Shown piece by piece: positions 1 through 64,000 of a DNA stretch of 64,000 nt. Position 1 is the stretch's first letter, and every line of letters starts with the position of its first letter. Made by a program: the position numbers and the translations under genes. Where the stretch lies: positions 512,001-576,000 of the forward strand of contig CAWFQK010000004.1 of assembly GCA_963817955.1 (NCBI GenBank). Reading direction: 5' to 3'. Origin of the DNA: an uncultured Gemmatimonadaceae bacterium (GTDB taxonomy: Bacteria; Gemmatimonadota; Gemmatimonadetes; Gemmatimonadales; Gemmatimonadaceae). Below the pieces are notes generated by a model. The model had not been told where the DNA came from. It made no database searches and saw nothing but the letters and a program-made list of their open reading frames with translations.

Positions 1-72
1 CAGCAGGAAATCCTGTAGATGCAACGTCGGCGGGATGGGCGGGGTCGAGCGGGCCGGGAGCGATTGGCGCGA

Positions 73-101
73 AAGTTAGTAACCGTGTCGAGTAGAGTCA
101 A
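73..101 (-). promoter_or_regulatory. Candidate sigma70 promoter for a gene left of the window
   Basis: Minus strand TTGACT (96-101), 17-bp spacer, TAACTT (73-78); back-to-back with the rpsT promoter. Confidence 0.5.
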
Positions 102-115
102 AGCGTTATCGCGCC

Positions 116-144
116 TTGACTTTGACAATCCTGAATCCTAGCTT
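116..144 (+). promoter_or_regulatory. Candidate sigma70 promoter of rpsT
   Basis: TTGACT (116-121), 17 bp, TAGCTT (139-144), ~50 bp upstream of the rpsT GTG. Confidence 0.6.
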
Positions 145-194
145 CCAGCCTTCGCGAACACCGCGATTTTCACTGAGATTTTGGAGATTATTTC

Positions 195-422
195 GTGCCG
201 AATATCGCATCCGCCAAGAAGAACATGCGTAAGTCGCGCGCGGCGACCGTGCGCAACCGTGCGCAACGTTCCGCCCTGCGGACTGCCCTGAAAAAGGCGC
301 AAGCGCCTGACGCCGGTGCCGAGGCCAAGCTCGCTGCTACCAAGCTGCTTGATCGCGCCGCTCGGAAGGGGCTGATTCACAAGAACAACGCGGCCCGCAA
401 CAAGAGCAAACTCAGCAAGTAA
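195..422 (+). CDS. rpsT: 30S ribosomal protein S20
   Basis: MPNIASAKKNMRKS...LLDRAARKGLIHKNNAARNKSKL; GGAG RBS upstream. Confidence 0.97.
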   Translation: MPNIASAKKNMRKSRAATVRNRAQRSALRTALKKAQAPDAGAEAKLAATKLLDRAARKGLIHKNNAARNKSKLSK

Positions 423-467
423 CGACTAGGCAGCGACCTAGACACGAGTTGCGAGTGGATCGAATGG

Positions 468-504
468 GACCGGAGCGACGCAGTCGCTCCGGTCTTCCTA
501 TTTT
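468..504 (+). terminator. Intrinsic terminator after rpsT, possibly bidirectional
   Basis: Perfect 12-bp stem GACCGGAGCGAC-GCA-GTCGCTCCGGTC followed by TTCCTATTTT. Confidence 0.75.
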
Positions 505-540
505 CCGCCATCTATCAGCCCGCCCTACAAGCAGCCCGCT

Positions 541-1443
541 CTACAAGGCCGCCAGTTCCGCCCCACAGCGCTCGCAGTACCACTCAGTGGGATAGTTCAT
601 CGAGCCACACTCGTTGCACTTCAGCGTCTTGGATGGCTCGATGGGGCCAGATGTTCGAAGCATGATAGGCGTGTTCGCCGGGACATTCGCCGCCAGAGGC
701 GGCTCCGCTCCAGGCTGCCGCGGCTGACCAAGGCCGGCGAGCAACGACTCGGCCGCGCGCTCCGTGGAACGCAGGGTCGGCTCGGACACGGCGGACGGTT
801 GAGCGGGAAGCGCACTCTCCGATCCCACGCGCACGCCACGCGGCGTTCCGTCTTCGCCGACGACGGTATTCAGGAAGGCCAACTCATCGAACGAACCGCC
901 TGGCGTCTGCTGCGAACGAGTGACCATCGGTTCGTCCTTTTCAGCAACGACTGGTTCAACCGCTGGCTCGCCGGAGGGTGCCGACTCCACCGCCGGGGCC
1001 GCGAGCATGTCTGGCGGCCGATTCTCCAGCAACCCGTCCAGCTCGGCCATGCGACGCTCGAGGCCCTTTCTTTCCCCGTCGAGTTTGTCGAGCGCTTCAT
1101 TGACGACGCGGAACGACTCCTCGGCATCCGTGCCCGATAACTCGCCGACATGCGAACGCAGTTCCAGCTCTGCGCGCTCGTCACGCCGCATCTGCTCCTC
1201 GGCCTGTAGCAATGACAGGCGAGACTGAACACTCGTCCGCTCCTCGTCGATCGCTTGCCGGTACGACGCGATCTGCTCGTCGACGCGCTGCAGCCGGTCA
1301 CGATAGTCCGACTGCACGCGCTCGAACACATGCGCGGGTGTCGACTCGCGACGCGCCTCCAGCGCGGCGAGCCAACCTTCGTAACGCCGCCGCTCATCGA
1401 GCAGCGCCGGGACCTCGTTCAATGAGCGGTTCGAGTCGGTCAT
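541..1443 (-). CDS. Coiled-coil protein with C-terminal zinc ribbon (hypothetical)
   Basis: Long charged helical N-terminus; C-terminal CNECG...WYCERCG; ATGA overlap with upstream gene. Confidence 0.8.
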   Translation of the reverse strand: MTDSNRSLNEVPALLDERRRYEGWLAALEARRESTPAHVFERVQSDYRDRLQRVDEQIASYRQAIDEERTSVQSRLSLLQAEEQMRRDERAELELRSHVGELSGTDAEESFRVVNEALDKLDGERKGLERRMAELDGLLENRPPDMLAAPAVESAPSGEPAVEPVVAEKDEPMVTRSQQTPGGSFDELAFLNTVVGEDGTPRGVRVGSESALPAQPSAVSEPTLRSTERAAESLLAGLGQPRQPGAEPPLAANVPANTPIMLRTSGPIEPSKTLKCNECGSMNYPTEWYCERCGAELAAL

Positions 1444-2087
1444 CGTCTGTCCCCGCGGCGACTATGCAACGCGTGCACGTCCGCCACGCTGAGTTCGTTC
1501 ACATTCCCAAGCGTCCGCGCGGCGAGCAGAATCCGCGCCGCATGCTCCAGACTCTCCATTCGCTGATGCGCCACCTCGAGTGTTGCGCCAACAGTGGTCG
1601 CGCCGTGGTTCGCCATGAGGAATGCATCGTGGTCGCCAAGGTGCGCATCGAAATTCACTGCCAGGGCGTCCGTTCCAGGTGTGGCATAGGGCACCAACGG
1701 CACTTCGCCCATCTGCAAGATAACTTCGGGCAACACCGGCGCCACGAACGACTCGCCCGCGACGGCGAACCCGGTGGCCACGGGCGGGTGCGCGTGGACG
1801 ACCGCCGCCACATCAGCACGGCGCTCGTAGATGTGAAGATGCACGCGTAGCTCGCTCGACGGGCGCCGCGTCCCGCTCACCACCAAGCCGTCCTGCCGGA
1901 CGACGACGAGATCGCCGGACGTGACGTCGACTTTCGACATCCCGCTTGGCGTCACGAGGATAGTGCCGTCGGCGAGACGCACCGAGACGTTGCCGTCGGG
2001 ACCGGCGATGAGGCCACGCTCATAGAGTCGGCGGCACACGCGCACGATGCCGTCCGCCGCATCGGCACGACCGCTCGCATCATTCAC
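1440..2087 (-). CDS. Class II aldolase/adducin family protein
   Basis: GNVSVR, TPSG, PSSE, HAHP and LMANHG motifs; GTG start overlaps pyrC stop. Confidence 0.9.
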   Translation of the reverse strand: MNDASGRADAADGIVRVCRRLYERGLIAGPDGNVSVRLADGTILVTPSGMSKVDVTSGDLVVVRQDGLVVSGTRRPSSELRVHLHIYERRADVAAVVHAHPPVATGFAVAGESFVAPVLPEVILQMGEVPLVPYATPGTDALAVNFDAHLGDHDAFLMANHGATTVGATLEVAHQRMESLEHAARILLAARTLGNVNELSVADVHALHSRRGDRR

Positions 2088-3383
2088 CCGTCGCGGCGAT
2101 GGACGACGCGCCCTCCGACGATCGTCCAGTACGTGCGCCCACGAAGCGTCTGATTGGTGTACGGCGTATTGCGGCCTTTCGACTTGAAGCGCGACGGATC
2201 GACCACCCATTCCGCGTCGGGGTCGAACACGGTGATGTCCGCCGCAGCCCCCATGCGCAGCGTCCCGCCCGGCAACTTGAACACACGCGCCGGCGCGCAC
2301 GACATCCGTTCGATGAGCAGCGGAACGTCGATGATTCCGGGCGCCACGAGCCACGTGAGATTCACGGCGAGCGCGGTTTCCAGGCCGATGATGCCATTTG
2401 GTGCGTCGGCGAATTCACGTTCCTTCTCGTCGTAATGATGCGGCGCATGATCGGTGGCGATGAGATCGATCGTGCCGTCACGTACCGCCTCTTGCAACGC
2501 GGACACATCATCAGCGGTTCGCAACGGCGGATTCATCTTCGCGTTGGTATCGTACCCTTCGACAGCGTCTTCGGTCAGCGAGATGTGATGCGGGCAGACT
2601 TCAGCCGTCACGTTGATTCCCCGCTCCTTGCCCCAGCGAATGAGTTCCACTGATCCACGCGTGCTCATGTGGCAGAGGTGGATGTGGCCGCCGGTGCGCC
2701 GCGCCAGGAGGATGTCGCGAATGGCCATGATCTCTTCGGCCTCCGCTGGAATCCCCTTGAGCCCCAGGCGGGCGCTCACCAGGCCTTCGTTCATCGCGCC
2801 GCCTTGAGCGAGCGTCGGCTCCTCGCAGTGATCGGCAACGGGAATACCGAACGTCCGCGCATACTCGAGTGCGGTCCGCATCAGCTGCGCGCTCACGACC
2901 GGCTTGCCGTCGTCGCTCACCGCCACGGCGCCGGCGGCCACCATCTCGCCGAATTCCGCGAGCGCGTCACCGCGCTGGCCAATCGAGATCGCGCCGATGG
3001 GATACACGCGCGCCGCATTCGCGCTCTGCGATTGTCGAATAATGAAGCCCACCGCCGCCTGATTGTCCGTCACCGGGTCGGTGTTGGGCATGGCACACAC
3101 GGCGGTGAAGCCGCCAGCCGCCGCGGCGCGCGCGCCGCTCGCGATCGTCTCCACTTCCTCGCGTCCCGGTTCGCGCAGATGGCAGTGCACATCCATGAAG
3201 CCCGGGTGACACCACGAGCCCCGCGCAGTCAAGGACCTCGATGTCGTCAGAGACAGAAACGTCCGTCTCATGCCGCATGAGCGACGCAATGACGCCGTTC
3301 TCGACGAGCAGGTCGGCCACGGCGTCGTGGGACTGCGATGGATCGACGACGCGGCCGCCGCGGAGCAGGAGCGCCCGACTCAT
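2084..3383 (-). CDS. pyrC: Dihydroorotase, one apparent +1 frameshift near 3200-3206
   Basis: N-terminus [15 protein letters not shown] in one frame continues as [14 protein letters not shown]...ATDHAPH in another; removing one extra base restores the frame. Confidence 0.92.
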
Positions 3384-4347
3384 CGCTCGCCTCCCGACTT
3401 CTTGGCGGCTTCGGCCAATTCCGGCCGTCCGCCGGAGAGGAGATAGAGCACGGCCATTCGAATCGCCACGCCGTTCGTCACTTGATTCAGAATCACGCTG
3501 AAGGGTCCGTCGGCCACATCGGAGTCGATCTCGACACCGCGATTCATTGGGCCGGGGTGGAGAATGAGGATGTCGTGCGGTGCGCGGTCAAGCCGTTCGC
3601 GCGACACGCCGAACACGCGATTGTATTCGCGCAGCGAGGGGATATACCCCGCGGTCATGCGCTCGAGTTGGAGGCGCAGGATGTTCAGCGCGTCGGCCCA
3701 CTCGATCGCCTCCTCGACGCGGTCGAACACGGTCACGCCCGAGGTCGTCGATCGCGTTCGGCAGGAGCGACCGCGGTCCGCACACTCCTACCTGAGCGCC
3801 CATCTTGGTGAGCCCCCAGATGTTCGACCGCGCCACGCGTGAGTGGAGCACGTCGCCGCACGATGCAGACCTTGACACCATCGAGCCGGCCGAAATGATC
3901 GCGAAGGGTGAGCAGATCGAGCAGTCCCTGCGTGGGATGCTCGTGCGTGCCGTCGCCGGCGTTGATGACATTCGACTCGATGCGCTCGGCCAGAAACTGG
4001 GCCGCGCCGGAGGCGCCATGGCGGATGACCACCATGTCGATCCGCATCGCCTCGAGGTTCCGCGCCGTGTCGACCAGTGTCTCGCCCTTGGACACACTGG
4101 AGCCCGACGCGGCGACGTTCACCGTGTCGGCCGACAACCGCTTCTCGGCGAACTCGAACGAGACGCGGGTGCGGGTCGACGCCTCGAAGAACAGATTGAC
4201 GATCGTCGCACCGCGCAGCGTCGGCACCTTCTTGATCGCCCGCTCGCTGATTTCCTTGAATGGCTCGGCAGTGTCGAGGATCAGCTTGATCTGCTCGCCG
4301 CTCAACGGCTCGAGCCCAAGAAGGTCCTTGCCAAGCGATAACGTCAC
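3380..4347 (-). CDS. pyrB: Aspartate carbamoyltransferase catalytic subunit, two apparent +1 frameshifts (~3860, ~3739)
   Basis: [31 protein letters not shown] and HPGPMNRG distributed over three frames. Confidence 0.92.
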
Positions 4348-4895
4348 GTCACGACCTCACGCTCGGTCATGACCGCGCCGTTCTTTCCGTCCAGTTCCTC
4401 CACGAGCACGTCAACCCGTTGCATGGCGTCGGCGACGATCGTCTTGCCGACGATATCGGGCTGGATGGGTAGTTCGCGGCCGCCGCGATCGATCAGCACG
4501 GCGAGCGCGATGCGCTTCGGTCGGCCGAAATCCGCCAGTTCGTCGAGCGCCGCGCGAATCGTGCGTCCCGTGTAGAGGACGTCGTCGACGATCACCACAC
4601 GGAGCCCGTCGATGTCGACGGGAATCTGCGTTTGGCCGACGAGCGGTCGCGGCCCGACCGTCTGAAGGTCGTCGCGATAGAGCGTAATGTCCAACGCGCC
4701 TCGCGGCACCTGAACCTTCTCTCGCTCGGCGATGGTCGATACGATGCGCGCCGCGAGCTGAACGCCGCGGCGCTGAATGCCGACGATAACGAGACCGTCC
4801 GTGCCGTTGTTTAGCTCGACGATCTCGTCGGCCATGCGCCGGAGCGTTCGGTCAAACGCGCGCGCATCGAGGATCGTGGATTGTTTCGCTGCCAT
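4344..4895 (-). CDS. pyrR: Bifunctional pyr operon regulator/uracil phosphoribosyltransferase
   Basis: [34 protein letters not shown]; first gene of pyrR-pyrB-pyrC. Confidence 0.95.
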
Positions 4896-5056
4896 AGTTG
4901 CAGCGGAATATGACGGTGTCCGGCGCGCCGGGCAACTCGCGGCGCCACGCGCCAGTTCGGCTCTACCGCAACGATAGACGGCACCGACTGCCGGACGCCT
5001 GGCGCATGGGACAGATTCAACTGGTGCCGTACCGCAGCCGCCCCCCTCAGACTCTC

Positions 5057-8000
5057 ATGATGCAGCCGCTCACGATCGACACGTATACGCGCCAGTCGCT
5101 CGTCCAGCGCCTGCTCGGCGAGCCGATGTTCGTCGAGGCCACGCACGGCGTCCTCGGGGCGTTGGCGGTCGCAATGCTCTGGAACGCTGCACCGCACACG
5201 CTCCTGCTCACCTGGGTCTTTGCGCTCGATGCCGCGACGGTCGCGCGCTATTATCTGCGCCGCTATTACGCCACGAGACAGACGTCGGTGGTCGCTGTTC
5301 CCGGTCTGCTCCGCATCGCCATCGTCGTCGTCGGCCTCTGTTGGGGTATCGGAGCCTTCACGCTGGCGCCGATCATTCCGAACGTTGACCTCGCGCTATT
5401 GATGGTGATCATGTGCGGCGTATGCGCGGCGGGAACGGCGTCGTTGCTCGCTGACCGAGCGACCTACCGCGGCTTTCTCGTCGCCATGCTGGCGCCGCTC
5501 GCCCTCGGCATGCTGCGGACGCAGCACATGCACGACGACATGCTCGCGCTGGCCATGGTGGTATTGTTTGGCGCCGGCATGCTGATGCTGCATGGGAACG
5601 TCCAAGAGATCCTCATCGACCTCATTCGCACGACGTTCACGGTCCAATCCACGGCGGCCGTCGCGGCGCGCGAGCGGGAGTTCCTGGAGAGTCTCATTCA
5701 GACCGCCCCGTCAGCCGTGGCCGTGACGGACGCGAGCGAGCGTCTCACGCGCATCAACCCAGCGTTCGAGTCCATGTTCGGCTATTCGCCCGAGGAAGCG
5801 ATTGGGCGCCGCATCGAGGAGCTCATTGTGCCCGCAGACGATCGCGAGGCGTTTCGGGTGCTTCGCGAGCACGTGGTGGCCGGCGGGACGATCGACGGAG
5901 AACGCGTACGCCACGCAAAGAGCGGCCAATTGCTCCATGTACGAGCAGCGGCCTCGCCGCTGGCTGGCGCGGGAGGAACGCTCATCCTGTACTCCGATAT
6001 CACTGAACAGAAGATCGCGGAACGCCACATCCGCGAGAGCGAAGATCGGCTCTTCCGAACGCTCGATAGTCTGCCAGCCGGCATTGTGGTCGTCGGCGTT
6101 GACGGCAGTGCTCTCCTTGCCAACGCACGCGCGCGGGACCTTCTCGGCCCAGGCATCGCATCCGGTCCATCCGGCGATGATCTCGCGTGCACGTATCAGG
6201 CGTGTGTCGCCGGCACCGACCGCGTCTACCCGTCCGAGCGAAACCCACTGCTACGCGCTCTGCACGGCGAACGTGTGGTCATCGACGACATGGAGATTCG
6301 GCGGCCCGGCGGGTCGATCATCGTAGAGGTATCGGGTTCCCCGATCACGGACTCCGAAGGCGACGTGGTGTTTGGCGTCGCCACGTTCTCCGACATCACC
6401 GAACGCCAGAGGCTCGAGCGTCGCAACGCCGCCCGCAATGCCGTGGTTGCCGTCCTCGCCGAAGCAACCGATGAATCGTCGATCATCGCAGGGATGTTGC
6501 ACGCCGTCTGCGAAGAGCTCGGGTGGGATATCGGCAGCATGTGGCATGTCGATGCGGCAACGGAACTCCTGCGCAACGCCGGCTTTTGGTGCAGACCAGG
6601 ATTCGATGCCGGCGAGTCCGAGGCCTTCATGCGCACGCAGTCATACGCGCGTGGTGTCGGCCTCGCCGGGTGCGTGTTGGCAGACCCGCGTCCGCTATGG
6701 GTTGAAGACTTGTCGGTTCACGAACCGCCATTCGTGCGTGCCGCCGCGGCAACGCATCTGCGCGCCGCGCTCGGCTTGCCGGTACGCGTTGCCGGCGCGA
6801 TCGTCGGAGTGATCGAGCTCTTTAGCGCCGAGGCGCGCCCGGAGGACGGTGCGATGATCGAAATGTTGGCCGCGATCGCTTCGCAGGTGGGAAATGCCGT
6901 CGAACGCCGTCGGGCGGAAGTGGCGTTGCGCGAAGCACGTGACGCCGCCGAGCAGGCGACCACCGCAAAAAGCGCGTTTCTCGCACACATGAGCCACGAG
7001 ATTCGCACTCCGCTGAATGGCATTCTCGGCATGGCCGAGCTGTTGCTCGATGGCTCGCTCACCGCTGATGACCGGCGCGGCGTGGAGTTGATTGCCACCT
7101 CCGGCGAGTCGCTCCTCGCCATCATCGACGCCATCCTCGATTTCTCGAAGATCGAAGCAGAGCAGCTGACGCTCGAGGTGAGCGAATTTGAGCTCCCCGT
7201 ACTGATCGAATCGAGTACCGATCTGATGGCGACTCGCGCGGCGAACACCGCGACCGAAGTATTCATCGACGTCGACCCGTCCACGCCGAGATTCGTGATC
7301 GGCGATCCGACACGCTTGCGTCAGGTGTTGAACAACCTGATCGGCAACGCGATCAAGTTCACCCCACGTGGCAACGTCGTCGTACGCGCGACCCGCGGCA
7401 GCAGCCGGGATGACGTCGCGGACATCATGTTCAGCGTGCGCGACACCGGAATCGGAATCCAGCCGGATCAACTCGCGTCGATCTTCGAGCCCTTTCGGCA
7501 GGCGGATGCGTCGACGACGCGAAAGTTCGGCGGCACAGGGCTGGGTCTTTCGATCTGTCGGCGGCTCGTGATGCTCATGGGGGGCGATCTGCAAGTGCAC
7601 AGCACGCCGGGGGCCGGGAGCAACTTCACCTTCACCCTGCCCCTGCGACTACCGCCGCGTGTGACCACACCGCGGTCGCCGAGGTCGGTCGCGCGACCCA
7701 GAATCGAACGCGCCGCCACCGCGCGCCGCGTGCTCCTCGCCGAAGACAACGCGGTGAATCAGGAAGTAGCCTCTCGTATGCTGCGGCGGCGCGGCCATGT
7801 GGTCGACATCGTGGGGAACGGGCGTGAGGCGGTCGAGGCCGTGGCCCGCGGCGTGTACGACGTCGTCCTGATGGACGTGCAGATGCCCGAGCTTGACGGG
7901 CTGCAGGCGACGCGAGCGATTCGCACAGACGCGCCCGCAGGCCGACCGCGCATCATCGCCGTCACAGCGAACGCAACCAGCGCCGAACGCGACCGATGCC

Positions 8001-8461
8001 TAGCTGCGGGGATGGACGGTTATCTGTCCAAGCCGTTCCGCCCAGCGGATCTGTTCGCAGCCGTGGAGACGGGCGACGTCGAGGCGCTGCCGACCGCGAC
8101 GCCAGAGTTGGAGATGTCTGAGGCTGCCATCGACCTCGACGCCCTGCAAGCCGACCTCGCGGCGGCACAGGTGGCGGACATTCTTCCGGAACTCTTGGAA
8201 AGCTTCGAGCGAGACGCTCCGTGCCGCTTGGAGGCGCTCGAGCGTGCGGTGGCGGCCGGAGACGCCGCGGAAATCGAGCGCACCGCCCACGCATACAAAT
8301 CGCCGAGCTCGACGATCTACGCGCGGCCCTTAGCCACGCTGCTTGGCCAGATCGAGGCAACCGCCAGCCGGCAGGACTCGACAGGATTGCCGGCGTTACT
8401 CGTGGCGGTGCAGAACGAGTCGAGGCGCGTCAGCTTGTTGCTCAGCGCCCGGAGGATCTAG
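5057..8461 (+). CDS. Membrane-bound hybrid histidine kinase (TM-PAS-PAS-GAF-HisKA-HATPase-REC-Hpt); start uncertain
   Basis: Hydrophobic N-terminus; PAS ends YSDITEQK and FSDITERQ; H-box FLAHMSHEIRTPLNG; GGTGLGL; REC DVVLMDVQMP; Hpt AHAYKS. Confidence 0.92.
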   Translation: MMQPLTIDTYTRQSLVQRLLGEPMFVEATHGVLGALAVAMLWNAAPHTLLLTWVFALDAATVARYYLRRYYATRQTSVVAVPGLLRIAIVVVGLCWGIGAFTLAPIIPNVDLALLMVIMCGVCAAGTASLLADRATYRGFLVAMLAPLALGMLRTQHMHDDMLALAMVVLFGAGMLMLHGNVQEILIDLIRTTFTVQSTAAVAAREREFLESLIQTAPSAVAVTDASERLTRINPAFESMFGYSPEEAIGRRIEELIVPADDREAFRVLREHVVAGGTIDGERVRHAKSGQLLHVRAAASPLAGAGGTLILYSDITEQKIAERHIRESEDRLFRTLDSLPAGIVVVGVDGSALLANARARDLLGPGIASGPSGDDLACTYQACVAGTDRVYPSERNPLLRALHGERVVIDDMEIRRPGGSIIVEVSGSPITDSEGDVVFGVATFSDITERQRLERRNAARNAVVAVLAEATDESSIIAGMLHAVCEELGWDIGSMWHVDAATELLRNAGFWCRPGFDAGESEAFMRTQSYARGVGLAGCVLADPRPLWVEDLSVHEPPFVRAAAATHLRAALGLPVRVAGAIVGVIELFSAEARPEDGAMIEMLAAIASQVGNAVERRRAEVALREARDAAEQATTAKSAFLAHMSHEIRTPLNGILGMAELLLDGSLTADDRRGVELIATSGESLLAIIDAILDFSKIEAEQLTLEVSEFELPVLIESSTDLMATRAANTATEVFIDVDPSTPRFVIGDPTRLRQVLNNLIGNAIKFTPRGNVVVRATRGSSRDDVADIMFSVRDTGIGIQPDQLASIFEPFRQADASTTRKFGGTGLGLSICRRLVMLMGGDLQVHSTPGAGSNFTFTLPLRLPPRVTTPRSPRSVARPRIERAATARRVLLAEDNAVNQEVASRMLRRRGHVVDIVGNGREAVEAVARGVYDVVLMDVQMPELDGLQATRAIRTDAPAGRPRIIAVTANATSAERDRCLAAGMDGYLSKPFRPADLFAAVETGDVEALPTATPELEMSEAAIDLDALQADLAAAQVADILPELLESFERDAPCRLEALERAVAAGDAAEIERTAHAYKSPSSTIYARPLATLLGQIEATASRQDSTGLPALLVAVQNESRRVSLLLSARRI

Positions 8462-8562
8462 CCGCGCTAGCGCTGCTCAAGGACTGGCGCGACATTTTCG
8501 ACGCATACCCGCTGCCGGCCTCGGTGACTATCATACGTTCTGGTGCTCTCTACGGATGGCCG

Positions 8563-8802
8563 TCAGTGCCACCGCGCCATGGATGCCGCCGTGCCGCCTT
8601 GCGCGATCGCGCGGCCAGCTTCCATACGAGGCGAAGGCGAATCTGAAAAGACCGTTCCGGACACGTTCGCGAGAAGGCCGAGCATGATTTCGCCCTGGTG
8701 CGAGAGGCTCTGCGACGCCAATACGAGCGAATGGAGGATCGCGCCGACCGACACGAGTCCGAGCGTGAGCCGCCGCCGAAGCTGCCAGCCCTTCGCCTTC
8801 AT
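8563..8802 (-). CDS. Small membrane protein, possibly frameshifted
   Basis: Basic N-terminus then two hydrophobic stretches; C-terminal frame uncertain. Confidence 0.35.
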   Translation of the reverse strand: MKAKGWQLRRRLTLGLVSVGAILHSLVLASQSLSHQGEIMLGLLANVSGTVFSDSPSPRMEAGRAIAQGGTAASMARWH

Positions 8803-9059
8803 CCCGGCGGTGTCGCGGGCTGCATCTACGCGAACGAAGTACTCCTTGAGACAACATCGGCTTCAATGCCGGGAAGGCCGACTCCGAACTCTCCGGCATT
8901 TCTCGTGGAGCGTGACGTTCGTCTCCAGCCTGCGGCCGGAGCGCCGACACGTGACAGGGATCCGTGTGGCTGGCCATTGATGGCCGGCAGCGCGACCTTG
9001 GTCTATGGATTCGGCTCTGCGTGATACGCGGTGTCGCCTCGCCCTAGTCTCACGATAGC

Positions 9060-9494
9060 ACCGGTTCCTTGTTGGGCTTAGGGTTGAGATCCCATCACGA
9101 CCATGGCGATGCAGCGGTAGGCAGGGTCAGCAGTGGGAACCTGGCGGATACGAGAGCGACGACGTTTCTCGTATTGAGTGTGACCGCCCATTCGGTTCTG
9201 CGCATTTCCCTCGCCGTTGTGAGGTTGCTTAGCATAATCTTCGCACAACTTGGGGTACAAGAAATGCGATAATGACGTGATAGCGTTAATGATCGGCATG
9301 GGCCGCTCGGGCCTCATAGATTCGCAGCCACCTCGATTTGACCGGGGCGGGTATCCACGAACCGAGCACGGATCTCGAACTCGCCAACCGACCCGCGTTA
9401 CTGGAACAGTAATCAATGGCTGCGTAATGGGAAGTCGATGCGCCATCGGCGCTTGCATCCAGGTCAGACCAGGAAGGGCTTGGGCTCCGTTTGA
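9060..9494 (+). pseudogene. Possible degraded membrane-protein gene
   Basis: Hydrophobic fragments in several frames (TTFLVLSVTAHSVLRISLAVVRLLSIIF; DVIALMIGMG); one frame ends in a TGATG overlap with the next start. Confidence 0.25.
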
Positions 9495-10031
9495 TGCCTA
9501 ACCGATCGTGGCTCATCGCGGCAGTCGTTCTTCTCGCCATCGGGCTCGTCCTCGGCATGCGTACCGCGCCCAAGGGCATGCGCCGGTGCGCGCCGTTGTC
9601 GGTCATGAATCAGGGGCGCTCCTGTTCGCACGAATCGCGGCGAACAATTTGTTTGCCGGAACGCTTCTGGTGCTGGGGCTCTATACGGCCGGTGTCAGCG
9701 CCGTGGCTGCCCTGATTGTCAACGGGTTCAAAATCGCGCGCCTGCTTGTCCTGCTCCAAACCAGCGGTGCCACCGCATTCGATATTGTCGCGATGCTCGG
9801 ATTGCACGGCGTGATCGAGTTCCCTGTGCTCATTATCGCAGGCGCGTTCGGCTTGCAAGGCTACCAACGCTTCGTCATAGCATTTGTCAGTCGCGATCGA
9901 GGCGCGAAGTGACGCGCGTGCTCGACTGGCGAACCGCGTGCTTCCTCGGTGCGGCATTGGTGTTGGCTGCAGCGATCGAGACGTGGATTTCACAGCCCGT
10001 AGCAGCACACATTTTGTCGGCGGGACGCTAG
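9494..10031 (+). pseudogene. SpoIIM/DUF95-family membrane protein with two -1 frameshifts
   Basis: Three successive frames give MPNRSWLIAAVVLLAIGLVLG, LFARIAANNL...NGF...LHGVIEFPVLIIAGAFG and LVLAAAIETWIS: the NN, HGxxE and AAxIE motifs of SpoIIM in order. Confidence 0.7.
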
Positions 10032-10055
10032 CAACACAGGAGCACGAGTGAAATA

Positions 10056-10087
10056 GAAAAGACGGACATGGCGTCCGCCCTTTCTTC
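10056..10087. terminator. Imperfect bidirectional terminator between convergent genes
   Basis: GAAAAGA-CGGAC-ATGGC-GTCCG-CCCTTTCTTC. Confidence 0.4.
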
Positions 10088-10265
10088 ATGCTAGTTCGCC
10101 CCTATCACGTCGTTGAAACATCATCACGCCGACGATGAGCAGTACGACTCCTGCGAGGTCTGCCATCAAATGCACCGCAGGCTGGGAGATCGGCCCGAAC
10201 GACGCTATGGCGAACTCAGCCCCCAACGCTATCGAGCCCCACGCGTTAGGGCGGAGGCGTGGCAC
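10086..10265 (-). CDS. Small two-TM membrane protein (immunity-like)
   Basis: GTG 1 nt after the upstream stop; 59 aa with two hydrophobic helices (AWGSIALGAEFAIASF; LAGVVLLIVGVMMF) and a charged tail. Confidence 0.55.
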   Translation of the reverse strand: MPRLRPNAWGSIALGAEFAIASFGPISQPAVHLMADLAGVVLLIVGVMMFQRRDRGELA

Positions 10266-10266
10266 G

Positions 10267-11292
10267 TTAGTCAGCCCACGCACACGCGTCGTCCCACGAC
10301 GGGATCCCACGCATCGGGTCTTCCGCCACCAAATCGAGATAGTCATGACAGCTCTGGTCGCCTGTGGTGGACGGGTACGGAAACTGCTGAGAAATGAATA
10401 CGCCGAGGTCGAAGCCGATTCCGAATGCTCCCATCATGCCACCCAAGGCGCTGAGTGCAAAATCTTCAATCAGACCGTCAGCAGTGGCGCCGATGGCGCC
10501 AAGGCCCACCGTTGCCTTAATGATCCATCCAAAGATGGACGGACTACCATCCTTCGCTGTGTCGACGACCTGTGCCCCAAGGGATTGTGGCAGTATCATG
10601 TCTGCTGCAACGACTTGGATGCGATGCGCTAAATGCGCGGCAACTCAGGCGTGGCTTCCGCCGTTCCCCGCACCAGGCCGAGACGAGCCTGCTCGTGTTT
10701 TACATCGAATGTTGCGACAGCCCGCCGCGTGAGCACACCGTTCGAAACTCGTTCATGGTGAGCCGTGCAGCTCCCATGCGCCGTCCGTGCGCTTCCACTC
10801 GGGAACTGCGGCGTAGACGAGCGCACCATCCATTGAAATTCGAACGGCGACGCAGGACTGTCACCGGTTCCCGCGTCAACCGCAAGGTCGAAGGTATGTC
10901 CGGATGTCGGAAGCGTCCGACCGTGGATTGCATTTCTGCCGTGTGCGCGACCGAAATCCGTCTCGAACACAGGAATCGCCTGCTGCCGCCCCGAAGTCCG
11001 TCGAGTGCGCCAAGCCGAACGTAGCCCGTCCCTCGGACTACGTGACCCAAGAGATGTTGGGGCGCGACGTCGACATGCTGCCAGTGCCCGTTGGAGTCGA
11101 TACCGTCAACTGAGATCGAAACGCCCGCGGACACGTTCGTCCCCTCGATCGGGGACTTGGTCAACGTCGGTTGTAACACATCGAACGCCGAGCGTAGTGC
11201 GACAGGCTCGCCATTCCTGTCTTGGCATGCCGTTACGAGCACGACAGCGCAGCTAATACCGCGACGGACATGATCTATCGTTCTCGATTCAT
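10267..11292 (-). pseudogene. Multiply frameshifted lipoprotein with a Gly-rich hydrophobic C-terminal domain
   Basis: RBS and ATG at 11292; lipobox-like AVVLVTAC; protein-like segments in alternating frames; open C-terminal 110 aa (10267-10599). Confidence 0.5.
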
Positions 11293-11789
11293 TGATCCCT
11301 CAAGAAGTGGTGTCTACGGTCGTAAGCGCGTATCCATCGGCTTCCGACAGTGGCATTGCTCGGAGGGAATATTTTGAGTGCTGTTCGGCATCGAACGGCG
11401 TTGGAACTCATACATTGGACCTTGCAGTTCGATGGCTACACGCCGTGCTCGCGCTTCAAAGTGCGATGGACTCCGAGGCGAGCACGTTCGACCAGCGCCG
11501 ACGCTACCTACGGAGCGTCATGCCAGCGTCATGCGGCGCGTTACCGAAGATACGCCGGCGTAAACGCACTTCCGAGAGAACCGGAGATTCGTGCGGCTAT
11601 CGGTGTGGGGATGCCACGAGTTGGCGATGTTGGGCCTATTATATTGATTATAAGAAAAAATTATAGTAAAGTGAAAGTTCTGGCTCTAGCCGCATTCCGT
11701 AAGAACGGTCCAACAGCGGTCGTCGACTGGGGCTTCATGGATTGTTTGGCTCGTGCCGAGACTCATTGAATACCCGCGGGCGAGGCCCC

Positions 11790-12146
11790 ATGTCAGTGAC
11801 TTGGCACTACAGACGACCGATCAACTTCCGCTCGACCTCGCTCGATGGCGGCGATGTCCAGTTCCCGCGTGCGGTTGCGGGTGAGGACTTCGACCGGTAT
11901 GCACGCGCGGTATGGCATCAAGGACAGCGATGGATCCGACGGCATTGGCCCCGGATCTACGGTCCAGACGTCACCATGCACGACGCGCGCGCCAGCTTGT
12001 GTGCGGTCGCGGCGATTGATGTCGTGCGGCGCTTGTATCCTCAAGAACAGCAGCTGCTGAGCGAACTGGTCTACCGTGCATGGACTGAAGCCGAGCGCGA
12101 TCTACGCGTGGAAACGATAGACGCCCATCTCGCGGCTGCGGGATGA
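11790..12146 (+). CDS. Hypothetical protein
   Basis: 118-aa ORF with GAGG RBS and protein-like composition; converges on the tRNA 3' end. Confidence 0.6.
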   Translation: MSVTWHYRRPINFRSTSLDGGDVQFPRAVAGEDFDRYARAVWHQGQRWIRRHWPRIYGPDVTMHDARASLCAVAAIDVVRRLYPQEQQLLSELVYRAWTEAERDLRVETIDAHLAAAG

Positions 12147-12165
12147 GCGTCTATGGTCTGCGACA

Positions 12166-12252
12166 CGGATGAGGCGAGATTCGAACTCGCGAGCGGCTTG
12201 CGCCGCCACACGCTTTCCAGGCGTGCGCCTTAAACCACTCGGCCACCCATCC
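12166..12252 (-). tRNA. tRNA-Ser(GGA)
   Basis: Acceptor stem GGATGGG/CTCATCC with discriminator G; anticodon arm CACGC-CT-GGA-AA-GCGTG; long variable arm; GTTCGAATC T-loop; CCA not encoded. Confidence 0.96.
12213..12252. repeat. att core, left copy (5' half of tRNA-Ser)
   Basis: CTTTCCAGGCGTGCGCCTTAAACCACTCGGCCACCCATCC, identical to 21863-21902. Confidence 0.95.
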
Positions 12253-12266
12253 AACAGCCATCTAAC

Positions 12267-13517
12267 TTAGCCAGCCACAGCGACTTCTGACACCCTGTCG
12301 GGCGGTAATTCGGAATGCTGGTCGCGGTTCGCGGTCGCGGTTCGTGCTGCTTCCGCCTTTCGTGCCTCCCCGCGTCTAGCAAGCGCCGCCCGCAACGTGT
12401 CCTCGCGGGGTTTCTGGTACACCTCAACAATGGTCTTGTAGGAACTCCACCCACCGAGCGCCATGAGCTGCGCGGCAGGAAGGCCGTCGTTGTCGCTCGC
12501 AAACTTTCGCCGCAACGAATGCCAGCCCCTGCCCTTCACACGCGCGAGGCCGGCGCGTGTCTCCAGCTGCGTCCACCAGCGTTGGAACTGGCGCCGCGAA
12601 ATCGGTTCCTCTGGGTCGAGCGGCGACGGGAATACCCAGCCATCCCCGATTCGGGATTCTTCACGCCTCATTCGCTTGAGCGCATCAACGTGCTCCGGTA
12701 ACAGCGGCGTGCCGTGCTCTCGCTTCATCTTGTCCCACGCTCTACCCCAAACAATCCGGCCGGCGGATAGATCAACTTCGCTCCAACGCAACCGCGCGAC
12801 GGAGATTGAGCGATGGCCGGTCTCGTGTTCCAGATACAAATACAGTTCGACTTGCGGTCCCAGCGCCTTCGCCGCCACGCAGAGCGCATCATACTCGGCG
12901 TCGGTCGTCATCGGCTGACGCGGGCTCGACTCTACCGGAATCGGAAATTTCCGAAACGGATTGCGATCGAGCAGCGGCCGACCGTTGATACGGACCGTCT
13001 CCGCCCAGTTGCACACGGCCATGAGAAACTTTAGATCATAGCCGATCATGCGATCCCGCACGCCACCCTCCGTCTTTCGCCCGCTGGGCCTCAGGCGTCC
13101 GGCGCGTCGCTCGCTGATGAAACGGTCCCAATCCCGCCGGTCCAGATCAACGACGCGAGCGGATGTCCCCCAACACGACTCAAACAGGCCGCGCGCCGTG
13201 CGATCATGCCGAGCTTTCGCCGCCGTTTTTCGCGGCGTAACTTCGCGCAGGTAGTTGTCAAACAGCTCCTTCACGGTCAGCTCATCGCTGCGCGGCGCTT
13301 CCTCTTTGCGGAGTGCTGTCGCCAATTCCTCGGCGGCCAGCTTCCCGCGTTCGCGGTCGGCGTGGTGCAATGACCGACTGCGCCGCTTCCCGTCTTCGTC
13401 CTGATACTCCAACATCAACGTGCCGTCGCGCGGGTGCGGATACAGGCGTACTCGGTTGCAACCTTTCTCGCCTGTGATGAAGCTCCGTGCCCGCGTTGGC
13501 TTCCTCGAACGTGTCAC
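12267..13517 (-). CDS. Tyrosine recombinase/integrase
   Basis: Catalytic R (ETGHR), K (WDKMK), HxxR (WHSLRR), W (LGGWS) and Y (VEVY); ends 14 bp from the att core. Confidence 0.93.
   Translation of the reverse strand: MTRSRKPTRARSFITGEKGCNRVRLYPHPRDGTLMLEYQDEDGKRRSRSLHHADRERGKLAAEELATALRKEEAPRSDELTVKELFDNYLREVTPRKTAAKARHDRTARGLFESCWGTSARVVDLDRRDWDRFISERRAGRLRPSGRKTEGGVRDRMIGYDLKFLMAVCNWAETVRINGRPLLDRNPFRKFPIPVESSPRQPMTTDAEYDALCVAAKALGPQVELYLYLEHETGHRSISVARLRWSEVDLSAGRIVWGRAWDKMKREHGTPLLPEHVDALKRMRREESRIGDGWVFPSPLDPEEPISRRQFQRWWTQLETRAGLARVKGRGWHSLRRKFASDNDGLPAAQLMALGGWSSYKTIVEVYQKPREDTLRAALARRGEARKAEAARTATANRDQHSELPPDRVSEVAVAG
12319..12342. repeat. Candidate integrase arm-type sites, left pair
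   Basis: TGGTCGCGGTT and CGGTCGCGGTT in tandem; the same motif pair occurs at 21735-21757. Confidence 0.65.
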
Positions 13518-13927
13518 CGTGCGCCTCCTACGTGGCGGGTGATGACAGCTCGCGCGATCTCTGCGCGTTCAATGTGCAAGGCCGGCGCCGATGGAGGCAA
13601 GGCGGCGCCCGGCTTCTTCGGCAGATCGCTTCGACGCACGCGCGGCGCATTTCGACGGCCGGCGTTCGGAATCTTGCCGCGCGAAATCTCGCGTCCGAGA
13701 TGGTCAACGCTATAACCGCTCTCGGTCGCCGCCGCTGCGAGTGTCAGCAAGCCCCCTGCATTCCGGCGGAGCGCCTCGTCTAGTTCATTCGCCGCACTCT
13801 CCAGCGCAATGGCCGCGCCCTCCGCCGCCGCCCAGCGGCGGAGGGCGGCGGCTCGATTGCGCCACAAGCCGGCTAGTTCTTGTGTAGAGGGTTCAGCGTA
13901 CTGCGTCTGCTGAGGTTCGCGTTTCAC
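13514..13927 (-). CDS. Excisionase-like helix-turn-helix protein
   Basis: LLTLAAAATESGYSVDHLGREISRGKIP...RVRRSDL (Xis/MerR-like); GTGA overlap with the integrase; GAGGAG RBS. Confidence 0.75.
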   Translation of the reverse strand: MKREPQQTQYAEPSTQELAGLWRNRAAALRRWAAAEGAAIALESAANELDEALRRNAGGLLTLAAAATESGYSVDHLGREISRGKIPNAGRRNAPRVRRSDLPKKPGAALPPSAPALHIERAEIARAVITRHVGGAR

Positions 13928-14033
13928 GATTCGTCATAGCTCTCCTCGTTCCGTTGAATGGTGCGCGTCGGCCACCGTGTCACCGACGCGCGTAAGAATT
14001 GACGTGCCTCGGTGGCACGGACACACTGGAAGC

Positions 14034-14282
14034 CTACAGCTCGTAGAGCCGTAGGTCATTCATGATGTCAAACAGACCATCGCGCACATCGGCTTCCGGC
14101 CCACCGGGGCTCTTCTGGATACGCTCATCGTGCCGCGTCGCACGTTCAATCACCTGTACCTCTTCCTCGGTAAGCGAGATGACCAGTTCGCCGCTGAAGA
14201 AGAGCCCCAGGGAATCGGCGTGTAGTCTGTCTAGTAACCGCATCCGACGTGTCGCCTCTGCGTACTTCCGGCGGGCGTGCAT
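14034..14282 (-). CDS. Hypothetical protein
   Basis: 82-aa ORF co-oriented between the primase and xis-like genes. Confidence 0.5.
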   Translation of the reverse strand: MHARRKYAEATRRMRLLDRLHADSLGLFFSGELVISLTEEEVQVIERATRHDERIQKSPGGPEADVRDGLFDIMNDLRLYEL

Positions 14283-14352
14283 CGAGGCACGGGGTTATGA
14301 TAGGACCGTGGAACCAATTGCCGGAGTGCAGGGGGCGCCGCTGCGATGACCA

Positions 14353-16779
14353 TCATACGAGATCCTCGATGCTCTCGGGGGCTTGTGCCGGTGGCACTTC
14401 CTTCCCGGCGCGATACTTGTCCCGATGCTCCACGACGTAACCGGCCCTCAGCGCAGCTTCGAGCGCGCGGGTTTGACGACTACGGTCCGTCTTCCCATCT
14501 CGGATGAACAGGCCCGGTTGCTGTGCGCGCATTTCGGTGAACAGTTCGCTCTTTGTTACGCCGTGCGTAGGGCTGGCGATTGAACGAATCGCGATACCGG
14601 CCGCGATAGCGCAGCGAGCGCCAATCGTCGCATCGTCCGCCAACACGGGGGCCACACCCTCTTTCAGCACGCCGGGCGCGACGAGATGCCACCGAAATTC
14701 CGTATCTGACTTGCCGCCTTTGTTCTTCTTCACGCGCATCGTAATGTTGTCGTCCTTCTTCAAGACGGTGGCCTCCCAGTCGAACGCTCCTTCAATGACA
14801 CTTGAGCCCCGAGCCCTGCCCGAGTCCGAGACCGCGGAGTGATGCACGACGAGCACGAAGGCGTTTGCCATTCGCGACAGCGACTGGAGCGTTGCCATTA
14901 CGACGCCCATCTCTTGCGCGTTGTTCTCCTCGCCGGTTGTCGCGCCCTTGAGCACATCCACCACCAGAGCGACCGGTTCAGGAGCACCACGCGCGCGAAG
15001 CTGTGCAAGGGTGTCGCGAAAATACGGGATCGCGCCAGCGATCGACGATAAGGCGGGGGCGCCGTCAATCACGAATACATCGGCGTCCTCGACGCCAAAT
15101 TCCTTGAGTTGGCGCGTGATGCGCTCGCGAAACCCGTCAACATCTTCCGTTGCGAAGCACACAACCGAGCCGGCTTTCATGACCGGGGAACCGGCAAAGC
15201 CGCGTGCGAGCGAGACCGCGCAGGCAAAGGCTGATACGATCCAGGACTTGCCGTTGCCCGGAGGACCAATGAGTCCCCCCACCCCGCGCCGAGGGAGCGC
15301 CCCGTCGATCAGCCATTCCCTCTGAACCGTCTTCGCATCGCCGGCCCGCCACAGCGACAGCGGCGCGGCGGTCGCTTCGCTGACAAGCATCTGAACGGGC
15401 GCCGCGAGCAACCACGCTGCTCGTCGGATGAGCCGCGCGTCGTCCTCCTTGAGCCCTTGTAGAATGCGCCCAAGCTGCGTGCTGAGCGCGACATCAAACA
15501 CCGATCGCTCTGATGCGTAGGGGGAGAGGCGAAGGATATGAAGCACCTCCGGGCGAAAGACGGGCGTGAGCGGATCGTGTTGCAGCGCCGCCTTGCTGAG
15601 AAGCTCCCATCTGTCCGCGACGCCCTGGCCGGAGAGGCGGCCAACCTCTGAAACGAACACCCGATCCGCGCTGCCGATGATTGCGGCTAGGCGCTCTCCT
15701 TCGGAGGCGCCCGCCGCCCAGCGCTCAGCTTCGGCATCGCGCGCCGTCTCGGCCGGAGGCGTGGCGCCCTCGACTACGGCGAACTCGTATTTCACGCTGT
15801 TGAAACCAAAGTCGCGAGCGAGATCTACCAGCCACGCCCAGCCGACTTGAAACGGCCCGTGAAGACTGCGCCAATCTGCCTCGACTGTGTCGGGCGGGTT
15901 CACGCCGCCCTCCCAGCGAGCGCACCACTCGTAAAACAGCTCGCGCCCCTCTTCCTCGTACTCGATCCCGGCGGCCGCCTTCACCGCATAGGCAAACGTG
16001 ATGTAGTCGGCGCGACCGGGGAACCGCGCTTCGCTATTCGGAATGCACCGGATACACTCTCTGAGGGCTTCCATGCGGGCCGCGCCTTCCCCTGGAGCGA
16101 GCAGCGCCGCTTGATCGGCGGCCGGCGCTGAGACTTGCCCGTTTCCTTCGCGATGCGTCGTGTAGCCCCGCGCCGCAAAGTCCGCCTCGGCCACATCGAG
16201 AAACTGGCTCGCCTGCTCCCGTGTTATCTCGGTGCCTGGCTGCGCAGTGGGGTCTTTGTCCCACTCATACGTTGCGCCGCTCGGATGTGTCCCGGCGATC
16301 AGGTACTGCTGCTTGTCGCCCAAGATCTCGACGAGATGCTTCTCACCCTCCCGCTCCGCGCATAGGCGCATCCGAGCGAACGGCTCTGTGGTGCGATACT
16401 GGAGCAGCCGTTTTGACGAGTTGGCGCGACCTCGCACCGGAGCGGGACCAAGTTGCGACAACGCCATCTGTTCGATGCGGTCGGCGATCACGGGGTCGTC
16501 GCTGTCGATGTCAACGCCCGGCCGGCGCGCAGCCTTGAGGCCCAGGTTAGCTCCGTCCTTTTCCCACTGCTCGACGTTCTCGCACGTGGCCTCGTGCGAC
16601 AGCCATTTATATCCGCCCCACGTACCGGAGCTGTTGCGCTGCCCCGGCGACTTGCCGCGTGCGTTCAGCGTGATTCTCGACTGCGGGGAGATCTCGCCGG
16701 TTGGCGGAATCACCGACACTAAGTCGGCGCCGTACGTGTCGAAGCTGCGCATGAAAAACGATTGCGTTTCCTCCTGCAT
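14353..16779 (-). CDS. Primase-helicase: Prim-Pol (AEP) + PriCT-2-like + AAA_25/RepA-like helicase
   Basis: ANLGL...GVDIDSDD and GTHPSGATYEW (Prim-Pol); ELFYEWCARW (PriCT-2-like); Walker A GPPGNGKS, Walker B LVVD, VLVVHH...RGSS. Confidence 0.88.
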   Translation of the reverse strand: MQEETQSFFMRSFDTYGADLVSVIPPTGEISPQSRITLNARGKSPGQRNSSGTWGGYKWLSHEATCENVEQWEKDGANLGLKAARRPGVDIDSDDPVIADRIEQMALSQLGPAPVRGRANSSKRLLQYRTTEPFARMRLCAEREGEKHLVEILGDKQQYLIAGTHPSGATYEWDKDPTAQPGTEITREQASQFLDVAEADFAARGYTTHREGNGQVSAPAADQAALLAPGEGAARMEALRECIRCIPNSEARFPGRADYITFAYAVKAAAGIEYEEEGRELFYEWCARWEGGVNPPDTVEADWRSLHGPFQVGWAWLVDLARDFGFNSVKYEFAVVEGATPPAETARDAEAERWAAGASEGERLAAIIGSADRVFVSEVGRLSGQGVADRWELLSKAALQHDPLTPVFRPEVLHILRLSPYASERSVFDVALSTQLGRILQGLKEDDARLIRRAAWLLAAPVQMLVSEATAAPLSLWRAGDAKTVQREWLIDGALPRRGVGGLIGPPGNGKSWIVSAFACAVSLARGFAGSPVMKAGSVVCFATEDVDGFRERITRQLKEFGVEDADVFVIDGAPALSSIAGAIPYFRDTLAQLRARGAPEPVALVVDVLKGATTGEENNAQEMGVVMATLQSLSRMANAFVLVVHHSAVSDSGRARGSSVIEGAFDWEATVLKKDDNITMRVKKNKGGKSDTEFRWHLVAPGVLKEGVAPVLADDATIGARCAIAAGIAIRSIASPTHGVTKSELFTEMRAQQPGLFIRDGKTDRSRQTRALEAALRAGYVVEHRDKYRAGKEVPPAQAPESIEDLV

Positions 16780-16808
16780 TTGAGTATATTTACATCACTA
16801 TCCCGTAT

Positions 16809-16862
16809 AGCTCCCCGGTCTCAGCTCCCGTGTTCGCGCGCGGTCGCTAGGACCGGGGAGCT
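16809..16862. other. Stem-loop upstream of the primase gene
   Basis: 12-bp inverted repeat AGCTCCCCGGTC...GACCGGGGAGCT. Confidence 0.5.
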
Positions 16863-17061
16863 TTGGTTGTGTGAGATCGACAGAGCCGAAATGATGGCCG
16901 AAGGTTCGGCCGTGGTCACTGCGTGGCGTACGCGCCGGTAAAGGCTTGCGGTCGTGGCGTTCTAACGTGTTCGCACGCGTGGCCCCTAGCTGCCCCGTAG
17001 AGCCGCGATCGGCACCGGAGTAGCAAAGGAGTGCGAGATGAGCCCCCGCGTGCGTTGTGGG

Positions 17062-17331
17062 CTACGCCTGGGGGCTCTGACTCGGACGTGCCAAGCCTGC
17101 GGCGGAGGTTCCCGCTGGCTGCTTGGCACGTTCGTTCTCCACTCGTTCGATTTCAGTGCGTTGGGCGTAGGCCCGGACATTCGCTTCGTCAAGGAGCCAG
17201 CGGTCGGTGATTTGACGCGCGGGGCCGAGGGCGCCGCGCAGAGCGAGGCGACGCACGGTGTACCAAGGCAAGCCAAGCAAGGTGGCAGCCTGTGGTAGTG
17301 TGATTTCGGTTTTCACTGCGGGGGGTCTCAA
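17062..17331 (-). CDS. Small helix-turn-helix (Xis/AlpA-like) protein
   Basis: ITLPQAATLLGLPWYTVRRLALRGAL...RWLLDEANV; AGGA RBS before TTG. Confidence 0.75.
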   Translation of the reverse strand: MRPPAVKTEITLPQAATLLGLPWYTVRRLALRGALGPARQITDRWLLDEANVRAYAQRTEIERVENERAKQPAGTSAAGLARPSQSPQA

Positions 17332-17428
17332 GTCCTTCCCTGATGGCGCCTCGCTATTGGGCGCCGAGCTGGCGATGCGGGTCTCATGTACCGACCGTGC
17401 AGAAATCGCCGCGATTTATCGACCCCTA

Positions 17429-17457
17429 AATATACACCGTTCGGAGTAAAAGGTCAA
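17429..17457 (-). promoter_or_regulatory. Sigma70 promoter for the leftward replication/recombination genes
   Basis: TTGACC, 17 bp, TATATT on the minus strand. Confidence 0.7.
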
Positions 17458-17521
17458 CAAAGAACTATCGGCGCTGCTCTCTCCTGCATCTGCATTCAGG
17501 ACGTGGCATTCGGGTCGCCAC

Positions 17522-17706
17522 TGTCGCGTCGTCGCAACCCTACTACGTAAGGGTTTGCAACACGGCGACAAAGACAGTTTGTCGCAAGACTGTCGCAAGG
17601 TTCTGTCGCTTGCAACAAACCATACAGGACAACGACTTAGCCCCTCCATCGAACAGCGCTGCGACAACCTTTGCGACATGTCGCAAGCTCTGTCGCAACG
17701 TGTCGC
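17522..17706. repeat. Iteron cluster, putative replication origin
   Basis: About 13 copies of TGTCGC(AA) or variants in both orientations, including the perfect palindrome TTGCGACATGTCGCAA (17671-17686). Confidence 0.75.
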
Positions 17707-17812
17707 GGGCCGCGCGCGCCGAACACCCCGGAAACGACGGCGCCGCGCAGAGCGATTCCCTGAGCGCGGCGCGCTATGCGCCCGCGCGCGCGAGGCGCGC
17801 CGCCCGATCCGA

Positions 17813-18526
17813 CTACTGAACCCAGCCGCCGGCATTGAGGCGCGCCAGAAGCCGCCCAACCTGCGCGGCGCTCCACCTGCCCCCTCGCGGCGCGCCGATG
17901 CACCGATCATTCAACGCGCGAGCGATGGCACGAAACGAAGTGACCCCCGAGGCGCGTAGCTCGGCGATGGTCAGCCCGAAGGCATCCGCATGTTCAGCCG
18001 CGTTGGCCGCTCGGACCTTGGCGCTCTCCGCCGCGCCCCGTCTCGCCGCCGCTCGGCTGATTCGTTCAGGGTGCCCGCCAAGCGGCGCCTTCCCGGCTTT
18101 GCGCCGCTTCTCTCTTACGACGGCGAGAGCCGCCTTTGTGCGCTCAGCAACCAAACGCCGTTCATGCTGCGCGACAGCCGCGAAGATGTGAACGGTAAGT
18201 TCGTTGGCCTCTGGCATATCAGCCACAACGAACTTCACACCTTGCGCTTGAAGGTTGATAAGGAAGCGCAAGTCTCGCGACAACCGGTCGAGCTTTGAGA
18301 CGACGAGGCGAGCGCCGTACATCCGGCAAGCAGCCAACGCCTTCCTCAGCTCCGGCCGCGTGTTGTTGCCGCCGCTCTCCACCTCCGTATACTCCGCGCG
18401 AAGCTCCCAGCGCCCGCCGTTGAGATAGTCGAGTACCGCGTTTCGCTGCGCCTCCAGGCCGTTGCCTGACCGGCCTTGTCGAGCCGTGGAAACGCGAAAA
18501 TACGCCACAAAGGCACCGTTTGGCAT
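17813..18526 (-). CDS. Serine recombinase (resolvase/invertase family)
   Basis: VAYFRVSTARQ (catalytic Ser), EVESG, RPEL, KLDRLSRD, ERTKAAL; C-terminal HTH. Confidence 0.93.
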   Translation of the reverse strand: MPNGAFVAYFRVSTARQGRSGNGLEAQRNAVLDYLNGGRWELRAEYTEVESGGNNTRPELRKALAACRMYGARLVVSKLDRLSRDLRFLINLQAQGVKFVVADMPEANELTVHIFAAVAQHERRLVAERTKAALAVVREKRRKAGKAPLGGHPERISRAAARRGAAESAKVRAANAAEHADAFGLTIAELRASGVTSFRAIARALNDRCIGAPRGGRWSAAQVGRLLARLNAGGWVQ

Positions 18527-18726
18527 CGAAGGTAGCCGTCGTTGTGAGGGTGACACATAAGGCCCGTTTTTCGTCGGGCCTATTGTTACACGCGTTCGGG
18601 GATTACACAAGAGACATCTTCGGGCGCAGGTCCGCCGCAGGCGGACAACGATGCGTCGGCATTTCGATTTCTTGGATGGCGACAGGGGCAATGCCGAACG
18701 CGTCTACAGCCGGGGATGCTCTCGCT

Positions 18727-18906
18727 CACCGCGCGGGCCAACTCCGGCCGCGCATCGTTCCCGCCGCTCTCGACCTCTGTGAACGAAGCTCAGAGATCCC
18801 AGCGCCCACCATTCAGATAGTCGAGAACAGCCGCCTGCTGGGCTTCGAGGCCCAGCCCTGAGCGGCCCTGGCGCGCGGTCGATACCCGGAAGTACGCCAC
18901 AAATGC
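18727..18906 (-). pseudogene. Truncated second copy of the serine recombinase N-terminus
   Basis: AFVAYFRVSTARQGRSGLGLEAQQAAVLDYLNGGRWDL*ASFTEVESGGNDARPELARAV aligns without gaps to the intact gene; in-frame TGA at 18790-18792. Confidence 0.85.
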
Positions 18907-18916
18907 GCAAGTTGCC

Positions 18917-18965
18917 AGGACAAGGCAGGATAGGAACAAGGCAAGGCTAGGCTAAGGCAGGGAGA
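18917..18965. repeat. Degenerate pentamer tandem repeat (AAGGC/TAGGC-like)
   Basis: AGGACAAGGCAGGATAGGAACAAGGCAAGGCTAGGCTAAGGCAGG. Confidence 0.55.
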
Positions 18966-19121
18966 GCCTCCCCCCCCTTTGCCCAGGAACGCCCGGCCCG
19001 CTGCCGTAGCCGGGAGGTAAGTGACCGGCCCGGGGCTCTGGCCAGAGACTCCCCTCCGGACATTGAGAAGAGCCCGTCGAAATTTTTTCGCCTATTGAAT
19101 CGAAAAAGCTTCGGTCGTCCG

Positions 19122-19349
19122 TCAGCGGCGCGCCCGGCGCCGCGCACTCGGTACGCGCTCGATTAGTTCGCCCGGCTCCACGCAGAATAGCTCGCAGAGC
19201 TTTTCCAGGGTTATGGTGTCGATGCGTTGCACCGGATCACCCTTCGCTAACCGATACGCAGCGGGAACGGTTAGCCCCGACTCGCTCGCGAGTCGATACG
19301 CTGTCCACCCGCGCTTGTGCAACAGCTCTGGAATGCGCCACCGAATCAT
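19122..19349 (-). CDS. Cro/CI-type (XRE) transcriptional regulator
   Basis: WRIPELLHKRGWTAYRLASESGLT...RIDTITLEKLCELFCVEPGELI; GGAG RBS. Confidence 0.88.
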   Translation of the reverse strand: MIRWRIPELLHKRGWTAYRLASESGLTVPAAYRLAKGDPVQRIDTITLEKLCELFCVEPGELIERVPSARRRARR

Positions 19350-19396
19350 TTGCGTTTCTCCCTGTGTCCGCACCCGCAACTTGACCTATTCGTCAA

Positions 19397-19450
19397 GTAA
19401 CGCTAGCGGTACTAACCGCTGTTGACAAGTCATTACGCTAGCGTTACTGT
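19397..19450. promoter_or_regulatory. Divergent promoters with two palindromic operators
   Basis: Plus: TTGACA (19422), 17 bp, TACTGT. Minus: TTGTCA (19428), 17 bp, TAGCGT. Operators GTAACGCTAGCGGTAC (19397-19412) and ATTACGCTAGCGTTAC (19432-19447). Confidence 0.75.
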
Positions 19451-19499
19451 CGGTGCAGCCCGCGTGGGCTCGGATCTACTCACAATCGGAGCGTTGACT

Positions 19500-19661
19500 A
19501 TGGTCAAGACCAAGAGCGGCACGACCCCTCGTACTATTCGTGTCCGCACCCGCACCGTCGATGTTCTGTTTGTCTATAGCAAGGCGCCTGGTGGGCTCAC
19601 ACCCGATGAGGCGACGCGCCTCGGGCTCGCACTCATCGCCATTTCCGACGAAGCCGACTGA
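19500..19661 (+). CDS. Small hypothetical protein divergent from the repressor
   Basis: 53 aa; GGAG RBS; lies between a promoter and a terminator. Confidence 0.6.
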   Translation: MVKTKSGTTPRTIRVRTRTVDVLFVYSKAPGGLTPDEATRLGLALIAISDEAD

Positions 19662-19685
19662 GTACGGCCCTGCCGGATGCGCCAC

Positions 19686-19730
19686 GAATTGCCCGTTTGC
19701 TCTCCAGCAAGCGGGCAATTCTCGTTTCGT
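19686..19730 (+). terminator. Intrinsic terminator
   Basis: 16-bp stem GAATTGCCCGTTTGCT-CTCC-AGCAAGCGGGCAATTC then TCGTTTCGT. Confidence 0.65.
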
Positions 19731-19775
19731 GGTTCGGCGACGACGCAAACTCTCATGGCGAAATCGCGCGCAATG

Positions 19776-19809
19776 TGCTATATTTAGGGACACCAAATTA
19801 GTATTTGGT
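19776..19809 (+). promoter_or_regulatory. Extended -10 promoter and adjacent palindrome upstream of the terS operon
   Basis: TGcTATATT (19776-19784); ACCAAAT-TAGT-ATTTGGT (19792-19809). Confidence 0.5.
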
Positions 19810-19915
19810 TTTGCATTCCTGCTCCGGCGAAACAACCCGCCGTTGAGCCTAAGGCCCCGGCGCAGAAGGTCCACCCGCCGCCGCGCGCCCCACCGGAAGT
19901 CCTCGGAAACGCTCT

Positions 19916-20116
19916 ATGAAAACAGACCCGCTCGCCGGCTACCTCACGCTGCGCGACATCACGCCACTCGTCGGCTCGTACTTCACCGCGTACAGTCTCG
20001 CCGCCGCCGGCCAATTCGGACCGCCGGTCATAGTCGGACGAACGCAGTTCTTTTCCCAGCGCACCGCTGAACGCGCAATCGAGAAGCGGACCGCCGCGAA
20101 AGTGGCCGGCCGCTGA
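19916..20116 (+). CDS. Small AlpA/Xis-like DNA-binding protein
   Basis: YLTLRDI...AYSLAAAGQFGPPVIVGRTQFF resembles the AlpA-type pattern. Confidence 0.6.
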   Translation: MKTDPLAGYLTLRDITPLVGSYFTAYSLAAAGQFGPPVIVGRTQFFSQRTAERAIEKRTAAKVAGR

Positions 20117-20328
20117 TGAGTCTCCTCATCGACAAAATCATGCTACGCGAGTACCTCCGCATCGGCACGAGACAAGCGCTCGGACCGGAGGGCACGCCGC
20201 TCCAGTACCTCGCCGTGCTCGCGCATGAATGGCAGTGCTCCATCCCCGCTGCGGTGGAACGCCTCACGGCGCAACTTCATCGTGATATGTCAACTCTCCC
20301 GGGGGAGCAATCACCGGAGGTAGAGTGA
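20116..20328 (+). CDS. Hypothetical protein
   Basis: 70 aa; overlaps both neighbours by TGATG. Confidence 0.6.
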   Translation: MSLLIDKIMLREYLRIGTRQALGPEGTPLQYLAVLAHEWQCSIPAAVERLTAQLHRDMSTLPGEQSPEVE

Positions 20329-20852
20329 TGGCCGGCAAACCAAAAGAAGCTCGTCTACTCGCGGCGCTTGAGAAACGCGCGGTACGGGAACTCGGCGACG
20401 GCGCGACGCCGCTCGACTTCGTTTGCGACTACATCAGCGGCGGCAAGACGTTTATTGATCTCGCCGGGGAGCTAGCAACGGAACTGGGCGAGTCGGTCTC
20501 ACGTCAGTTCATCTCTGGCACGGCGAACGCGCTCGCCCCCGATGCGAAGGCCCGCATTACCGTTGCACGACAAGAAGGTGCTATGGCGCTCGCAGAGGAT
20601 ACGCTGTCAATCGCCGACGATGCCGAGCCCACAGCGGGCGGAGCGGCAAAGGCCCGCGTACAAATCGGTTCAAGGCAATGGCTGGCCGAGCGATTCAACT
20701 CCGCGCAGTTCGGCGGAATGAAGGGACAGGTCAACGTTTCATTCGGCGCCCTGATGCTTGAGGCGCTGCGCCAGCCGCCACCGATAAGGCCAGTCGTTGA
20801 GAACGTTCCTCTTCTTTTGACGGGTACGACCGAAGATGCTGGCCCGGCATAA
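20328..20852 (+). CDS. Terminase small subunit-like protein (Sf6-type)
   Basis: N-terminal HTH (ISGGKTFIDLA) and ARQEGAMALAEDTLSIADD...KARVQIGSRQWLAERFNSAQFG, matching the Sf6-like TerS pattern as I recall it; GGAGG RBS. Confidence 0.75.
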   Translation: MAGKPKEARLLAALEKRAVRELGDGATPLDFVCDYISGGKTFIDLAGELATELGESVSRQFISGTANALAPDAKARITVARQEGAMALAEDTLSIADDAEPTAGGAAKARVQIGSRQWLAERFNSAQFGGMKGQVNVSFGALMLEALRQPPPIRPVVENVPLLLTGTTEDAGPA

Positions 20853-20891
20853 GCCACGGCGAGGCGTAGCAGGCCCCAGCACCGCGTAGGA

Positions 20892-20944
20892 GCGAACGAA
20901 GGCCGCTGCTGAGGGAAAGACCCTTGGCAGCGGCCTTCGTTCGC
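20892..20944. terminator. Long hairpin, bidirectional terminator between convergent genes
   Basis: 24-bp stem with two G-T pairs: GCGAACGAAGGCCGCTGCTGAGGG-AAAGA-CCCTTGGCAGCGGCCTTCGTTCGC. Confidence 0.65.
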
Positions 20945-21036
20945 CGCGTGCGCTACCCGGCCCACGGCTTTCACTACATCCCCGTTTCCTGACGGTCTGC
21001 GTCTGGCCGCTCCGGGAGTGACCCGGACGCGCCGCT

Positions 21037-21423
21037 CTACTGCTTGCAGCTCGGATCACGGAAGCGAACAACCGTCCCCGAGAGCACAGCGCGGTGGTCC
21101 ACGTCAACACCTCCGTTCACGCCAGGGCTCACGCCCTCAATCGTCTGCTCCGACGCAACCCGGATGACCGCATCGCCGCCGAGTTCGCGCGCGCTACTCC
21201 GCATAGCGTCTGCGAGATCATCTGGTTTCGTCCAAAACGTGCGGGGGCGAACACTCACGAGACCGACTTCATCGAACGCGCACCGGGGAAGCTGCGCATT
21301 GTAAAGCGTTACGGGAGCGTCAGCCGGCCGCGCATCTGCCGCTGTGGGTGCAAGCCGCGTCACGCGCACAGCCGGGGCGCACGCCACGGCCAACAGTAAC
21401 AATCCGAACACGCGTAGACGCAT
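21037..21423 (-). CDS. Cargo lipoprotein, YbjQ-like fold suggested
   Basis: MRLRVFGLLLLAVAC lipobox; FDEVGLV...ARELGGDAVI motif; GGAG RBS. Confidence 0.75.
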   Translation of the reverse strand: MRLRVFGLLLLAVACAPAVRVTRLAPTAADARPADAPVTLYNAQLPRCAFDEVGLVSVRPRTFWTKPDDLADAMRSSARELGGDAVIRVASEQTIEGVSPGVNGGVDVDHRAVLSGTVVRFRDPSCKQ

Positions 21424-21681
21424 TGTCGCTCCAGTCAATGTCAGAGTTGTTGGATCACTCATCCCGAACTCAGACGAACGTACGAAGACCAACGCAACCG
21501 GCAGTGGACTGCGACACGAGAAGTTGCGGTATCTTGGCGTCTTTCCGCGACGCGGCCTTAGTGGCGCCGCGTCTTGCCACGCCAGGGGCCTTCCCGTCGC
21601 GGCCTTCACACCCCCGCGCAGGATGATTACGACGCGGCACAATGGGAAGTAGCTGGGGCTGCGCAGACCGGTCGGAACGAC

Positions 21682-21724
21682 AAAGCCCGCTTGCTCAGGT
21701 GAGGTTCACCTTGGCAAGCGGGCT
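21682..21724 (-). terminator. Terminator-like hairpin just inside the right end of the element
   Basis: AGCCCGCTTGC-tc-AGGTGA-ggt-TCACCT-tg-GCAAGCGGGCT; short T run on the minus strand. Confidence 0.6.
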
Positions 21725-21734
21725 GTGTAGGTCT

Positions 21735-21757
21735 TGGTCGCAGTTGTGGTCGCGGTT
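21735..21757. repeat. Candidate integrase arm-type sites, right pair
   Basis: TGGTCGCAGTT and TGGTCGCGGTT in tandem, ~105 bp from the att core. Confidence 0.65.
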
Positions 21758-21862
21758 CGTTCAGGAAAGGCCCGGCATCGAGCAACAAAGGTCCGTCAGA
21801 TCGCGCGAGCTGTCAGAGTGAAAACCGACAACTTGCCGGACTTTGCTACCCCAGTCCATTCA

Positions 21863-21902
21863 CTTTCCAGGCGTGCGCCTTAAACCACTCGGCCACCCAT
21901 CC
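21863..21902 (-). repeat. att core, right copy: orphan 5' half of tRNA-Ser(GGA)
   Basis: 40-bp identity to 12213-12252; similarity stops just past the anticodon loop. Confidence 0.95.
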
Positions 21903-21991
21903 TTGAAGGGTCGTTCCTACCTTCCCACAAACTGCAACCGGCGCGATCGGCTCTGACATGCCGCCGCGCCGGTTGGCCATACACATCGAGG

Positions 21992-22081
21992 CGGACAGGG
22001 AGAGATTCGAACTCTCGATACCGGGTTCACCGGTATGCCGGTTTTCGAGACCGGTGCCTTCAACCGCTCGGCCACCTGTCC
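21992..22081 (-). tRNA. tRNA-Ser(CGA)
   Basis: GGACAGG/CCTGTCC acceptor stem with discriminator G; CCGGT-CT-CGA-AA-ACCGG; long variable arm; GTTCGAATC. Confidence 0.97.
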
Positions 22082-22094
22082 GAGGCAGCCAACA

Positions 22095-22123
22095 AGATTA
22101 GGCCGTAGATGCTGATGTGTCAA
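22095..22123 (-). promoter_or_regulatory. Sigma70 promoter of tRNA-Ser(CGA) within the tadA 3' end
   Basis: TTGACA, 17 bp, TAATCT; the -10 TAA is the tadA stop codon. Confidence 0.8.
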
Positions 22124-22604
22124 CGATTTGACGTCGCGCACGAAAGAAGCGCGTCAACATCTCGGCCGATTCGTCACTGCGCACGCCGGCAAGCACCTCG
22201 GGACGATGATTGAGACGCGGGTGGCGCAACAGGTCGGTGACCGACCCCGCCATGCCCGCTTTATCGTCCCATGCGCCGAACACTACCCGTGCGACGCGTG
22301 ACAACACGATCGCCCCGGCGCACATGGCACACGGCTCGAGCGTGATATACACCGTGCAGTCGTCGAGTCGCCAGGCTCCGAGCGCGGCCGCAGCGGCGCG
22401 GATCACCAGCGCCTCGGCGTGTGCGGTTGGATCGTGATCACGGACCGTGCGATTGCCGGCGCGCGCCAACACCTCGCCGTTGCGCACCATCACGGCTCCC
22501 ACCGGCACTTCAGCCGCCGCTTCCGCCGCGCGCGCTTCTGCGAGCGCGAGACTCATCCAGCGATCATCGTCGGGGCGAGGAATCATCCCTCGAATATCAC
22601 CCAC
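22098..22604 (-). CDS. tadA: tRNA adenosine(34) deaminase
   Basis: EVPVGAV, DPTAHAE, TLEPCAMCAGA, LNHR. Confidence 0.95.
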   Translation of the reverse strand: MGDIRGMIPRPDDDRWMSLALAEARAAEAAAEVPVGAVMVRNGEVLARAGNRTVRDHDPTAHAEALVIRAAAAALGAWRLDDCTVYITLEPCAMCAGAIVLSRVARVVFGAWDDKAGMAGSVTDLLRHPRLNHRPEVLAGVRSDESAEMLTRFFRARRQIVDTSASTA

Positions 22605-22618
22605 ATCAGCCGGCGCCG

Positions 22619-25228
22619 CTACGCGCCGACCGTTTCCTTCGCCGGCTCGTTTGAGAACTCTAGTTTGCCGGTCCCGTCCGGACGCACGATGATCGCGTCT
22701 CCGTCGCCAAATTTGCCCTCGAGCACTGCCATCGCCAGCGGATTCTGGATGAGCCGCTGAATGGAGCGCTTCAGTGGACGCGCGCCGAACGCGGGGTCGT
22801 AGCCGTCCTCGGCGAGCAGACGTTTCGCCTCGGGCGTGACGACGATCGTCATCTTTCGGCCCTCGAGCAATTGCTCCAACCGCTTGAGCTGGAGGTCCAC
22901 AATCTTCTCGATCTGCTCGGTAGCCAGCGGATGGAAGATGATTATGTCATCGACGCGGTTGAGGAACTCCGGCTTGAACTGCTGCCGCAGCGTCGCCATC
23001 ACCTGCGTCTCAACGAGCGCCCAATCACCGCGCGCGTGCTCGAGGATGAACATCGAGCCCAGGTTGGACGTCATGATGATCACCGTGTTGCGGAAATCGA
23101 CCGTGCGCCCCTGCGAATCGGTGAGCCGTCCGTCGTCCAGAATCTGCAGCAGGATATTGAAGACATCGGGGTGGGCCTTTTCGATCTCGTCAAAGAGGAT
23201 CACCGAGTACGGGCGGCGGCGAACCGCTTCCGTCAGTTGGCCTCCCTCTTCGTATCCGATGTAACCCGGCGGCGCGCCGATCAGTCGCGCCACGGCGTGC
23301 TTCTCCATGTACTCCGACATGTCGATGCGTACCATCGCGTGCTCGTCGTCGAAGAGGAACTCCGCGAGCGCACGCGCCGTCTCTGTCTTGCCGACACCAG
23401 TTGGCCCGAGAAAGATGAACGACCCGATCGGTCGATGGGGGTCCTGCAGTCCGGCGCGCGAGCGGCGCACCGCGTTCGCCACGGCGCGCGCGGCTTCTTC
23501 CTGCCCGATCACGCGTTTGGACAATTCCTCGTCGAGCTTCGTGAGGCGCTCGCGCTCGCTCTCGAGCATTCGTGTCACAGGAATGCCCGTCCAGCGCGCC
23601 ACCACTTCGGCAATGTCTTCGGCCGTGACTTCTTCCTTCAGGAATTGCGGGCGGCCGTCCTGGCTAGCGAGCTTCTGCTCCGTTTCATGCATGCGGCGCT
23701 CGAGCTCCGGAATGCGCCCGTACGTGATCTCGGCCGCCCGGTTCAAGTCGCCGCGACGCGTCGCCTGCTCTGCCTCAATGCGCGCCTGGTCGATCTCCTG
23801 CTTGATCTTGCCGACACCGCCCAGCATCTCCTTTTCCTGCTGCCACTGCGCCTTCATCGCCTGCGAGTGCTCGCGCGACTCCGACAGCTCACGTTCGAGT
23901 TCCTCGCGACGCTCCACGGCACCGCGGTCCTTCTCTTTCTGCAGCGCTCGGCGTTCGATCTCGAGCTGCATGATACGACGCTCGACTTCGTCGATTACCT
24001 GCGGCATGGAGTCGATCTCAATGCGAAGGCGCGACGCGGCTTCGTCCACCAGGTCGATCGCCTTGTCAGGCAGAAAACGATCGCCGATGTACCGATGTGA
24101 CAGGGTCGCCGCCGCCATGATCGCGTCGTCGGTGATGCGCACCCCATGGTGCGCTTCATAGCGTTCCTTGAGGCCGCGCAAGATGGCGATGGTGTTCTCC
24201 ACACTCGGCTCGCCGACGTACACCGGCTGGAAGCGGCGCTCGAGCGCCGCATCTTTCTCGACGTGCTGGCGATACTCGTCGAGCGTCGTCGCACCCACGA
24301 CGCGCAGCTCACCTCGCGCCAGCGTTGGCTTGAGCATGTTGCCGGCATCCATCGAGCCTTCGGCCTTCCCCGCCCCCACGATGGTGTGCATCTCGTCAAT
24401 GAAGACGATATACAGGCCCTGCGAATCGGTGATCTCCTTGAGCACTGCCTTGAGGCGTTCCTCGAACTCGCCGCGGAACTTCGCGCCGGCGATGAGCGCA
24501 CCCATGTCGAGCGACACCAGCCGCTTGTTCTTCAGACCCTCCGGCACGTCGCCGTTCACGATCCGCTGCGCGAGCCCCTCGACGATTGCCGTCTTGCCGA
24601 CGCCGGGCTCGCCAATGAGCACCGGATTGTTCTTGGTCCGGCGCGACAGGACCTGGATGACCCGACGGATCTCCTCGTCACGACCGATCACTGGGTCGAG
24701 CTTTCCCTTGCGCGCTGCGTCCGTGAGATCGCGCGTGTAGCGCTGCAGCGCCTGGTACTGGTTCTCAGGACTCTGATCAGTGACCCGGTGCGATCCGCGC
24801 ACGCTCTCGAGCGCAGACACAAGCGCCTCGTGCGACGCACCCATGCCGCTGAGGATGGCTCGCGACTCCGCGCCCTTGGTATCCGACAGCGCGAGGAGCA
24901 GGTGCTCGGTCGACACGTACTCGTCGCCGAGGCGCTTTGCTTCGTCCTCGGCCTTATCGAAGACCTGGTTCAGCTCGCGCGACATGGTCGGCTGCGCATC
25001 GGACTGCTTGGGGTAGCGGTCGATTTCGCGCCCGACTTGCTCTCGGAGCGCGGTGACGCTCGCGCCAAGCTTCTGAAGGACGGGTACTACGATGCTCTCG
25101 TCCTGGCCCAACAGCGCGGCGAGCAAGTGCAGATCGTAGGCGACGGGATTGCCGTTGCGCCGAGCGAGGTTGACGGCCTCGTTCAGTGCTTCACCCGCCT
25201 TGACGGTGAGTTTGTCGGTATTGATCAT
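22619..25228 (-). CDS. clpB: ATP-dependent chaperone ClpB
   Basis: 869 aa; two AAA+ modules ([16 protein letters not shown]); long coiled-coil middle domain. Confidence 0.97.
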
Positions 25229-25240
25229 GCCGATTGAGGG

Positions 25241-25256
25241 AGCAACCTCGGTGCCT
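25241..25256 (-). promoter_or_regulatory. Sigma54 (-24/-12) promoter candidate for clpB
   Basis: AGGCAC-CGAGG-TTGCT matches TGGCAC-N5-TTGCW with exact spacing. Confidence 0.65.
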
Positions 25257-25357
25257 CATGAATACGCCAAAGCGGCGGATTTCTGGGATAGGCTAATAAT
25301 AGATCTGCCGATCCGGCGGGCGTCGCCATGGCAAAATAGACGAGCGCCAATTCGAAT

Positions 25358-27193
25358 TTATGAGCGTCGCCACACACGCCCAGTCGCTTGCCGAGTTGTA
25401 TATCCCACCCGGTCGCAATACTCGAGTAATGGGATCAGATACTTACGTGACATGCCAAGGGCTTCCCTCAACTCCGATGGACCAACCTCACCCCCGCCTG
25501 CCATCGCACTCCGCAACCTTTCCACCAGCGCCTCAAGCCGATCTGCGGCATAGTACCGATTGGCTTCGACTTGTACGACTCGTCCCGTTCGCTCCAGGTA
25601 TCGAAGGCAGGCAGCGACGTCGTCGTTGCTTCCCGCCGACAACTCCTCGAGTGAAGGCGGCTCGGAATCAGCTTGTTCCAGGACTGAAAAAAGCGTTTCC
25701 AGCAAAACCGCCTGTTCCACAGTAGGGCGGGGCGACCAACCGGCCAGAAGAATGGCACCCGAACTGCTGATCAGCCCGCCGGACTCGAGTTCGGTCGTCA
25801 GGGCTGATTCCACAATCTCATCACCACCCCGAACAGAGTCTCGTAACCCTTGCGTCGGGATGCCGGTTTCGAGTGGGTGATCCACGTGGTAGCGCTCGAC
25901 CGCCGCAATGAGTTGCGCGCGCAAAGCGGCGAACGTCGACGCGGCGACCACCCAGCGGGACGCCATGACAACAAATCGCTCGGCTGTCGATTCAAGAAGC
26001 CGCCGGCATTCGGCCGCCGACGCGCCCAGCCGAATGGGCAGCGTGGTGACATCGAGCCCTTCGGCGCCCGCCTCGCTCACGAGAGCGTCGAGCCGCTGCT
26101 CGCTCGAGAGTCCCGGTCGCCATGGACGCGCACGTCGCGGCGCATACGGATCTGTGATGACGCCACCGGCTATCGTATTCAACGGTGCCGAACTGCGCAC
26201 AACGAAGCGATCCCCTGCGCGCAGGAGCACCGGTTCATCCAGTACGAGGCGCGCGGCAAACGCGCCGCTCGTGCCGGCGTCACGCGCGACGATACGCACG
26301 CCGACGTCGGACGTGCCGACGTGCAGGCGAAACCACGTCCGAGGGCGAATGGCGAGGTCGACACCCGGCACGAGCGTGACATCGGCGCGCGCGAGACTCG
26401 TCGGACGCCAGCCCTTGTCCGTCACGAGTGTCGATCCATGGGGCACATCGGCGACCTCGACACCGGAAAGCGCCACCGCGGTGCGCGCTCCAGGCTGCGC
26501 CGCATCGAGCTGCACGCCATGTCCCTGAATGGCCCGCACGCGAGCGACCCGCGTGCCTGGCAAGATGCGGACACTGTCATCACGAGTGAGACGGCCGGAC
26601 CAGACCGTGCCGGTCACGACGGTCCCGGTTCCTTTGATCGTGAACACCCGGTCGATCGGAAGCCGGAAGAGATCGCCGCCTGCGCGCGCCGGAATGGATC
26701 GCGCAACGGCACCTAGTGCGTCGCGCAGAGCCTCAATGCCGCGGCCGGTCTGGGCCGAGGTCGGCACAATCGGAGCGTTCGGCAGCGCGGCGAAGGTGGC
26801 CGCGCGGACGTCGTCCTCGACGAGTGCGAGCCAATCGTCGTCGACGAGATCAGTCTTGGTGAGCGCGATGACTCCAGCGCGCACGCCGAGAAGCTGGAGA
26901 ATGGCGAGATGTTCTCGCGTTTGCGGCATCACGCCTTCATCGGCCGCGATGACCACGAGCGCGAGATCGATTCCCGTGGCGCCGGCAACCATGGTGCGAA
27001 CGAACGCTTCATGGCCCGGCACGTCGACAACGCCGATGGTGCCGACGCCGTCGAGCACCAGAGGCGCGAAACCGAGCTCGATCGTGATCCCCCGCCGCCT
27101 CTCTTCCGGCAGACGATCGGTGTCGACACCGGTGAGGGCGCGCACGAGCGTGGTCTTGCCGTGATCAATGTGACCGGCCGTTCCGAGAATCAT
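25358..27193 (-). CDS. selB: Selenocysteine-specific elongation factor
   Basis: MILGTAGHIDHGKT, RGITIELGF, DVPGHE; C-terminal SRKYLIPLLEY. Confidence 0.95.
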   Translation of the reverse strand: MILGTAGHIDHGKTTLVRALTGVDTDRLPEERRRGITIELGFAPLVLDGVGTIGVVDVPGHEAFVRTMVAGATGIDLALVVIAADEGVMPQTREHLAILQLLGVRAGVIALTKTDLVDDDWLALVEDDVRAATFAALPNAPIVPTSAQTGRGIEALRDALGAVARSIPARAGGDLFRLPIDRVFTIKGTGTVVTGTVWSGRLTRDDSVRILPGTRVARVRAIQGHGVQLDAAQPGARTAVALSGVEVADVPHGSTLVTDKGWRPTSLARADVTLVPGVDLAIRPRTWFRLHVGTSDVGVRIVARDAGTSGAFAARLVLDEPVLLRAGDRFVVRSSAPLNTIAGGVITDPYAPRRARPWRPGLSSEQRLDALVSEAGAEGLDVTTLPIRLGASAAECRRLLESTAERFVVMASRWVVAASTFAALRAQLIAAVERYHVDHPLETGIPTQGLRDSVRGGDEIVESALTTELESGGLISSSGAILLAGWSPRPTVEQAVLLETLFSVLEQADSEPPSLEELSAGSNDDVAACLRYLERTGRVVQVEANRYYAADRLEALVERLRSAMAGGGEVGPSELREALGMSRKYLIPLLEYCDRVGYTTRQATGRVWRRS

Positions 27194-27969
27194 GTGGCTC
27201 CTTCTCCCGCCTCTCCCGTCCAGGCATCGCGCTCCCACACATCGAACGCGATCAGCGGCCGTTCGTCGGCCAAATGCTCGCGCACGAACTCGCGAAGCAA
27301 ACGCTGATGGGCACGGACGTCGCTCGTGTCGCTGAGCGAATGTGACGTTCCACCGAGCCAGTCTCGTAACGCGGATCGCGCTGCAGGGGGCAGCGAGCGC
27401 CCGCTGCGCATGAGGTGGCTGCAGCGGTCGCAGATGACGCCGCCGGCTGGATGGCTGAACACCGCGACCGCGCTGGTGTCGATCGCTGCGTGACACTCGG
27501 CGCAATTGTCGATCGTTGGGGCGACGCCGAGCTCGGCAAGCACGCGCCAGGCTCCACCCAGCGTGACGCCCCGCACACGAGCGGAAGACGCCAGAGCAAT
27601 TTCGTCGAGCGCTCCGGCAACGGTGTCGAACAAGCCGGGGTCGGCTGCGTCACGAGCAAACCGCAGGATCAGCTCGGCGATCGCGCTTGCGCCGGTAAAG
27701 CGTGCGAGCTCCTCAGCAAGCCGCGGCCGCGCACGCGTGACGTCGAAATCGCCGAGGGTGTCGAGCTCGCGCCCTGGCTTCACGTGCAATTCGGCCTCTC
27801 CCTGGGCAAACAGATCAAGCGCTGACCCGAACCGTTTCTTCGATCGGCGGACCCCGCGCGCAAGCACGGAACGCACACCCACATCGCGGGTGACCAGCCG
27901 GAGAATCCGCGAGGACTCGAGATAAGCGAAGCTGTGCAGCACGATCGCGTCGGTGACGACAAGGGACAT
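27190..27969 (-). CDS. recO: DNA repair protein RecO
   Basis: TDAIVL...ESSRIL...ARGVRR; zinc finger CAEC...GGVICDRC. Confidence 0.92.
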   Translation of the reverse strand: MSLVVTDAIVLHSFAYLESSRILRLVTRDVGVRSVLARGVRRSKKRFGSALDLFAQGEAELHVKPGRELDTLGDFDVTRARPRLAEELARFTGASAIAELILRFARDAADPGLFDTVAGALDEIALASSARVRGVTLGGAWRVLAELGVAPTIDNCAECHAAIDTSAVAVFSHPAGGVICDRCSHLMRSGRSLPPAARSALRDWLGGTSHSLSDTSDVRAHQRLLREFVREHLADERPLIAFDVWERDAWTGEAGEGAT

Positions 27970-28011
27970 GACAGAAAGCTATCTCTCAGTCGCCCCGCGC
28001 GAAGGTGATCA

Positions 28012-29955
28012 TCAGAACGTCACGCGCGCACCAATGAGCACCATGCGGCGTGGCGTCAGAAAGTTGAACACACTCTGGTATTTCACGTCGAACAGGTTCT
28101 CCACGCGAAGCGTGAGGTCGACGCCCGTTGCATCACGGATGAACGCGCCGAGCGCCAGCGACCCGCCGATGTCCGTACGCGTATACGCCGGGACGACCAC
28201 CGGCGTCGCCGGATATGGGCGGAAGTCACGATCGCTACGCGCGCCCACATGCATCATGCGGACGTCGAGACCGCCGGCAGCGCCATGGTACGCCACGCCG
28301 CTGTTCCAGCTCGTAGTGGGTCGGCGAATCAGGGGCTCGTTGCGACGATACAGGCCACCGCTCGTCGTGTCGAATCCCGGATCGAGCACCTTGGTCTCGA
28401 GATGCGTCAGGTTGGCGTCCACAACGAGGCGCGCCGTGGCAGCGAAGCTCGCCTCGAATTCACGTCCGTTGGCGGACGCACGCGCCACATTGCAGTAGCT
28501 GGCGCCGCAGGCCGTGGTCGAGCCCGTGTAGTCGATCATGTTGCGGAAGCGTTGTTCGAACTGTGTCACCCCGAGCGTGAGGCGATCCCCGAGTAGCGCC
28601 TGGCGAACGCCGACATCCCACACCGCCGAGCGCTCTGGGGAGAGCCCGGGGTTTCCGGTGACATAGCCCGTGGCGTAGTTCTCGAAGAATGTCGGCTCGC
28701 GGAATGCGGTGCCGACGGATCCGCGCACGTGCATGCCGCGGAATGCGGGCCAACTCCCGGCGAGGCGATAGGTGCCGAAACGGCCAAACCGCTCGTTCTC
28801 GTCGAGACGGGCGCCGGCGGTGACCACGATTGAATCGGGCAATGTCGAGAGCGTCTGCGCGTAGACGCCAGCGTTGTGGCGCGACGCATGGAAGACCGAG
28901 GTCGACTGAAAGGTGCCAAATACACTCTGGCTTTCCGTGCGCTGGTCCTCCTGCTCAGTCTGCGCGCCGACACTCAACACGGTGGCGGCGGGCAATTCCG
29001 CGTTGGCACGGACGTCCGCACCTCGCCGGCGTGTGTGATCGAGCGATTCGAATCCGCTTGCCGCCGGCGTATCGGGTTGATCGTCGGTGCCGCCGGAGGT
29101 GGCAGACGACGTCACGCTGAGGTGCGCGTCAAGGCGCGGCGTGAAGTAATGACCGAGTTCCACGGCGAGTGTCGTGCGATCGAGGGTGTTCTGGGCATTC
29201 GTGTCCACGACCTCCCCGCCGCTATTCGTGGGATAGTGATAGACGTCGTCACCATAGCGCAGTGACAGGCGAAGGTCCGTAGACGGGTCGAGCAGGAAGT
29301 GCATGGCGCCACTCGCCACGGTATTGTGATACGCGTTGTTGAATGCATAGATGCCGCGCGTATCGTGACGAGCCAGCGCGAACGAATAGTCGCCGCTCCC
29401 GATAGCGCCCAGCACAGTGGCGTCGGCGTCGCGTGAGCCATAGGTCCCGCCGCGCACGGAGAGGATGGTTTTCGGGGCGTCGCGGCCGCGCCGCGTGAAG
29501 ATCTGAATGACGCCGGTGACCGCATCCGCCCCATAGAGCACGCTCGCCGGGCCACGCACGATCTCGATACGTTCGACGTTATCCGTCGTGAGGCTGCCAA
29601 AATCCATCGCGCCGCCAGGGTCATTCGCCGGAACTCCATCGATCAGCACCTTGACGTACTTGCTCTCACCGCCCCGCAGAAAGAGTGCGGTGGTGCCGCC
29701 GAACGAGCCCGATTGGGCGAACGTCATGCCAGGGAGGCTCTGCAAGGCGTCCGCGAGTGACGTGACGCCGCGCAACCGCAGTTCCTCACCGGTCACGACG
29801 GATACCGTGGCGGGCGAGGACGTCGCGCTGACCGGGAGGCGCGTCGCGGTCACGACTGTTGGAGGCAACTTCGTCGTGTCGGCCTGTTGCGCGCCGAGTC
29901 GCGTTGCAGCGAGCGCCGCAACGAGCACGGCGCGGCTGATGGATAATGCGCTCAT
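28012..29955 (-). CDS. btuB: TonB-dependent receptor, probably for cobalamin
   Basis: Signal peptide; VVTATR; plug IEIVRGPASVLYG; ENLFD..Y; terminal F; in a B12-riboswitch operon. Confidence 0.8.
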   Translation of the reverse strand: MSALSISRAVLVAALAATRLGAQQADTTKLPPTVVTATRLPVSATSSPATVSVVTGEELRLRGVTSLADALQSLPGMTFAQSGSFGGTTALFLRGGESKYVKVLIDGVPANDPGGAMDFGSLTTDNVERIEIVRGPASVLYGADAVTGVIQIFTRRGRDAPKTILSVRGGTYGSRDADATVLGAIGSGDYSFALARHDTRGIYAFNNAYHNTVASGAMHFLLDPSTDLRLSLRYGDDVYHYPTNSGGEVVDTNAQNTLDRTTLAVELGHYFTPRLDAHLSVTSSATSGGTDDQPDTPAASGFESLDHTRRRGADVRANAELPAATVLSVGAQTEQEDQRTESQSVFGTFQSTSVFHASRHNAGVYAQTLSTLPDSIVVTAGARLDENERFGRFGTYRLAGSWPAFRGMHVRGSVGTAFREPTFFENYATGYVTGNPGLSPERSAVWDVGVRQALLGDRLTLGVTQFEQRFRNMIDYTGSTTACGASYCNVARASANGREFEASFAATARLVVDANLTHLETKVLDPGFDTTSGGLYRRNEPLIRRPTTSWNSGVAYHGAAGGLDVRMMHVGARSDRDFRPYPATPVVVPAYTRTDIGGSLALGAFIRDATGVDLTLRVENLFDVKYQSVFNFLTPRRMVLIGARVTF

Positions 29956-29990
29956 GAAGAAATACGACCTGTGAAGAAGTGAGGGCAGGT

Positions 29991-30773
29991 TCAGGAACGG
30001 GACCGCAGGGGCACCAGCGCCGGTGCACCGACAGCGGGATCGCGGGTAACGACCAGCGGCCAGTCGTAGACGCGCTCGAGAACATCGGCGCGCATGACGG
30101 CGTCCGGCGGCCCGGCGGCAGCCACGCTGCCGCGATGAAACAGCACCATCTGATCGGCGAAACGCGCGACAAGATTCAGTTGGTGGCTGACGAGTAGCAC
30201 GGCTTGTCCCGCGCGGGACAGCCGATGCAGGAGTTCGAAGAGTGCCATCTCATGCCCGACGTCGAGGAACGCGGTTGGTTCATCGAGGACGAGGGCTTCT
30301 CCGCCCTGCGCCAGGGCGCGCGCAAGTCTCACACGCTGCCACTCGCCGCCCGACAACGCGTCCACGCGCCTGTGTTGCAGCGCCTCAACTCCCGCCGCGC
30401 GCATGGCATCGGCAATGGCGCGCCGGTCGAGGTCACCCGCTGCATGCCAGACGCCGAGATGTGGAAATCGGCCGAGCGCTACGTACTCCGCCACGGCCAG
30501 CGGAAACGCCATGTCCTCGCGCTGCATCACCACGGCAACATGGCGCGCCAGTTCGGCGCGATCGAAACTGCCAGCATCGCGGCCATCGACGTCAATGCGT
30601 CCCCGTGCGATTGCCGCGCGTCCGATCAGCGCGCGCACGAGCGTGCTCTTGCCGCTGCCGTTCGGCCCAACGATCGCCGTGAACGCACCGCGGCGGGCCT
30701 CGAGCGAGACCCCGGTCAAGGCGTCGGATGCCGCGCGCGGATACCGAACGACGACGTCGTGAAAGCGAATCAC
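29991..30773 (-). CDS. ABC transporter ATP-binding protein (BtuD/FecE-like)
   Basis: GPNGSGKST, LSGGEWQR, LDEPT. Confidence 0.9.
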   Translation of the reverse strand: MIRFHDVVVRYPRAASDALTGVSLEARRGAFTAIVGPNGSGKSTLVRALIGRAAIARGRIDVDGRDAGSFDRAELARHVAVVMQREDMAFPLAVAEYVALGRFPHLGVWHAAGDLDRRAIADAMRAAGVEALQHRRVDALSGGEWQRVRLARALAQGGEALVLDEPTAFLDVGHEMALFELLHRLSRAGQAVLLVSHQLNLVARFADQMVLFHRGSVAAAGPPDAVMRADVLERVYDWPLVVTRDPAVGAPALVPLRSRS

Positions 30774-31741
30774 GCGAGCCGCCGCAGTTTGGTGAGAAAG
30801 AACGGGACACCGATGAGCGCGGTCACGGCGCCGAGCGGTAACTCGGCTGGTGGGCGGATCACGCGGCCGAGCAGATCGGCGAGCACGACGAGCGTAGCGC
30901 CAACGAGCGCGCTCCCGACGAGCAGCGCACGGTGACGCCGCACGCCGGCCGAGCGGACCAGGTGCGGCACGACGAGTCCCACGAACCCAACGAGCCCCGC
31001 GGCAGCAACGGTGGCGGCAGCAACGAGCGATGCGACGATGAATACCAGCCGGACCGCGCGGTCCACCTCGAGTCCCAACCCCGCTGCGGCGTCCTCGCCG
31101 AGCGACAGCACATCGATGCGTGGCCCCAGGAGCACGAGCACGCCCCCGCCGGCGACGATATAGCAGAAGAGCACCGCAACCTGCGGCCAACTCGCGTCGG
31201 CCACGGAACCCATCATCCACCAGAGCGCGTTCCGCACCGTGTTCGCTTCGACGTTCGCAAGGATGACCATGATCGCCGCGTTGGCGAACGCACCAACGAC
31301 GACACCGGCCATGAGCAGAACACGCGGGTCGCCGCGCGCGCCGGCGGCATGCGCCACGGAGAATGCGGCGAGCACCGCGAGCAGCGCCCCGGCGAACGCA
31401 GCGAACGGTAGAATACCCGCCCCAAGACCCAGCGTCGTCGCGACGACTGCGCCAACCGCCGCCCCGCCCGAAACGCCAAGCAGATACGGCTCGGCGAGTG
31501 GATTGCGCATCGTGCCCTGTAGCGCCGCTCCCGACATCCCGAGTCCGGCGCCAACCAGCGCGGCGAGGACGACGCGCGGCAGGCGCAACGTGCGGACGAC
31601 CATCGTGTGCATGGGATCGCCCGATCCGCGAATGGCATCCCACAACTCAGCGAGTGGAATGCGGATGGTGCCAAACGCGATTGCGGCAACGGACGCCGCC
31701 ACGAGGATGACCATGAGGGCCAGCCAGCGCCACCTGGACAT
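30770..31741 (-). CDS. ABC transporter permease (BtuC/FecCD family)
   Basis: RLPRV, RNPLAEP, GFVGLVVPH, ELPLG. Confidence 0.92.
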   Translation of the reverse strand: MSRWRWLALMVILVAASVAAIAFGTIRIPLAELWDAIRGSGDPMHTMVVRTLRLPRVVLAALVGAGLGMSGAALQGTMRNPLAEPYLLGVSGGAAVGAVVATTLGLGAGILPFAAFAGALLAVLAAFSVAHAAGARGDPRVLLMAGVVVGAFANAAIMVILANVEANTVRNALWWMMGSVADASWPQVAVLFCYIVAGGGVLVLLGPRIDVLSLGEDAAAGLGLEVDRAVRLVFIVASLVAAATVAAAGLVGFVGLVVPHLVRSAGVRRHRALLVGSALVGATLVVLADLLGRVIRPPAELPLGAVTALIGVPFFLTKLRRLA

Positions 31742-31743
31742 GA

Positions 31744-32646
31744 TCAGCGAACCGCGCCCGGATGGAACAGGCGCGCAAGGGCGACCGCCGACGCGCCAAG
31801 CTGTACCGACGGCCGCGTCACCTGGTCCTGATCGTACACGAGGACATGCCCCGCGCGCACTGCCGGAATGGTTTGCCAACTCGCGGTTGTACGCATTTTC
31901 AGCGGGCCGTCGCCCGCCGAGAGCACGACGTCGGGATTGCGGCGCACCACATCCTCGAGCGCGACGACGACAGAGGGTGTCTTCACCGCCGCGTAGATAT
32001 TACGCGCCCCGGCGATGTCGAGCAGCTCGCTCATGAAACTGCCGCCACCAATGGCAATGACAGGCTTCTCCCATGTGGGAACGAACACCGACGGCCGCGG
32101 CAAAGAGGCAGTCGCGCGGCGGACGCGCTCCAGTGTGGCAGAAACTGTATCGACGAGTGTCGCCGCCGCGACGGAGTCGCCGCTCAGTCGACCAAGCATC
32201 CTCGCATCACGCCGGAATTGTTCGATGCTATCGATCTTGAACGCGACGGTGCGGATACCGGCCTGGCGCAAACGGTCATACGCCGTGCGGTTGTCATCGC
32301 TTGCGTACAGGATGACGAGGTCGGGCCTGGTGCCGAGCACCGCCTCGACGTTCGGCCGCAGCGCGGGTCCCAGGCTCGCAATGCGCTTTGCGGAATCCGG
32401 GAACGTGTCGTAGTCCGAGCGACCGACGAGACGACCCATGGCGCCGATGGCGACGAGGATCTCCGTGGTCGTGGGGTTGAGCGACACGATCCGCCGCGCC
32501 GGCGTGCCAACGGAAATCGGCGTGCCAAAGTCATCGCGCGGCACATTCGCGAGCGTGCTGCGAGGCGCGGAGGCGCGACAGCTTGCGAGTGCCGAGACGA
32601 GCACGAGTACAGAACGACGGAAACGAAACACGGGCACCCTGGCCAT
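31744..32646 (-). CDS. Cobalamin-binding lipoprotein (BtuF-like)
   Basis: Lipobox LASC; RRIVSLNPTTTEIL; PNVEAVL; RNPDVV. Confidence 0.88.
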   Translation of the reverse strand: MARVPVFRFRRSVLVLVSALASCRASAPRSTLANVPRDDFGTPISVGTPARRIVSLNPTTTEILVAIGAMGRLVGRSDYDTFPDSAKRIASLGPALRPNVEAVLGTRPDLVILYASDDNRTAYDRLRQAGIRTVAFKIDSIEQFRRDARMLGRLSGDSVAAATLVDTVSATLERVRRATASLPRPSVFVPTWEKPVIAIGGGSFMSELLDIAGARNIYAAVKTPSVVVALEDVVRRNPDVVLSAGDGPLKMRTTASWQTIPAVRAGHVLVYDQDQVTRPSVQLGASAVALARLFHPGAVR

Positions 32647-32732
32647 GGAGGAGGATGCCCGCAACCCGGAAACGCACCATGCGATGTCCGTGTCGCCACC
32701 AGTCCTCCCCCGAGGATCTGTAAATGCGTGGC

Positions 32733-32884
32733 GCGAACGTGGGTCGTCTCCTGGCTTCGGGCCGCGCTGCTCGCCTTCCCGACCCTTGGTACAAGGTCAG
32801 TGGCAGTGCATGAGCAGGCGTTGATGCCCGTTACAGTGGCGGGGCCGCACCGGTATCACACCGGTTTCCGTGTCCCGCGTTCGC
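32733..32884 (-). ncRNA. Cobalamin riboswitch
   Basis: GGAAACCGGTG...CCGGTGCGGCCCCGCCACTGT, GCCACTG...GGGAAGGC, AGCCAGGAGAC; closing stem GCGAACGCGGG/CCCACGTTCGC; upstream of btu-like genes. Confidence 0.93.
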
Positions 32885-32904
32885 AATCAATTGTGAACGC
32901 GAAT

Positions 32905-34026
32905 CTATGATGACCGGCGCTCCGCAGCAAGCACATCGCGCAATTCAGCCTTGAGCGCGGCACGTTTCGACTCGTAGTCGGCGCGCTGGACATCGTCGGC
33001 AGGCGACGACTGCTCGAATGCCTCGTCGAGCACGGCGATCTCCTGAAGCAGTACCCGGGAGCGCCCCCCGCCCGTCATGCGCGATGGGCGCGCGCCGCCT
33101 GGCATTGCCCGTCGCCAGGCAAACACGAGGGCGATGATCATGGCGAGCAGCAGCACACCAGCCACCCCAACGTAGATCTTCTCACGCTCAGCGCCGGCAA
33201 TACGCGGCACTTCGACACGAATCACCGCATTGGCTGGAACGTCCTGGCCGAGAAAGCGGCGAAAGGTGCGACCTTCGGTGCTCACCGGTGCCATTTCCCG
33301 CAGCTTGGGCCCCACAACGCGCGCAGTCGGCTCCTGCACCAACACCTCGAGCACGCCGATCGGACGCTCGGCGGGCAGACTGAGCGGAAATGCGCTCGCC
33401 GGCAATTCGTAGGTGAACGCAAACTGCCGAATACCCGGGCTCAGCGGGACATACAACCCGACAGTCGATCCGCTGCGTGAAACCGCGCCAGCTGCGATAT
33501 CCCCGTTCGTATTGAGCTGAAAGTTCACGGCTGCGTCAGGCAGATGCGCCCGCCAGACGGGCGTCGTGCTGTCGTGCGCAATGAGCGTCACGGTGGAATC
33601 GTTCTCGAGATCGTACACTTCCCCAATCGGGCGGCGGCCATTTGCGTTCGGCACACCGACGATCAAGTGTCGCCCGCCGAGCTTGATGGCGACCGGCCCC
33701 GACGTCGTATCGAAGACCGTAAGCGTCGCATCGCCGGTTCCGACGACGGGCGCCAGCAGCGGCGGCGTGAAATACGCGACACCGCCGTACGACGTGGACA
33801 CGAAGTAGATGGCGGTCGAGTCACCCGAGGACCGATAGCGAATCGTGAAGTGGCCGTCGCCGCCAGTACGTGTCGAATCGAGTGGGCCGGCGTGATCCGG
33901 CCCGACGCGATGCAATACGACCCAATGATTCGCAACCGGCTGCGTGCCGCCGCGAGTGCCGCGCAGGACGAGACCGTCCACGCGCCGCGGCGGGCCGGAC
34001 GGAGGACCTTGTTGGAACAGACTCAC
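32905..34026 (-). CDS. Membrane-anchored hypothetical protein with a beta-rich N-terminal domain
   Basis: GTG overlaps the upstream stop; C-terminal TM plus LLQEIAVLDEAFE...YESKRAALK. Confidence 0.75.
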   Translation of the reverse strand: MSLFQQGPPSGPPRRVDGLVLRGTRGGTQPVANHWVVLHRVGPDHAGPLDSTRTGGDGHFTIRYRSSGDSTAIYFVSTSYGGVAYFTPPLLAPVVGTGDATLTVFDTTSGPVAIKLGGRHLIVGVPNANGRRPIGEVYDLENDSTVTLIAHDSTTPVWRAHLPDAAVNFQLNTNGDIAAGAVSRSGSTVGLYVPLSPGIRQFAFTYELPASAFPLSLPAERPIGVLEVLVQEPTARVVGPKLREMAPVSTEGRTFRRFLGQDVPANAVIRVEVPRIAGAEREKIYVGVAGVLLLAMIIALVFAWRRAMPGGARPSRMTGGGRSRVLLQEIAVLDEAFEQSSPADDVQRADYESKRAALKAELRDVLAAERRSS

Positions 34027-34556
34027 AAATTGAACTTTCCGAAATCCTCGGGACGCAGGTGCTCGAGAAACTCCTTGAGCTGCTCCGCCGTCAACTCGGA
34101 GCCTTCGCGCGGCGCGCTCGGCGTCTCGGGCGCGCTGAAACTGTCGCTGCTCCCTTCCTCTTCCTGTTCGTCGGGGACCATGAGGAGCGCTTCGGCGGCG
34201 AAGATGGGCGCGCCCAGGCGCAGGGCAATGGCGATGGCGTCTGACGGACGCGAGTCGATCTGCACGATCTTGGCGTCGCGTTCGATGTGCAGCTCGCCGT
34301 AATACGTGTTGTTCTCGACGCGCGTGATCTGCACGCGCCGCAGCGTGCCGCCCATGCCGACGATGATGCTCTTGCACAGGTCGTGCGTCAGCGGGCGCAT
34401 ACGTTTCATGTTGTGCATGTGCATGACGATCGACTCGGCTTCCGTCTGGCCGATCCAGATGGGGAGCAGCTGCGGCCCGTCCTTTTCCTGGAGCACGACG
34501 ACATACGTCTGTGATCCCGGATCCATGCCGAGGCGCGACACGACGACTTCAATCAT
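34023..34556 (-). CDS. Bifunctional nuclease family (DUF151) protein
   Basis: LPIWIG..EA, RPLTHDL, IDSRPSDAIAIAL. Confidence 0.93.
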   Translation of the reverse strand: MIEVVVSRLGMDPGSQTYVVVLQEKDGPQLLPIWIGQTEAESIVMHMHNMKRMRPLTHDLCKSIIVGMGGTLRRVQITRVENNTYYGELHIERDAKIVQIDSRPSDAIAIALRLGAPIFAAEALLMVPDEQEEEGSSDSFSAPETPSAPREGSELTAEQLKEFLEHLRPEDFGKFNL

Positions 34557-34572
34557 TCCACATCACGCGGGT

Positions 34573-35745
34573 TCAGGGGACCGAACGCGCAAGGGCCGCG
34601 GCACGATCGGTCCGCTCCCAGGAAAACAGCGTCATGGCGTTCTTACCCCGTCCGATCTTCTTTGGCTCCCGGCCGAAGTGCCCGTAGGCCGATGTGGCGC
34701 TGTAGATCGGCTTGCGCAAATCGAGGGCCTCGATGATCCCACGCGGTGTAAGGTCGAATTCGTCTCGCACGGCACGCATGATACTCGCTTCCGGCACGGC
34801 GGACGTCCCGAACGTATCGACCATGACTGACACCGGCTCGGCGACTCCAATGGCATAGGCGAGCTGCACCTCGCAGCGACTCGCGAGCTTGGCGGCTACG
34901 ATGTTCTTTGCGACCCACCGAGCCGCGTAACAGGCCGAGCGATCGACCTTGGACGGATCCTTACCGCTGAACGCGCCGCCGCCGTGACGTCCCATGCCGC
35001 CATAGGTATCGACGATGATTTTGCGGCCCGTGAGGCCGGCATCGCCCTGCGGACCACCAATGACGAATCGTCCTGTGGGATTGATGTGATATCGCGCTTT
35101 CTTCTGCCGAAGCTCTTCGGGAATCGTGGGCTCGATGATGCTCTCGATGATCTCGCTGCGCATGCGACGCGACGAAACGCCGGGGTCGTGTTGGGCCGAA
35201 ACGACGACCGTATCGACCGCGATCGGTCGTCGGTCCTCGTACAACACGGTCACTTGCGCCTTGCCGTCGGGCCGCAGCCAATCGATGTCGCCGCTCTTTC
35301 GACGCGCCGCGAGAGTCGCAGTGAGCCGGTGGGCGAGCAGAATCGGCAGTGGCATCAACTCATCGGTCTCGTCCGTAGCGTAACCGAACATCATGCCCTG
35401 ATCACCAGCGCCCCCCGTGTCGACACCCATCGCGATGTCTGGCGACTGCCGATCGATCGTGCTCAGGACGGCGCATGTCGTGCCGTCGAATCCGTACTCT
35501 GGGTTCGTATAGCCGATGCGCTGGATAGTCGCACGTACGATGTCGGGCACATGCACGTAGGTCGTCGTCGTGATCTCACCCGCGACGCAAGCAAGGCCCG
35601 TCGTCACCAACGTCTCGCATGCGACGCGCGCACGGGGATCGTCCGTCAGAATCGCATCAAGAACGGCATCAGAGATGGCATCGGCGACTTTGTCGGGATG
35701 CCCCTCGGTCACGGACTCGGAGGTGAACAGGTGGCGATCGTACAC
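34573..35745 (-). CDS. metK: S-adenosylmethionine synthetase
   Basis: [28 protein letters not shown]. Confidence 0.97.
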
Positions 35746-35847
35746 GGTGCGTTGGACGATAGGCGATGAGAAACCCGGCAGCAGGCTTGAAAGCTCGCCC
35801 TGAGTCACGCCGCACTCAACCCTCAACCGCCGATCGCTCGCCTCGCA

Positions 35848-37618
35848 CTATCCGGCCGACAGGCGCTCGCCGAGAAAGGACTCGCTGCCCAGCACACCCA
35901 CCAAGTGACGACGAAGCACTGTTTCCGCGTCCGCTGCCGTATCAGTCCGCAGCGCCGCCTGCGCCGCCGCCTCGGCGACCGCCACGGAAATGCCGCGCAC
36001 GATCCGCTTGACGAGTGGCACGGAACGCGGCGAGACACTCAGCTGTCGCACGCCAAGTCCGATGAGCGCCGCAGCCATCAACGGCTGCGACGCCATTTCT
36101 CCGCAGACCGCCACGTCCAGTCCGTGCGCGTCTGCCGTGGCGATAGTGCGGCGGATGAGCTCGAGAACCGCGGGGTGCAGCGGAGTGAACCGCGACGCCA
36201 AATTGGCGTTGCCCCGGTCGACGGCAAGCGTGTACTGCACCAGGTCGTTGGTGCCAATGCTGAAGAACGCGACGTCGTTCACGAACGTCTCAGCCGCAAC
36301 CGCCGCAGCGGGCGTCTCGATCATCATGCCGAGGGGCACATCACGTCGAAACGCCACGCCGCGCGCGCGCAGCTCGCGCGCCGCCTGATCGAGCAGAGCG
36401 CGTGCGTGCCGCACTTCCTCCACCGTGACGATGAGGGGCAACATGATGCGGATATCGCCGTGTACCGCAGCGCGGAGGATGGCGCGCAACTGCACGCCGA
36501 AGAGGTCCGGCTGATCGAGGCACATTCGGATAGCGCGCCAACCGAGGAACGGGTTCGCCTCTGTTGGAAATCCGCCAACGGGCAGCTTGTCCCCGCCGAT
36601 GTCGAATGTGCGAATGATGACGGGGCGGCCGCCGAATGCCTGCGCCACGCGACTATAGGCGCGGTACTGCTCTTCCTCCTCGGGCATTGACGCGCGACCG
36701 ACGACGAGAAACTCCGTGCGCATCAGCCCCACACCTTCTGCGCCGCTGGTCGCCGCGAGTTCCGCCTCCTCGGGAAGATCAACGTTCGCGCGCAGCGTAA
36801 TGTGGACGCCGTCCGTGGTGCGCGCCTCGACGCCGGCTAACTGGCGCAGGTCCTCTTCGGCGATCTTCTCCTGCCGCGCGCGCTCGCGGTACGCCGCGAT
36901 GTCGTTGTGCGAGGGATTGATCGCCAGCAAGCCGGTCGAACCATCGAGAATGGCCGTCTCACGGCCACGGAGCTGCTGCGTGGCGTCGCGCAGTCCAACG
37001 ATAGCTGGCAGGCCGAGCGACCGCGCCAGGATGGCCACATGTGACGTGCGCGTGCCCGCATCGGTCGCGATGCCTGCGATAGCGTCGCGATCCAGCTGCA
37101 CCGTGAGACTCGGCGTCAGGTCATGGGTCACGAGAATGGCATTCGCACCCTTTGGCAGATCCACCGGGTCGTGATCCGGCAAATCGAGCAGGAGCAAGAG
37201 CACTCGGATCTGCAACGTCCTTGAGATCGCCAACGCGCTCGCGGAGCATCGGCTGCGCGGCGCGACCGAATTTCTGTCCCCATTCGAGCATCACGATCTC
37301 GAATGCCTTCTCTGCGCCGAGATTCTGGCGAATGAGATCTTCGACCGCGGAGATCAGCTCCGAATCCTCGAGAATCGATGCCTGGACATCGAAGATCGCC
37401 GCCTCCTCCGGACCCGCTGAATGTTCGACGCGACCGCGAATCTGGCGAAGACGCTCTTTGGCGCGGTCGAACGCCTGATGCAAGCGCCGCATCTCACCGG
37501 GAATGGCATCGTCGGGAATGATCCGATGGCGGACTTCGGGCAGCTCCCATCGCAGGAGATGCACCGTGCCGACAGCAATACCGGGTGAGGCGGGAACGCC
37601 GAGGAGCTTTCGATCCAC
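35848..37618 (-). CDS. ptsI: PTS enzyme I, one apparent +1 frameshift near 37214
   Basis: GVPASPGIAVG...RERVGDLKDV continues in another frame with TSHVAILARS, EANPFLGWRAIR, FSIGTNDL, CGEMA. Confidence 0.93.
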
Positions 37619-37885
37619 TCAGCTCTCTCCGAATTTATTTCGCACGAGTGTCGCGAGGGCATCGAGGGCCATCTCGGCATCGGGGCCCTCAGCCCGAAAG
37701 GTAATCGATGAGCCAGGCTCGGCCGCAAGCATCATCACCCCCATGATGCTCTTGCCGTTCACGTCGAGATCGTCTTTAAGAATCGTGATTTCGCACTGAA
37801 ACTTCGCTGCCAACTTCACAATTTCAGCTGCGGGCCGGGCGTGCAGGCCGTTTCGATTGACGATCTGAACGGTCCGTTCAGGCAT
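37619..37885 (-). CDS. ptsH: Phosphocarrier protein HPr
   Basis: GLHARPAA (His15), GKSIMGVM (Ser46). Confidence 0.96.
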   Translation of the reverse strand: MPERTVQIVNRNGLHARPAAEIVKLAAKFQCEITILKDDLDVNGKSIMGVMMLAAEPGSSITFRAEGPDAEMALDALATLVRNKFGES

Positions 37886-38666
37886 GAGCGATCACCGAGA
37901 GGAGGGCGAAGCCAGCAAGTACCACGAGCGAGAGCCGCCACCCTTCGACACGGCCCTGCAGGCGAACGATGAGAAATGCCGCGAGCGCGACGCCAAGGAG
38001 GACGCCACCCATGAGGCTGCGCCCGGGCCCGATGATCCGGCCGAGCGCGAGCGGAATTCCAATGCCGGCCGCGAGCGCCGCCATCCGGCCGATCTCTCTC
38101 GGGCCGCGTCGGAGCACGGGATTGCCGAGCGCCAACGCGACGCGCAACCCGTGGTTCCATCCGGTATTGAGCCCCCAGAGTCGCAACGCGAAATGTCCGG
38201 CGTTGTACACGATGAGGAAAGAGCCCACTACCGTCGCCGGGCCTGCACCGAGTCCAAACAACGCCAGGGCCGCAAGGGAGCAGAACGGCAGCCACCCCGC
38301 CCACACGAGCCGATCGCCGACGCTGCCGAGCGGTCCACAGAGGGCCGTTCGAAAACGCTCAATCCGCTCGGGCGGTTCGCCGTCCAGCTCCACACGGGCC
38401 AACGCACCGACGGCGACCGCAGCGAGATACGGATGGGCGTTGAAATATCGACTTTCGCGAGCCAGCGCGGCATGGAAGGCCGGCGAATGCATGCCACCCG
38501 GCAACCGGTGCAGCGCAGGTTCGATGCAGAACCCGATGCCGTTGCCGAGCATGGTTTCGTAATTCCAGGCGCCTTGAATGGCCAGCAACCGAATGAAGAT
38601 CGCGATCCGCGTCCGGAGCGGGAGTTCCGACGCACGCGCAATGGTGGGAGCGGTCATTTCGCTCAT
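37878..38666 (-). CDS. PTS mannose/fructose/sorbose family IID
   Basis: QGAWNYETM, YFNAHPY, GPLGSVGD. Confidence 0.9.
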   Translation of the reverse strand: MSEMTAPTIARASELPLRTRIAIFIRLLAIQGAWNYETMLGNGIGFCIEPALHRLPGGMHSPAFHAALARESRYFNAHPYLAAVAVGALARVELDGEPPERIERFRTALCGPLGSVGDRLVWAGWLPFCSLAALALFGLGAGPATVVGSFLIVYNAGHFALRLWGLNTGWNHGLRVALALGNPVLRRGPREIGRMAALAAGIGIPLALGRIIGPGRSLMGGVLLGVALAAFLIVRLQGRVEGWRLSLVVLAGFALLSVIAHA

Positions 38667-39346
38667 TTCACGAAGAGCATGAACAGACCGAGCGCGAGGC
38701 CGCCGACGAAGAACCACCGGGCGCCCTTCGTGGAGTGAAACAGTTTCCACGCCGCGCCGGCGGCGACGCTCGCCGCTATGCCCACGACGGCGGCACGCGA
38801 CACTCTCGGGTCGAAGAACCAGAGTTGAATGCAGATCGCCGCCAGCGGAGCAAGCGCGGCGTATGCGACCGCCGTGAGCACCCCACCACGGAGGAGATCG
38901 GCGCTCATGCCCATGAGCTGTAATGACACGACAGATCCGCGGGCACCTGCTTCGAGCGCCTGGCGCTTCCGGCCGGCCCACACGGCGTTGCGCTGGCGCA
39001 GCTTCACCATCGTCCAGCCTCCAACCCACGCCGTAGCGAGCGCCGCAAGCACGGCAAGCGTCATCGCCCCTGCTGGATGCGCTGGGTTCGACGCGAAGAT
39101 CGCACCGCCAACGACCGACGCCGAACCCCATTCCGGATAGCGCGAGGCACCGAACGGCAGCGTCTCCAGAGCGATGAGCTCGAGCGCGGCGCCAATGAGC
39201 AATCCGCTGGAGCCCTGCCCGATCAATGCGCCAGCGAGCGTGGCGGCAACCAGCGGCCGCGAAATCATCGCCTGGGGGAAGCTGACGACGTCGAGCCCAA
39301 GCACGGCGCCCAGCAGCGCGAACGGCAGGATGTCGAGTATCATCAC
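38663..39346 (-). CDS. PTS mannose/fructose/sorbose family IIC
   Basis: QAMISRPLV, GAALEL...PFGA; polytopic membrane protein. Confidence 0.88.
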   Translation of the reverse strand: MMILDILPFALLGAVLGLDVVSFPQAMISRPLVAATLAGALIGQGSSGLLIGAALELIALETLPFGASRYPEWGSASVVGGAIFASNPAHPAGAMTLAVLAALATAWVGGWTMVKLRQRNAVWAGRKRQALEAGARGSVVSLQLMGMSADLLRGGVLTAVAYAALAPLAAICIQLWFFDPRVSRAAVVGIAASVAAGAAWKLFHSTKGARWFFVGGLALGLFMLFVK

Positions 39347-39828
39347 GGCTCGCGGCCGGCAATGACATCGTCAAGCGACACAGGCCGTGCGCCTGGCACA
39401 TCCTGCGCCGTTACGGTCGCGCCGTGCGCCGCGAGCGCACGGAGCTGCTGCTCCTCGTCGGCGGACAGGAACACGTAACGCAAACGTTGCGTGCGGCCGG
39501 CCCGCGAATGGATTCCACCAATGTTGACCCGATCGACTCCCGCCGCATCGACCAGCCGCTGCATCGTGGCAATGTCACCGGTCAGCAGAATCCCGGGTCG
39601 CGGGTCGGCACGATACGCCGGAAGCGCATTGACGGCATCGGCGGCGGTGTGGAAGTGCACCTCCATCTCAGGCGGCACTCCCATGCGATAGAGTTCCTGC
39701 TCCCAATCGCTCGTGGCGACCACGTCATCGACGAGCACGATGAACGCCACGCCCAGAGGCTTTCCCCACCCCACAACGACCTGCCCATGGATGAGCCGAT
39801 CGTCGATGCGATAGAGCAGCAGCGTCAC
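39343..39828 (-). CDS. PTS mannose family IIB
   Basis: RIDDRLIHGQV. Confidence 0.93.
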   Translation of the reverse strand: MTLLLYRIDDRLIHGQVVVGWGKPLGVAFIVLVDDVVATSDWEQELYRMGVPPEMEVHFHTAADAVNALPAYRADPRPGILLTGDIATMQRLVDAAGVDRVNIGGIHSRAGRTQRLRYVFLSADEEQQLRALAAHGATVTAQDVPGARPVSLDDVIAGREP

Positions 39829-40238
39829 GCGCCAGCTCCGTGTACGCTGATCGCTGCCCGCCCGCGCTCGGCGGCGTGCCGCGCCGCATCGGTGGGCGAC
39901 TGTGTTTCAGCGAACACGAAATCGAGCAGCGTCGGGAGATTGGCACCGGCAATGAGCACGGCGTCATCCATGCCACGTAGAATCCGTCGCGAAGCCATGG
40001 TGCAACTGCCGGCCTGTAGATCGGTGAAGATGACCCGTACGCTGTGCTCCAGCATCTGCGTGCGCAACAACGTTTCGATGTCTTCCACGTTGAGCTGCTG
40101 TACGGCGATGGGAATGAGTTGATGCCCGCGGCCGGTGATCGCTTCGACGGCCGAGATGAGGCCGGCAGCGAAGTTGCCGTGCCCAGCGACGATCGCGCGC
40201 GGCGCGGTGACGATGGACGAGGTGGGATCACTATTCAT
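39825..40238 (-). CDS. PTS mannose family IIA
   Basis: IVAGHGNFA, FTDLQAGS, GANLP. Confidence 0.88.
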   Translation of the reverse strand: MNSDPTSSIVTAPRAIVAGHGNFAAGLISAVEAITGRGHQLIPIAVQQLNVEDIETLLRTQMLEHSVRVIFTDLQAGSCTMASRRILRGMDDAVLIAGANLPTLLDFVFAETQSPTDAARHAAERGRAAISVHGAGA

Positions 40239-41202
40239 TGTCGCCTTGCAAATATCGCAGCAAGTCACCGCGTCCACGCATCTGTCGCATCAAGCGTTCG
40301 TTGAATCGCTCGGCGGGATCGATGCCGCTGAACTTCAGCAGGTGATTCATGGCGATGACTTCGGCGATCACCGTGATGTTCTTTCCGGGATTGAGCGGAA
40401 CGCGAACCTTTGGCAGCTCGACATCGAGAATGGTCGCCAACTCACCATCGAGTCCCGTCCGGTCGATGGGCGCGTTCTGGTCCCACTCCTCAAGCTGTAC
40501 GACGACCTCGATGCGCTTCTGCTGACGTACTGCCCGAATGCCGAAAATGGACGGAATGTCCACGAGACCGACGCCGCGGATCTCCATATGGTGCCGCTGA
40601 AGCTCATGACCGCGCCCGATCAGCACATCGTTGCCTCGCCGCCGCACGATGACGAGATCGTCGGCAACGAGCCGGTGTCCGCGCTCGACGAGATCGAGAA
40701 CGCATTCGGACTTGCCGATGCCGCTCCGGCCGACGAAGAGGAGTCCCACGCCAAAGATGTCGGCCAGGGAGCCATGGAGGTTCGTGGTCGGCGCGAACTC
40801 ATCCTCGAGCCACGGCTTGATGCGCGTGTAAAACTCGTTGGTCTTGAGACCCGACGTGATCACGCCGACGCCAACGCGAGCAGCCAGCTCGGTCAGGTCG
40901 GGGCCCGGTCGCTGTCCTTTTGTGATGAAGAGACAGGGCATTGGGAAAGAGAAAAACGTCGTCAGCCGCGCCCGCCGCGTGTCGGAGTCGAGCGAGCGGA
41001 GATACAGCATCTCGGTTTCGCCAATTACCTGCAGGCGCGTGGAAGGAAAGCGGTCCACGAAACCCGCGAGGGCGAGTCCAGGACTGGAGACGTTCGGGTT
41101 CTCGATCGCCTTCTCGAGTCCGTCGGTGCCTTCGATGTGCTCGAGCTGAAGCGCATCTCGCGTACGCTCGATGAGCTGTGCGACCGTGAGCTTTGGCTTC
41201 AT
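40231..41202 (-). CDS. hprK: HPr kinase/phosphorylase
   Basis: GRSGIGKSE, HRLVADD, MEIRGVG, PGKN. Confidence 0.96.
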   Translation of the reverse strand: MKPKLTVAQLIERTRDALQLEHIEGTDGLEKAIENPNVSSPGLALAGFVDRFPSTRLQVIGETEMLYLRSLDSDTRRARLTTFFSFPMPCLFITKGQRPGPDLTELAARVGVGVITSGLKTNEFYTRIKPWLEDEFAPTTNLHGSLADIFGVGLLFVGRSGIGKSECVLDLVERGHRLVADDLVIVRRRGNDVLIGRGHELQRHHMEIRGVGLVDIPSIFGIRAVRQQKRIEVVVQLEEWDQNAPIDRTGLDGELATILDVELPKVRVPLNPGKNITVIAEVIAMNHLLKFSGIDPAERFNERLMRQMRGRGDLLRYLQGDNE

Positions 41203-42305
41203 GGGTGCGTACCTCTCACGATTCCGGCAAGATGTCGTTCGGTCTCGTCGGCGGCGCGTTCCCACGTGAAGCTTTCGGCGAACCCGCGGGCGGCAAAGCC
41301 GAGCGTATCGACGAGATCACGCGATTCAGCGAGCCGGCGCATGGCAGCACCCATGGCGACGGTGTCGCCGTGCGTGACGAGAAAACCGGTCTGGCCATCG
41401 CGGACTGATTCGCGAATGCCCGGTGAGTTGGAGGCAACGACTGGCGTGGCACAGGCGGCCGCTTCGAGATTGGTGATGCCCCACCCCTCTTTGGGAGACG
41501 CGAACACGAGCGCCCACGACCGCCGCAGCAGCGCGAGCTTTTCCGCTTCCGAGATGCGCCCAAGAAACCGCACGCGCGCGCCAAGGTCAAGCGACGCGGC
41601 AAGGGCCTCGAGCGCCGGCCGATAATCGCCGGCACCGGCGATCTCGAGCGTCGCGCTCGGTACACCCATCGCCGCAAAGGCGCGGATGACGAGCTGCACT
41701 CCCTTGTACTTCTTGAGCCGGCCGAGATAGGAGAATACGGGCGCCGCCGCGCGTTCGGCGGGATTCGGCGTGTATCCCACCGTATCGACCCCGGGATAGA
41801 TCACGGCCACGGATGCGCGCGGAATGCCGCGCCCGGCCAGGTCTTCCGCCGTACTCTCGCTGATCGCTTCGAAGGGCACATTTCGATAGACGCGGCCGAG
41901 CGGTCGCTCGGCAGTCCAAACGGCGGCAGCCAGTGGGGCCGGCAATTCCTGAAATGCAGTCGACCCGAAGAGGTGAGGAACGAGGGCGACGGACTTCGGC
42001 GCTCTCCAACGGGGCGTATAGAGGGGCACCTTGTTGATGTCCTCGACAAGGACATCTGGCCACTGACTGAGTCTGCTTGCGTAGAAGCGATGCGCGAACC
42101 AAGGGAAGGTGTGCCGCGTGCCGACCCGATAGACATCGATCCCGTCGAGCGCCGCCCGCGACTGGCAACCGGGCCAGCCGCCACAGAGCAGCCGGATCTC
42201 ATGCCCCTTGGCGGCGAGCCGACCGAAGATCTCGTGCAGATGAATCTCTGCTCCGCCCCCTTGTGGATTCTCGCGATCCTGCCAGTTCACGAGCTGGATG
42301 CGCAC
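41199..42305 (-). CDS. Glycosyltransferase family 4
   Basis: GGAE, GRLKKYKG, EGWGITNLEA. Confidence 0.92.
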   Translation of the reverse strand: MRIQLVNWQDRENPQGGGAEIHLHEIFGRLAAKGHEIRLLCGGWPGCQSRAALDGIDVYRVGTRHTFPWFAHRFYASRLSQWPDVLVEDINKVPLYTPRWRAPKSVALVPHLFGSTAFQELPAPLAAAVWTAERPLGRVYRNVPFEAISESTAEDLAGRGIPRASVAVIYPGVDTVGYTPNPAERAAAPVFSYLGRLKKYKGVQLVIRAFAAMGVPSATLEIAGAGDYRPALEALAASLDLGARVRFLGRISEAEKLALLRRSWALVFASPKEGWGITNLEAAACATPVVASNSPGIRESVRDGQTGFLVTHGDTVAMGAAMRRLAESRDLVDTLGFAARGFAESFTWERAADETERHLAGIVRGTHP

Positions 42306-42724
42306 TACATTCGCCCCATGCGCCGCGCGAGAGCGTCGAGCACGCCGTTCACGAACTTCGCGCTCTTGACCGTGCCGTACCGCTCAGCGAGGCGTACCGC
42401 CTCCTGGAGAACGACGCGCGGCGGGGTCTCGGCCCGCTGCAACTCGGCCGCGGCCATGCGCAACACGCAGCGGTCGATCACGCCAAGACGCTCCAGACGC
42501 CAATTGGTCGTTACCTCGGCCAATTCCGCGTCCAGTTCGCCCCCGTGCGCGGCGAGGGTGCGCACGAGCAGTCCGGCGAGCTTGCGCTCGTCCGGCGGTA
42601 CGTCGAGATCGTCCCAAATCTGCGTCGCCACGCGCTCGAGTTGCTGCTCACCGCGCAGGTCCCACGCGTACAACGCTTGAATCACCCGCGCGCGGGCGCG
42701 CGTTTCAACTCTCGTCCGCGGCAT
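42305..42724 (-). CDS. nusB: Transcription antitermination factor NusB
   Basis: ARARVIQALY, WRLERL, EAVRLA, FVNGVLD. Confidence 0.95.
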   Translation of the reverse strand: MPRTRVETRARARVIQALYAWDLRGEQQLERVATQIWDDLDVPPDERKLAGLLVRTLAAHGGELDAELAEVTTNWRLERLGVIDRCVLRMAAAELQRAETPPRVVLQEAVRLAERYGTVKSAKFVNGVLDALARRMGRM

Positions 42725-43184
42725 CCATACGATCGAATAGGTCAGCCATCTCGAGCGCCGCGAGCGCGGCGTCCCATCCTTTGTTGCCGTGCACGCCACC
42801 GGCACGAGCCTCCGCCTGCTCGTCGTTGTCGCACGTGAGCACACCGAAGCCAATCGGCACATCGAAATCGGTGCTGGCCGTGGCCAGTCCGCGCGATGCC
42901 TCACCAGCAACAAAGTCGAAGTGCGGCGTATCGCCGCGGATCACGGCGCCGACGGCGACGATCGCGTCGTAGCGTTCCGTCGCCAGCAGCCGGCGCGCCG
43001 CGAGCGGCAGCTCCCACGCACCAGGCACCCACACGACGTCCACATCGTCGACCGCGGCGCCGTGCCGCACTAATGCGTCGAGCGCGCCATCCACCAGCTT
43101 CTCGACGACTTCATGATTGAACCGGCTTGCCACAACGGCGAACCGACGCTCAGTGCCACTGGGAGTACCTGAGAATTCGGCCAT
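42705..43184 (-). CDS. ribH: 6,7-dimethyl-8-ribityllumazine synthase
   Basis: SRFN, VPGAWELP, VIRGDTPHFD, NKG. Confidence 0.96.
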   Translation of the reverse strand: MAEFSGTPSGTERRFAVVASRFNHEVVEKLVDGALDALVRHGAAVDDVDVVWVPGAWELPLAARRLLATERYDAIVAVGAVIRGDTPHFDFVAGEASRGLATASTDFDVPIGFGVLTCDNDEQAEARAGGVHGNKGWDAALAALEMADLFDRMDAADES

Positions 43185-44389
43185 CAGGACGCCAACAAGT
43201 GTCCGAGTTTGTCTCGCTTGGTGCGCATGTATTCCGCGTTTTCGTCCTGGGTGGGTTGCACGATCGGCACGCGCTCGCCGAGATGGATGCCATAGCCCTC
43301 GAGTCCGACCATCTTGCGTGGGTTGTTCGTGATCGGACGGATGGATTTTACGCCGAGGTCGAGCAGGATCTGCGCGCCGATGCCGTAGTTGCGGAGATCC
43401 GGCTTGAACCCGAGTTGCTCGTTCGCCTCGACGGTGTCCGCGCCACGATCCTGCAGCTCGTACGCCTTGAGCTTGTTGAGCAGACCAATGCCGCGCCCTT
43501 CCTGATCGAGATAGACGATGACGCCGCGCCCGTCGGTGGAGATCATCTCCATCGCCTTGTCGAGCTGCCACCCGCAGTCGCATCGTAACGAGTGGAAGAC
43601 GTCGCCGGTAAGACACCGGGAGTGGATGCGAACCAGTAGGTCCTCGCCGTCCTCGATGTCTCCGTAGACCAGCGCGACGTGTTCGTGCGGGTCGACGTCG
43701 TTCCGATAACCGACGACGCGCCAGGCGCCGAAACTCGTCGGCAGCCGTGCCTCGGCCACGCGATGCACGAGCCGCTCGTTCTTCAAGCGATGCGCCACGA
43801 GTTGCGCCACCGTGACGAACGTGATGCCTTGCTCCGCCGCGAAGGCCTCCAACTGCGGGCGATGTGCCGATGTCCCGTCTTCGCTGAGGATCTCGCAGAT
43901 GACGCCTGCGGGCAACAGCCCGGCGAGGCGCGCCAGATCGATCGCCGCCTCGGTGTGTCCAACCCGCTGCAGCACGCCACCTTCGCGCCCGCGCAGCGGA
44001 AAGACATGACCGCCGTGCCGCAGATCAGATGGCACCGCCGCCGGATCGACGGCCACGCGAATGGTCGTCGCGCGATCGTGCGCGCTGATGCCGGTCGTGA
44101 CGCCGTACCGCGGCGAGGCGTCCACGCTGACCGTGTATGCTGTGCGGTACTCGTCGATGTTCGTTTCGGCCATTGGGGCGAGACGGAGCGCATCCACGCG
44201 ATCGCCGCTCAGGGCCAGGCAAACGAGCCCACCCGCTTTCTTGATCATGAAGTTGATCATCTCCGGCGTCACGAGCTGCGCCGCACACACCAGATCTCCT
44301 TCATTCTCGCGATCCTCGTCATCCGCGACGATGACAAACTTGCCGTCGCGGATGTCCTGGATCGCCTGCTCTATCGTTCCGAAACCCAT
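43184..44389 (-). CDS. ribBA: DHBP synthase/GTP cyclohydrolase II
   Basis: DDEDRENEGD, GHTEA, RIHSRCLTGD, RCDCG, QEGRGIG. Confidence 0.96.
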   Translation of the reverse strand: MGFGTIEQAIQDIRDGKFVIVADDEDRENEGDLVCAAQLVTPEMINFMIKKAGGLVCLALSGDRVDALRLAPMAETNIDEYRTAYTVSVDASPRYGVTTGISAHDRATTIRVAVDPAAVPSDLRHGGHVFPLRGREGGVLQRVGHTEAAIDLARLAGLLPAGVICEILSEDGTSAHRPQLEAFAAEQGITFVTVAQLVAHRLKNERLVHRVAEARLPTSFGAWRVVGYRNDVDPHEHVALVYGDIEDGEDLLVRIHSRCLTGDVFHSLRCDCGWQLDKAMEMISTDGRGVIVYLDQEGRGIGLLNKLKAYELQDRGADTVEANEQLGFKPDLRNYGIGAQILLDLGVKSIRPITNNPRKMVGLEGYGIHLGERVPIVQPTQDENAEYMRTKRDKLGHLLAS

Positions 44390-44976
44390 GTTGATTCCTT
44401 GAGCAAGCGCTGAACGTACTTCCCCAGCATGTCGGCTTCGACGTGGACCCGGTCGCCGGCCGACAGCCCCGAAAAAGTCGTATGACGCAACGTGTAGTCA
44501 ATCAGCGATAGCTGCAGCGCATCGGGCGCAGGCAGCGCATTCACGGTAAGGCTGACACCGTCGATGGTGACGGAGCCGTGCGGTACCATAAGCTCGGCGA
44601 GCCCCGCTGGCAGAGCAAGGTCGACGAGCCGCGCGTCACCTTCCTGCCGGACATTCTGGACCGTGGCAACACCGTCTACGTGACCTTGCACGAAATGACC
44701 ACCCAGCCGATCACCAAGGCGCAACGCTCGCTCGATATTCACGCGCCGGCCAACGGTCCAATTACCGACGGTCGTGCGGCCGAGCGTCGTGACGACCGCC
44801 GCCACGGTGAACCAGCCACTGCCATGTTCGCGCACGGTGAGGCACGCACCGTTCACGGCAATGCTCTCGCCCTCGGCGAGCCCCGCATACCGGCATTCGA
44901 TCCGGAATTCGCGTCCAGCGCCGGTCTCGGCGACAAGGACGATTGTTCCAACGTCGTCGATCAATCCGGTGAACAC
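44371..44976 (-). CDS. ribE: Riboflavin synthase (E. coli ribC equivalent)
   Basis: MFTGLI, SIAVNGACLT, LGGHFVQGHVD. Confidence 0.95.
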   Translation of the reverse strand: MFTGLIDDVGTIVLVAETGAGREFRIECRYAGLAEGESIAVNGACLTVREHGSGWFTVAAVVTTLGRTTVGNWTVGRRVNIERALRLGDRLGGHFVQGHVDGVATVQNVRQEGDARLVDLALPAGLAELMVPHGSVTIDGVSLTVNALPAPDALQLSLIDYTLRHTTFSGLSAGDRVHVEADMLGKYVQRLLKESTWVSER

Positions 44977-46079
44977 GGCACGTCCCGCAGTGCGTAGGTG
45001 GTCATGACGTCATCGCCACAAGCCCGTTGCGCAACGATTGGCAGCGCACCAAGCGACGACTCGAATCCAGCTGGCGCGAACGCGAAGGCCTGGAGGGCGC
45101 CCGCACCGAGCATGAGGGGTGATCGAAAGATAATGAGGCGGTCCACCAACTTCTCGCGGAGCATCGATCCCGCGATTGCGGCTCCCCCTTCCACGAGGAG
45201 TGAGCGGACTCCCTGCTTGCGCAGCCATTGCAACGAAGCATGGAGCGACGGCATCATGCCTACCTGCACGCCGGCGCTCGCCAGCACGGCCAAGCGGTCG
45301 GGAGGAACATCATGCTGCCCGGCGACAATCAGCGTTTCGACGTCATGCGCTGTGCGCACGAGTACCGAGTCAGCCGGTGTCCGAAGGTGTGAGTCGAAGA
45401 CTATGCGCTTCGGCGCAATGCGCGGCGGCGGGACATCGCGCACCGTCAACGTCGGATCGTCGGCCAACACCGTGCCGATCCCGACGGCAATCGCGTCGCT
45501 GTTGGCGCGCAACCGGTGCACCTCGCGACGAGACTCGGGACCGGAGATCCAACGCAGTTTTCCGGCAGGATCGGCAATGGCGCCGTCAGAGGAGAGTGCA
45601 AGCTTGAGCGTTACCCACGGTCGATCGCTCACCTGCGCATTGAAGAACGGCGCATTGAGCTCGAGCGCGGCATCGCGCTCAATGCCGACAGTGACCTCCA
45701 CGCCTGTATCACGCAGTTGCTCGACGCCGCCACGCGCCAGGTCGCTCGGGTCGCGCACGGCAGCAACGACCCGGGCGATGCCAGCCGCCAGGACAGCGTC
45801 CACGCAGGGCGGCGTCTTCCCCGAATGCGCGCACGGCTCGAGGGTCACGTATAATGTCGCGCCGGGCGTGCGCGCGCCGGCATTGGCCAGCGCAACGGGC
45901 TCGGCGTGTGCCTCGCCGTAGCGGGCATGGTAGCCCTCGCCGACAATCGCATCGCCAGCAACGACGACGGCGCCGACCATTGGGTTCGGCGCCGTTTCTC
46001 CCCACCCGAGTTGAGCGAGCGCAAGGGCCCGCCGCATGTAGACCGAGTCCTGCTCAGCCGACGCTGCGACGGGCCGCAT
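44961..46079 (-). CDS. ribD: Riboflavin deaminase/reductase
   Basis: PNPMVG, HAE, TLEPC..GKTPPC, LLVEGG. Confidence 0.95.
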   Translation of the reverse strand: MRPVAASAEQDSVYMRRALALAQLGWGETAPNPMVGAVVVAGDAIVGEGYHARYGEAHAEPVALANAGARTPGATLYVTLEPCAHSGKTPPCVDAVLAAGIARVVAAVRDPSDLARGGVEQLRDTGVEVTVGIERDAALELNAPFFNAQVSDRPWVTLKLALSSDGAIADPAGKLRWISGPESRREVHRLRANSDAIAVGIGTVLADDPTLTVRDVPPPRIAPKRIVFDSHLRTPADSVLVRTAHDVETLIVAGQHDVPPDRLAVLASAGVQVGMMPSLHASLQWLRKQGVRSLLVEGGAAIAGSMLREKLVDRLIIFRSPLMLGAGALQAFAFAPAGFESSLGALPIVAQRACGDDVMTTYALRDVPCSPD

Positions 46080-46084
46080 TCCAG

Positions 46085-47104
46085 TTAGAAGCTGAGGCGA
46101 AGGCCCGCCGAGCCGTAGACCTGCGAACGATCGGCCCGACCACCCGCGAACGAGTTGAACGTGTTCACCGTACCGCCACTCGCCTGGCCAACCTCGCCGG
46201 TGATCTTGAAGAGCGGCAGGTTGAGCGAGAGATCGGCGAATAGGTTGGTGCGCGTCATCGTCTGGCTCGTCCCTGGCACGCTCGCGTCGCCGCTGAATGC
46301 GCCCTGTGAGACGTGCGCCGAGATGTCCGCCGACTGTTCGTACTTGTCCTGGCCCGCGCCCGCAGCGAGGCCGAAGAAGATGAAGCTCTTGCTCGCGACC
46401 ACACGCCAAGCGGAGGTGTTCACCTTGGCATTCGCCACCGACAGCGTGTCACCACCCGATGTACCCGTCAGCGTCGTCGTCGGCAGATCACGCTTGATCC
46501 ACGTCACGGACACGCCCGGCACCACGATGGATTCCGACAGGAGACCAACGCGCGCGCCGTAGCCGAACTGCCAATTGTTCTGCGGCGTGATCGAGAACGA
46601 GCCAGAGCCCGACGTGATCGTCGGGACATACGACGCGCTCACCAGCGCGTCGACTCCGCCGATATTCGTCAGCCCGAGCGGCAGGCCCTTGAAGATGCCA
46701 ATCGCCCCGTCCGCAGTCGGCAAGCCGAGAATCTGATTCTTGGTCGGCAGCACGCGCTGCTGCGCGCCAGTCGTGCTCTGCTGGAAGTTGGTCACATCCG
46801 GCAGCACGCCTCTGAAGACGTTGCCGCGCAATCCGACCGAGAAATGTCCGATCCCACCGAGCACGCTACCCTGGCCGAGCGTTGCATTACCACCGGCGAG
46901 CGCAAGGCCGAGTTGCGGCGACATGAACTGGTAGAGATCGAATGCCTGCGTGCAGGCATCCTGCGCCACCCGCTGCGAACTGGGGATGCCGCCGGTAAGC
47001 GTCCCGGGGGGACAGGGCGAATTCGTCAAGCCGCCACCCTGGGCCGAAGCAACGCTCGCCGTGAGCGCGAGACCGGCGCCGGCTATCACGAGATGTATTC
47101 TCAT
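46085..47104 (-). CDS. Predicted outer-membrane beta-barrel protein
   Basis: Signal peptide ending ASAQ; amphipathic strands; C-terminal YGSAGLRLSF. Confidence 0.75.
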   Translation of the reverse strand: MRIHLVIAGAGLALTASVASAQGGGLTNSPCPPGTLTGGIPSSQRVAQDACTQAFDLYQFMSPQLGLALAGGNATLGQGSVLGGIGHFSVGLRGNVFRGVLPDVTNFQQSTTGAQQRVLPTKNQILGLPTADGAIGIFKGLPLGLTNIGGVDALVSASYVPTITSGSGSFSITPQNNWQFGYGARVGLLSESIVVPGVSVTWIKRDLPTTTLTGTSGGDTLSVANAKVNTSAWRVVASKSFIFFGLAAGAGQDKYEQSADISAHVSQGAFSGDASVPGTSQTMTRTNLFADLSLNLPLFKITGEVGQASGGTVNTFNSFAGGRADRSQVYGSAGLRLSF

Positions 47105-47115
47105 TGCTGCTTCTC

Positions 47116-48141
47116 CTAGTTGAGGATGACTTGACCCGTTCCTGTTCGGACCTCTCCGATCCGCCACGCGCGAACACTGCTCCGGTTGGCGACTGCTATG
47201 ACCTCTGCCACGTCGGATTGCGCGGCGATGACGACCATTCCAACGCCCATGTTGAACGTTCTGAACATCTCGCCACGCTCCACGCCGCCGGCCTGCTGCA
47301 ACTGCTGGAACAAGTTGGGAACTGTCCAGCTCTTCGTATCGACGCTCGCGTCGAGGTTGGGAGGGAGCGCCCGGTTCAAGTTCCCGGGGATTCCGCCGCC
47401 GGTAATGTGGGCCATTGCATGCACTTTGGACAGCACCGGCCTCAACGCGGACAGATAGGATCGATGAATGGTCAACAACTCGTCACCAACCGTCGCCGTT
47501 GATCCCGGATACCGATCCGTGACCGCTAACATCATGCGATCATTGACGATGCGCCGTGCGAGCGAGAATCCGTTCGTGTGCAATCCGCTGCTCTCGAGCC
47601 CGATGAGCGCATCGCCCTCTCGAACGCGGTGCACGCCGAGGATCGCGTCCTCATCGACATATCCGACAATAAATCCGGCGAGATCGTAGTCGGGCGGCGT
47701 GTAGACGCCCGGCATCTCCGCGGTCTCGCCGCCGAGCAGTGCACAGCCGTTCTCGCGACAGCCGGCCGCAACGCCGGCCACGACACCCTCGACCGCCCGC
47801 GTGTCCAAGGCACCAAATGCCACGTAATCAAGAAAGAAGAGTGGGGTGGCGCCCTGCACGAGAATGTCATTGACGCAGTGGTTCACGAGATCGTGCCCGA
47901 CGGTGTCGTACGTTCCGGCCTCGATCGCGACTTTGAGCTTGGTGCCGACTCCGTCGGCGCTCGCCACGAGCACCGGTTTCGGCACGTCGGTTGGCACCCG
48001 AAACATGCCACCAAACCCACCGAACTCGCCACGCGTTCCTGACGTGAGCGTGGAGAGAACATGCGCCTTGATTCGATGCTTCGCCTTGTCCGCCGCATCG
48101 ATGTCGACTCCGGCCATGCGGTAGTCGAGCGGCTCGGTCAC
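47116..48141 (-). CDS. purM: Phosphoribosylformylglycinamidine cyclo-ligase
   Basis: Y..AGVD, DGVGTK, GGETAEMPG, HTNG, TFNMG. Confidence 0.96.
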   Translation of the reverse strand: MTEPLDYRMAGVDIDAADKAKHRIKAHVLSTLTSGTRGEFGGFGGMFRVPTDVPKPVLVASADGVGTKLKVAIEAGTYDTVGHDLVNHCVNDILVQGATPLFFLDYVAFGALDTRAVEGVVAGVAAGCRENGCALLGGETAEMPGVYTPPDYDLAGFIVGYVDEDAILGVHRVREGDALIGLESSGLHTNGFSLARRIVNDRMMLAVTDRYPGSTATVGDELLTIHRSYLSALRPVLSKVHAMAHITGGGIPGNLNRALPPNLDASVDTKSWTVPNLFQQLQQAGGVERGEMFRTFNMGVGMVVIAAQSDVAEVIAVANRSSVRAWRIGEVRTGTGQVILN

Positions 48142-49055
48142 AAGACGTCCTGCTCGAACGTGACCAGCCGATGGAACTCGCCGACCCGCCGACGAATGTC
48201 GTCTGACGTGATCTCCAGCAGCCGCTCGACAGAGAACTTTTCGACGGCAAAGGAGCCCATCGCCGATCCATAGATCACGGCGCGGCGCAAGTTTCCTTCC
48301 GAGGTATCGCCGGTGCGCGCGAGATAGCCCATGAAGCCGCCGGCAAACGAATCGCCGGCGCCGGTTGGATCGAACACCGACTCGAGCGGATAGGCCGGCG
48401 CGAAGAAGATCGTCGATTCGGTGAACATGAACGCGCCGTGCTCACCCTTCTTGATCACGACATGCTTTGGCCCACGCTTCATGATCCACCGTGCCGCCCG
48501 CACGAGATTGAACTCGTCAGTGAGCTGCCGCGCTTCGGCATCGTTCAGCGTGATCAGGTCCACATGTTCGAGCAACTTGAGGAGATCGGGCCGGCGGCTC
48601 TCGATCCAGAAATTCATCGTGTCGCAGGCGACCAGCTTGGGCTTCGCGACCTGCGTGAGGACGTCGAGCTGGAGCCTGGGATCGATGTTGCCGAGGAAGA
48701 CGAACGGTGCGTTGCGGAACTTTTCGGGAATCTTCGGCCGGAAATTCGAGAACACCCCGAGGTGCGTCTCGAGGGTTTCGGCCAGATTCAGATCGTGGTG
48801 GTATCGGCCCCGCCACCGAAACGACGCACCATCGGCGTGCTCGACTCCCTCGAGATCGATCGGACGCGATGCGAATTTCTGTCGCAGATCATCGATGGGA
48901 AAGTCGTTGCCGATGATCCCGACGAGCTGCACCGGCGACAGATGACTGGCGGACGCGGAGAAGAAGGTGCCGGACCCGCCGAGCACATTATCCGCCTTCC
49001 CGAATGGCGTCTCGACCGAGTCGAGGGCGACGGATCCAACGACAAGAACGGTCAT
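48138..49055 (-). CDS. PfkB family carbohydrate kinase
   Basis: GSVALD, GGSG, DPTGAGDSFAGG. Confidence 0.92.
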   Translation of the reverse strand: MTVLVVGSVALDSVETPFGKADNVLGGSGTFFSASASHLSPVQLVGIIGNDFPIDDLRQKFASRPIDLEGVEHADGASFRWRGRYHHDLNLAETLETHLGVFSNFRPKIPEKFRNAPFVFLGNIDPRLQLDVLTQVAKPKLVACDTMNFWIESRRPDLLKLLEHVDLITLNDAEARQLTDEFNLVRAARWIMKRGPKHVVIKKGEHGAFMFTESTIFFAPAYPLESVFDPTGAGDSFAGGFMGYLARTGDTSEGNLRRAVIYGSAMGSFAVEKFSVERLLEITSDDIRRRVGEFHRLVTFEQDVL

Positions 49056-49062
49056 TTGATTG

Positions 49063-49090
49063 CTGGTGACTGGTGGCTGGTAACTGGGGA
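49063..49090. repeat. Heptamer tandem repeat in intergenic space
   Basis: CTGGTGA CTGGTGG CTGGTAA CTGGGGA. Confidence 0.7.
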
Positions 49091-49102
49091 CTCGCAGCGA
49101 TT

Positions 49103-50755
49103 TCACATCCTGTCCGGCGCCGTGATGCCCAACAACGCCAGGCCATTGCGCAGGACGAGCTGCGCGGCGCGCGCCAACACGAGACGGGCGCCCATGATCG
49201 GCTCTGGCTCGTTGAGGACGTGAGCTTTGTGGTACCACACGTGGATCTTGCCGGCGGTGTCGTGCAGGTAGGTCGCGATACGATGCGGCTCGAGCGATTC
49301 GGCGGCACCAGCGACGAGCGACGGGTAGTCGAGCAGGGCCTTGATCAGCTCCTGCTCGTCGGAGAGCGTGAGCACCGACAGGTCGGCGGAATCGCCCGTA
49401 ATCGAGGCTGGGTCGATCTCGCCGACGCGGAAGATGCCGGACAAGCGCGCATGGGCCATCTGGATGTAGTACACCGGGTTCTCATCCGACTGCGAGCGTG
49501 CGACGTCGATATCGAAGACCAACTGCGAGTCGCCCTTGCGCATGAGGAAGAAGTAACGCACCGCATCGCGCCCAACTTCGTCGACGAGATCGCGCACCGT
49601 CACGTAGCTCCCGGCGCGCTTGGAGATCTTCACCTCCTCGCCACCACGCATCACCGTCACCATCTGATGCAGCACGTACTCGGGATAGCCATGGGGAATC
49701 CCCATATCGAGCGCCTGCAGCCCCGCGCGCACTCGTGTCACCGTGCTGTGGTGATCGGCGCCTTGCACATTGATGGCGCGCGTGAACCCGCGTTCCCACT
49801 TGGTGATGTGGTACGCCACGTCGGGAACGAAGTACGTCGGCTCGCCGCCCTTCTCCGCGCTGCGCCGCATGACGCGGTCCTTGTCGTCGCCAAAGTCGGT
49901 CGTCTTCAGCCAGAGCGCACCGTCCTTCTCGTACGTGTGCCCGGCGGCGATGAGGCGCGCGATCGCGTCTTCCACGCGGCCGTCGCTGTACAGCGACGAC
50001 TCGAGGAAATACCTGTCGAACTTGACCCCGAACGCCTGGAGGTCGCGATCCTGTTCTTTGCGCAACTCGTGCACCGCGAAGCTGCGGATCGCGTCGAGTG
50101 CGTCGGCGTTCGGATCGGACGAATGCTCGTCGATGTAGCGCTGCGCGAGATCGCGGATATACTCGCCGTGATACCCGCCGTCGGGAAGCGGGACGTCCTG
50201 ACCGCCGAGCTGCCGCACGCGTGCTTGGACGCTGAGCGCGAGGTTGATGATCTGCGCGCCAGCATCGTTATAATAAAACTCTCGAGTCACCATCCAGCCG
50301 GTGGCGGCCAGTAACGAGGCGATCGCGTCGCCGAGCGCGGCCTGCCGTCCGTGACCGACGTGCAACGGTCCCGTCGGATTCGCCGAGACGAACTCCACGT
50401 TCACCGGGCACTGTTGGCCGGTGTTGGACGCACCGTACTGCGTTCCCGCGGCGATCAGGGCCCGCAGGCCCTCGGCCGACACGTCGGCGGCAACGCGAAA
50501 GTTGATGAAACCCGGTCCGGCGATCTCCGCGGCACTGATGCCCGCACGCCGAAAATCGAGCCGTTCAACGAGGGCCGCGGCCAGCTCCCGCGGCTTCTGG
50601 CCCAATGGCTTGGCCAGGACCATCGCCAGGTTCGTCGCCCAATCGCCAAACGATGGATCGCGTGGACGCTCGATTGCCGCCTCGACGCTGTCGGGCGCGC
50701 CGAGCGATACCGCGGCGCGACGCAACTCCGCGCGGAGCAGATCCGTGCCGTTCAT
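49103..50755 (-). CDS. argS: Arginine--tRNA ligase
   Basis: EFVSANPTGPLHVGH, GADHH, KISKRAG, YYIQMAHAR. Confidence 0.96.
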   Translation of the reverse strand: MNGTDLLRAELRRAAVSLGAPDSVEAAIERPRDPSFGDWATNLAMVLAKPLGQKPRELAAALVERLDFRRAGISAAEIAGPGFINFRVAADVSAEGLRALIAAGTQYGASNTGQQCPVNVEFVSANPTGPLHVGHGRQAALGDAIASLLAATGWMVTREFYYNDAGAQIINLALSVQARVRQLGGQDVPLPDGGYHGEYIRDLAQRYIDEHSSDPNADALDAIRSFAVHELRKEQDRDLQAFGVKFDRYFLESSLYSDGRVEDAIARLIAAGHTYEKDGALWLKTTDFGDDKDRVMRRSAEKGGEPTYFVPDVAYHITKWERGFTRAINVQGADHHSTVTRVRAGLQALDMGIPHGYPEYVLHQMVTVMRGGEEVKISKRAGSYVTVRDLVDEVGRDAVRYFFLMRKGDSQLVFDIDVARSQSDENPVYYIQMAHARLSGIFRVGEIDPASITGDSADLSVLTLSDEQELIKALLDYPSLVAGAAESLEPHRIATYLHDTAGKIHVWYHKAHVLNEPEPIMGARLVLARAAQLVLRNGLALLGITAPDRM

Positions 50756-51219
50756 TATTTCTCGGACTTTGGGCTGGTGGAACTCGACGTCGTGGATGTG
50801 CCGCCCGACTTGCGGTCCGTCGCCTTCGCTTCAGCCGGCTTCGAGTCCCCGGCCTTACTCTCGCGTTTCGAGTCGCCCGACTTCGCATCACTCGGCTTCG
50901 TTTCACTCGATTTCGACTCACCAGCCTTCGAGTCGCCCGACTTCGATTCAGTCGACTTCGAATCACCGGAATTCGCCGCCGCCGCGGCCGACTCACCCTT
51001 ATTCGGCGGCGCGTCGCCGGATGTTCGGTGCGCATTCTTGCCGTAGTCGGTCAGATAGAAGCCTGAGCCCTTGAACAGCAAGCCAGCGCCGGCGGACAGC
51101 TGTCGTTCAGCGATCTTCCCGCATATCGGGCACGTCACGTCTGTGACGGCGTCGCTCATCTTGCGATAGAAGCGCTCGAACTCGTGACCGTCGGGACAGC
51201 GATACTCGTAAGTCGGCAT
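50755..51219 (-). CDS. FmdB-family zinc-ribbon protein with a low-complexity tail
   Basis: MPTYEYRC, CPICG, FKGSGFYLTDY; S/K/E-rich pentapeptide repeats. Confidence 0.88.
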   Translation of the reverse strand: MPTYEYRCPDGHEFERFYRKMSDAVTDVTCPICGKIAERQLSAGAGLLFKGSGFYLTDYGKNAHRTSGDAPPNKGESAAAAANSGDSKSTESKSGDSKAGESKSSETKPSDAKSGDSKRESKAGDSKPAEAKATDRKSGGTSTTSSSTSPKSEK

Positions 51220-51352
51220 TCGGCTAAGACTTAGGCGGGAGGACTGAACATCCAAAGCTAGCCGCCGCTCGGAGCTCGTTCAAGTGACGCACTCGGCATC
51301 CCGGCGCCCCGAGCGCGCCGTGGTTGGCCCGAGCCATCGCCGTACATCGGTC

Positions 51353-52928
<1,576 letters not shown>

Positions 52929-52942
<14 letters not shown>

Positions 52943-53966
52943 GCTCCGTCTGGCCGGCGAGCATCTGATGTGCGAGCTCGACTTCGTTCTTGCTGCCGAT
53001 GTAGAGCGGCGTGCGCTGATGCAGTTCCGTGGGTGGGATATCGAGGATGCGTTGCGTCCCGTCGGATGCCGCGCCGCCGGCCTGCTCGACGATGAACGCG
53101 AGCGGATTCGCCTCGTACAGCAGCCGCAGTTTGCCCTTCGGCGATTTCTTGTTCGACGGATAGGCGAAGATGCCGCCGCCCAACAGATTGCGGTGGAAGT
53201 CGGCAACCAGCGATCCCACATAGCGCGTACTCAACGACTTGCGGTCGCCGTCCAACCCCTTGTACTTGCGCATGAGACCGCGAACGTTGTCGTCCCACAC
53301 CTGTTCGTACGAATCGTTCACCGACAGATAGCGGCCCTCTTTCGGGATCCGAATGGTGGGATGCGAGAGCAGGAACTCGCCGATCGATGGATCGAGCGTG
53401 AAGCCATGCACGCCCTGCCCGGTCGTATAGACCATCATCGTGCTCGAGCCATAGATCACGTAGCCTGCCGCCACCTGTCGGCGGCCTGGCTGCAAAATGT
53501 CCTCGAGTTCCCCGTGCCGTCCGCGCGTGATCTTGCGGACGACGGAGAAGATCGTGCCAACGGGCACGTTCACATCGATGTTCGACGATCCGTCGAGCGG
53601 ATCGAACATCAAGCAATACTTGCCGCACTTGAAGTGATCGGGAATCTGAATGATGCCCGGCTCCTCTTCCGACGCCATGGCGCACAGCCGGCCGCCATGG
53701 TCCATGGCTTTGATGATGATTTCATTCGCCAGGACGTCGAGCTTCTGCTGCACCTCGCCCTGGACGTTTTCGTTCTCAGTGGCACCAAGAATGTCGGCCA
53801 GACCGGCGCTGCGCACCTTGTTGGCGATCATCTTAGCCGCGAGCGCGAGATCGTAGAGGACACCGGACAACTCACCCGTGGCTTCGGGGTGATTCCGCTC
53901 TTCCTCGATGATGAAACGCTCGATCGTCACGACCGACGTTGCGGTATGTTTGACCACGCTGATCAT
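52929..53966 (-). CDS. fbp: Class 1 fructose-1,6-bisphosphatase
   Basis: [28 protein letters not shown]. Confidence 0.96.
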
Positions 53967-53969
53967 CCT

Positions 53970-54368
53970 CTACGAGTGAATCGTCTGCGCTTCGCGCAGA
54001 CGGGACGCCGCGTACTGGCGCGCCTCGACTTCGAAGCGATTCCTAACATAGCCGTGCCGCAACGACTCCCACAGGTACAGGAGAGGAAACGCTGCGCTTG
54101 CCTCAAACTGATGGGTATGCCGAAGTTCATGCAAGAGTAATTCGGCCGACGGCGCAATCTCTGGTGCCAACCAGATCGTTCGCCAGAGGGTAATCGCCGA
54201 CACAGTGTGCCGTCCGAGGCACCATCCCCCGACGCGCACCGGCAAACCGCCACGACGCCACCGGGCGCACGCCAGCTCGGGATACCGAGAGAGGAGATGC
54301 GTTGGCAACTCAGTCGGACGCCCGATCACGGCGCGCGCGGCGGCGGTGATGACGCTGGCAATTCCCAT
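53970..54368 (-). CDS. Small HExxH (DUF4157-like) protein
   Basis: SAITL..TI, LLLHELRHTHQF, YVRNRFEVEA. Confidence 0.75.
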   Translation of the reverse strand: MGIASVITAAARAVIGRPTELPTHLLSRYPELACARWRRGGLPVRVGGWCLGRHTVSAITLWRTIWLAPEIAPSAELLLHELRHTHQFEASAAFPLLYLWESLRHGYVRNRFEVEARQYAASRLREAQTIHS

Positions 54369-56548
54369 GTGTCTCCTGCCGCATCGACGAACAGCCGATG
54401 GCCATCGGTTCGCACGACGATGGTACCCAGGCGGTCGGTTCGCAATACCTGCGCCCGTCGCGCCGCCAGCGCCCGCAGAACGGCGGGGGTCGGAAGGTCA
54501 TAGGTGTTCCCCGCCCCGACGGACACGAGCGCCACACGCGGTTGCACCGCGTCGAGAAAAGCCGCGCTGCTGCTCGTGCCACTCCCATGGTGCCCCACTT
54601 TCAATACGTCGGCGGTCAGGCGACTTCGGTCGTGTGCCAATAACCACTCTTCTTCCGGGCGCTCGGCGTCGCCCATGAGCAACAAGCGGACGTCGCCCAC
54701 GCGCACCAACGAAACGACGCTCGCCAGATTCGGATCGGCGAGCGATGCAGTCCACGCAGAGTCAGGGGCCAAAAATGTGATCGTGATGCCGTCAACCGAC
54801 AGGCTGTCTCCCGGATGTGCGCGCCTCCATTCCACGCCTTCCTCGCGTGCCGCGAGGAGGGATGCTTGATACGCCTCGGCCGGTCCGGGAAACGCCGCGT
54901 CGATGTACGCCTGAGGATGGAACGCCCGCAGCACAGTCGCCGCGCCGCCCACGTGATCGGTGTGCGGGTGCGATAGGACGAAGAAGTCGAGCCGCCCGCC
55001 CCGCCGGCCGATGTATGGCACAATCGTCGAGCGACCAGCGTCACCGCCGAGCCAGGCACGCCCTGCATCGAACAGGATCCAGTGTCCATGCGCGGTACGC
55101 AACGCGACGGCATCGCCCTGGCCAACATCGATCATGTGCAGCTCGACGTATCCGGACCGCTCGGGCACGAGCGGGAGCCAGAGCATTCCTGCACAGGCAG
55201 CGGCGGCTATTGTTGCCGGCCGAATCCAGTCGCGCGACGCACATGCCACGACGACGCCAACCGACATGATGCCGGCGATCACGGCGCAGGCCAGCGTCGG
55301 TGCCACGATGACCGACGCGTGCGGCAGAGATGACGCCGTCGCCGCGACGTCATTCAGTGCGAATAGAAGCGGATGCACGGCGTCGCCGATCAGCTTGGCC
55401 ACGACGGGGAATGGCGACAGGACGAATCCCGCGAACACCATTGGCTGCACGACCGCCATCAGGGGACCAGCCGCGAGATTGCTCAGCGGTGCAACGACAC
55501 TCACACGTCCGAACACCCACGCCACGATCGGCGCCGAGGCAATCGTCGCGACCGTCGTACCGATCAACGTCACGACAATCACGTGCAGCAGCCAGTGCAG
55601 CCGGTGAGCACCAATGCGCTTCGCGAGCATGCCCGCGGAAATCATTGCTGCCACGCCAATGACGCTCAGTTGATATCCGACGTCGAGCACGACCCGTGGA
55701 TCGATCACTGGATGCGCCGCACCGAGCGAGACAATCGCCCAGCGCGAGGTTGGCCGCTGCGCCATCCGGCAGGTGAGGGCAACGACGAGCATCACCGCCG
55801 CGCGAACGGCAGGAATTGGCGCGCCGATCAAGGCCACGTACAGCACGATGACTCCGATCGTCGCGGTCGACGCCCGCTGTCGCGGAAGGCCGCACAGCTC
55901 GAGTGCGAGCTCGATGGCCCCCGCGATTATACCGATGTGCAGGCCGGCGATGGCCAGAATGTGCGCCAGTCCAGCGGCCGCGAATCGATCGCGAATCTCC
56001 GGCGACAGTTCGTGGCGATCGGCAATGAGCAGGGCGCGTACGAGCGGTGCATCGGCGTCGAATGTGCGGTCGATCGCGCGGCCAGCCGCAGCACGCCAGC
56101 GGCGTACTCCCGACGGCGCCCGCACGACCACGATTCTCGCATGCTGCACAAGCACCCCGCGCGCGGCACGCACGATATTTCCACGCGCACGGACGGTGGC
56201 GCCCGCTGAGGCGCTTCCTCTGTCGACCGACACCGCCACCGACGCGTTGCAGTGCTCGAGTTCACCGCGCACGTACGCACCGGGCGCCGCGCTATCGCCG
56301 AGGACGAGCGTCAGCACGGGCGCACGTAGCGCGCGCTCGAGACAGGTCGCCGCGGCGCGATCGCTCGCGCGGGCGATGACGATCCCGGCCAGCGCCAACG
56401 CGGCGCATACCCCCATCGGCGTGTGCCCCCGCCGACGCGCCGTGACCGCCGCGGCGGCACACGCAAGAATGCCGAGCGATGGCGATCCGGAATATCCAGC
56501 CATGAGGCCGGCGAGGTAGGCAACGAGCGCGAATGCAACGAGAGGCAT
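54326..56548 (-). CDS. comEC: Competence protein ComEC/Rec2
   Basis: HILAIAGLH, GYQLS, DVGQGD, SHPHTDH, KVGHHGS. Confidence 0.92.
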   Translation of the reverse strand: MPLVAFALVAYLAGLMAGYSGSPSLGILACAAAAVTARRRGHTPMGVCAALALAGIVIARASDRAAATCLERALRAPVLTLVLGDSAAPGAYVRGELEHCNASVAVSVDRGSASAGATVRARGNIVRAARGVLVQHARIVVVRAPSGVRRWRAAAGRAIDRTFDADAPLVRALLIADRHELSPEIRDRFAAAGLAHILAIAGLHIGIIAGAIELALELCGLPRQRASTATIGVIVLYVALIGAPIPAVRAAVMLVVALTCRMAQRPTSRWAIVSLGAAHPVIDPRVVLDVGYQLSVIGVAAMISAGMLAKRIGAHRLHWLLHVIVVTLIGTTVATIASAPIVAWVFGRVSVVAPLSNLAAGPLMAVVQPMVFAGFVLSPFPVVAKLIGDAVHPLLFALNDVAATASSLPHASVIVAPTLACAVIAGIMSVGVVVACASRDWIRPATIAAAACAGMLWLPLVPERSGYVELHMIDVGQGDAVALRTAHGHWILFDAGRAWLGGDAGRSTIVPYIGRRGGRLDFFVLSHPHTDHVGGAATVLRAFHPQAYIDAAFPGPAEAYQASLLAAREEGVEWRRAHPGDSLSVDGITITFLAPDSAWTASLADPNLASVVSLVRVGDVRLLLMGDAERPEEEWLLAHDRSRLTADVLKVGHHGSGTSSSAAFLDAVQPRVALVSVGAGNTYDLPTPAVLRALAARRAQVLRTDRLGTIVVRTDGHRLFVDAAGDTWELPASSPPPRAP

Positions 56549-56624
56549 GTCGGGGGAGTGTTCGCTCCGCGCCAGACATGCCTCGCATCATTGTACCGCG
56601 ACCAGGATCACGATCGTGCCGCGG

Positions 56625-57965
56625 TCACCCCGCCAGCGGGAGCGGTCGGCGGTCGCGAACGATCTGACCGGTGAAGGTCGATCCCGTAGTCCCCGTGAAC
56701 TCCACGGGCAGATACTGCCCGACCATGCGTTCATCGCCCGGCACGAGCACCGTCTTGAAATCGCGTGTACGCGTTTGCAGCAGTTCGCCGCCGCGGCGGG
56801 CAACCTTCTCCACCAGCACTTCGGCACGCACGCCAAGCTGCTGGAGGTTCGACGCGCGTGCGATGCCGCGCAGCGTTTCGACGAGGCGCGCCAGACGCTC
56901 GCTCGCGACCTCGTCCGGCACAGTCAGCTCGGCCGGCATGCGGGTAGCCGGGGTGCCGTCACGCGGCGAAAACTTGAAGGTGAAACCGTCGGCGAACCCA
57001 ACTTCGCGCACGGCGGCGAGCGTCTCCTCGAAGTCCTCGTCCGTCTCGCCCGGAAAGCCGACGATCACGTCCGTGGTGACCGACAATCCCGGGATAGCCG
57101 AGCGCAGCCGAGCCACGCAGTCGAGATAACTCTCGCGCGTATAGCGGCGCAGCATGCGTTTGAGAATCCGAGACGACCCGGACTGCATGGGCAGGTGCAC
57201 GTGCTCGCATACGGCCTCCACCTCGGCCATCGCCTCGATCACCGGATCCGTGAAGTCGTTCGGATGTGGGCTCGTGAAGCGGAGTCGCCGAACGCCGTCC
57301 ACGCGGCCCACGGCACGCAGCAGATCGGCAAACCCAGACTTGCCATCGAAGTACGAATTCACCGTCTGGCCGAGCAACACCACTTCAGTCATCCCCTCGG
57401 CGACCACCGCTTCGACTTCGCGAACGACATCGGCGAGCGCTCGACTGCGCTCCGGTCCACGCGTGGTCGGCACGATGCAGTAGGTGCATTTATAGTCGCA
57501 GCCGCGCTGCACCGGGATCCACGCCTTGACCTTGTCGAAGCGTCGCGGCTGGAAATCCTCGTAGTGTTCCTCGAGGTCGAACGTGGTCGCGACGTTCCGT
57601 TCGCCGTGGCGCGCACCGTCGATGAGCGCCGGAAGTGCACGATAGCTGTCGGGTCCGATCACGAGACTGACGTGCTTTGCCTTCGCGAGAATCTGCGGGC
57701 CGAGCCGCTGAGCCATGCAGCCGGTAATCCCCATGATTGCGCCGGGCTTCATATTCCGCTTGAGCTCGCCGAGGCGCCCGATAACGCGCTGCTCGGCGTG
57801 GTCGCGGATGGCGCAGGTGTTGAGGAGGATGACGTCGGCGCCGTCGGCCTGATCGACAGCGTCATACCCATGCGCCGCGAGCTTGCCGAGCATCAGCTCG
57901 GAATCGCTCACGTTCATCTGGCAGCCGTACGTCTCGACGTACACGGTGGGGCGCGGATCGGTCAT
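56625..57965 (-). CDS. miaB: tRNA ms2i6A37 methylthiotransferase
   Basis: TYGCQMNVSDS, NTCAIR, GCDYKCTYC, LLGQTVNSY; TRAM domain. Confidence 0.95.
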   Translation of the reverse strand: MTDPRPTVYVETYGCQMNVSDSELMLGKLAAHGYDAVDQADGADVILLNTCAIRDHAEQRVIGRLGELKRNMKPGAIMGITGCMAQRLGPQILAKAKHVSLVIGPDSYRALPALIDGARHGERNVATTFDLEEHYEDFQPRRFDKVKAWIPVQRGCDYKCTYCIVPTTRGPERSRALADVVREVEAVVAEGMTEVVLLGQTVNSYFDGKSGFADLLRAVGRVDGVRRLRFTSPHPNDFTDPVIEAMAEVEAVCEHVHLPMQSGSSRILKRMLRRYTRESYLDCVARLRSAIPGLSVTTDVIVGFPGETDEDFEETLAAVREVGFADGFTFKFSPRDGTPATRMPAELTVPDEVASERLARLVETLRGIARASNLQQLGVRAEVLVEKVARRGGELLQTRTRDFKTVLVPGDERMVGQYLPVEFTGTTGSTFTGQIVRDRRPLPLAG

Positions 57966-59215
57966 CAGTCAGCGGGATAGGCGAGCACGCGATTGCCCTG
58001 TGAGACGAGCCGCGCGGCGTAGCGGTCTCCACGCGGGCGGGCCGGGTCGGCGAGCAACACCGAAAGGTAGTCGCCGGTCAGCCCTTCGCGCGCGCCGGCC
58101 CCGCCGATCACGATGACGTCAGCCTGACCACCGATGCGACCGGTCAGATACGCCGAGGCCTTGTCGCGGGCGAGCGCGCGGATCTCGGCTGCCCGCGCGC
58201 CCGCCACCGACGGTGTGACCTGGTCCGGAAGCCGTTCGGACGGCGTGCCCGGCCGAACGGAGTATGGAAAGACATGCAAGTACGTGAACGGCAAGCGATC
58301 CACGAGGCGCATCGTCGCCGCGTGATCCTCGTCGCGTTCGCCCGGGAATCCGGTGATGACGTCCGCGCCCAATCCAAGAACGCTCATGGTTGCGGCGAGC
58401 CGCTCGATCGCGTCGGCATAGGTGGCGCTCGTATACCAGTGTCGGCCCATGCGTCGCAGCACCCGGTCGGATCCCGACTGGAGGGGCGCATGGACGTGCG
58501 GCACAAGCCGCTCTGGCATGCCTGCGAACAGGGCCAGGAGCACGTCGTCGACCTCCGTGGCTTCGATCGACGACAGACGGAAGCGGACCGCGGCGACGTC
58601 GCGCACGAGACGCGTCATCAGTGCGGCGAGCGAGGTGCCGATGTCCGCGCCATATGTGCCGATGTGAATGCCAGTGATGACGATCTCCGGATGATGTTCG
58701 GCGAGCACCGACGCCTCATGCACCAGCTCGTCCACCGGGCGGCTCCGATTCGCGCCGCGCGCCATGGTCGTCGCGCAGAACGTGCAATGTTCGTCGCAGC
58801 CATCCTGGATGCGGAGCAGCGCGCGCGTCGAGCGCTGGCGTTCGGTGAGCACCGCGCTGACGGCGACGGGCAGATCGAGCGCCTTGGCGATCGCCGGGAG
58901 ATCTGCGCCGGCAATGACGTGATCCACCGTGGGCAGTGTCCCGAGCCGGCGCTCGATGGGACGATCGCGCTCCAGCGCCGACGCGCATCCCATGACGATG
59001 CTGCGCAACTCCGGCCGCCGACGTGCCGCCTGGCGCACCACCTTGCGCAACTCGGCTTCAGCGCTCGCTGTGACGGCGCAGGTATTGAAGACCGCGGCGT
59101 CGGCCTCCTGCACGGATTCGACGACCTCGTAGCCGCCCGATGCAAGCATCGTGCGGACCGCTTCGGTGTCGTACTGATTGGCGCGACACCCGAAGGTGCG
59201 CAGGTACACCCTCAC
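57965..59215 (-). CDS. mtaB: tRNA ms2t6A37 methylthiotransferase (MtaB-like)
   Basis: FGCRANQYDTE, IQDGCDEHCTFC, EIVITGIHIG, LHVFPYS. Confidence 0.8.
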   Translation of the reverse strand: MRVYLRTFGCRANQYDTEAVRTMLASGGYEVVESVQEADAAVFNTCAVTASAEAELRKVVRQAARRRPELRSIVMGCASALERDRPIERRLGTLPTVDHVIAGADLPAIAKALDLPVAVSAVLTERQRSTRALLRIQDGCDEHCTFCATTMARGANRSRPVDELVHEASVLAEHHPEIVITGIHIGTYGADIGTSLAALMTRLVRDVAAVRFRLSSIEATEVDDVLLALFAGMPERLVPHVHAPLQSGSDRVLRRMGRHWYTSATYADAIERLAATMSVLGLGADVITGFPGERDEDHAATMRLVDRLPFTYLHVFPYSVRPGTPSERLPDQVTPSVAGARAAEIRALARDKASAYLTGRIGGQADVIVIGGAGAREGLTGDYLSVLLADPARPRGDRYAARLVSQGNRVLAYPAD

Positions 59216-60414
59216 GCCGGCGCGGTGCCCGTCGAAATACCGCGCGCTTCACGATGCGGCGGCTTCGTGGGCAAGACAAAATGGAACGAGCTGCCCTTTC
59301 CCTCGCCCGGACTCTGCACCCAGATCCGGCCGCCGTGCGCGTCGATGACGAGCTTACAGAACGCCAACCCGAGTCCGGAACTGCGTGTGCGCGGGATGTT
59401 CGGATTCTTCACGCGTTCAAACTTGCGGAAGATCACTTCATGATACTCCGGCGGAATGCCGGGACCATTGTCAGTCACGGTGAAGAGGATGCCGTCATCC
59501 TCGCGGCGGGCAGACAACTGCAGCTTGATGGCGCTCGCCGTGTGCGTCAGCGCGTTCTGCACGAGGTTCCCGAGCACCCGCTTGAGCAGCGGCTTGTCGG
59601 CGTCGAAGACCGGCGCGTCGTCGGCCACCTCCACCGTCGCCGCCGCGTGTTCCTGCTGAAAGCGGATTGCCCATTCGTGCAGGATCTCGTTGAGCAGCGC
59701 CGCCGGCGCGATCGGCTGCAGATCGAGCGCCACGTTCGCTTCCTCGAGGCGCGACACCTCGAGCAAGTCGCCGATGAGCGCCAAGAGATCCTCGGCCTTG
59801 CCCTCGGCGTCCGAGAGCATCGACCGCTGCTCGGCATTGAGCGCGCCCAGATCGCCGTCGATCAGCATCTCCATACTCGCCAACACCGACGTGAGCGGCG
59901 TCTTGAGATCGTGCACGATCATCTTCATCAGATCGTCGCGCATCTTCTCGACTTCGCGCAGCTTACGCAGCGTGTCCTCGAGTGAGTCGGTCGCGGCTTT
60001 CAGCTTGAGGAGGCTGCGCACGCGCGCTCCGAGCACCAGCCGGTTGTGCGGTTTGGTCAGGAAGTCGTCGCCACCAGCTTCGATCGCCTTCACACGATCC
60101 GTGGTGTCGTTGAGCGCCGTCACGAAGATGACAGGAATGCTCTTCGTGCGCGGATCGCGCTTGATGCGCCGGCAGACCTCGAAGCCAGTCGACCGGTCGT
60201 CGACGCCAAGCGTCCCTGCCGGCATGGAGACATCGAGAATACAGAGGTCCGGCCGATGCTCGAAGCACCCGGCGAGCGCGCTCGGACCGTCGAAGGCGGC
60301 GACCGCGCGGAAGCCGAGGACGTGGAGTTGATCGAACAACAGCTCCACGTTCGCCGCGACGTCGTCGGCGACGAGAATCAGCGGTGCATGTTCGGAGGGA
60401 GCGTTGATCTCCAC
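59212..60414 (-). CDS. Hybrid response regulator/histidine kinase (REC-HisKA-HATPase)
   Basis: ILVADD, LDVSMP, FLTKP; VHDLKTPL; NLVQNA; GLGL; start approximate. Confidence 0.9.
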   Translation of the reverse strand: MEINAPSEHAPLILVADDVAANVELLFDQLHVLGFRAVAAFDGPSALAGCFEHRPDLCILDVSMPAGTLGVDDRSTGFEVCRRIKRDPRTKSIPVIFVTALNDTTDRVKAIEAGGDDFLTKPHNRLVLGARVRSLLKLKAATDSLEDTLRKLREVEKMRDDLMKMIVHDLKTPLTSVLASMEMLIDGDLGALNAEQRSMLSDAEGKAEDLLALIGDLLEVSRLEEANVALDLQPIAPAALLNEILHEWAIRFQQEHAAATVEVADDAPVFDADKPLLKRVLGNLVQNALTHTASAIKLQLSARREDDGILFTVTDNGPGIPPEYHEVIFRKFERVKNPNIPRTRSSGLGLAFCKLVIDAHGGRIWVQSPGEGKGSSFHFVLPTKPPHREARGISTGTAPA

Positions 60415-60421
60415 GAACGGC

Positions 60422-61594
60422 TCACGGCCGAACGCTGAGACCGAGACTGATGATCCACGCCTTCTCGCTGGCGGCGATCGCGGCAGTCCGGTCTGCGTGT
60501 ATGAGGGCAAGGTCTGCGAGCACGTGTCCATTGGCGAGGCTGGTCCCCACGCCGCCGGAAATACTCTTCTCCGTGACCGTGTGGCCCGAGGTCTGGAAGG
60601 GCAACGTGCGATCTCGGAAGCCACCGCGCAGAGAGATGCTCCGTTCGCCCCACCGTGGCCCGGCGATGTCGGCCCCAATGCTCGTGTCCCAGGCGTCCAC
60701 GCCGACCAGTCCTTTGGACCCGAGGCTGCCCAGCGACGACCAGTTCTCCCGGGAGGTGCGCACCGCGATCGCCGAATTCGCGATTCCCGTATATGCGATC
60801 GACGCGCCGTAGCGGTTCGGGACGTTGGCCGACGTCAGTGCCGTGTCCGACGCCGACAGATTCAACGTTCCGCCGGCACGCCCGGAGAATGCCACTTCGA
60901 CGCTGTTCGACATCAGTTGCACGCCACCCGATACAGCCTTGCCGCTGAAACCCAGCACGCGTTGCTGTGTGAACGACGAGAACTCGGTGGTATCGCTGGG
61001 GAACGCTTGCGTCAGCGTAATCAGATTGCGTCCGGTGATCGCATGCACGCCCAACCCAAGATGGAGCCACGACGTTGGCAAGAACGCCGACGCGAGACGA
61101 ACGTCGTTCATCGCCCCGTCGATCTTGTACGTCGTGGTCATCGGGATACTGTCCGTTCCATTCAACACCTGGATCGTGTTGAATGATGTGCTCGACGTCC
61201 GGTCCAGCAACGTCGACGACCCGATACTGAACACCCAGCGGGAGCCGATCGGTATGGCGCCGAACACAATGGGATATCTAGCAGTAGTCGTGCGTTCCGG
61301 GCCGGCCGACGTGGTGACGGTCCGGTACTCCGGTTCGATCTGAAAGTATACAAGACGTGACCCGAGCTGCCCGATGGCCGCGGGGTTGATCGGCGACAGC
61401 GGATCCATTTCGCCGAGCGATCCGCCGGCGCCGGACGCGCGGGTGCTGAACTGGCCCGTGGGATAGCCGAAGCCTTGGCTACTCAGATTAGACTGTGCTC
61501 GCAGCACGACCGGCGTTGCAAGCAGGAGCGCGGCCAGGAGCAGCGCCCCGCCGTGGATGGTGCGTATGACGCGCATCGTGAAGGACATCATCAT
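60422..61594 (-). CDS. Predicted outer-membrane beta-barrel protein
   Basis: Signal peptide ending LRAQ; INPA motif; amphipathic strands. Confidence 0.75.
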   Translation of the reverse strand: MMMSFTMRVIRTIHGGALLLAALLLATPVVLRAQSNLSSQGFGYPTGQFSTRASGAGGSLGEMDPLSPINPAAIGQLGSRLVYFQIEPEYRTVTTSAGPERTTTARYPIVFGAIPIGSRWVFSIGSSTLLDRTSSTSFNTIQVLNGTDSIPMTTTYKIDGAMNDVRLASAFLPTSWLHLGLGVHAITGRNLITLTQAFPSDTTEFSSFTQQRVLGFSGKAVSGGVQLMSNSVEVAFSGRAGGTLNLSASDTALTSANVPNRYGASIAYTGIANSAIAVRTSRENWSSLGSLGSKGLVGVDAWDTSIGADIAGPRWGERSISLRGGFRDRTLPFQTSGHTVTEKSISGGVGTSLANGHVLADLALIHADRTAAIAASEKAWIISLGLSVRP

Positions 61595-62859
61595 GGCAAT
61601 CCGAAGCTCGTCTGCGGTACGTATGTGATGCGAAGCCGCGGCCGGAGGGCGGCGATCGCCGCCTTCGTGGAGAAGAAGTCGATCTCCACGGGCAACTGCC
61701 CTTCCGCTCCGCTCCGCAGCGCGATACTCCGCGGGCTGACCGTCGATGCGTTATTCCGCCAGGTGCGCACGAGTCCGACGATCTCGAACGAGCGCACGCC
61801 GGTGTCGCTCGGCGCGAGGAGCAACGAATCCATGCCGAATTGCCCCGTGGCACCGAGGAATTGCAGCGCGCTGGCGACGTCGGTCACCAACGGGCCAGCG
61901 AGCACGGCGACTGGATACACGAAGACGGAATCGTGGGGATCGAGCCGGAGATTGGGGAGCTGCGTCAACTGGAGCGTCGCGCGCACGATCGTCGTGGAGT
62001 CGACGATCCGCGAGGGAACGTCAAAGTGCATGAACACGCGCCGCGAGGGCAGTCCACCCACGGAGAGCAAGGTGCCCGGCGTGGTGGTCTGTCCCTTAAG
62101 CACAATTGTATAGTCGGCGAGCGGGCCGGACAGGAATGGTTCGTTCAGCGGCGTCGCCGAGAGCGGCGTGACCGTCACCGGCGAGGCCGTCGTGTCGAGT
62201 GACGCCTTGAATACCAGATTCACCGGTTGGCTCGACTGCGTGGTGCCGATGCGCAAGTCGTATCCCAGTGCACTGACCAAGCGAAAGCCGACGCGCAGGC
62301 GTTTGCCGTTCAGCACCCGATCGAGGACTGAATCGGTGGAGATGGGGATGCGGAGCGAGTCCAGCAGCGATTCCGGCGCAAATGTCTTGGACCCGAGAAA
62401 CCGGTCGGGTCGAAACAGCGATCCGAGAATCGACGCGACGGTATCGGTCGCCGTGGTGTCGACATCGTACGCCTCGATCGTCACCGGCGCCTTCGGGAGA
62501 TGCAACGAGTCGGGCTTCACGATGGGCACGACGAGCGTGGCCGTATCGATGTGCACGATGGTGCTGTCGACCGAGTTCTTGGTGTACGATTGCGGCAGCG
62601 TATCGAATCGGACGATCGCGCGTGTCTCCGCCGTATCCCCGTGCGACGCAAGCAGCAGGTACGTCTCGGCGCCGATCGGTGGAAGGCCGAGCACGGTCGT
62701 GTCGCTGATCACCGCGTCGATGGTGGTGTCGTGGAGCGAGATCGATTGCTGGGGACAGAGGAGCGGGCAGGAACGTCCCGCCTCCAGCTTCTCGCTGCAG
62801 GCAGCGATCGACAGGATCGCCGCGGCGGTCGTCGCGAGCATCAGAAACTTCTTAAACAA
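61591..62859 (-). CDS. Lipoprotein of unknown function
   Basis: Lipobox IAAC; Ser/Thr-rich beta domains; C-terminal RPRLRITY. Confidence 0.8.
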   Translation of the reverse strand: MFKKFLMLATTAAAILSIAACSEKLEAGRSCPLLCPQQSISLHDTTIDAVISDTTVLGLPPIGAETYLLLASHGDTAETRAIVRFDTLPQSYTKNSVDSTIVHIDTATLVVPIVKPDSLHLPKAPVTIEAYDVDTTATDTVASILGSLFRPDRFLGSKTFAPESLLDSLRIPISTDSVLDRVLNGKRLRVGFRLVSALGYDLRIGTTQSSQPVNLVFKASLDTTASPVTVTPLSATPLNEPFLSGPLADYTIVLKGQTTTPGTLLSVGGLPSRRVFMHFDVPSRIVDSTTIVRATLQLTQLPNLRLDPHDSVFVYPVAVLAGPLVTDVASALQFLGATGQFGMDSLLLAPSDTGVRSFEIVGLVRTWRNNASTVSPRSIALRSGAEGQLPVEIDFFSTKAAIAALRPRLRITYVPQTSFGLP

Positions 62860-62874
62860 AACGAGCTCTCCGGT

Positions 62875-63318
62875 TCATCGCCGGTCCATTGAGTGCGGGG
62901 TGAATGCATGTGGCAGAAGTTCATCCAGCGTCCAGCGGGCTTCCCGGCCGGCGCGCGTCACGGCGATGACGACGAGCTGCGGCGCAAATTCCATGAGCGC
63001 CTGTCGGCATACGCCGCATGGGGGCGTGGGCTCCTCGGCCTCGGTCGCTACGACCACCGCCTCGAAGCCGCGGTTCCCGCGCGCGACGGCCGCAGCGAGC
63101 GCTCCGCGCTCCGCGCAGAGCCCCGCGGGAAAGGACGCGCTCTCCACGTTGCAGCCTTCTGTGATGCTGCCGTCCGACGCGAGCAGTGCCGCGCCAACAC
63201 GAAATTTTGAATACGGTGCGTACGCGCGCTCCATGGCGGCCGTCGCGCGCTCGCGCAAGACGGTTACGGTGCGCTCATCGGCGGCAGGATTCACTCCCAT
63301 GCGCACGTCAGCCGCCAT
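62875..63318 (-). CDS. cdd: Cytidine deaminase
   Basis: AYAPYSKFRVGAA, CAER, PCGVCRQ. Confidence 0.95.
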   Translation of the reverse strand: MAADVRMGVNPAADERTVTVLRERATAAMERAYAPYSKFRVGAALLASDGSITEGCNVESASFPAGLCAERGALAAAVARGNRGFEAVVVATEAEEPTPPCGVCRQALMEFAPQLVVIAVTRAGREARWTLDELLPHAFTPHSMDRR

Positions 63319-64000
63319 CTACCGAGCAACCAATTGCGAAAGGAAGGACGTACCGCGCCCGCGGAAAGAGACTCCAAGCCAATCCGCCACCGTGGCGCCC
63401 AGATCCGAGAACGTCGAGCGCCGTCCCAGTACCGTCGACCGTGCCTGCGGGCCGAGCGCCAGAAGCGGCACGCATTCGCGAGCGTGGTCGGTGGACGAGG
63501 TCGTCGGGTCGTTCCCGTGATCGGCGGTGATAAACAGCAGGTCGTCCTCGTGGAGGTGAGTCAGGAGCTCGGGCAGGGCCGCGTCGAACTCGCGTAACGC
63601 TCCATAGAACCCCGGAACGTCGTTGCGGTGCCCAAATGCCTGGTCGAAATCTACTAGATTGGCAAACAGGAACGCCCCACTTCCTTTCTTGAGCCAGGTA
63701 TCGATGGCCGCGATACCCTCGGCATTACTCGCCGTATGGGTGGAGGCGATGCCTCGGCCGGCAAACAAATCGTCCACTTTCCCCACGCCAGCGCGGGCGA
63801 TGCCTGCCGATTCCAGGGCATCGAGCAGGGTCTCCGCTGGCGGAGCAATGGAGAAATCGCGCCGATTCGTCGTGCGGGCATAGGTGCCCGGTTCTCCGAC
63901 GAAGGGCCTGGCTATGACGCGCGAAACGTCGTATGGCGCCACCAGCATGCTGCGCGCGGTCTCGCACCCGCTATACAACTCGTTCAGCGGGATCACCCCC
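63319..64000 (-). CDS. deoB: Phosphopentomutase (5' part outside the window)
   Basis: RVIARPF, NLVDFD..FGHR, TADHGNDPT...DH.RE. Confidence 0.93.
   Translation of the reverse strand, partial: GVIPLNELYSGCETARSMLVAPYDVSRVIARPFVGEPGTYARTTNRRDFSIAPPAETLLDALESAGIARAGVGKVDDLFAGRGIASTHTASNAEGIAAIDTWLKKGSGAFLFANLVDFDQAFGHRNDVPGFYGALREFDAALPELLTHLHEDDLLFITADHGNDPTTSSTDHARECVPLLALGPQARSTVLGRRSTFSDLGATVADWLGVSFRGRGTSFLSQLVAR

Follow-up and report, generated by a model that had tools for sequence, protein, structure and literature searches.

Satellites of the PICI type are described in PMC10085698 with a median size of 9.5 kb, and according to that account a capsid-morphogenesis gene is missing from some bona fide members. 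VEIMEs, as presented in PMC9618062, encode a tyrosine integrase and/or a serine recombinase (both in six subgroups), together with primase/helicases, AlpA, excisionases and TerS homologs; their TerS is described there as closest to that of co-occurring phages, and they are reported to be packed as concatemers into full-size capsids, with no capsid remodelling. The PICMI of Vibrionaceae are also reported to be packaged as concatemers with no capsid remodelling; no terS homolog was found in them according to PMC10803314, and the detection model given in that paper requires Fis, DUF3987/DUF5906 primases and integration at fis. The string 'Gemmatimonad' appears nowhere in the main text of the VEIME paper (PMC9618062), and a full-text literature search found no satellite described from Gemmatimonadota, in agreement with an earlier note on this DNA, which knew of none.

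The island analyzed here is 9,650 bp (9.65 kb) long and lies in a 64-kb window (the whole stretch of DNA under study). On balance, it is probably an integrated, self-replicating and helper-dependent phage satellite that redirects packaging through its TerS and works like a PICI or a marine VEIME. Because it carries its own integration, replication and TerS genes but no shell genes, it most likely spreads in helper-phage particles. The ClpB gene adjoining it places the host in the Gemmatimonadaceae, in keeping with the Gemmatimonadota host suggested before: of the 80 loci listed for ClpB, the best three come from Gemmatimonadaceae (80% identity), Gemmatimonas (71%) and Gemmatimonadales (70%), and the remaining 77 do not exceed 63%.

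Features of the island and its borders are collected in Table 1. The integrase, serine resolvase, XRE regulator and iteron cluster of the earlier note were all recovered, as was the lack of virion and conjugation genes: among the 23 ORFs scanned, Pfam and PHROGs identified no structural (capsid, portal, tail), TerL, relaxase or T4SS family, no oriT protein, and no capsid-morphogenesis/remodelling, Ppi-like or other interference gene. Every recognised gene has an open reading frame, and the ORFs taken as genes without a family match are all at most about 130 aa long. The claim of three Xis/AlpA-like HTH genes is partly borne out: the 89-aa protein falls just under the HTH_17 cut-off and matches excisionase PHROGs, the 66-aa protein has a Xis/MerR-like winged-helix fold, and the 137-aa protein has only a weak HTH_17 match.

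Table 1. Features of the island and of its flanks (positions in the window).
Feature	Position	Strand	Evidence and remarks
tRNA-Ser(GGA)	12165-12253	-	ARAGORN; 12213-12252 is its 5' part, the island-side repeat copy
attL core	12213-12252		40-bp perfect repeat; begins with the tRNA 5' end and stops one base beyond the anticodon loop
Tyrosine integrase, 416 aa	12267-13517	-	PF00589 57.3 bits; phrog_1 134 bits, E 2e-38
137-aa protein, candidate excision cofactor or regulator	13514-13927	-	Weak HTH_17, 17.9 bits, below cut-off
82-aa ORF	14034-14282	-	No family match in Pfam/PHROGs
Primase-helicase, 808 aa	14353-16779	-	AAA_25 88.5 bits; PriCT_2 23.2 bits (cut-off 22); phrog_906, phrog_1156
Xis/AlpA/MerR-like HTH protein, 89 aa	17062-17331	-	HTH_17 26.2 bits (cut-off 27); phrog_66, phrog_7506 (excisionase/RDF)
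Iteron-like cluster, TGTCGCAA	17530-17698		Occurs in both orientations; adjoins an AT-richer stretch
Small serine recombinase, resolvase/invertase type	17813-18691	-	PF00239 93.3 bits; phrog_125; C-terminal HTH
Resolvase gene fragment	18739-18917	-	Diverged duplicate of the N-terminal coding segment
XRE/Cro-C1-type regulator, 85 aa	19122-19379	-	HTH_26 46.3 bits; phrog_3 repressor
Putative divergent control region	19380-19500		Separates the XRE gene from the rightward genes; repeated TTGAC boxes and inverted TAACGCTAGCG motif
Small rightward ORF	19422-19661	+	53 aa from ATG at 19501
Terminator-like hairpin	19695-19716		3' of the small rightward ORF
Promoter-like -10 element	19777-19788	+	TG-n-TATATT type; upstream of the HTH-TerS operon; read by eye
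Xis/MerR-like winged-helix protein, 66 aa	19916-20116	+	AF2 pLDDT 88.3
70-aa ORF	20116-20328	+	Stop/start codons overlap with both neighbours; sub-threshold wHTH, 18.9 bits (cut-off 23)
Sf6-type terminase small subunit (TerS), 175 aa	20325-20852	+	PF20901 36.4 bits (cut-off 27); phrog_1482 E 5e-10
Terminator-like hairpin	20892-20944		24-nt arms, 92% complementary; 3' of TerS
Putative lipoprotein, ~128 aa	21037-21423	-	From Met at ORF residue 74; listed ORF runs to 21642
Hairpin with 28-nt arms	21675-21733		82% complementary; between attR and the lipoprotein gene
attR core	21863-21902		Native 5' part of tRNA-Ser(GGA), now displaced; tRNA-Ser(CGA) lies 87 nt upstream
tRNA-Ser(CGA)	21990-22081	-	Neighbour of attR

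The element of ~9.7 kb within a perfect 40-bp att repeat, as proposed earlier, was delimited by a repeat scan. If 94% identity is allowed, the repeat reaches 47 nt; its two copies start 9,650 bp apart and are the only ones in the whole 4.53-Mb assembly. The GGA isoacceptor is encoded by a single gene among 51 tRNAs (whole-genome ARAGORN of the assembly), and the empty site, a tandem CGA-95 nt-GGA, was found in another genome of the same family (G111). The island is a site-specific recombination insert in tRNA-Ser(GGA), and the 5' half of the genome's only gene for this tRNA has been swapped for island DNA, an uncommon mode of integration; the 5' half of a tRNA-Pro gene has likewise been replaced by a second island in another genus. 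The integrase gene is co-oriented with the tRNA and has its stop codon 14 bp short of where the tRNA begins. Williams, in 2002, reportedly described islands with tyrosine recombinases that integrate into tRNA genes, with an anticodon-loop sublocation. Three sublocations of tRNA integration are restated in 10.1101/2020.11.02.365908, and the present island resembles the anticodon-loop type in that the anticodon loop marks the end of its identity block and island DNA regenerates the tRNA. Unlike classical tDNA islands, which restore the 3' part and sit downstream, it regenerates the 5' half and lies upstream, so that tRNA-Ser(GGA) is left without its native promoter. Islands upstream of the tDNA are the exception in the Klebsiella set described in that source (10.1101/2020.11.02.365908).

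The 137-aa gene adjoins the integrase, its stop overlapping the integrase start by 4 nt, and homologs (40-44% identity) adjoin related integrases at four other loci (L172, L174, L175, L185). The Prim-Pol/helicase fusion of the earlier note is upheld in its AAA_25 and PriCT_2 domains; Pfam gave no Prim-Pol match, but residues 9-336 are 42-43% identical to L174 and L175 proteins that match PF09250, and the domain order runs from this Prim-Pol-related N-terminal part through PriCT_2 to the AAA_25 helicase domain. The iteron-like cluster holds five exact copies of TGTCGCAA and four with one mismatch, that is, 5/7 of the exact copies and 9/60 of the matches at no more than one mismatch in the window, and is the probable replication origin. 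The resolvase gene fragment is a 179-nt repeat with 73% identity to 18347-18525 (79% amino-acid identity over 61 residues). A resolvase would counter the concatemers needed for headful packaging, which speaks against a satellite.

Resolvase, iterons and a Rep-like helicase follow plasmid logic as well, another point against the satellite reading, and it is typical of plasmid modules to have iterons adjoining a resolvase and Rep-type helicase. The island could accordingly be an integrated plasmid-like or otherwise mobilisable element, independent of phages, in which an excised circle owes its maintenance and resolution to the primase-helicase, iterons and resolvase, the TerS-like protein and the winged-helix protein act as DNA-binding regulators or partition-like factors, and any transfer takes another route. 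Two small islands of the same phylum (L174, L175) carry an integrase, HTH and PrimPol-helicase genes without TerS; such a backbone therefore exists without any packaging gene. The lack of a helper phage in the host's own genome also agrees with this explanation. We nevertheless regard it as unlikely, given the missing relaxase, oriT protein and T4SS and the properties of TerS: the full TerS architecture is kept, beyond an HTH, the fold matches only Sf6 gp1, and the island clade keeps residues common to TerL-linked phage TerS.

The TerS homology, for which the earlier note had proposed a profile and structure search, is now supported from three sides. A six-frame search of the genome with PF20901 returned this gene as the sole match (37.1 bits). 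In the Pfam scan of the protein, the match runs over profile positions 41-101 of 106 and so takes in the region for oligomerisation. The AF2 monomer model (pLDDT 80.8) displays an N-terminal helical DNA-binding part and a long helical hairpin, and in a Foldseek search of the PDB its ranks 1-6 were all Sf6 gp1 chains (prob 1.00, E 8e-4 to 5e-3, TM 0.63-0.66 on target), the next match having an E of 1.1. Judged by Pfam score, PHROG match and predicted fold, the gene is a genuine Sf6-type TerS. In the alignment, the island protein has its helical core and a C-terminal ALR motif in common with phage TerS, and insertions lie in the N-terminal part.

TerS is the last gene of an operon of three, after the Xis-like winged-helix gene and the 70-aa ORF. 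Foldseek matches of the winged-helix model were weak (E at least 0.099), with lambda Xis, GlnR, BldC and Pukovnik Xis at the top. Homologs of this protein were found only in L082, L002/L085, L083 and L084 among 160 TerS-bearing loci; the gene travels with island-type TerS and was not seen at the phage loci. Similar -10-like elements were seen upstream in L002, L082, L083 and L084, by eye and with no statistical test. The promoter of the operon is of an ordinary sigma-70-like kind and alone gives no hint of helper control, which counts against a satellite. On the opposite strand, the right-end cargo gene has no family match in Pfam or PHROGs; a signal-peptide/lipobox-like stretch, read by eye in its translation, makes a lipoprotein plausible.

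The TerS search yielded 160 matching loci, corresponding to 117 distinct sequences. Counting relatives with at least 2.5 kb downstream, TerL follows in 54/56 distant relatives (at most 71 bits; median gap 420 bp) and in 0/3 close ones (at least 90 bits); the downstream genes sampled were Terminase_6N and SU10_portal. In the TerS tree, 19 island-type TerS form one group (support 96/88), whose nearest TerL-linked relative is the TerS of a prophage-like region in G131, a genome of the same genus; a branch with support 100/99 separates both from the 28 phage TerS that were sampled. Against the satellite reading, one relative that is close by score, L086, joins the G131 TerS, as a long-branch join. 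A further point against it is that island-type TerS is rare in reference genomes, being found only in G000 among 401 genomes of the phylum, where the remaining six matches are phage-type or fragments.

The closest relative with genomic context is a metagenome contig (L082) whose TerS is 55% identical. Its island has a tRNA-Ser beside the recombinase, an AAA_25 helicase, Xis, XRE, a resolvase, a small winged-helix gene, TerS and a lipoprotein homolog, with identities of 45% for the 89-aa HTH protein, 41% for the resolvase and 46% for the lipoprotein; no TerL or portal was found in the 10 kb downstream of TerS. The earlier note had held that full head-tail modules in close relatives would make the locus a deleted prophage, and this relative is a syntenic island instead. 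That the island descends by decay from a temperate phage of the TerS-TerL-SU10-portal type, having lost its structural genes and being now immobile or at best excisable, is quite improbable on this evidence. TerS (27-37%) and the AAA_25 helicase (27% identity) are indeed homologous to neighbouring genes in such phages, the resolvase gene fragment records a past rearrangement, and a stranded TerS fragment adjoining a transposase in G336 indicates that remnants do occur. Yet the att repeats show no mismatch over 40 bp and the recognised genes are all open; helicase and TerS, co-linear neighbours in phages, are divergent here; and island-type TerS forms its own supported group with a partner gene unseen in phage loci. 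Since the L082 TerS is only 55% identical and accompanied by the same gene subset, two independent decays to one gene set are unlikely.

A TerS gene without an adjacent TerL is a satellite hallmark, and TerL, beside which Sf6-type TerS is expected, is absent from both island and genome. The earlier note had suggested looking for a prophage with a compatible TerL in the same genome; there, PF03237 (TerL) had no match (94% complete), and tblastn with 4 TerLs and 3 portals gave a best E of 0.08. The prophage-like region of G131, in which a 37% identical TerS is followed by TerL and an SU10 portal, points by its gene order to a candidate helper type within the genus. In complex predictions, the island TerS with the G131 TerL scored 0.48 and the best of 3 controls 0.00; the runs shared at least 57% of contacts, and partner pLDDT was at least 73. 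The mark set for this score is reached by 116/157 solved complexes and 2/215 mismatched pairs, and among those that reached it, only 18 of the 157 solved complexes, but both passing mismatches, did so with a score at or under 0.60. The predicted pairing is thus weakly supported, and because both families bind each other, the score speaks for likeness and is not proof.

If the island is a satellite, a helper phage of the TerS-TerL-SU10-portal type would relieve the XRE-controlled switch, the integrase and a cofactor would excise the island and restore the native tRNA, and the primase-helicase would replicate the circle from the iterons. The island TerS, which appears to keep a phage-like oligomerisation core and C-terminal part with a diverged N-terminal DNA-binding part, would recognise an island pac site and recruit the helper TerL, and island concatemers would therefore be packed by headful into helper capsids; a phage genome of this kind, at 35.3 kb, would equal about 3.7 island units in length. 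The helper-dependent reading of the earlier note gains from the genuine TerS and the syntenic relative, and is weakened by the lack of a helper in the host genome and of a capsid-remodelling or interference gene. More tentatively, and less probably than not, the island may be the first representative of a satellite family of Gemmatimonadota living off temperate phages whose portals are of the SU10 type, in which TerS and the island-specific Xis-like winged-helix protein capture the helper TerL, concatemers of about four 9.65-kb units fill full-size capsids, and an integrase lineage enters tRNA genes in a mirror-image mode, exchanging their 5' half. If that mode is real, the only tRNA-Ser(GGA) must be transcribed from the integrase operon in the integrated state, and the right-end cargo gene sits where transcription from the host tRNA promoter would run.

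Set beside the systems described, the island resembles PICI and SaPI, as presented in PMC10085698, in size and in its integrase, HTH regulators, primase-replicase and lone TerS, otherwise without virion genes; the redirection of a helper TerL by an island TerS, known from those elements, may by analogy operate here too. Its gene set matches 4/5 of the PICI core components of that account if the regulation module is counted: an integrase, a primase-replicase module and a small terminase subunit are each present, and candidates for the regulation module (alpA, merR, stl homolog) are the HTH_17 match, just under its cut-off, and the HTH_26 XRE match, both to general Pfam profiles. The capsid-morphogenesis gene has no counterpart, and the conserved co-linear order of PICI is replaced by replication genes (-) that point to the integrase and a TerS operon (+) that diverges from the XRE gene. 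The island further differs from PICI in its extra serine resolvase, its Sf6/PF20901 TerS related to that of SU10-portal phages, and its host phylum. 'PICI-like' is a resemblance in gene logic, drawn from description, and not family membership.

With the PICMI of PMC10803314 the island shares small size, an integrase, AlpA-type regulation and a primase, and the 4-nt overlap of the integrase with iolg there recalls the overlap with the 137-aa gene here. None of the Pfam families of the PICMI model was matched in it, it does have a TerS, and it is inserted in a tRNA gene. P4-like satellites carry the capsid-size and transactivation genes Psu, Delta and Sid, to which nothing in the island matches (Pfam/PHROG). 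The number of core components given for those satellites in PMC10085698 is seven. VEIMEs are defined in PMC9618062 by presence inside virions and come from marine hosts; compared by description, the Gemmatimonadaceae island shows the VEIME gene repertoire and the same overall pattern as given there. The layout, called non-canonical in the earlier note, does depart from the PICI order and is less unprecedented than supposed, as VEIMEs combine such genes (PMC9618062).

The island is bounded by two repeats, 12213-12252 (attL) and 21863-21902 (attR), which are identical across 40 bp, retain 94% identity when extended to 47 nt, and are spaced 9,650 bp start to start. A whole-genome search of the assembly (4.53 Mb, 9 contigs, 94% complete) recovered these two copies only. 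The perfect 40-bp att repeat described in the earlier note is real, and the island observed there is confirmed. The gene content proposed in that note was largely recovered by Pfam and PHROGs: integrase, primase-helicase, resolvase, XRE protein and small terminase (TerS) were all matched, while the HTH_17/excisionase-like assignment fell just under the cut-off. An octamer, TGTCGCAA, occurs in five exact and four one-mismatch copies within 17530-17698. Only seven exact copies exist in the whole 64-kb window, and the window-wide count with mismatches (60 versus 67 expected) is not above chance; therefore, it is the clustering in this interval that counts. Capsid, portal, large terminase (TerL), tail, lysis, relaxase and T4SS families gave no match in the 23 ORFs scanned, PADLOC matched nothing among the island ORFs, and GC3 frame analysis was too weak at 63% GC to decide small ORFs. 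A plasmid-like island is a conceivable but less likely reading of this gene set; the replication and resolvase genes would fit it, and the missing relaxase and T4SS matches speak against it.

Features of the island, its integration site and the tRNA-Pro island of a second genome
Feature	Position	Strand	Basis
tRNA-Ser(GGA)	12165-12253	-	ARAGORN
Tyrosine integrase	12267-13517	-	Pfam, PHROGs
Primase-helicase, 808 aa, PriCT_2 + AAA_25	14353-16779	-	Pfam, PHROGs
HTH_17/excisionase-like protein	17062-17331	-	26.2 bits vs cut-off 27
Serine resolvase	17813-18691	-	Pfam, PHROGs
XRE HTH_26 protein	19122-19379	-	Pfam, PHROGs
Sf6-type TerS	20325-20852	+	36.4 bits vs cut-off 27; phrog_1482
tRNA-Ser(CGA)	21990-22081	-	ARAGORN
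tRNA-Pro(TGG) island features, genome G238, locus L175	6068-6141, 6099-6141, 12053-12095		

A search of 5.8 billion proteins gave fourteen relatives of the island TerS at 43-100% identity, and all 14 carry PF20901. Of the 106 profile positions, the Pfam match spans 41-101, which correspond to the oligomerisation helices and not simply to an HTH. An AlphaFold model built on the alignment of these relatives (mean pLDDT 80.8) was compared with the PDB using Foldseek; ranks 1-6 were occupied by chains of gp1, the small terminase of Sf6 (prob 1.00, E 8e-4 to 5e-3, TM 0.63-0.66 on target), and the next PDB match had an E-value of 1.1. The terminase homology on which the satellite proposal hinged is thus present, both as a PF20901 match over the cut-off and as an Sf6 gp1 fold. 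A search of genome contigs with the TerS alignment gave 13 pattern matches, none of which was confirmed.

To place the island TerS among its relatives, the best 80 of 207 confirmed candidates from viral contigs and the best 80 of 107 from metagenome contigs were sampled, and tblastn was used to score each locus; the queries were the island TerS and, drawn from these loci and from the same-genus genome G131, four TerL and three portal proteins. A TerS match was present in 160 loci, which comprise 117 distinct TerS sequences. Among the loci listed that extend 2.5 kb or more downstream, TerL is present in 54 of 56 distant relatives (scores up to 71 bits, 24-47% identity; the two without it are L048 and L137), with a median TerS-TerL gap of 420 bp, and in none of the three close relatives (scores from 90 bits upwards; L082, L002 and L086). 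In the phage-type loci sampled, the downstream genes encode Terminase_6N and SU10_portal proteins, and an AAA_25 protein of ~690 aa, whose helicase part is 27% identical to that of the island, lies upstream.

The closest relative with context among the loci listed is L082, a metagenome contig whose TerS is 55% identical to that of the island. Its order is gltX, tRNA-Ser(GCT), a 419-aa recombinase, an 823-aa AAA_25 protein, Xis-like, XRE, resolvase, a small wHTH and TerS, followed by unknown genes, a ParB_N/ART-like protein, a lipoprotein homolog and an OLD/AriAB/GajA-like ATPase. The 419-aa protein has no Pfam match and is a putative tyrosine recombinase, judging from C-terminal motifs read by eye. 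No att repeat was found within the 20.5 kb examined of this 28.9-kb contig, and the other end may lie in the remainder. That the window island is a phage remnant is a conceivable but less likely reading. Full head-tail modules in close relatives would speak for it, and L082 has neither TerL nor portal by tblastn in the 10 kb downstream of TerS. Two cargo genes of L082 are absent from the window island: a 603-aa OLD/AriAB/GajA/PtuA-like ABC ATPase of defence-associated families (15357-17168) and a 489-aa protein with weak ParB_N and ART-PolyVal matches (12287-13756).

A maximum-likelihood tree was built from 49 TerS rows, leaving out those with <140 residues aligned, ORFs outside 120-260 aa, duplicates, and phage rows beyond a random 28. 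The 19 island-type TerS form one group (support 96/88), and together with the pair of L086 and the G131 prophage TerS (99/85, flagged as a long-branch join) they separate from the 28 phage TerS at a support of 100/99. A circularity test on six short island-type contigs revealed no terminal overlap. Elsewhere in the phylum, an isolated Sf6-type TerS ORF (L172, G336:C3, 9915-10601) lies beside a Mutator-family transposase (10670-11944) with host genes around and no TerL in the vicinity, and has the look of a stranded remnant.

Across 401 sampled genomes of the phylum, 7 matched the TerS profile, the window's own included. In G131, a Terminase_6N TerL and an SU10-type portal come after a TerS 37% identical to that of the island, with host biosynthetic genes adjoining; this stretch is a prophage-like region reaching the contig end, and phages of this type are a candidate helper lineage. 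A prophage with a compatible TerL, which the earlier note proposed to look for in the window's own genome, was not found there, either with PF03237 (no match) or by tblastn with TerL and portal proteins (best E 0.08). The alignment of island and phage TerS shows conserved central helices and a conserved C-terminal A-L-R motif, with invariant positions R82, I96, D98, R117, W119, A121, E122, R123, A147 and L148, and N-terminal insertions in the island-clade TerS and the G131 protein. This pattern is what would be expected if DNA recognition had diverged and TerL docking had been kept. Complex prediction for the island TerS with the G131 TerL gave a score of 0.48 (runs 0.48, 0.50 and 0.42; best of three controls 0.00), where the mark used is attained by 116 of the 157 solved complexes and by 2 of the 215 mismatches, and at 0.60 or under by only 18 of the 157 plus both passing mismatches. 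At least 57% of contacts agree between runs, with partner pLDDT of at least 73. The model thus hints at a possible TerS-TerL complex, and it is to be read as likeness, not proof, because TerS and TerL families are known to bind. No convincing alignment of a late-promoter motif common to the upstream regions of the island and the G131 prophage was obtained.

In a single 67,152-bp metagenome contig (L097/L098), the sequence recurs every 35,266 bp, the two stretches compared being 100% and 99.95% identical, and this length is the genome unit of one phage of the TerS-TerL-SU10-portal type. One such genome equals 3.7 units of the 9,650-bp island, a ratio compatible with concatemer packaging, the phage measured not being the helper.

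At most tRNA-associated islands, the 3' part of the gene is regenerated. The window island, unlike these, regenerates the 5' part of tRNA-Ser(GGA), since ARAGORN places this gene at 12165-12253 on the minus strand; the repeat begins with its first base and ends one base beyond the anticodon loop. At attL, the intact tRNA joins the native 3' half (12165-12212) to the repeat copy on the island side, and the integrase, encoded on the same strand, has its stop codon 14 bp upstream of the first tRNA base; attR is the displaced native 5' part, 87 nt after tRNA-Ser(CGA). The empty site is seen in a genome of the same family (G111), with tRNA-Ser(CGA), 95 nt, tRNA-Ser(GGA), and then TadA and ClpB as in the window. 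tRNA-Ser(GGA) is a single gene among the 51 tRNAs of the assembly. The geometry prompts the question of what drives transcription of the regenerated tRNA, which would have to start within the island while the island is integrated. Consensus scans gave 2 promoters versus 1.4 in shuffles and 6 terminators versus 9.2, neither above shuffled sequence, and thus point to no promoter for the regenerated tRNA.

The same geometry has an independent instance in a genome of the same order (G238), where a perfect repeat of 43 bp takes in the 5' part of tRNA-Pro(TGG) and bounds a 5.95-kb island. This island, without TerS, carries an integrase 32% identical to the window's, an HTH gene and a Prim-Pol/PriCT_2/AAA_25 protein. 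In both islands, which belong to different genera and have related integrases, the integrase lies directly upstream of the tRNA, co-oriented with it, and both replace the 5' half. The ordinary geometry is seen in G131, with a 35%-identical integrase on the 3' side of the same tRNA, and in G127, where a related integrase abuts a tRNA-like 3' fragment; at the end of the L174 island, ARAGORN and Rfam call neither tmRNA nor tRNA. Within the data of one Klebsiella preprint, islands integrating upstream of tDNA are presented as an exception (10.1101/2020.11.02.365908). We regard 5'-half tRNA replacement as a worthwhile secondary finding, being a clear-cut case, provided by nature, of an uncommon geometry of integration, with tRNA-Ser here and tRNA-Pro in another genus.

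Several further observations concern these sites. In G131 (L185, G131:C11, 1927-3959), the two tRNA-Ser genes are 1.85 kb apart versus about 90 nt in G111, and between them lie a DUF1801 ORF and an ORF for a truncated TonB-receptor plug; upstream of tRNA-Ser(GGA), about 35 bp are similar to the integrase-proximal end of the island and may be the scar of a related island, and this tRNA has a related integrase with an HTH gene on its 3' side. In the window, the 3.6 kb at 8500-12160, between a hybrid histidine kinase (4898-8461) and the tRNA, on whose 3' side they lie, have a G+C of 0.56-0.60 versus about 0.63, and nearly all ORFs lack a family match (one is SpoIIM-like; an integrase is absent); this may be old foreign DNA. 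Inside the island, 18739-18917, just upstream of the resolvase gene, is a diverged copy of the resolvase N-terminal coding segment (18347-18525; 73% nucleotide and 79% amino-acid identity), a gene fragment from past duplication or recombination. The right-end cargo, a putative lipoprotein (21037-21423), lies downstream of both tRNA-Ser(CGA) and the displaced tRNA fragment (21863-22081) and shares their strand, and transcription from the host tRNA promoter could read into it unless the hairpin at 21675-21733 stops it.

The presumed Gemmatimonadota host is borne out by the adjoining ClpB, which shares 80% identity with a Gemmatimonadaceae MAG, 71% with a Gemmatimonas record and 70% with a Gemmatimonadales record, with the other 77 loci listed at 63% or less. 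Most of the phage satellites known come from Proteobacteria and Firmicutes, and some come from Actinobacteria (PMC10085698). In the main texts covered by a full-text literature search, 'Gemmatimonad' was not found with 'phage satellite' or 'phage-inducible chromosomal island', in agreement with the initial remark that no satellite family is described from this phylum; supplementary tables may list Gemmatimonadota elements. We consider it reasonably probable that the window island is a phage satellite, a reading that passed every test run here. The delimited island, its syntenic relative and a same-genus candidate helper lineage offer a testable entry into the phage-satellite biology of a poorly studied soil and freshwater phylum.

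As outlined in PMC10085698, PICIs have five core components (integrase, regulator, primase-replicase, capsid morphogenesis and TerS), a median size of 9.5 kb and a conserved gene order. By that description, the window island has an integrase, a primase-replicase, a TerS and candidate regulators (the HTH_17 protein just under the cut-off and the XRE protein), which would make four of the five components, and a matching size, but not the conserved order. Membership among the PICMIs was rejected, since these are characterized as lacking terS and requiring Fis (PMC10803314). The nearest description in function is that of the marine VEIMEs, reported to carry tyrosine and serine recombinases, primase/helicases, AlpA, excisionases and TerS homologs closest to those of co-occurring phages, and to be packaged as concatemers with no capsid remodelling (PMC9618062). 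VEIMEs are defined there by their presence in virions. By analogy, the window island may work like a PICI or a VEIME, a likeness of gene content rather than of family membership.
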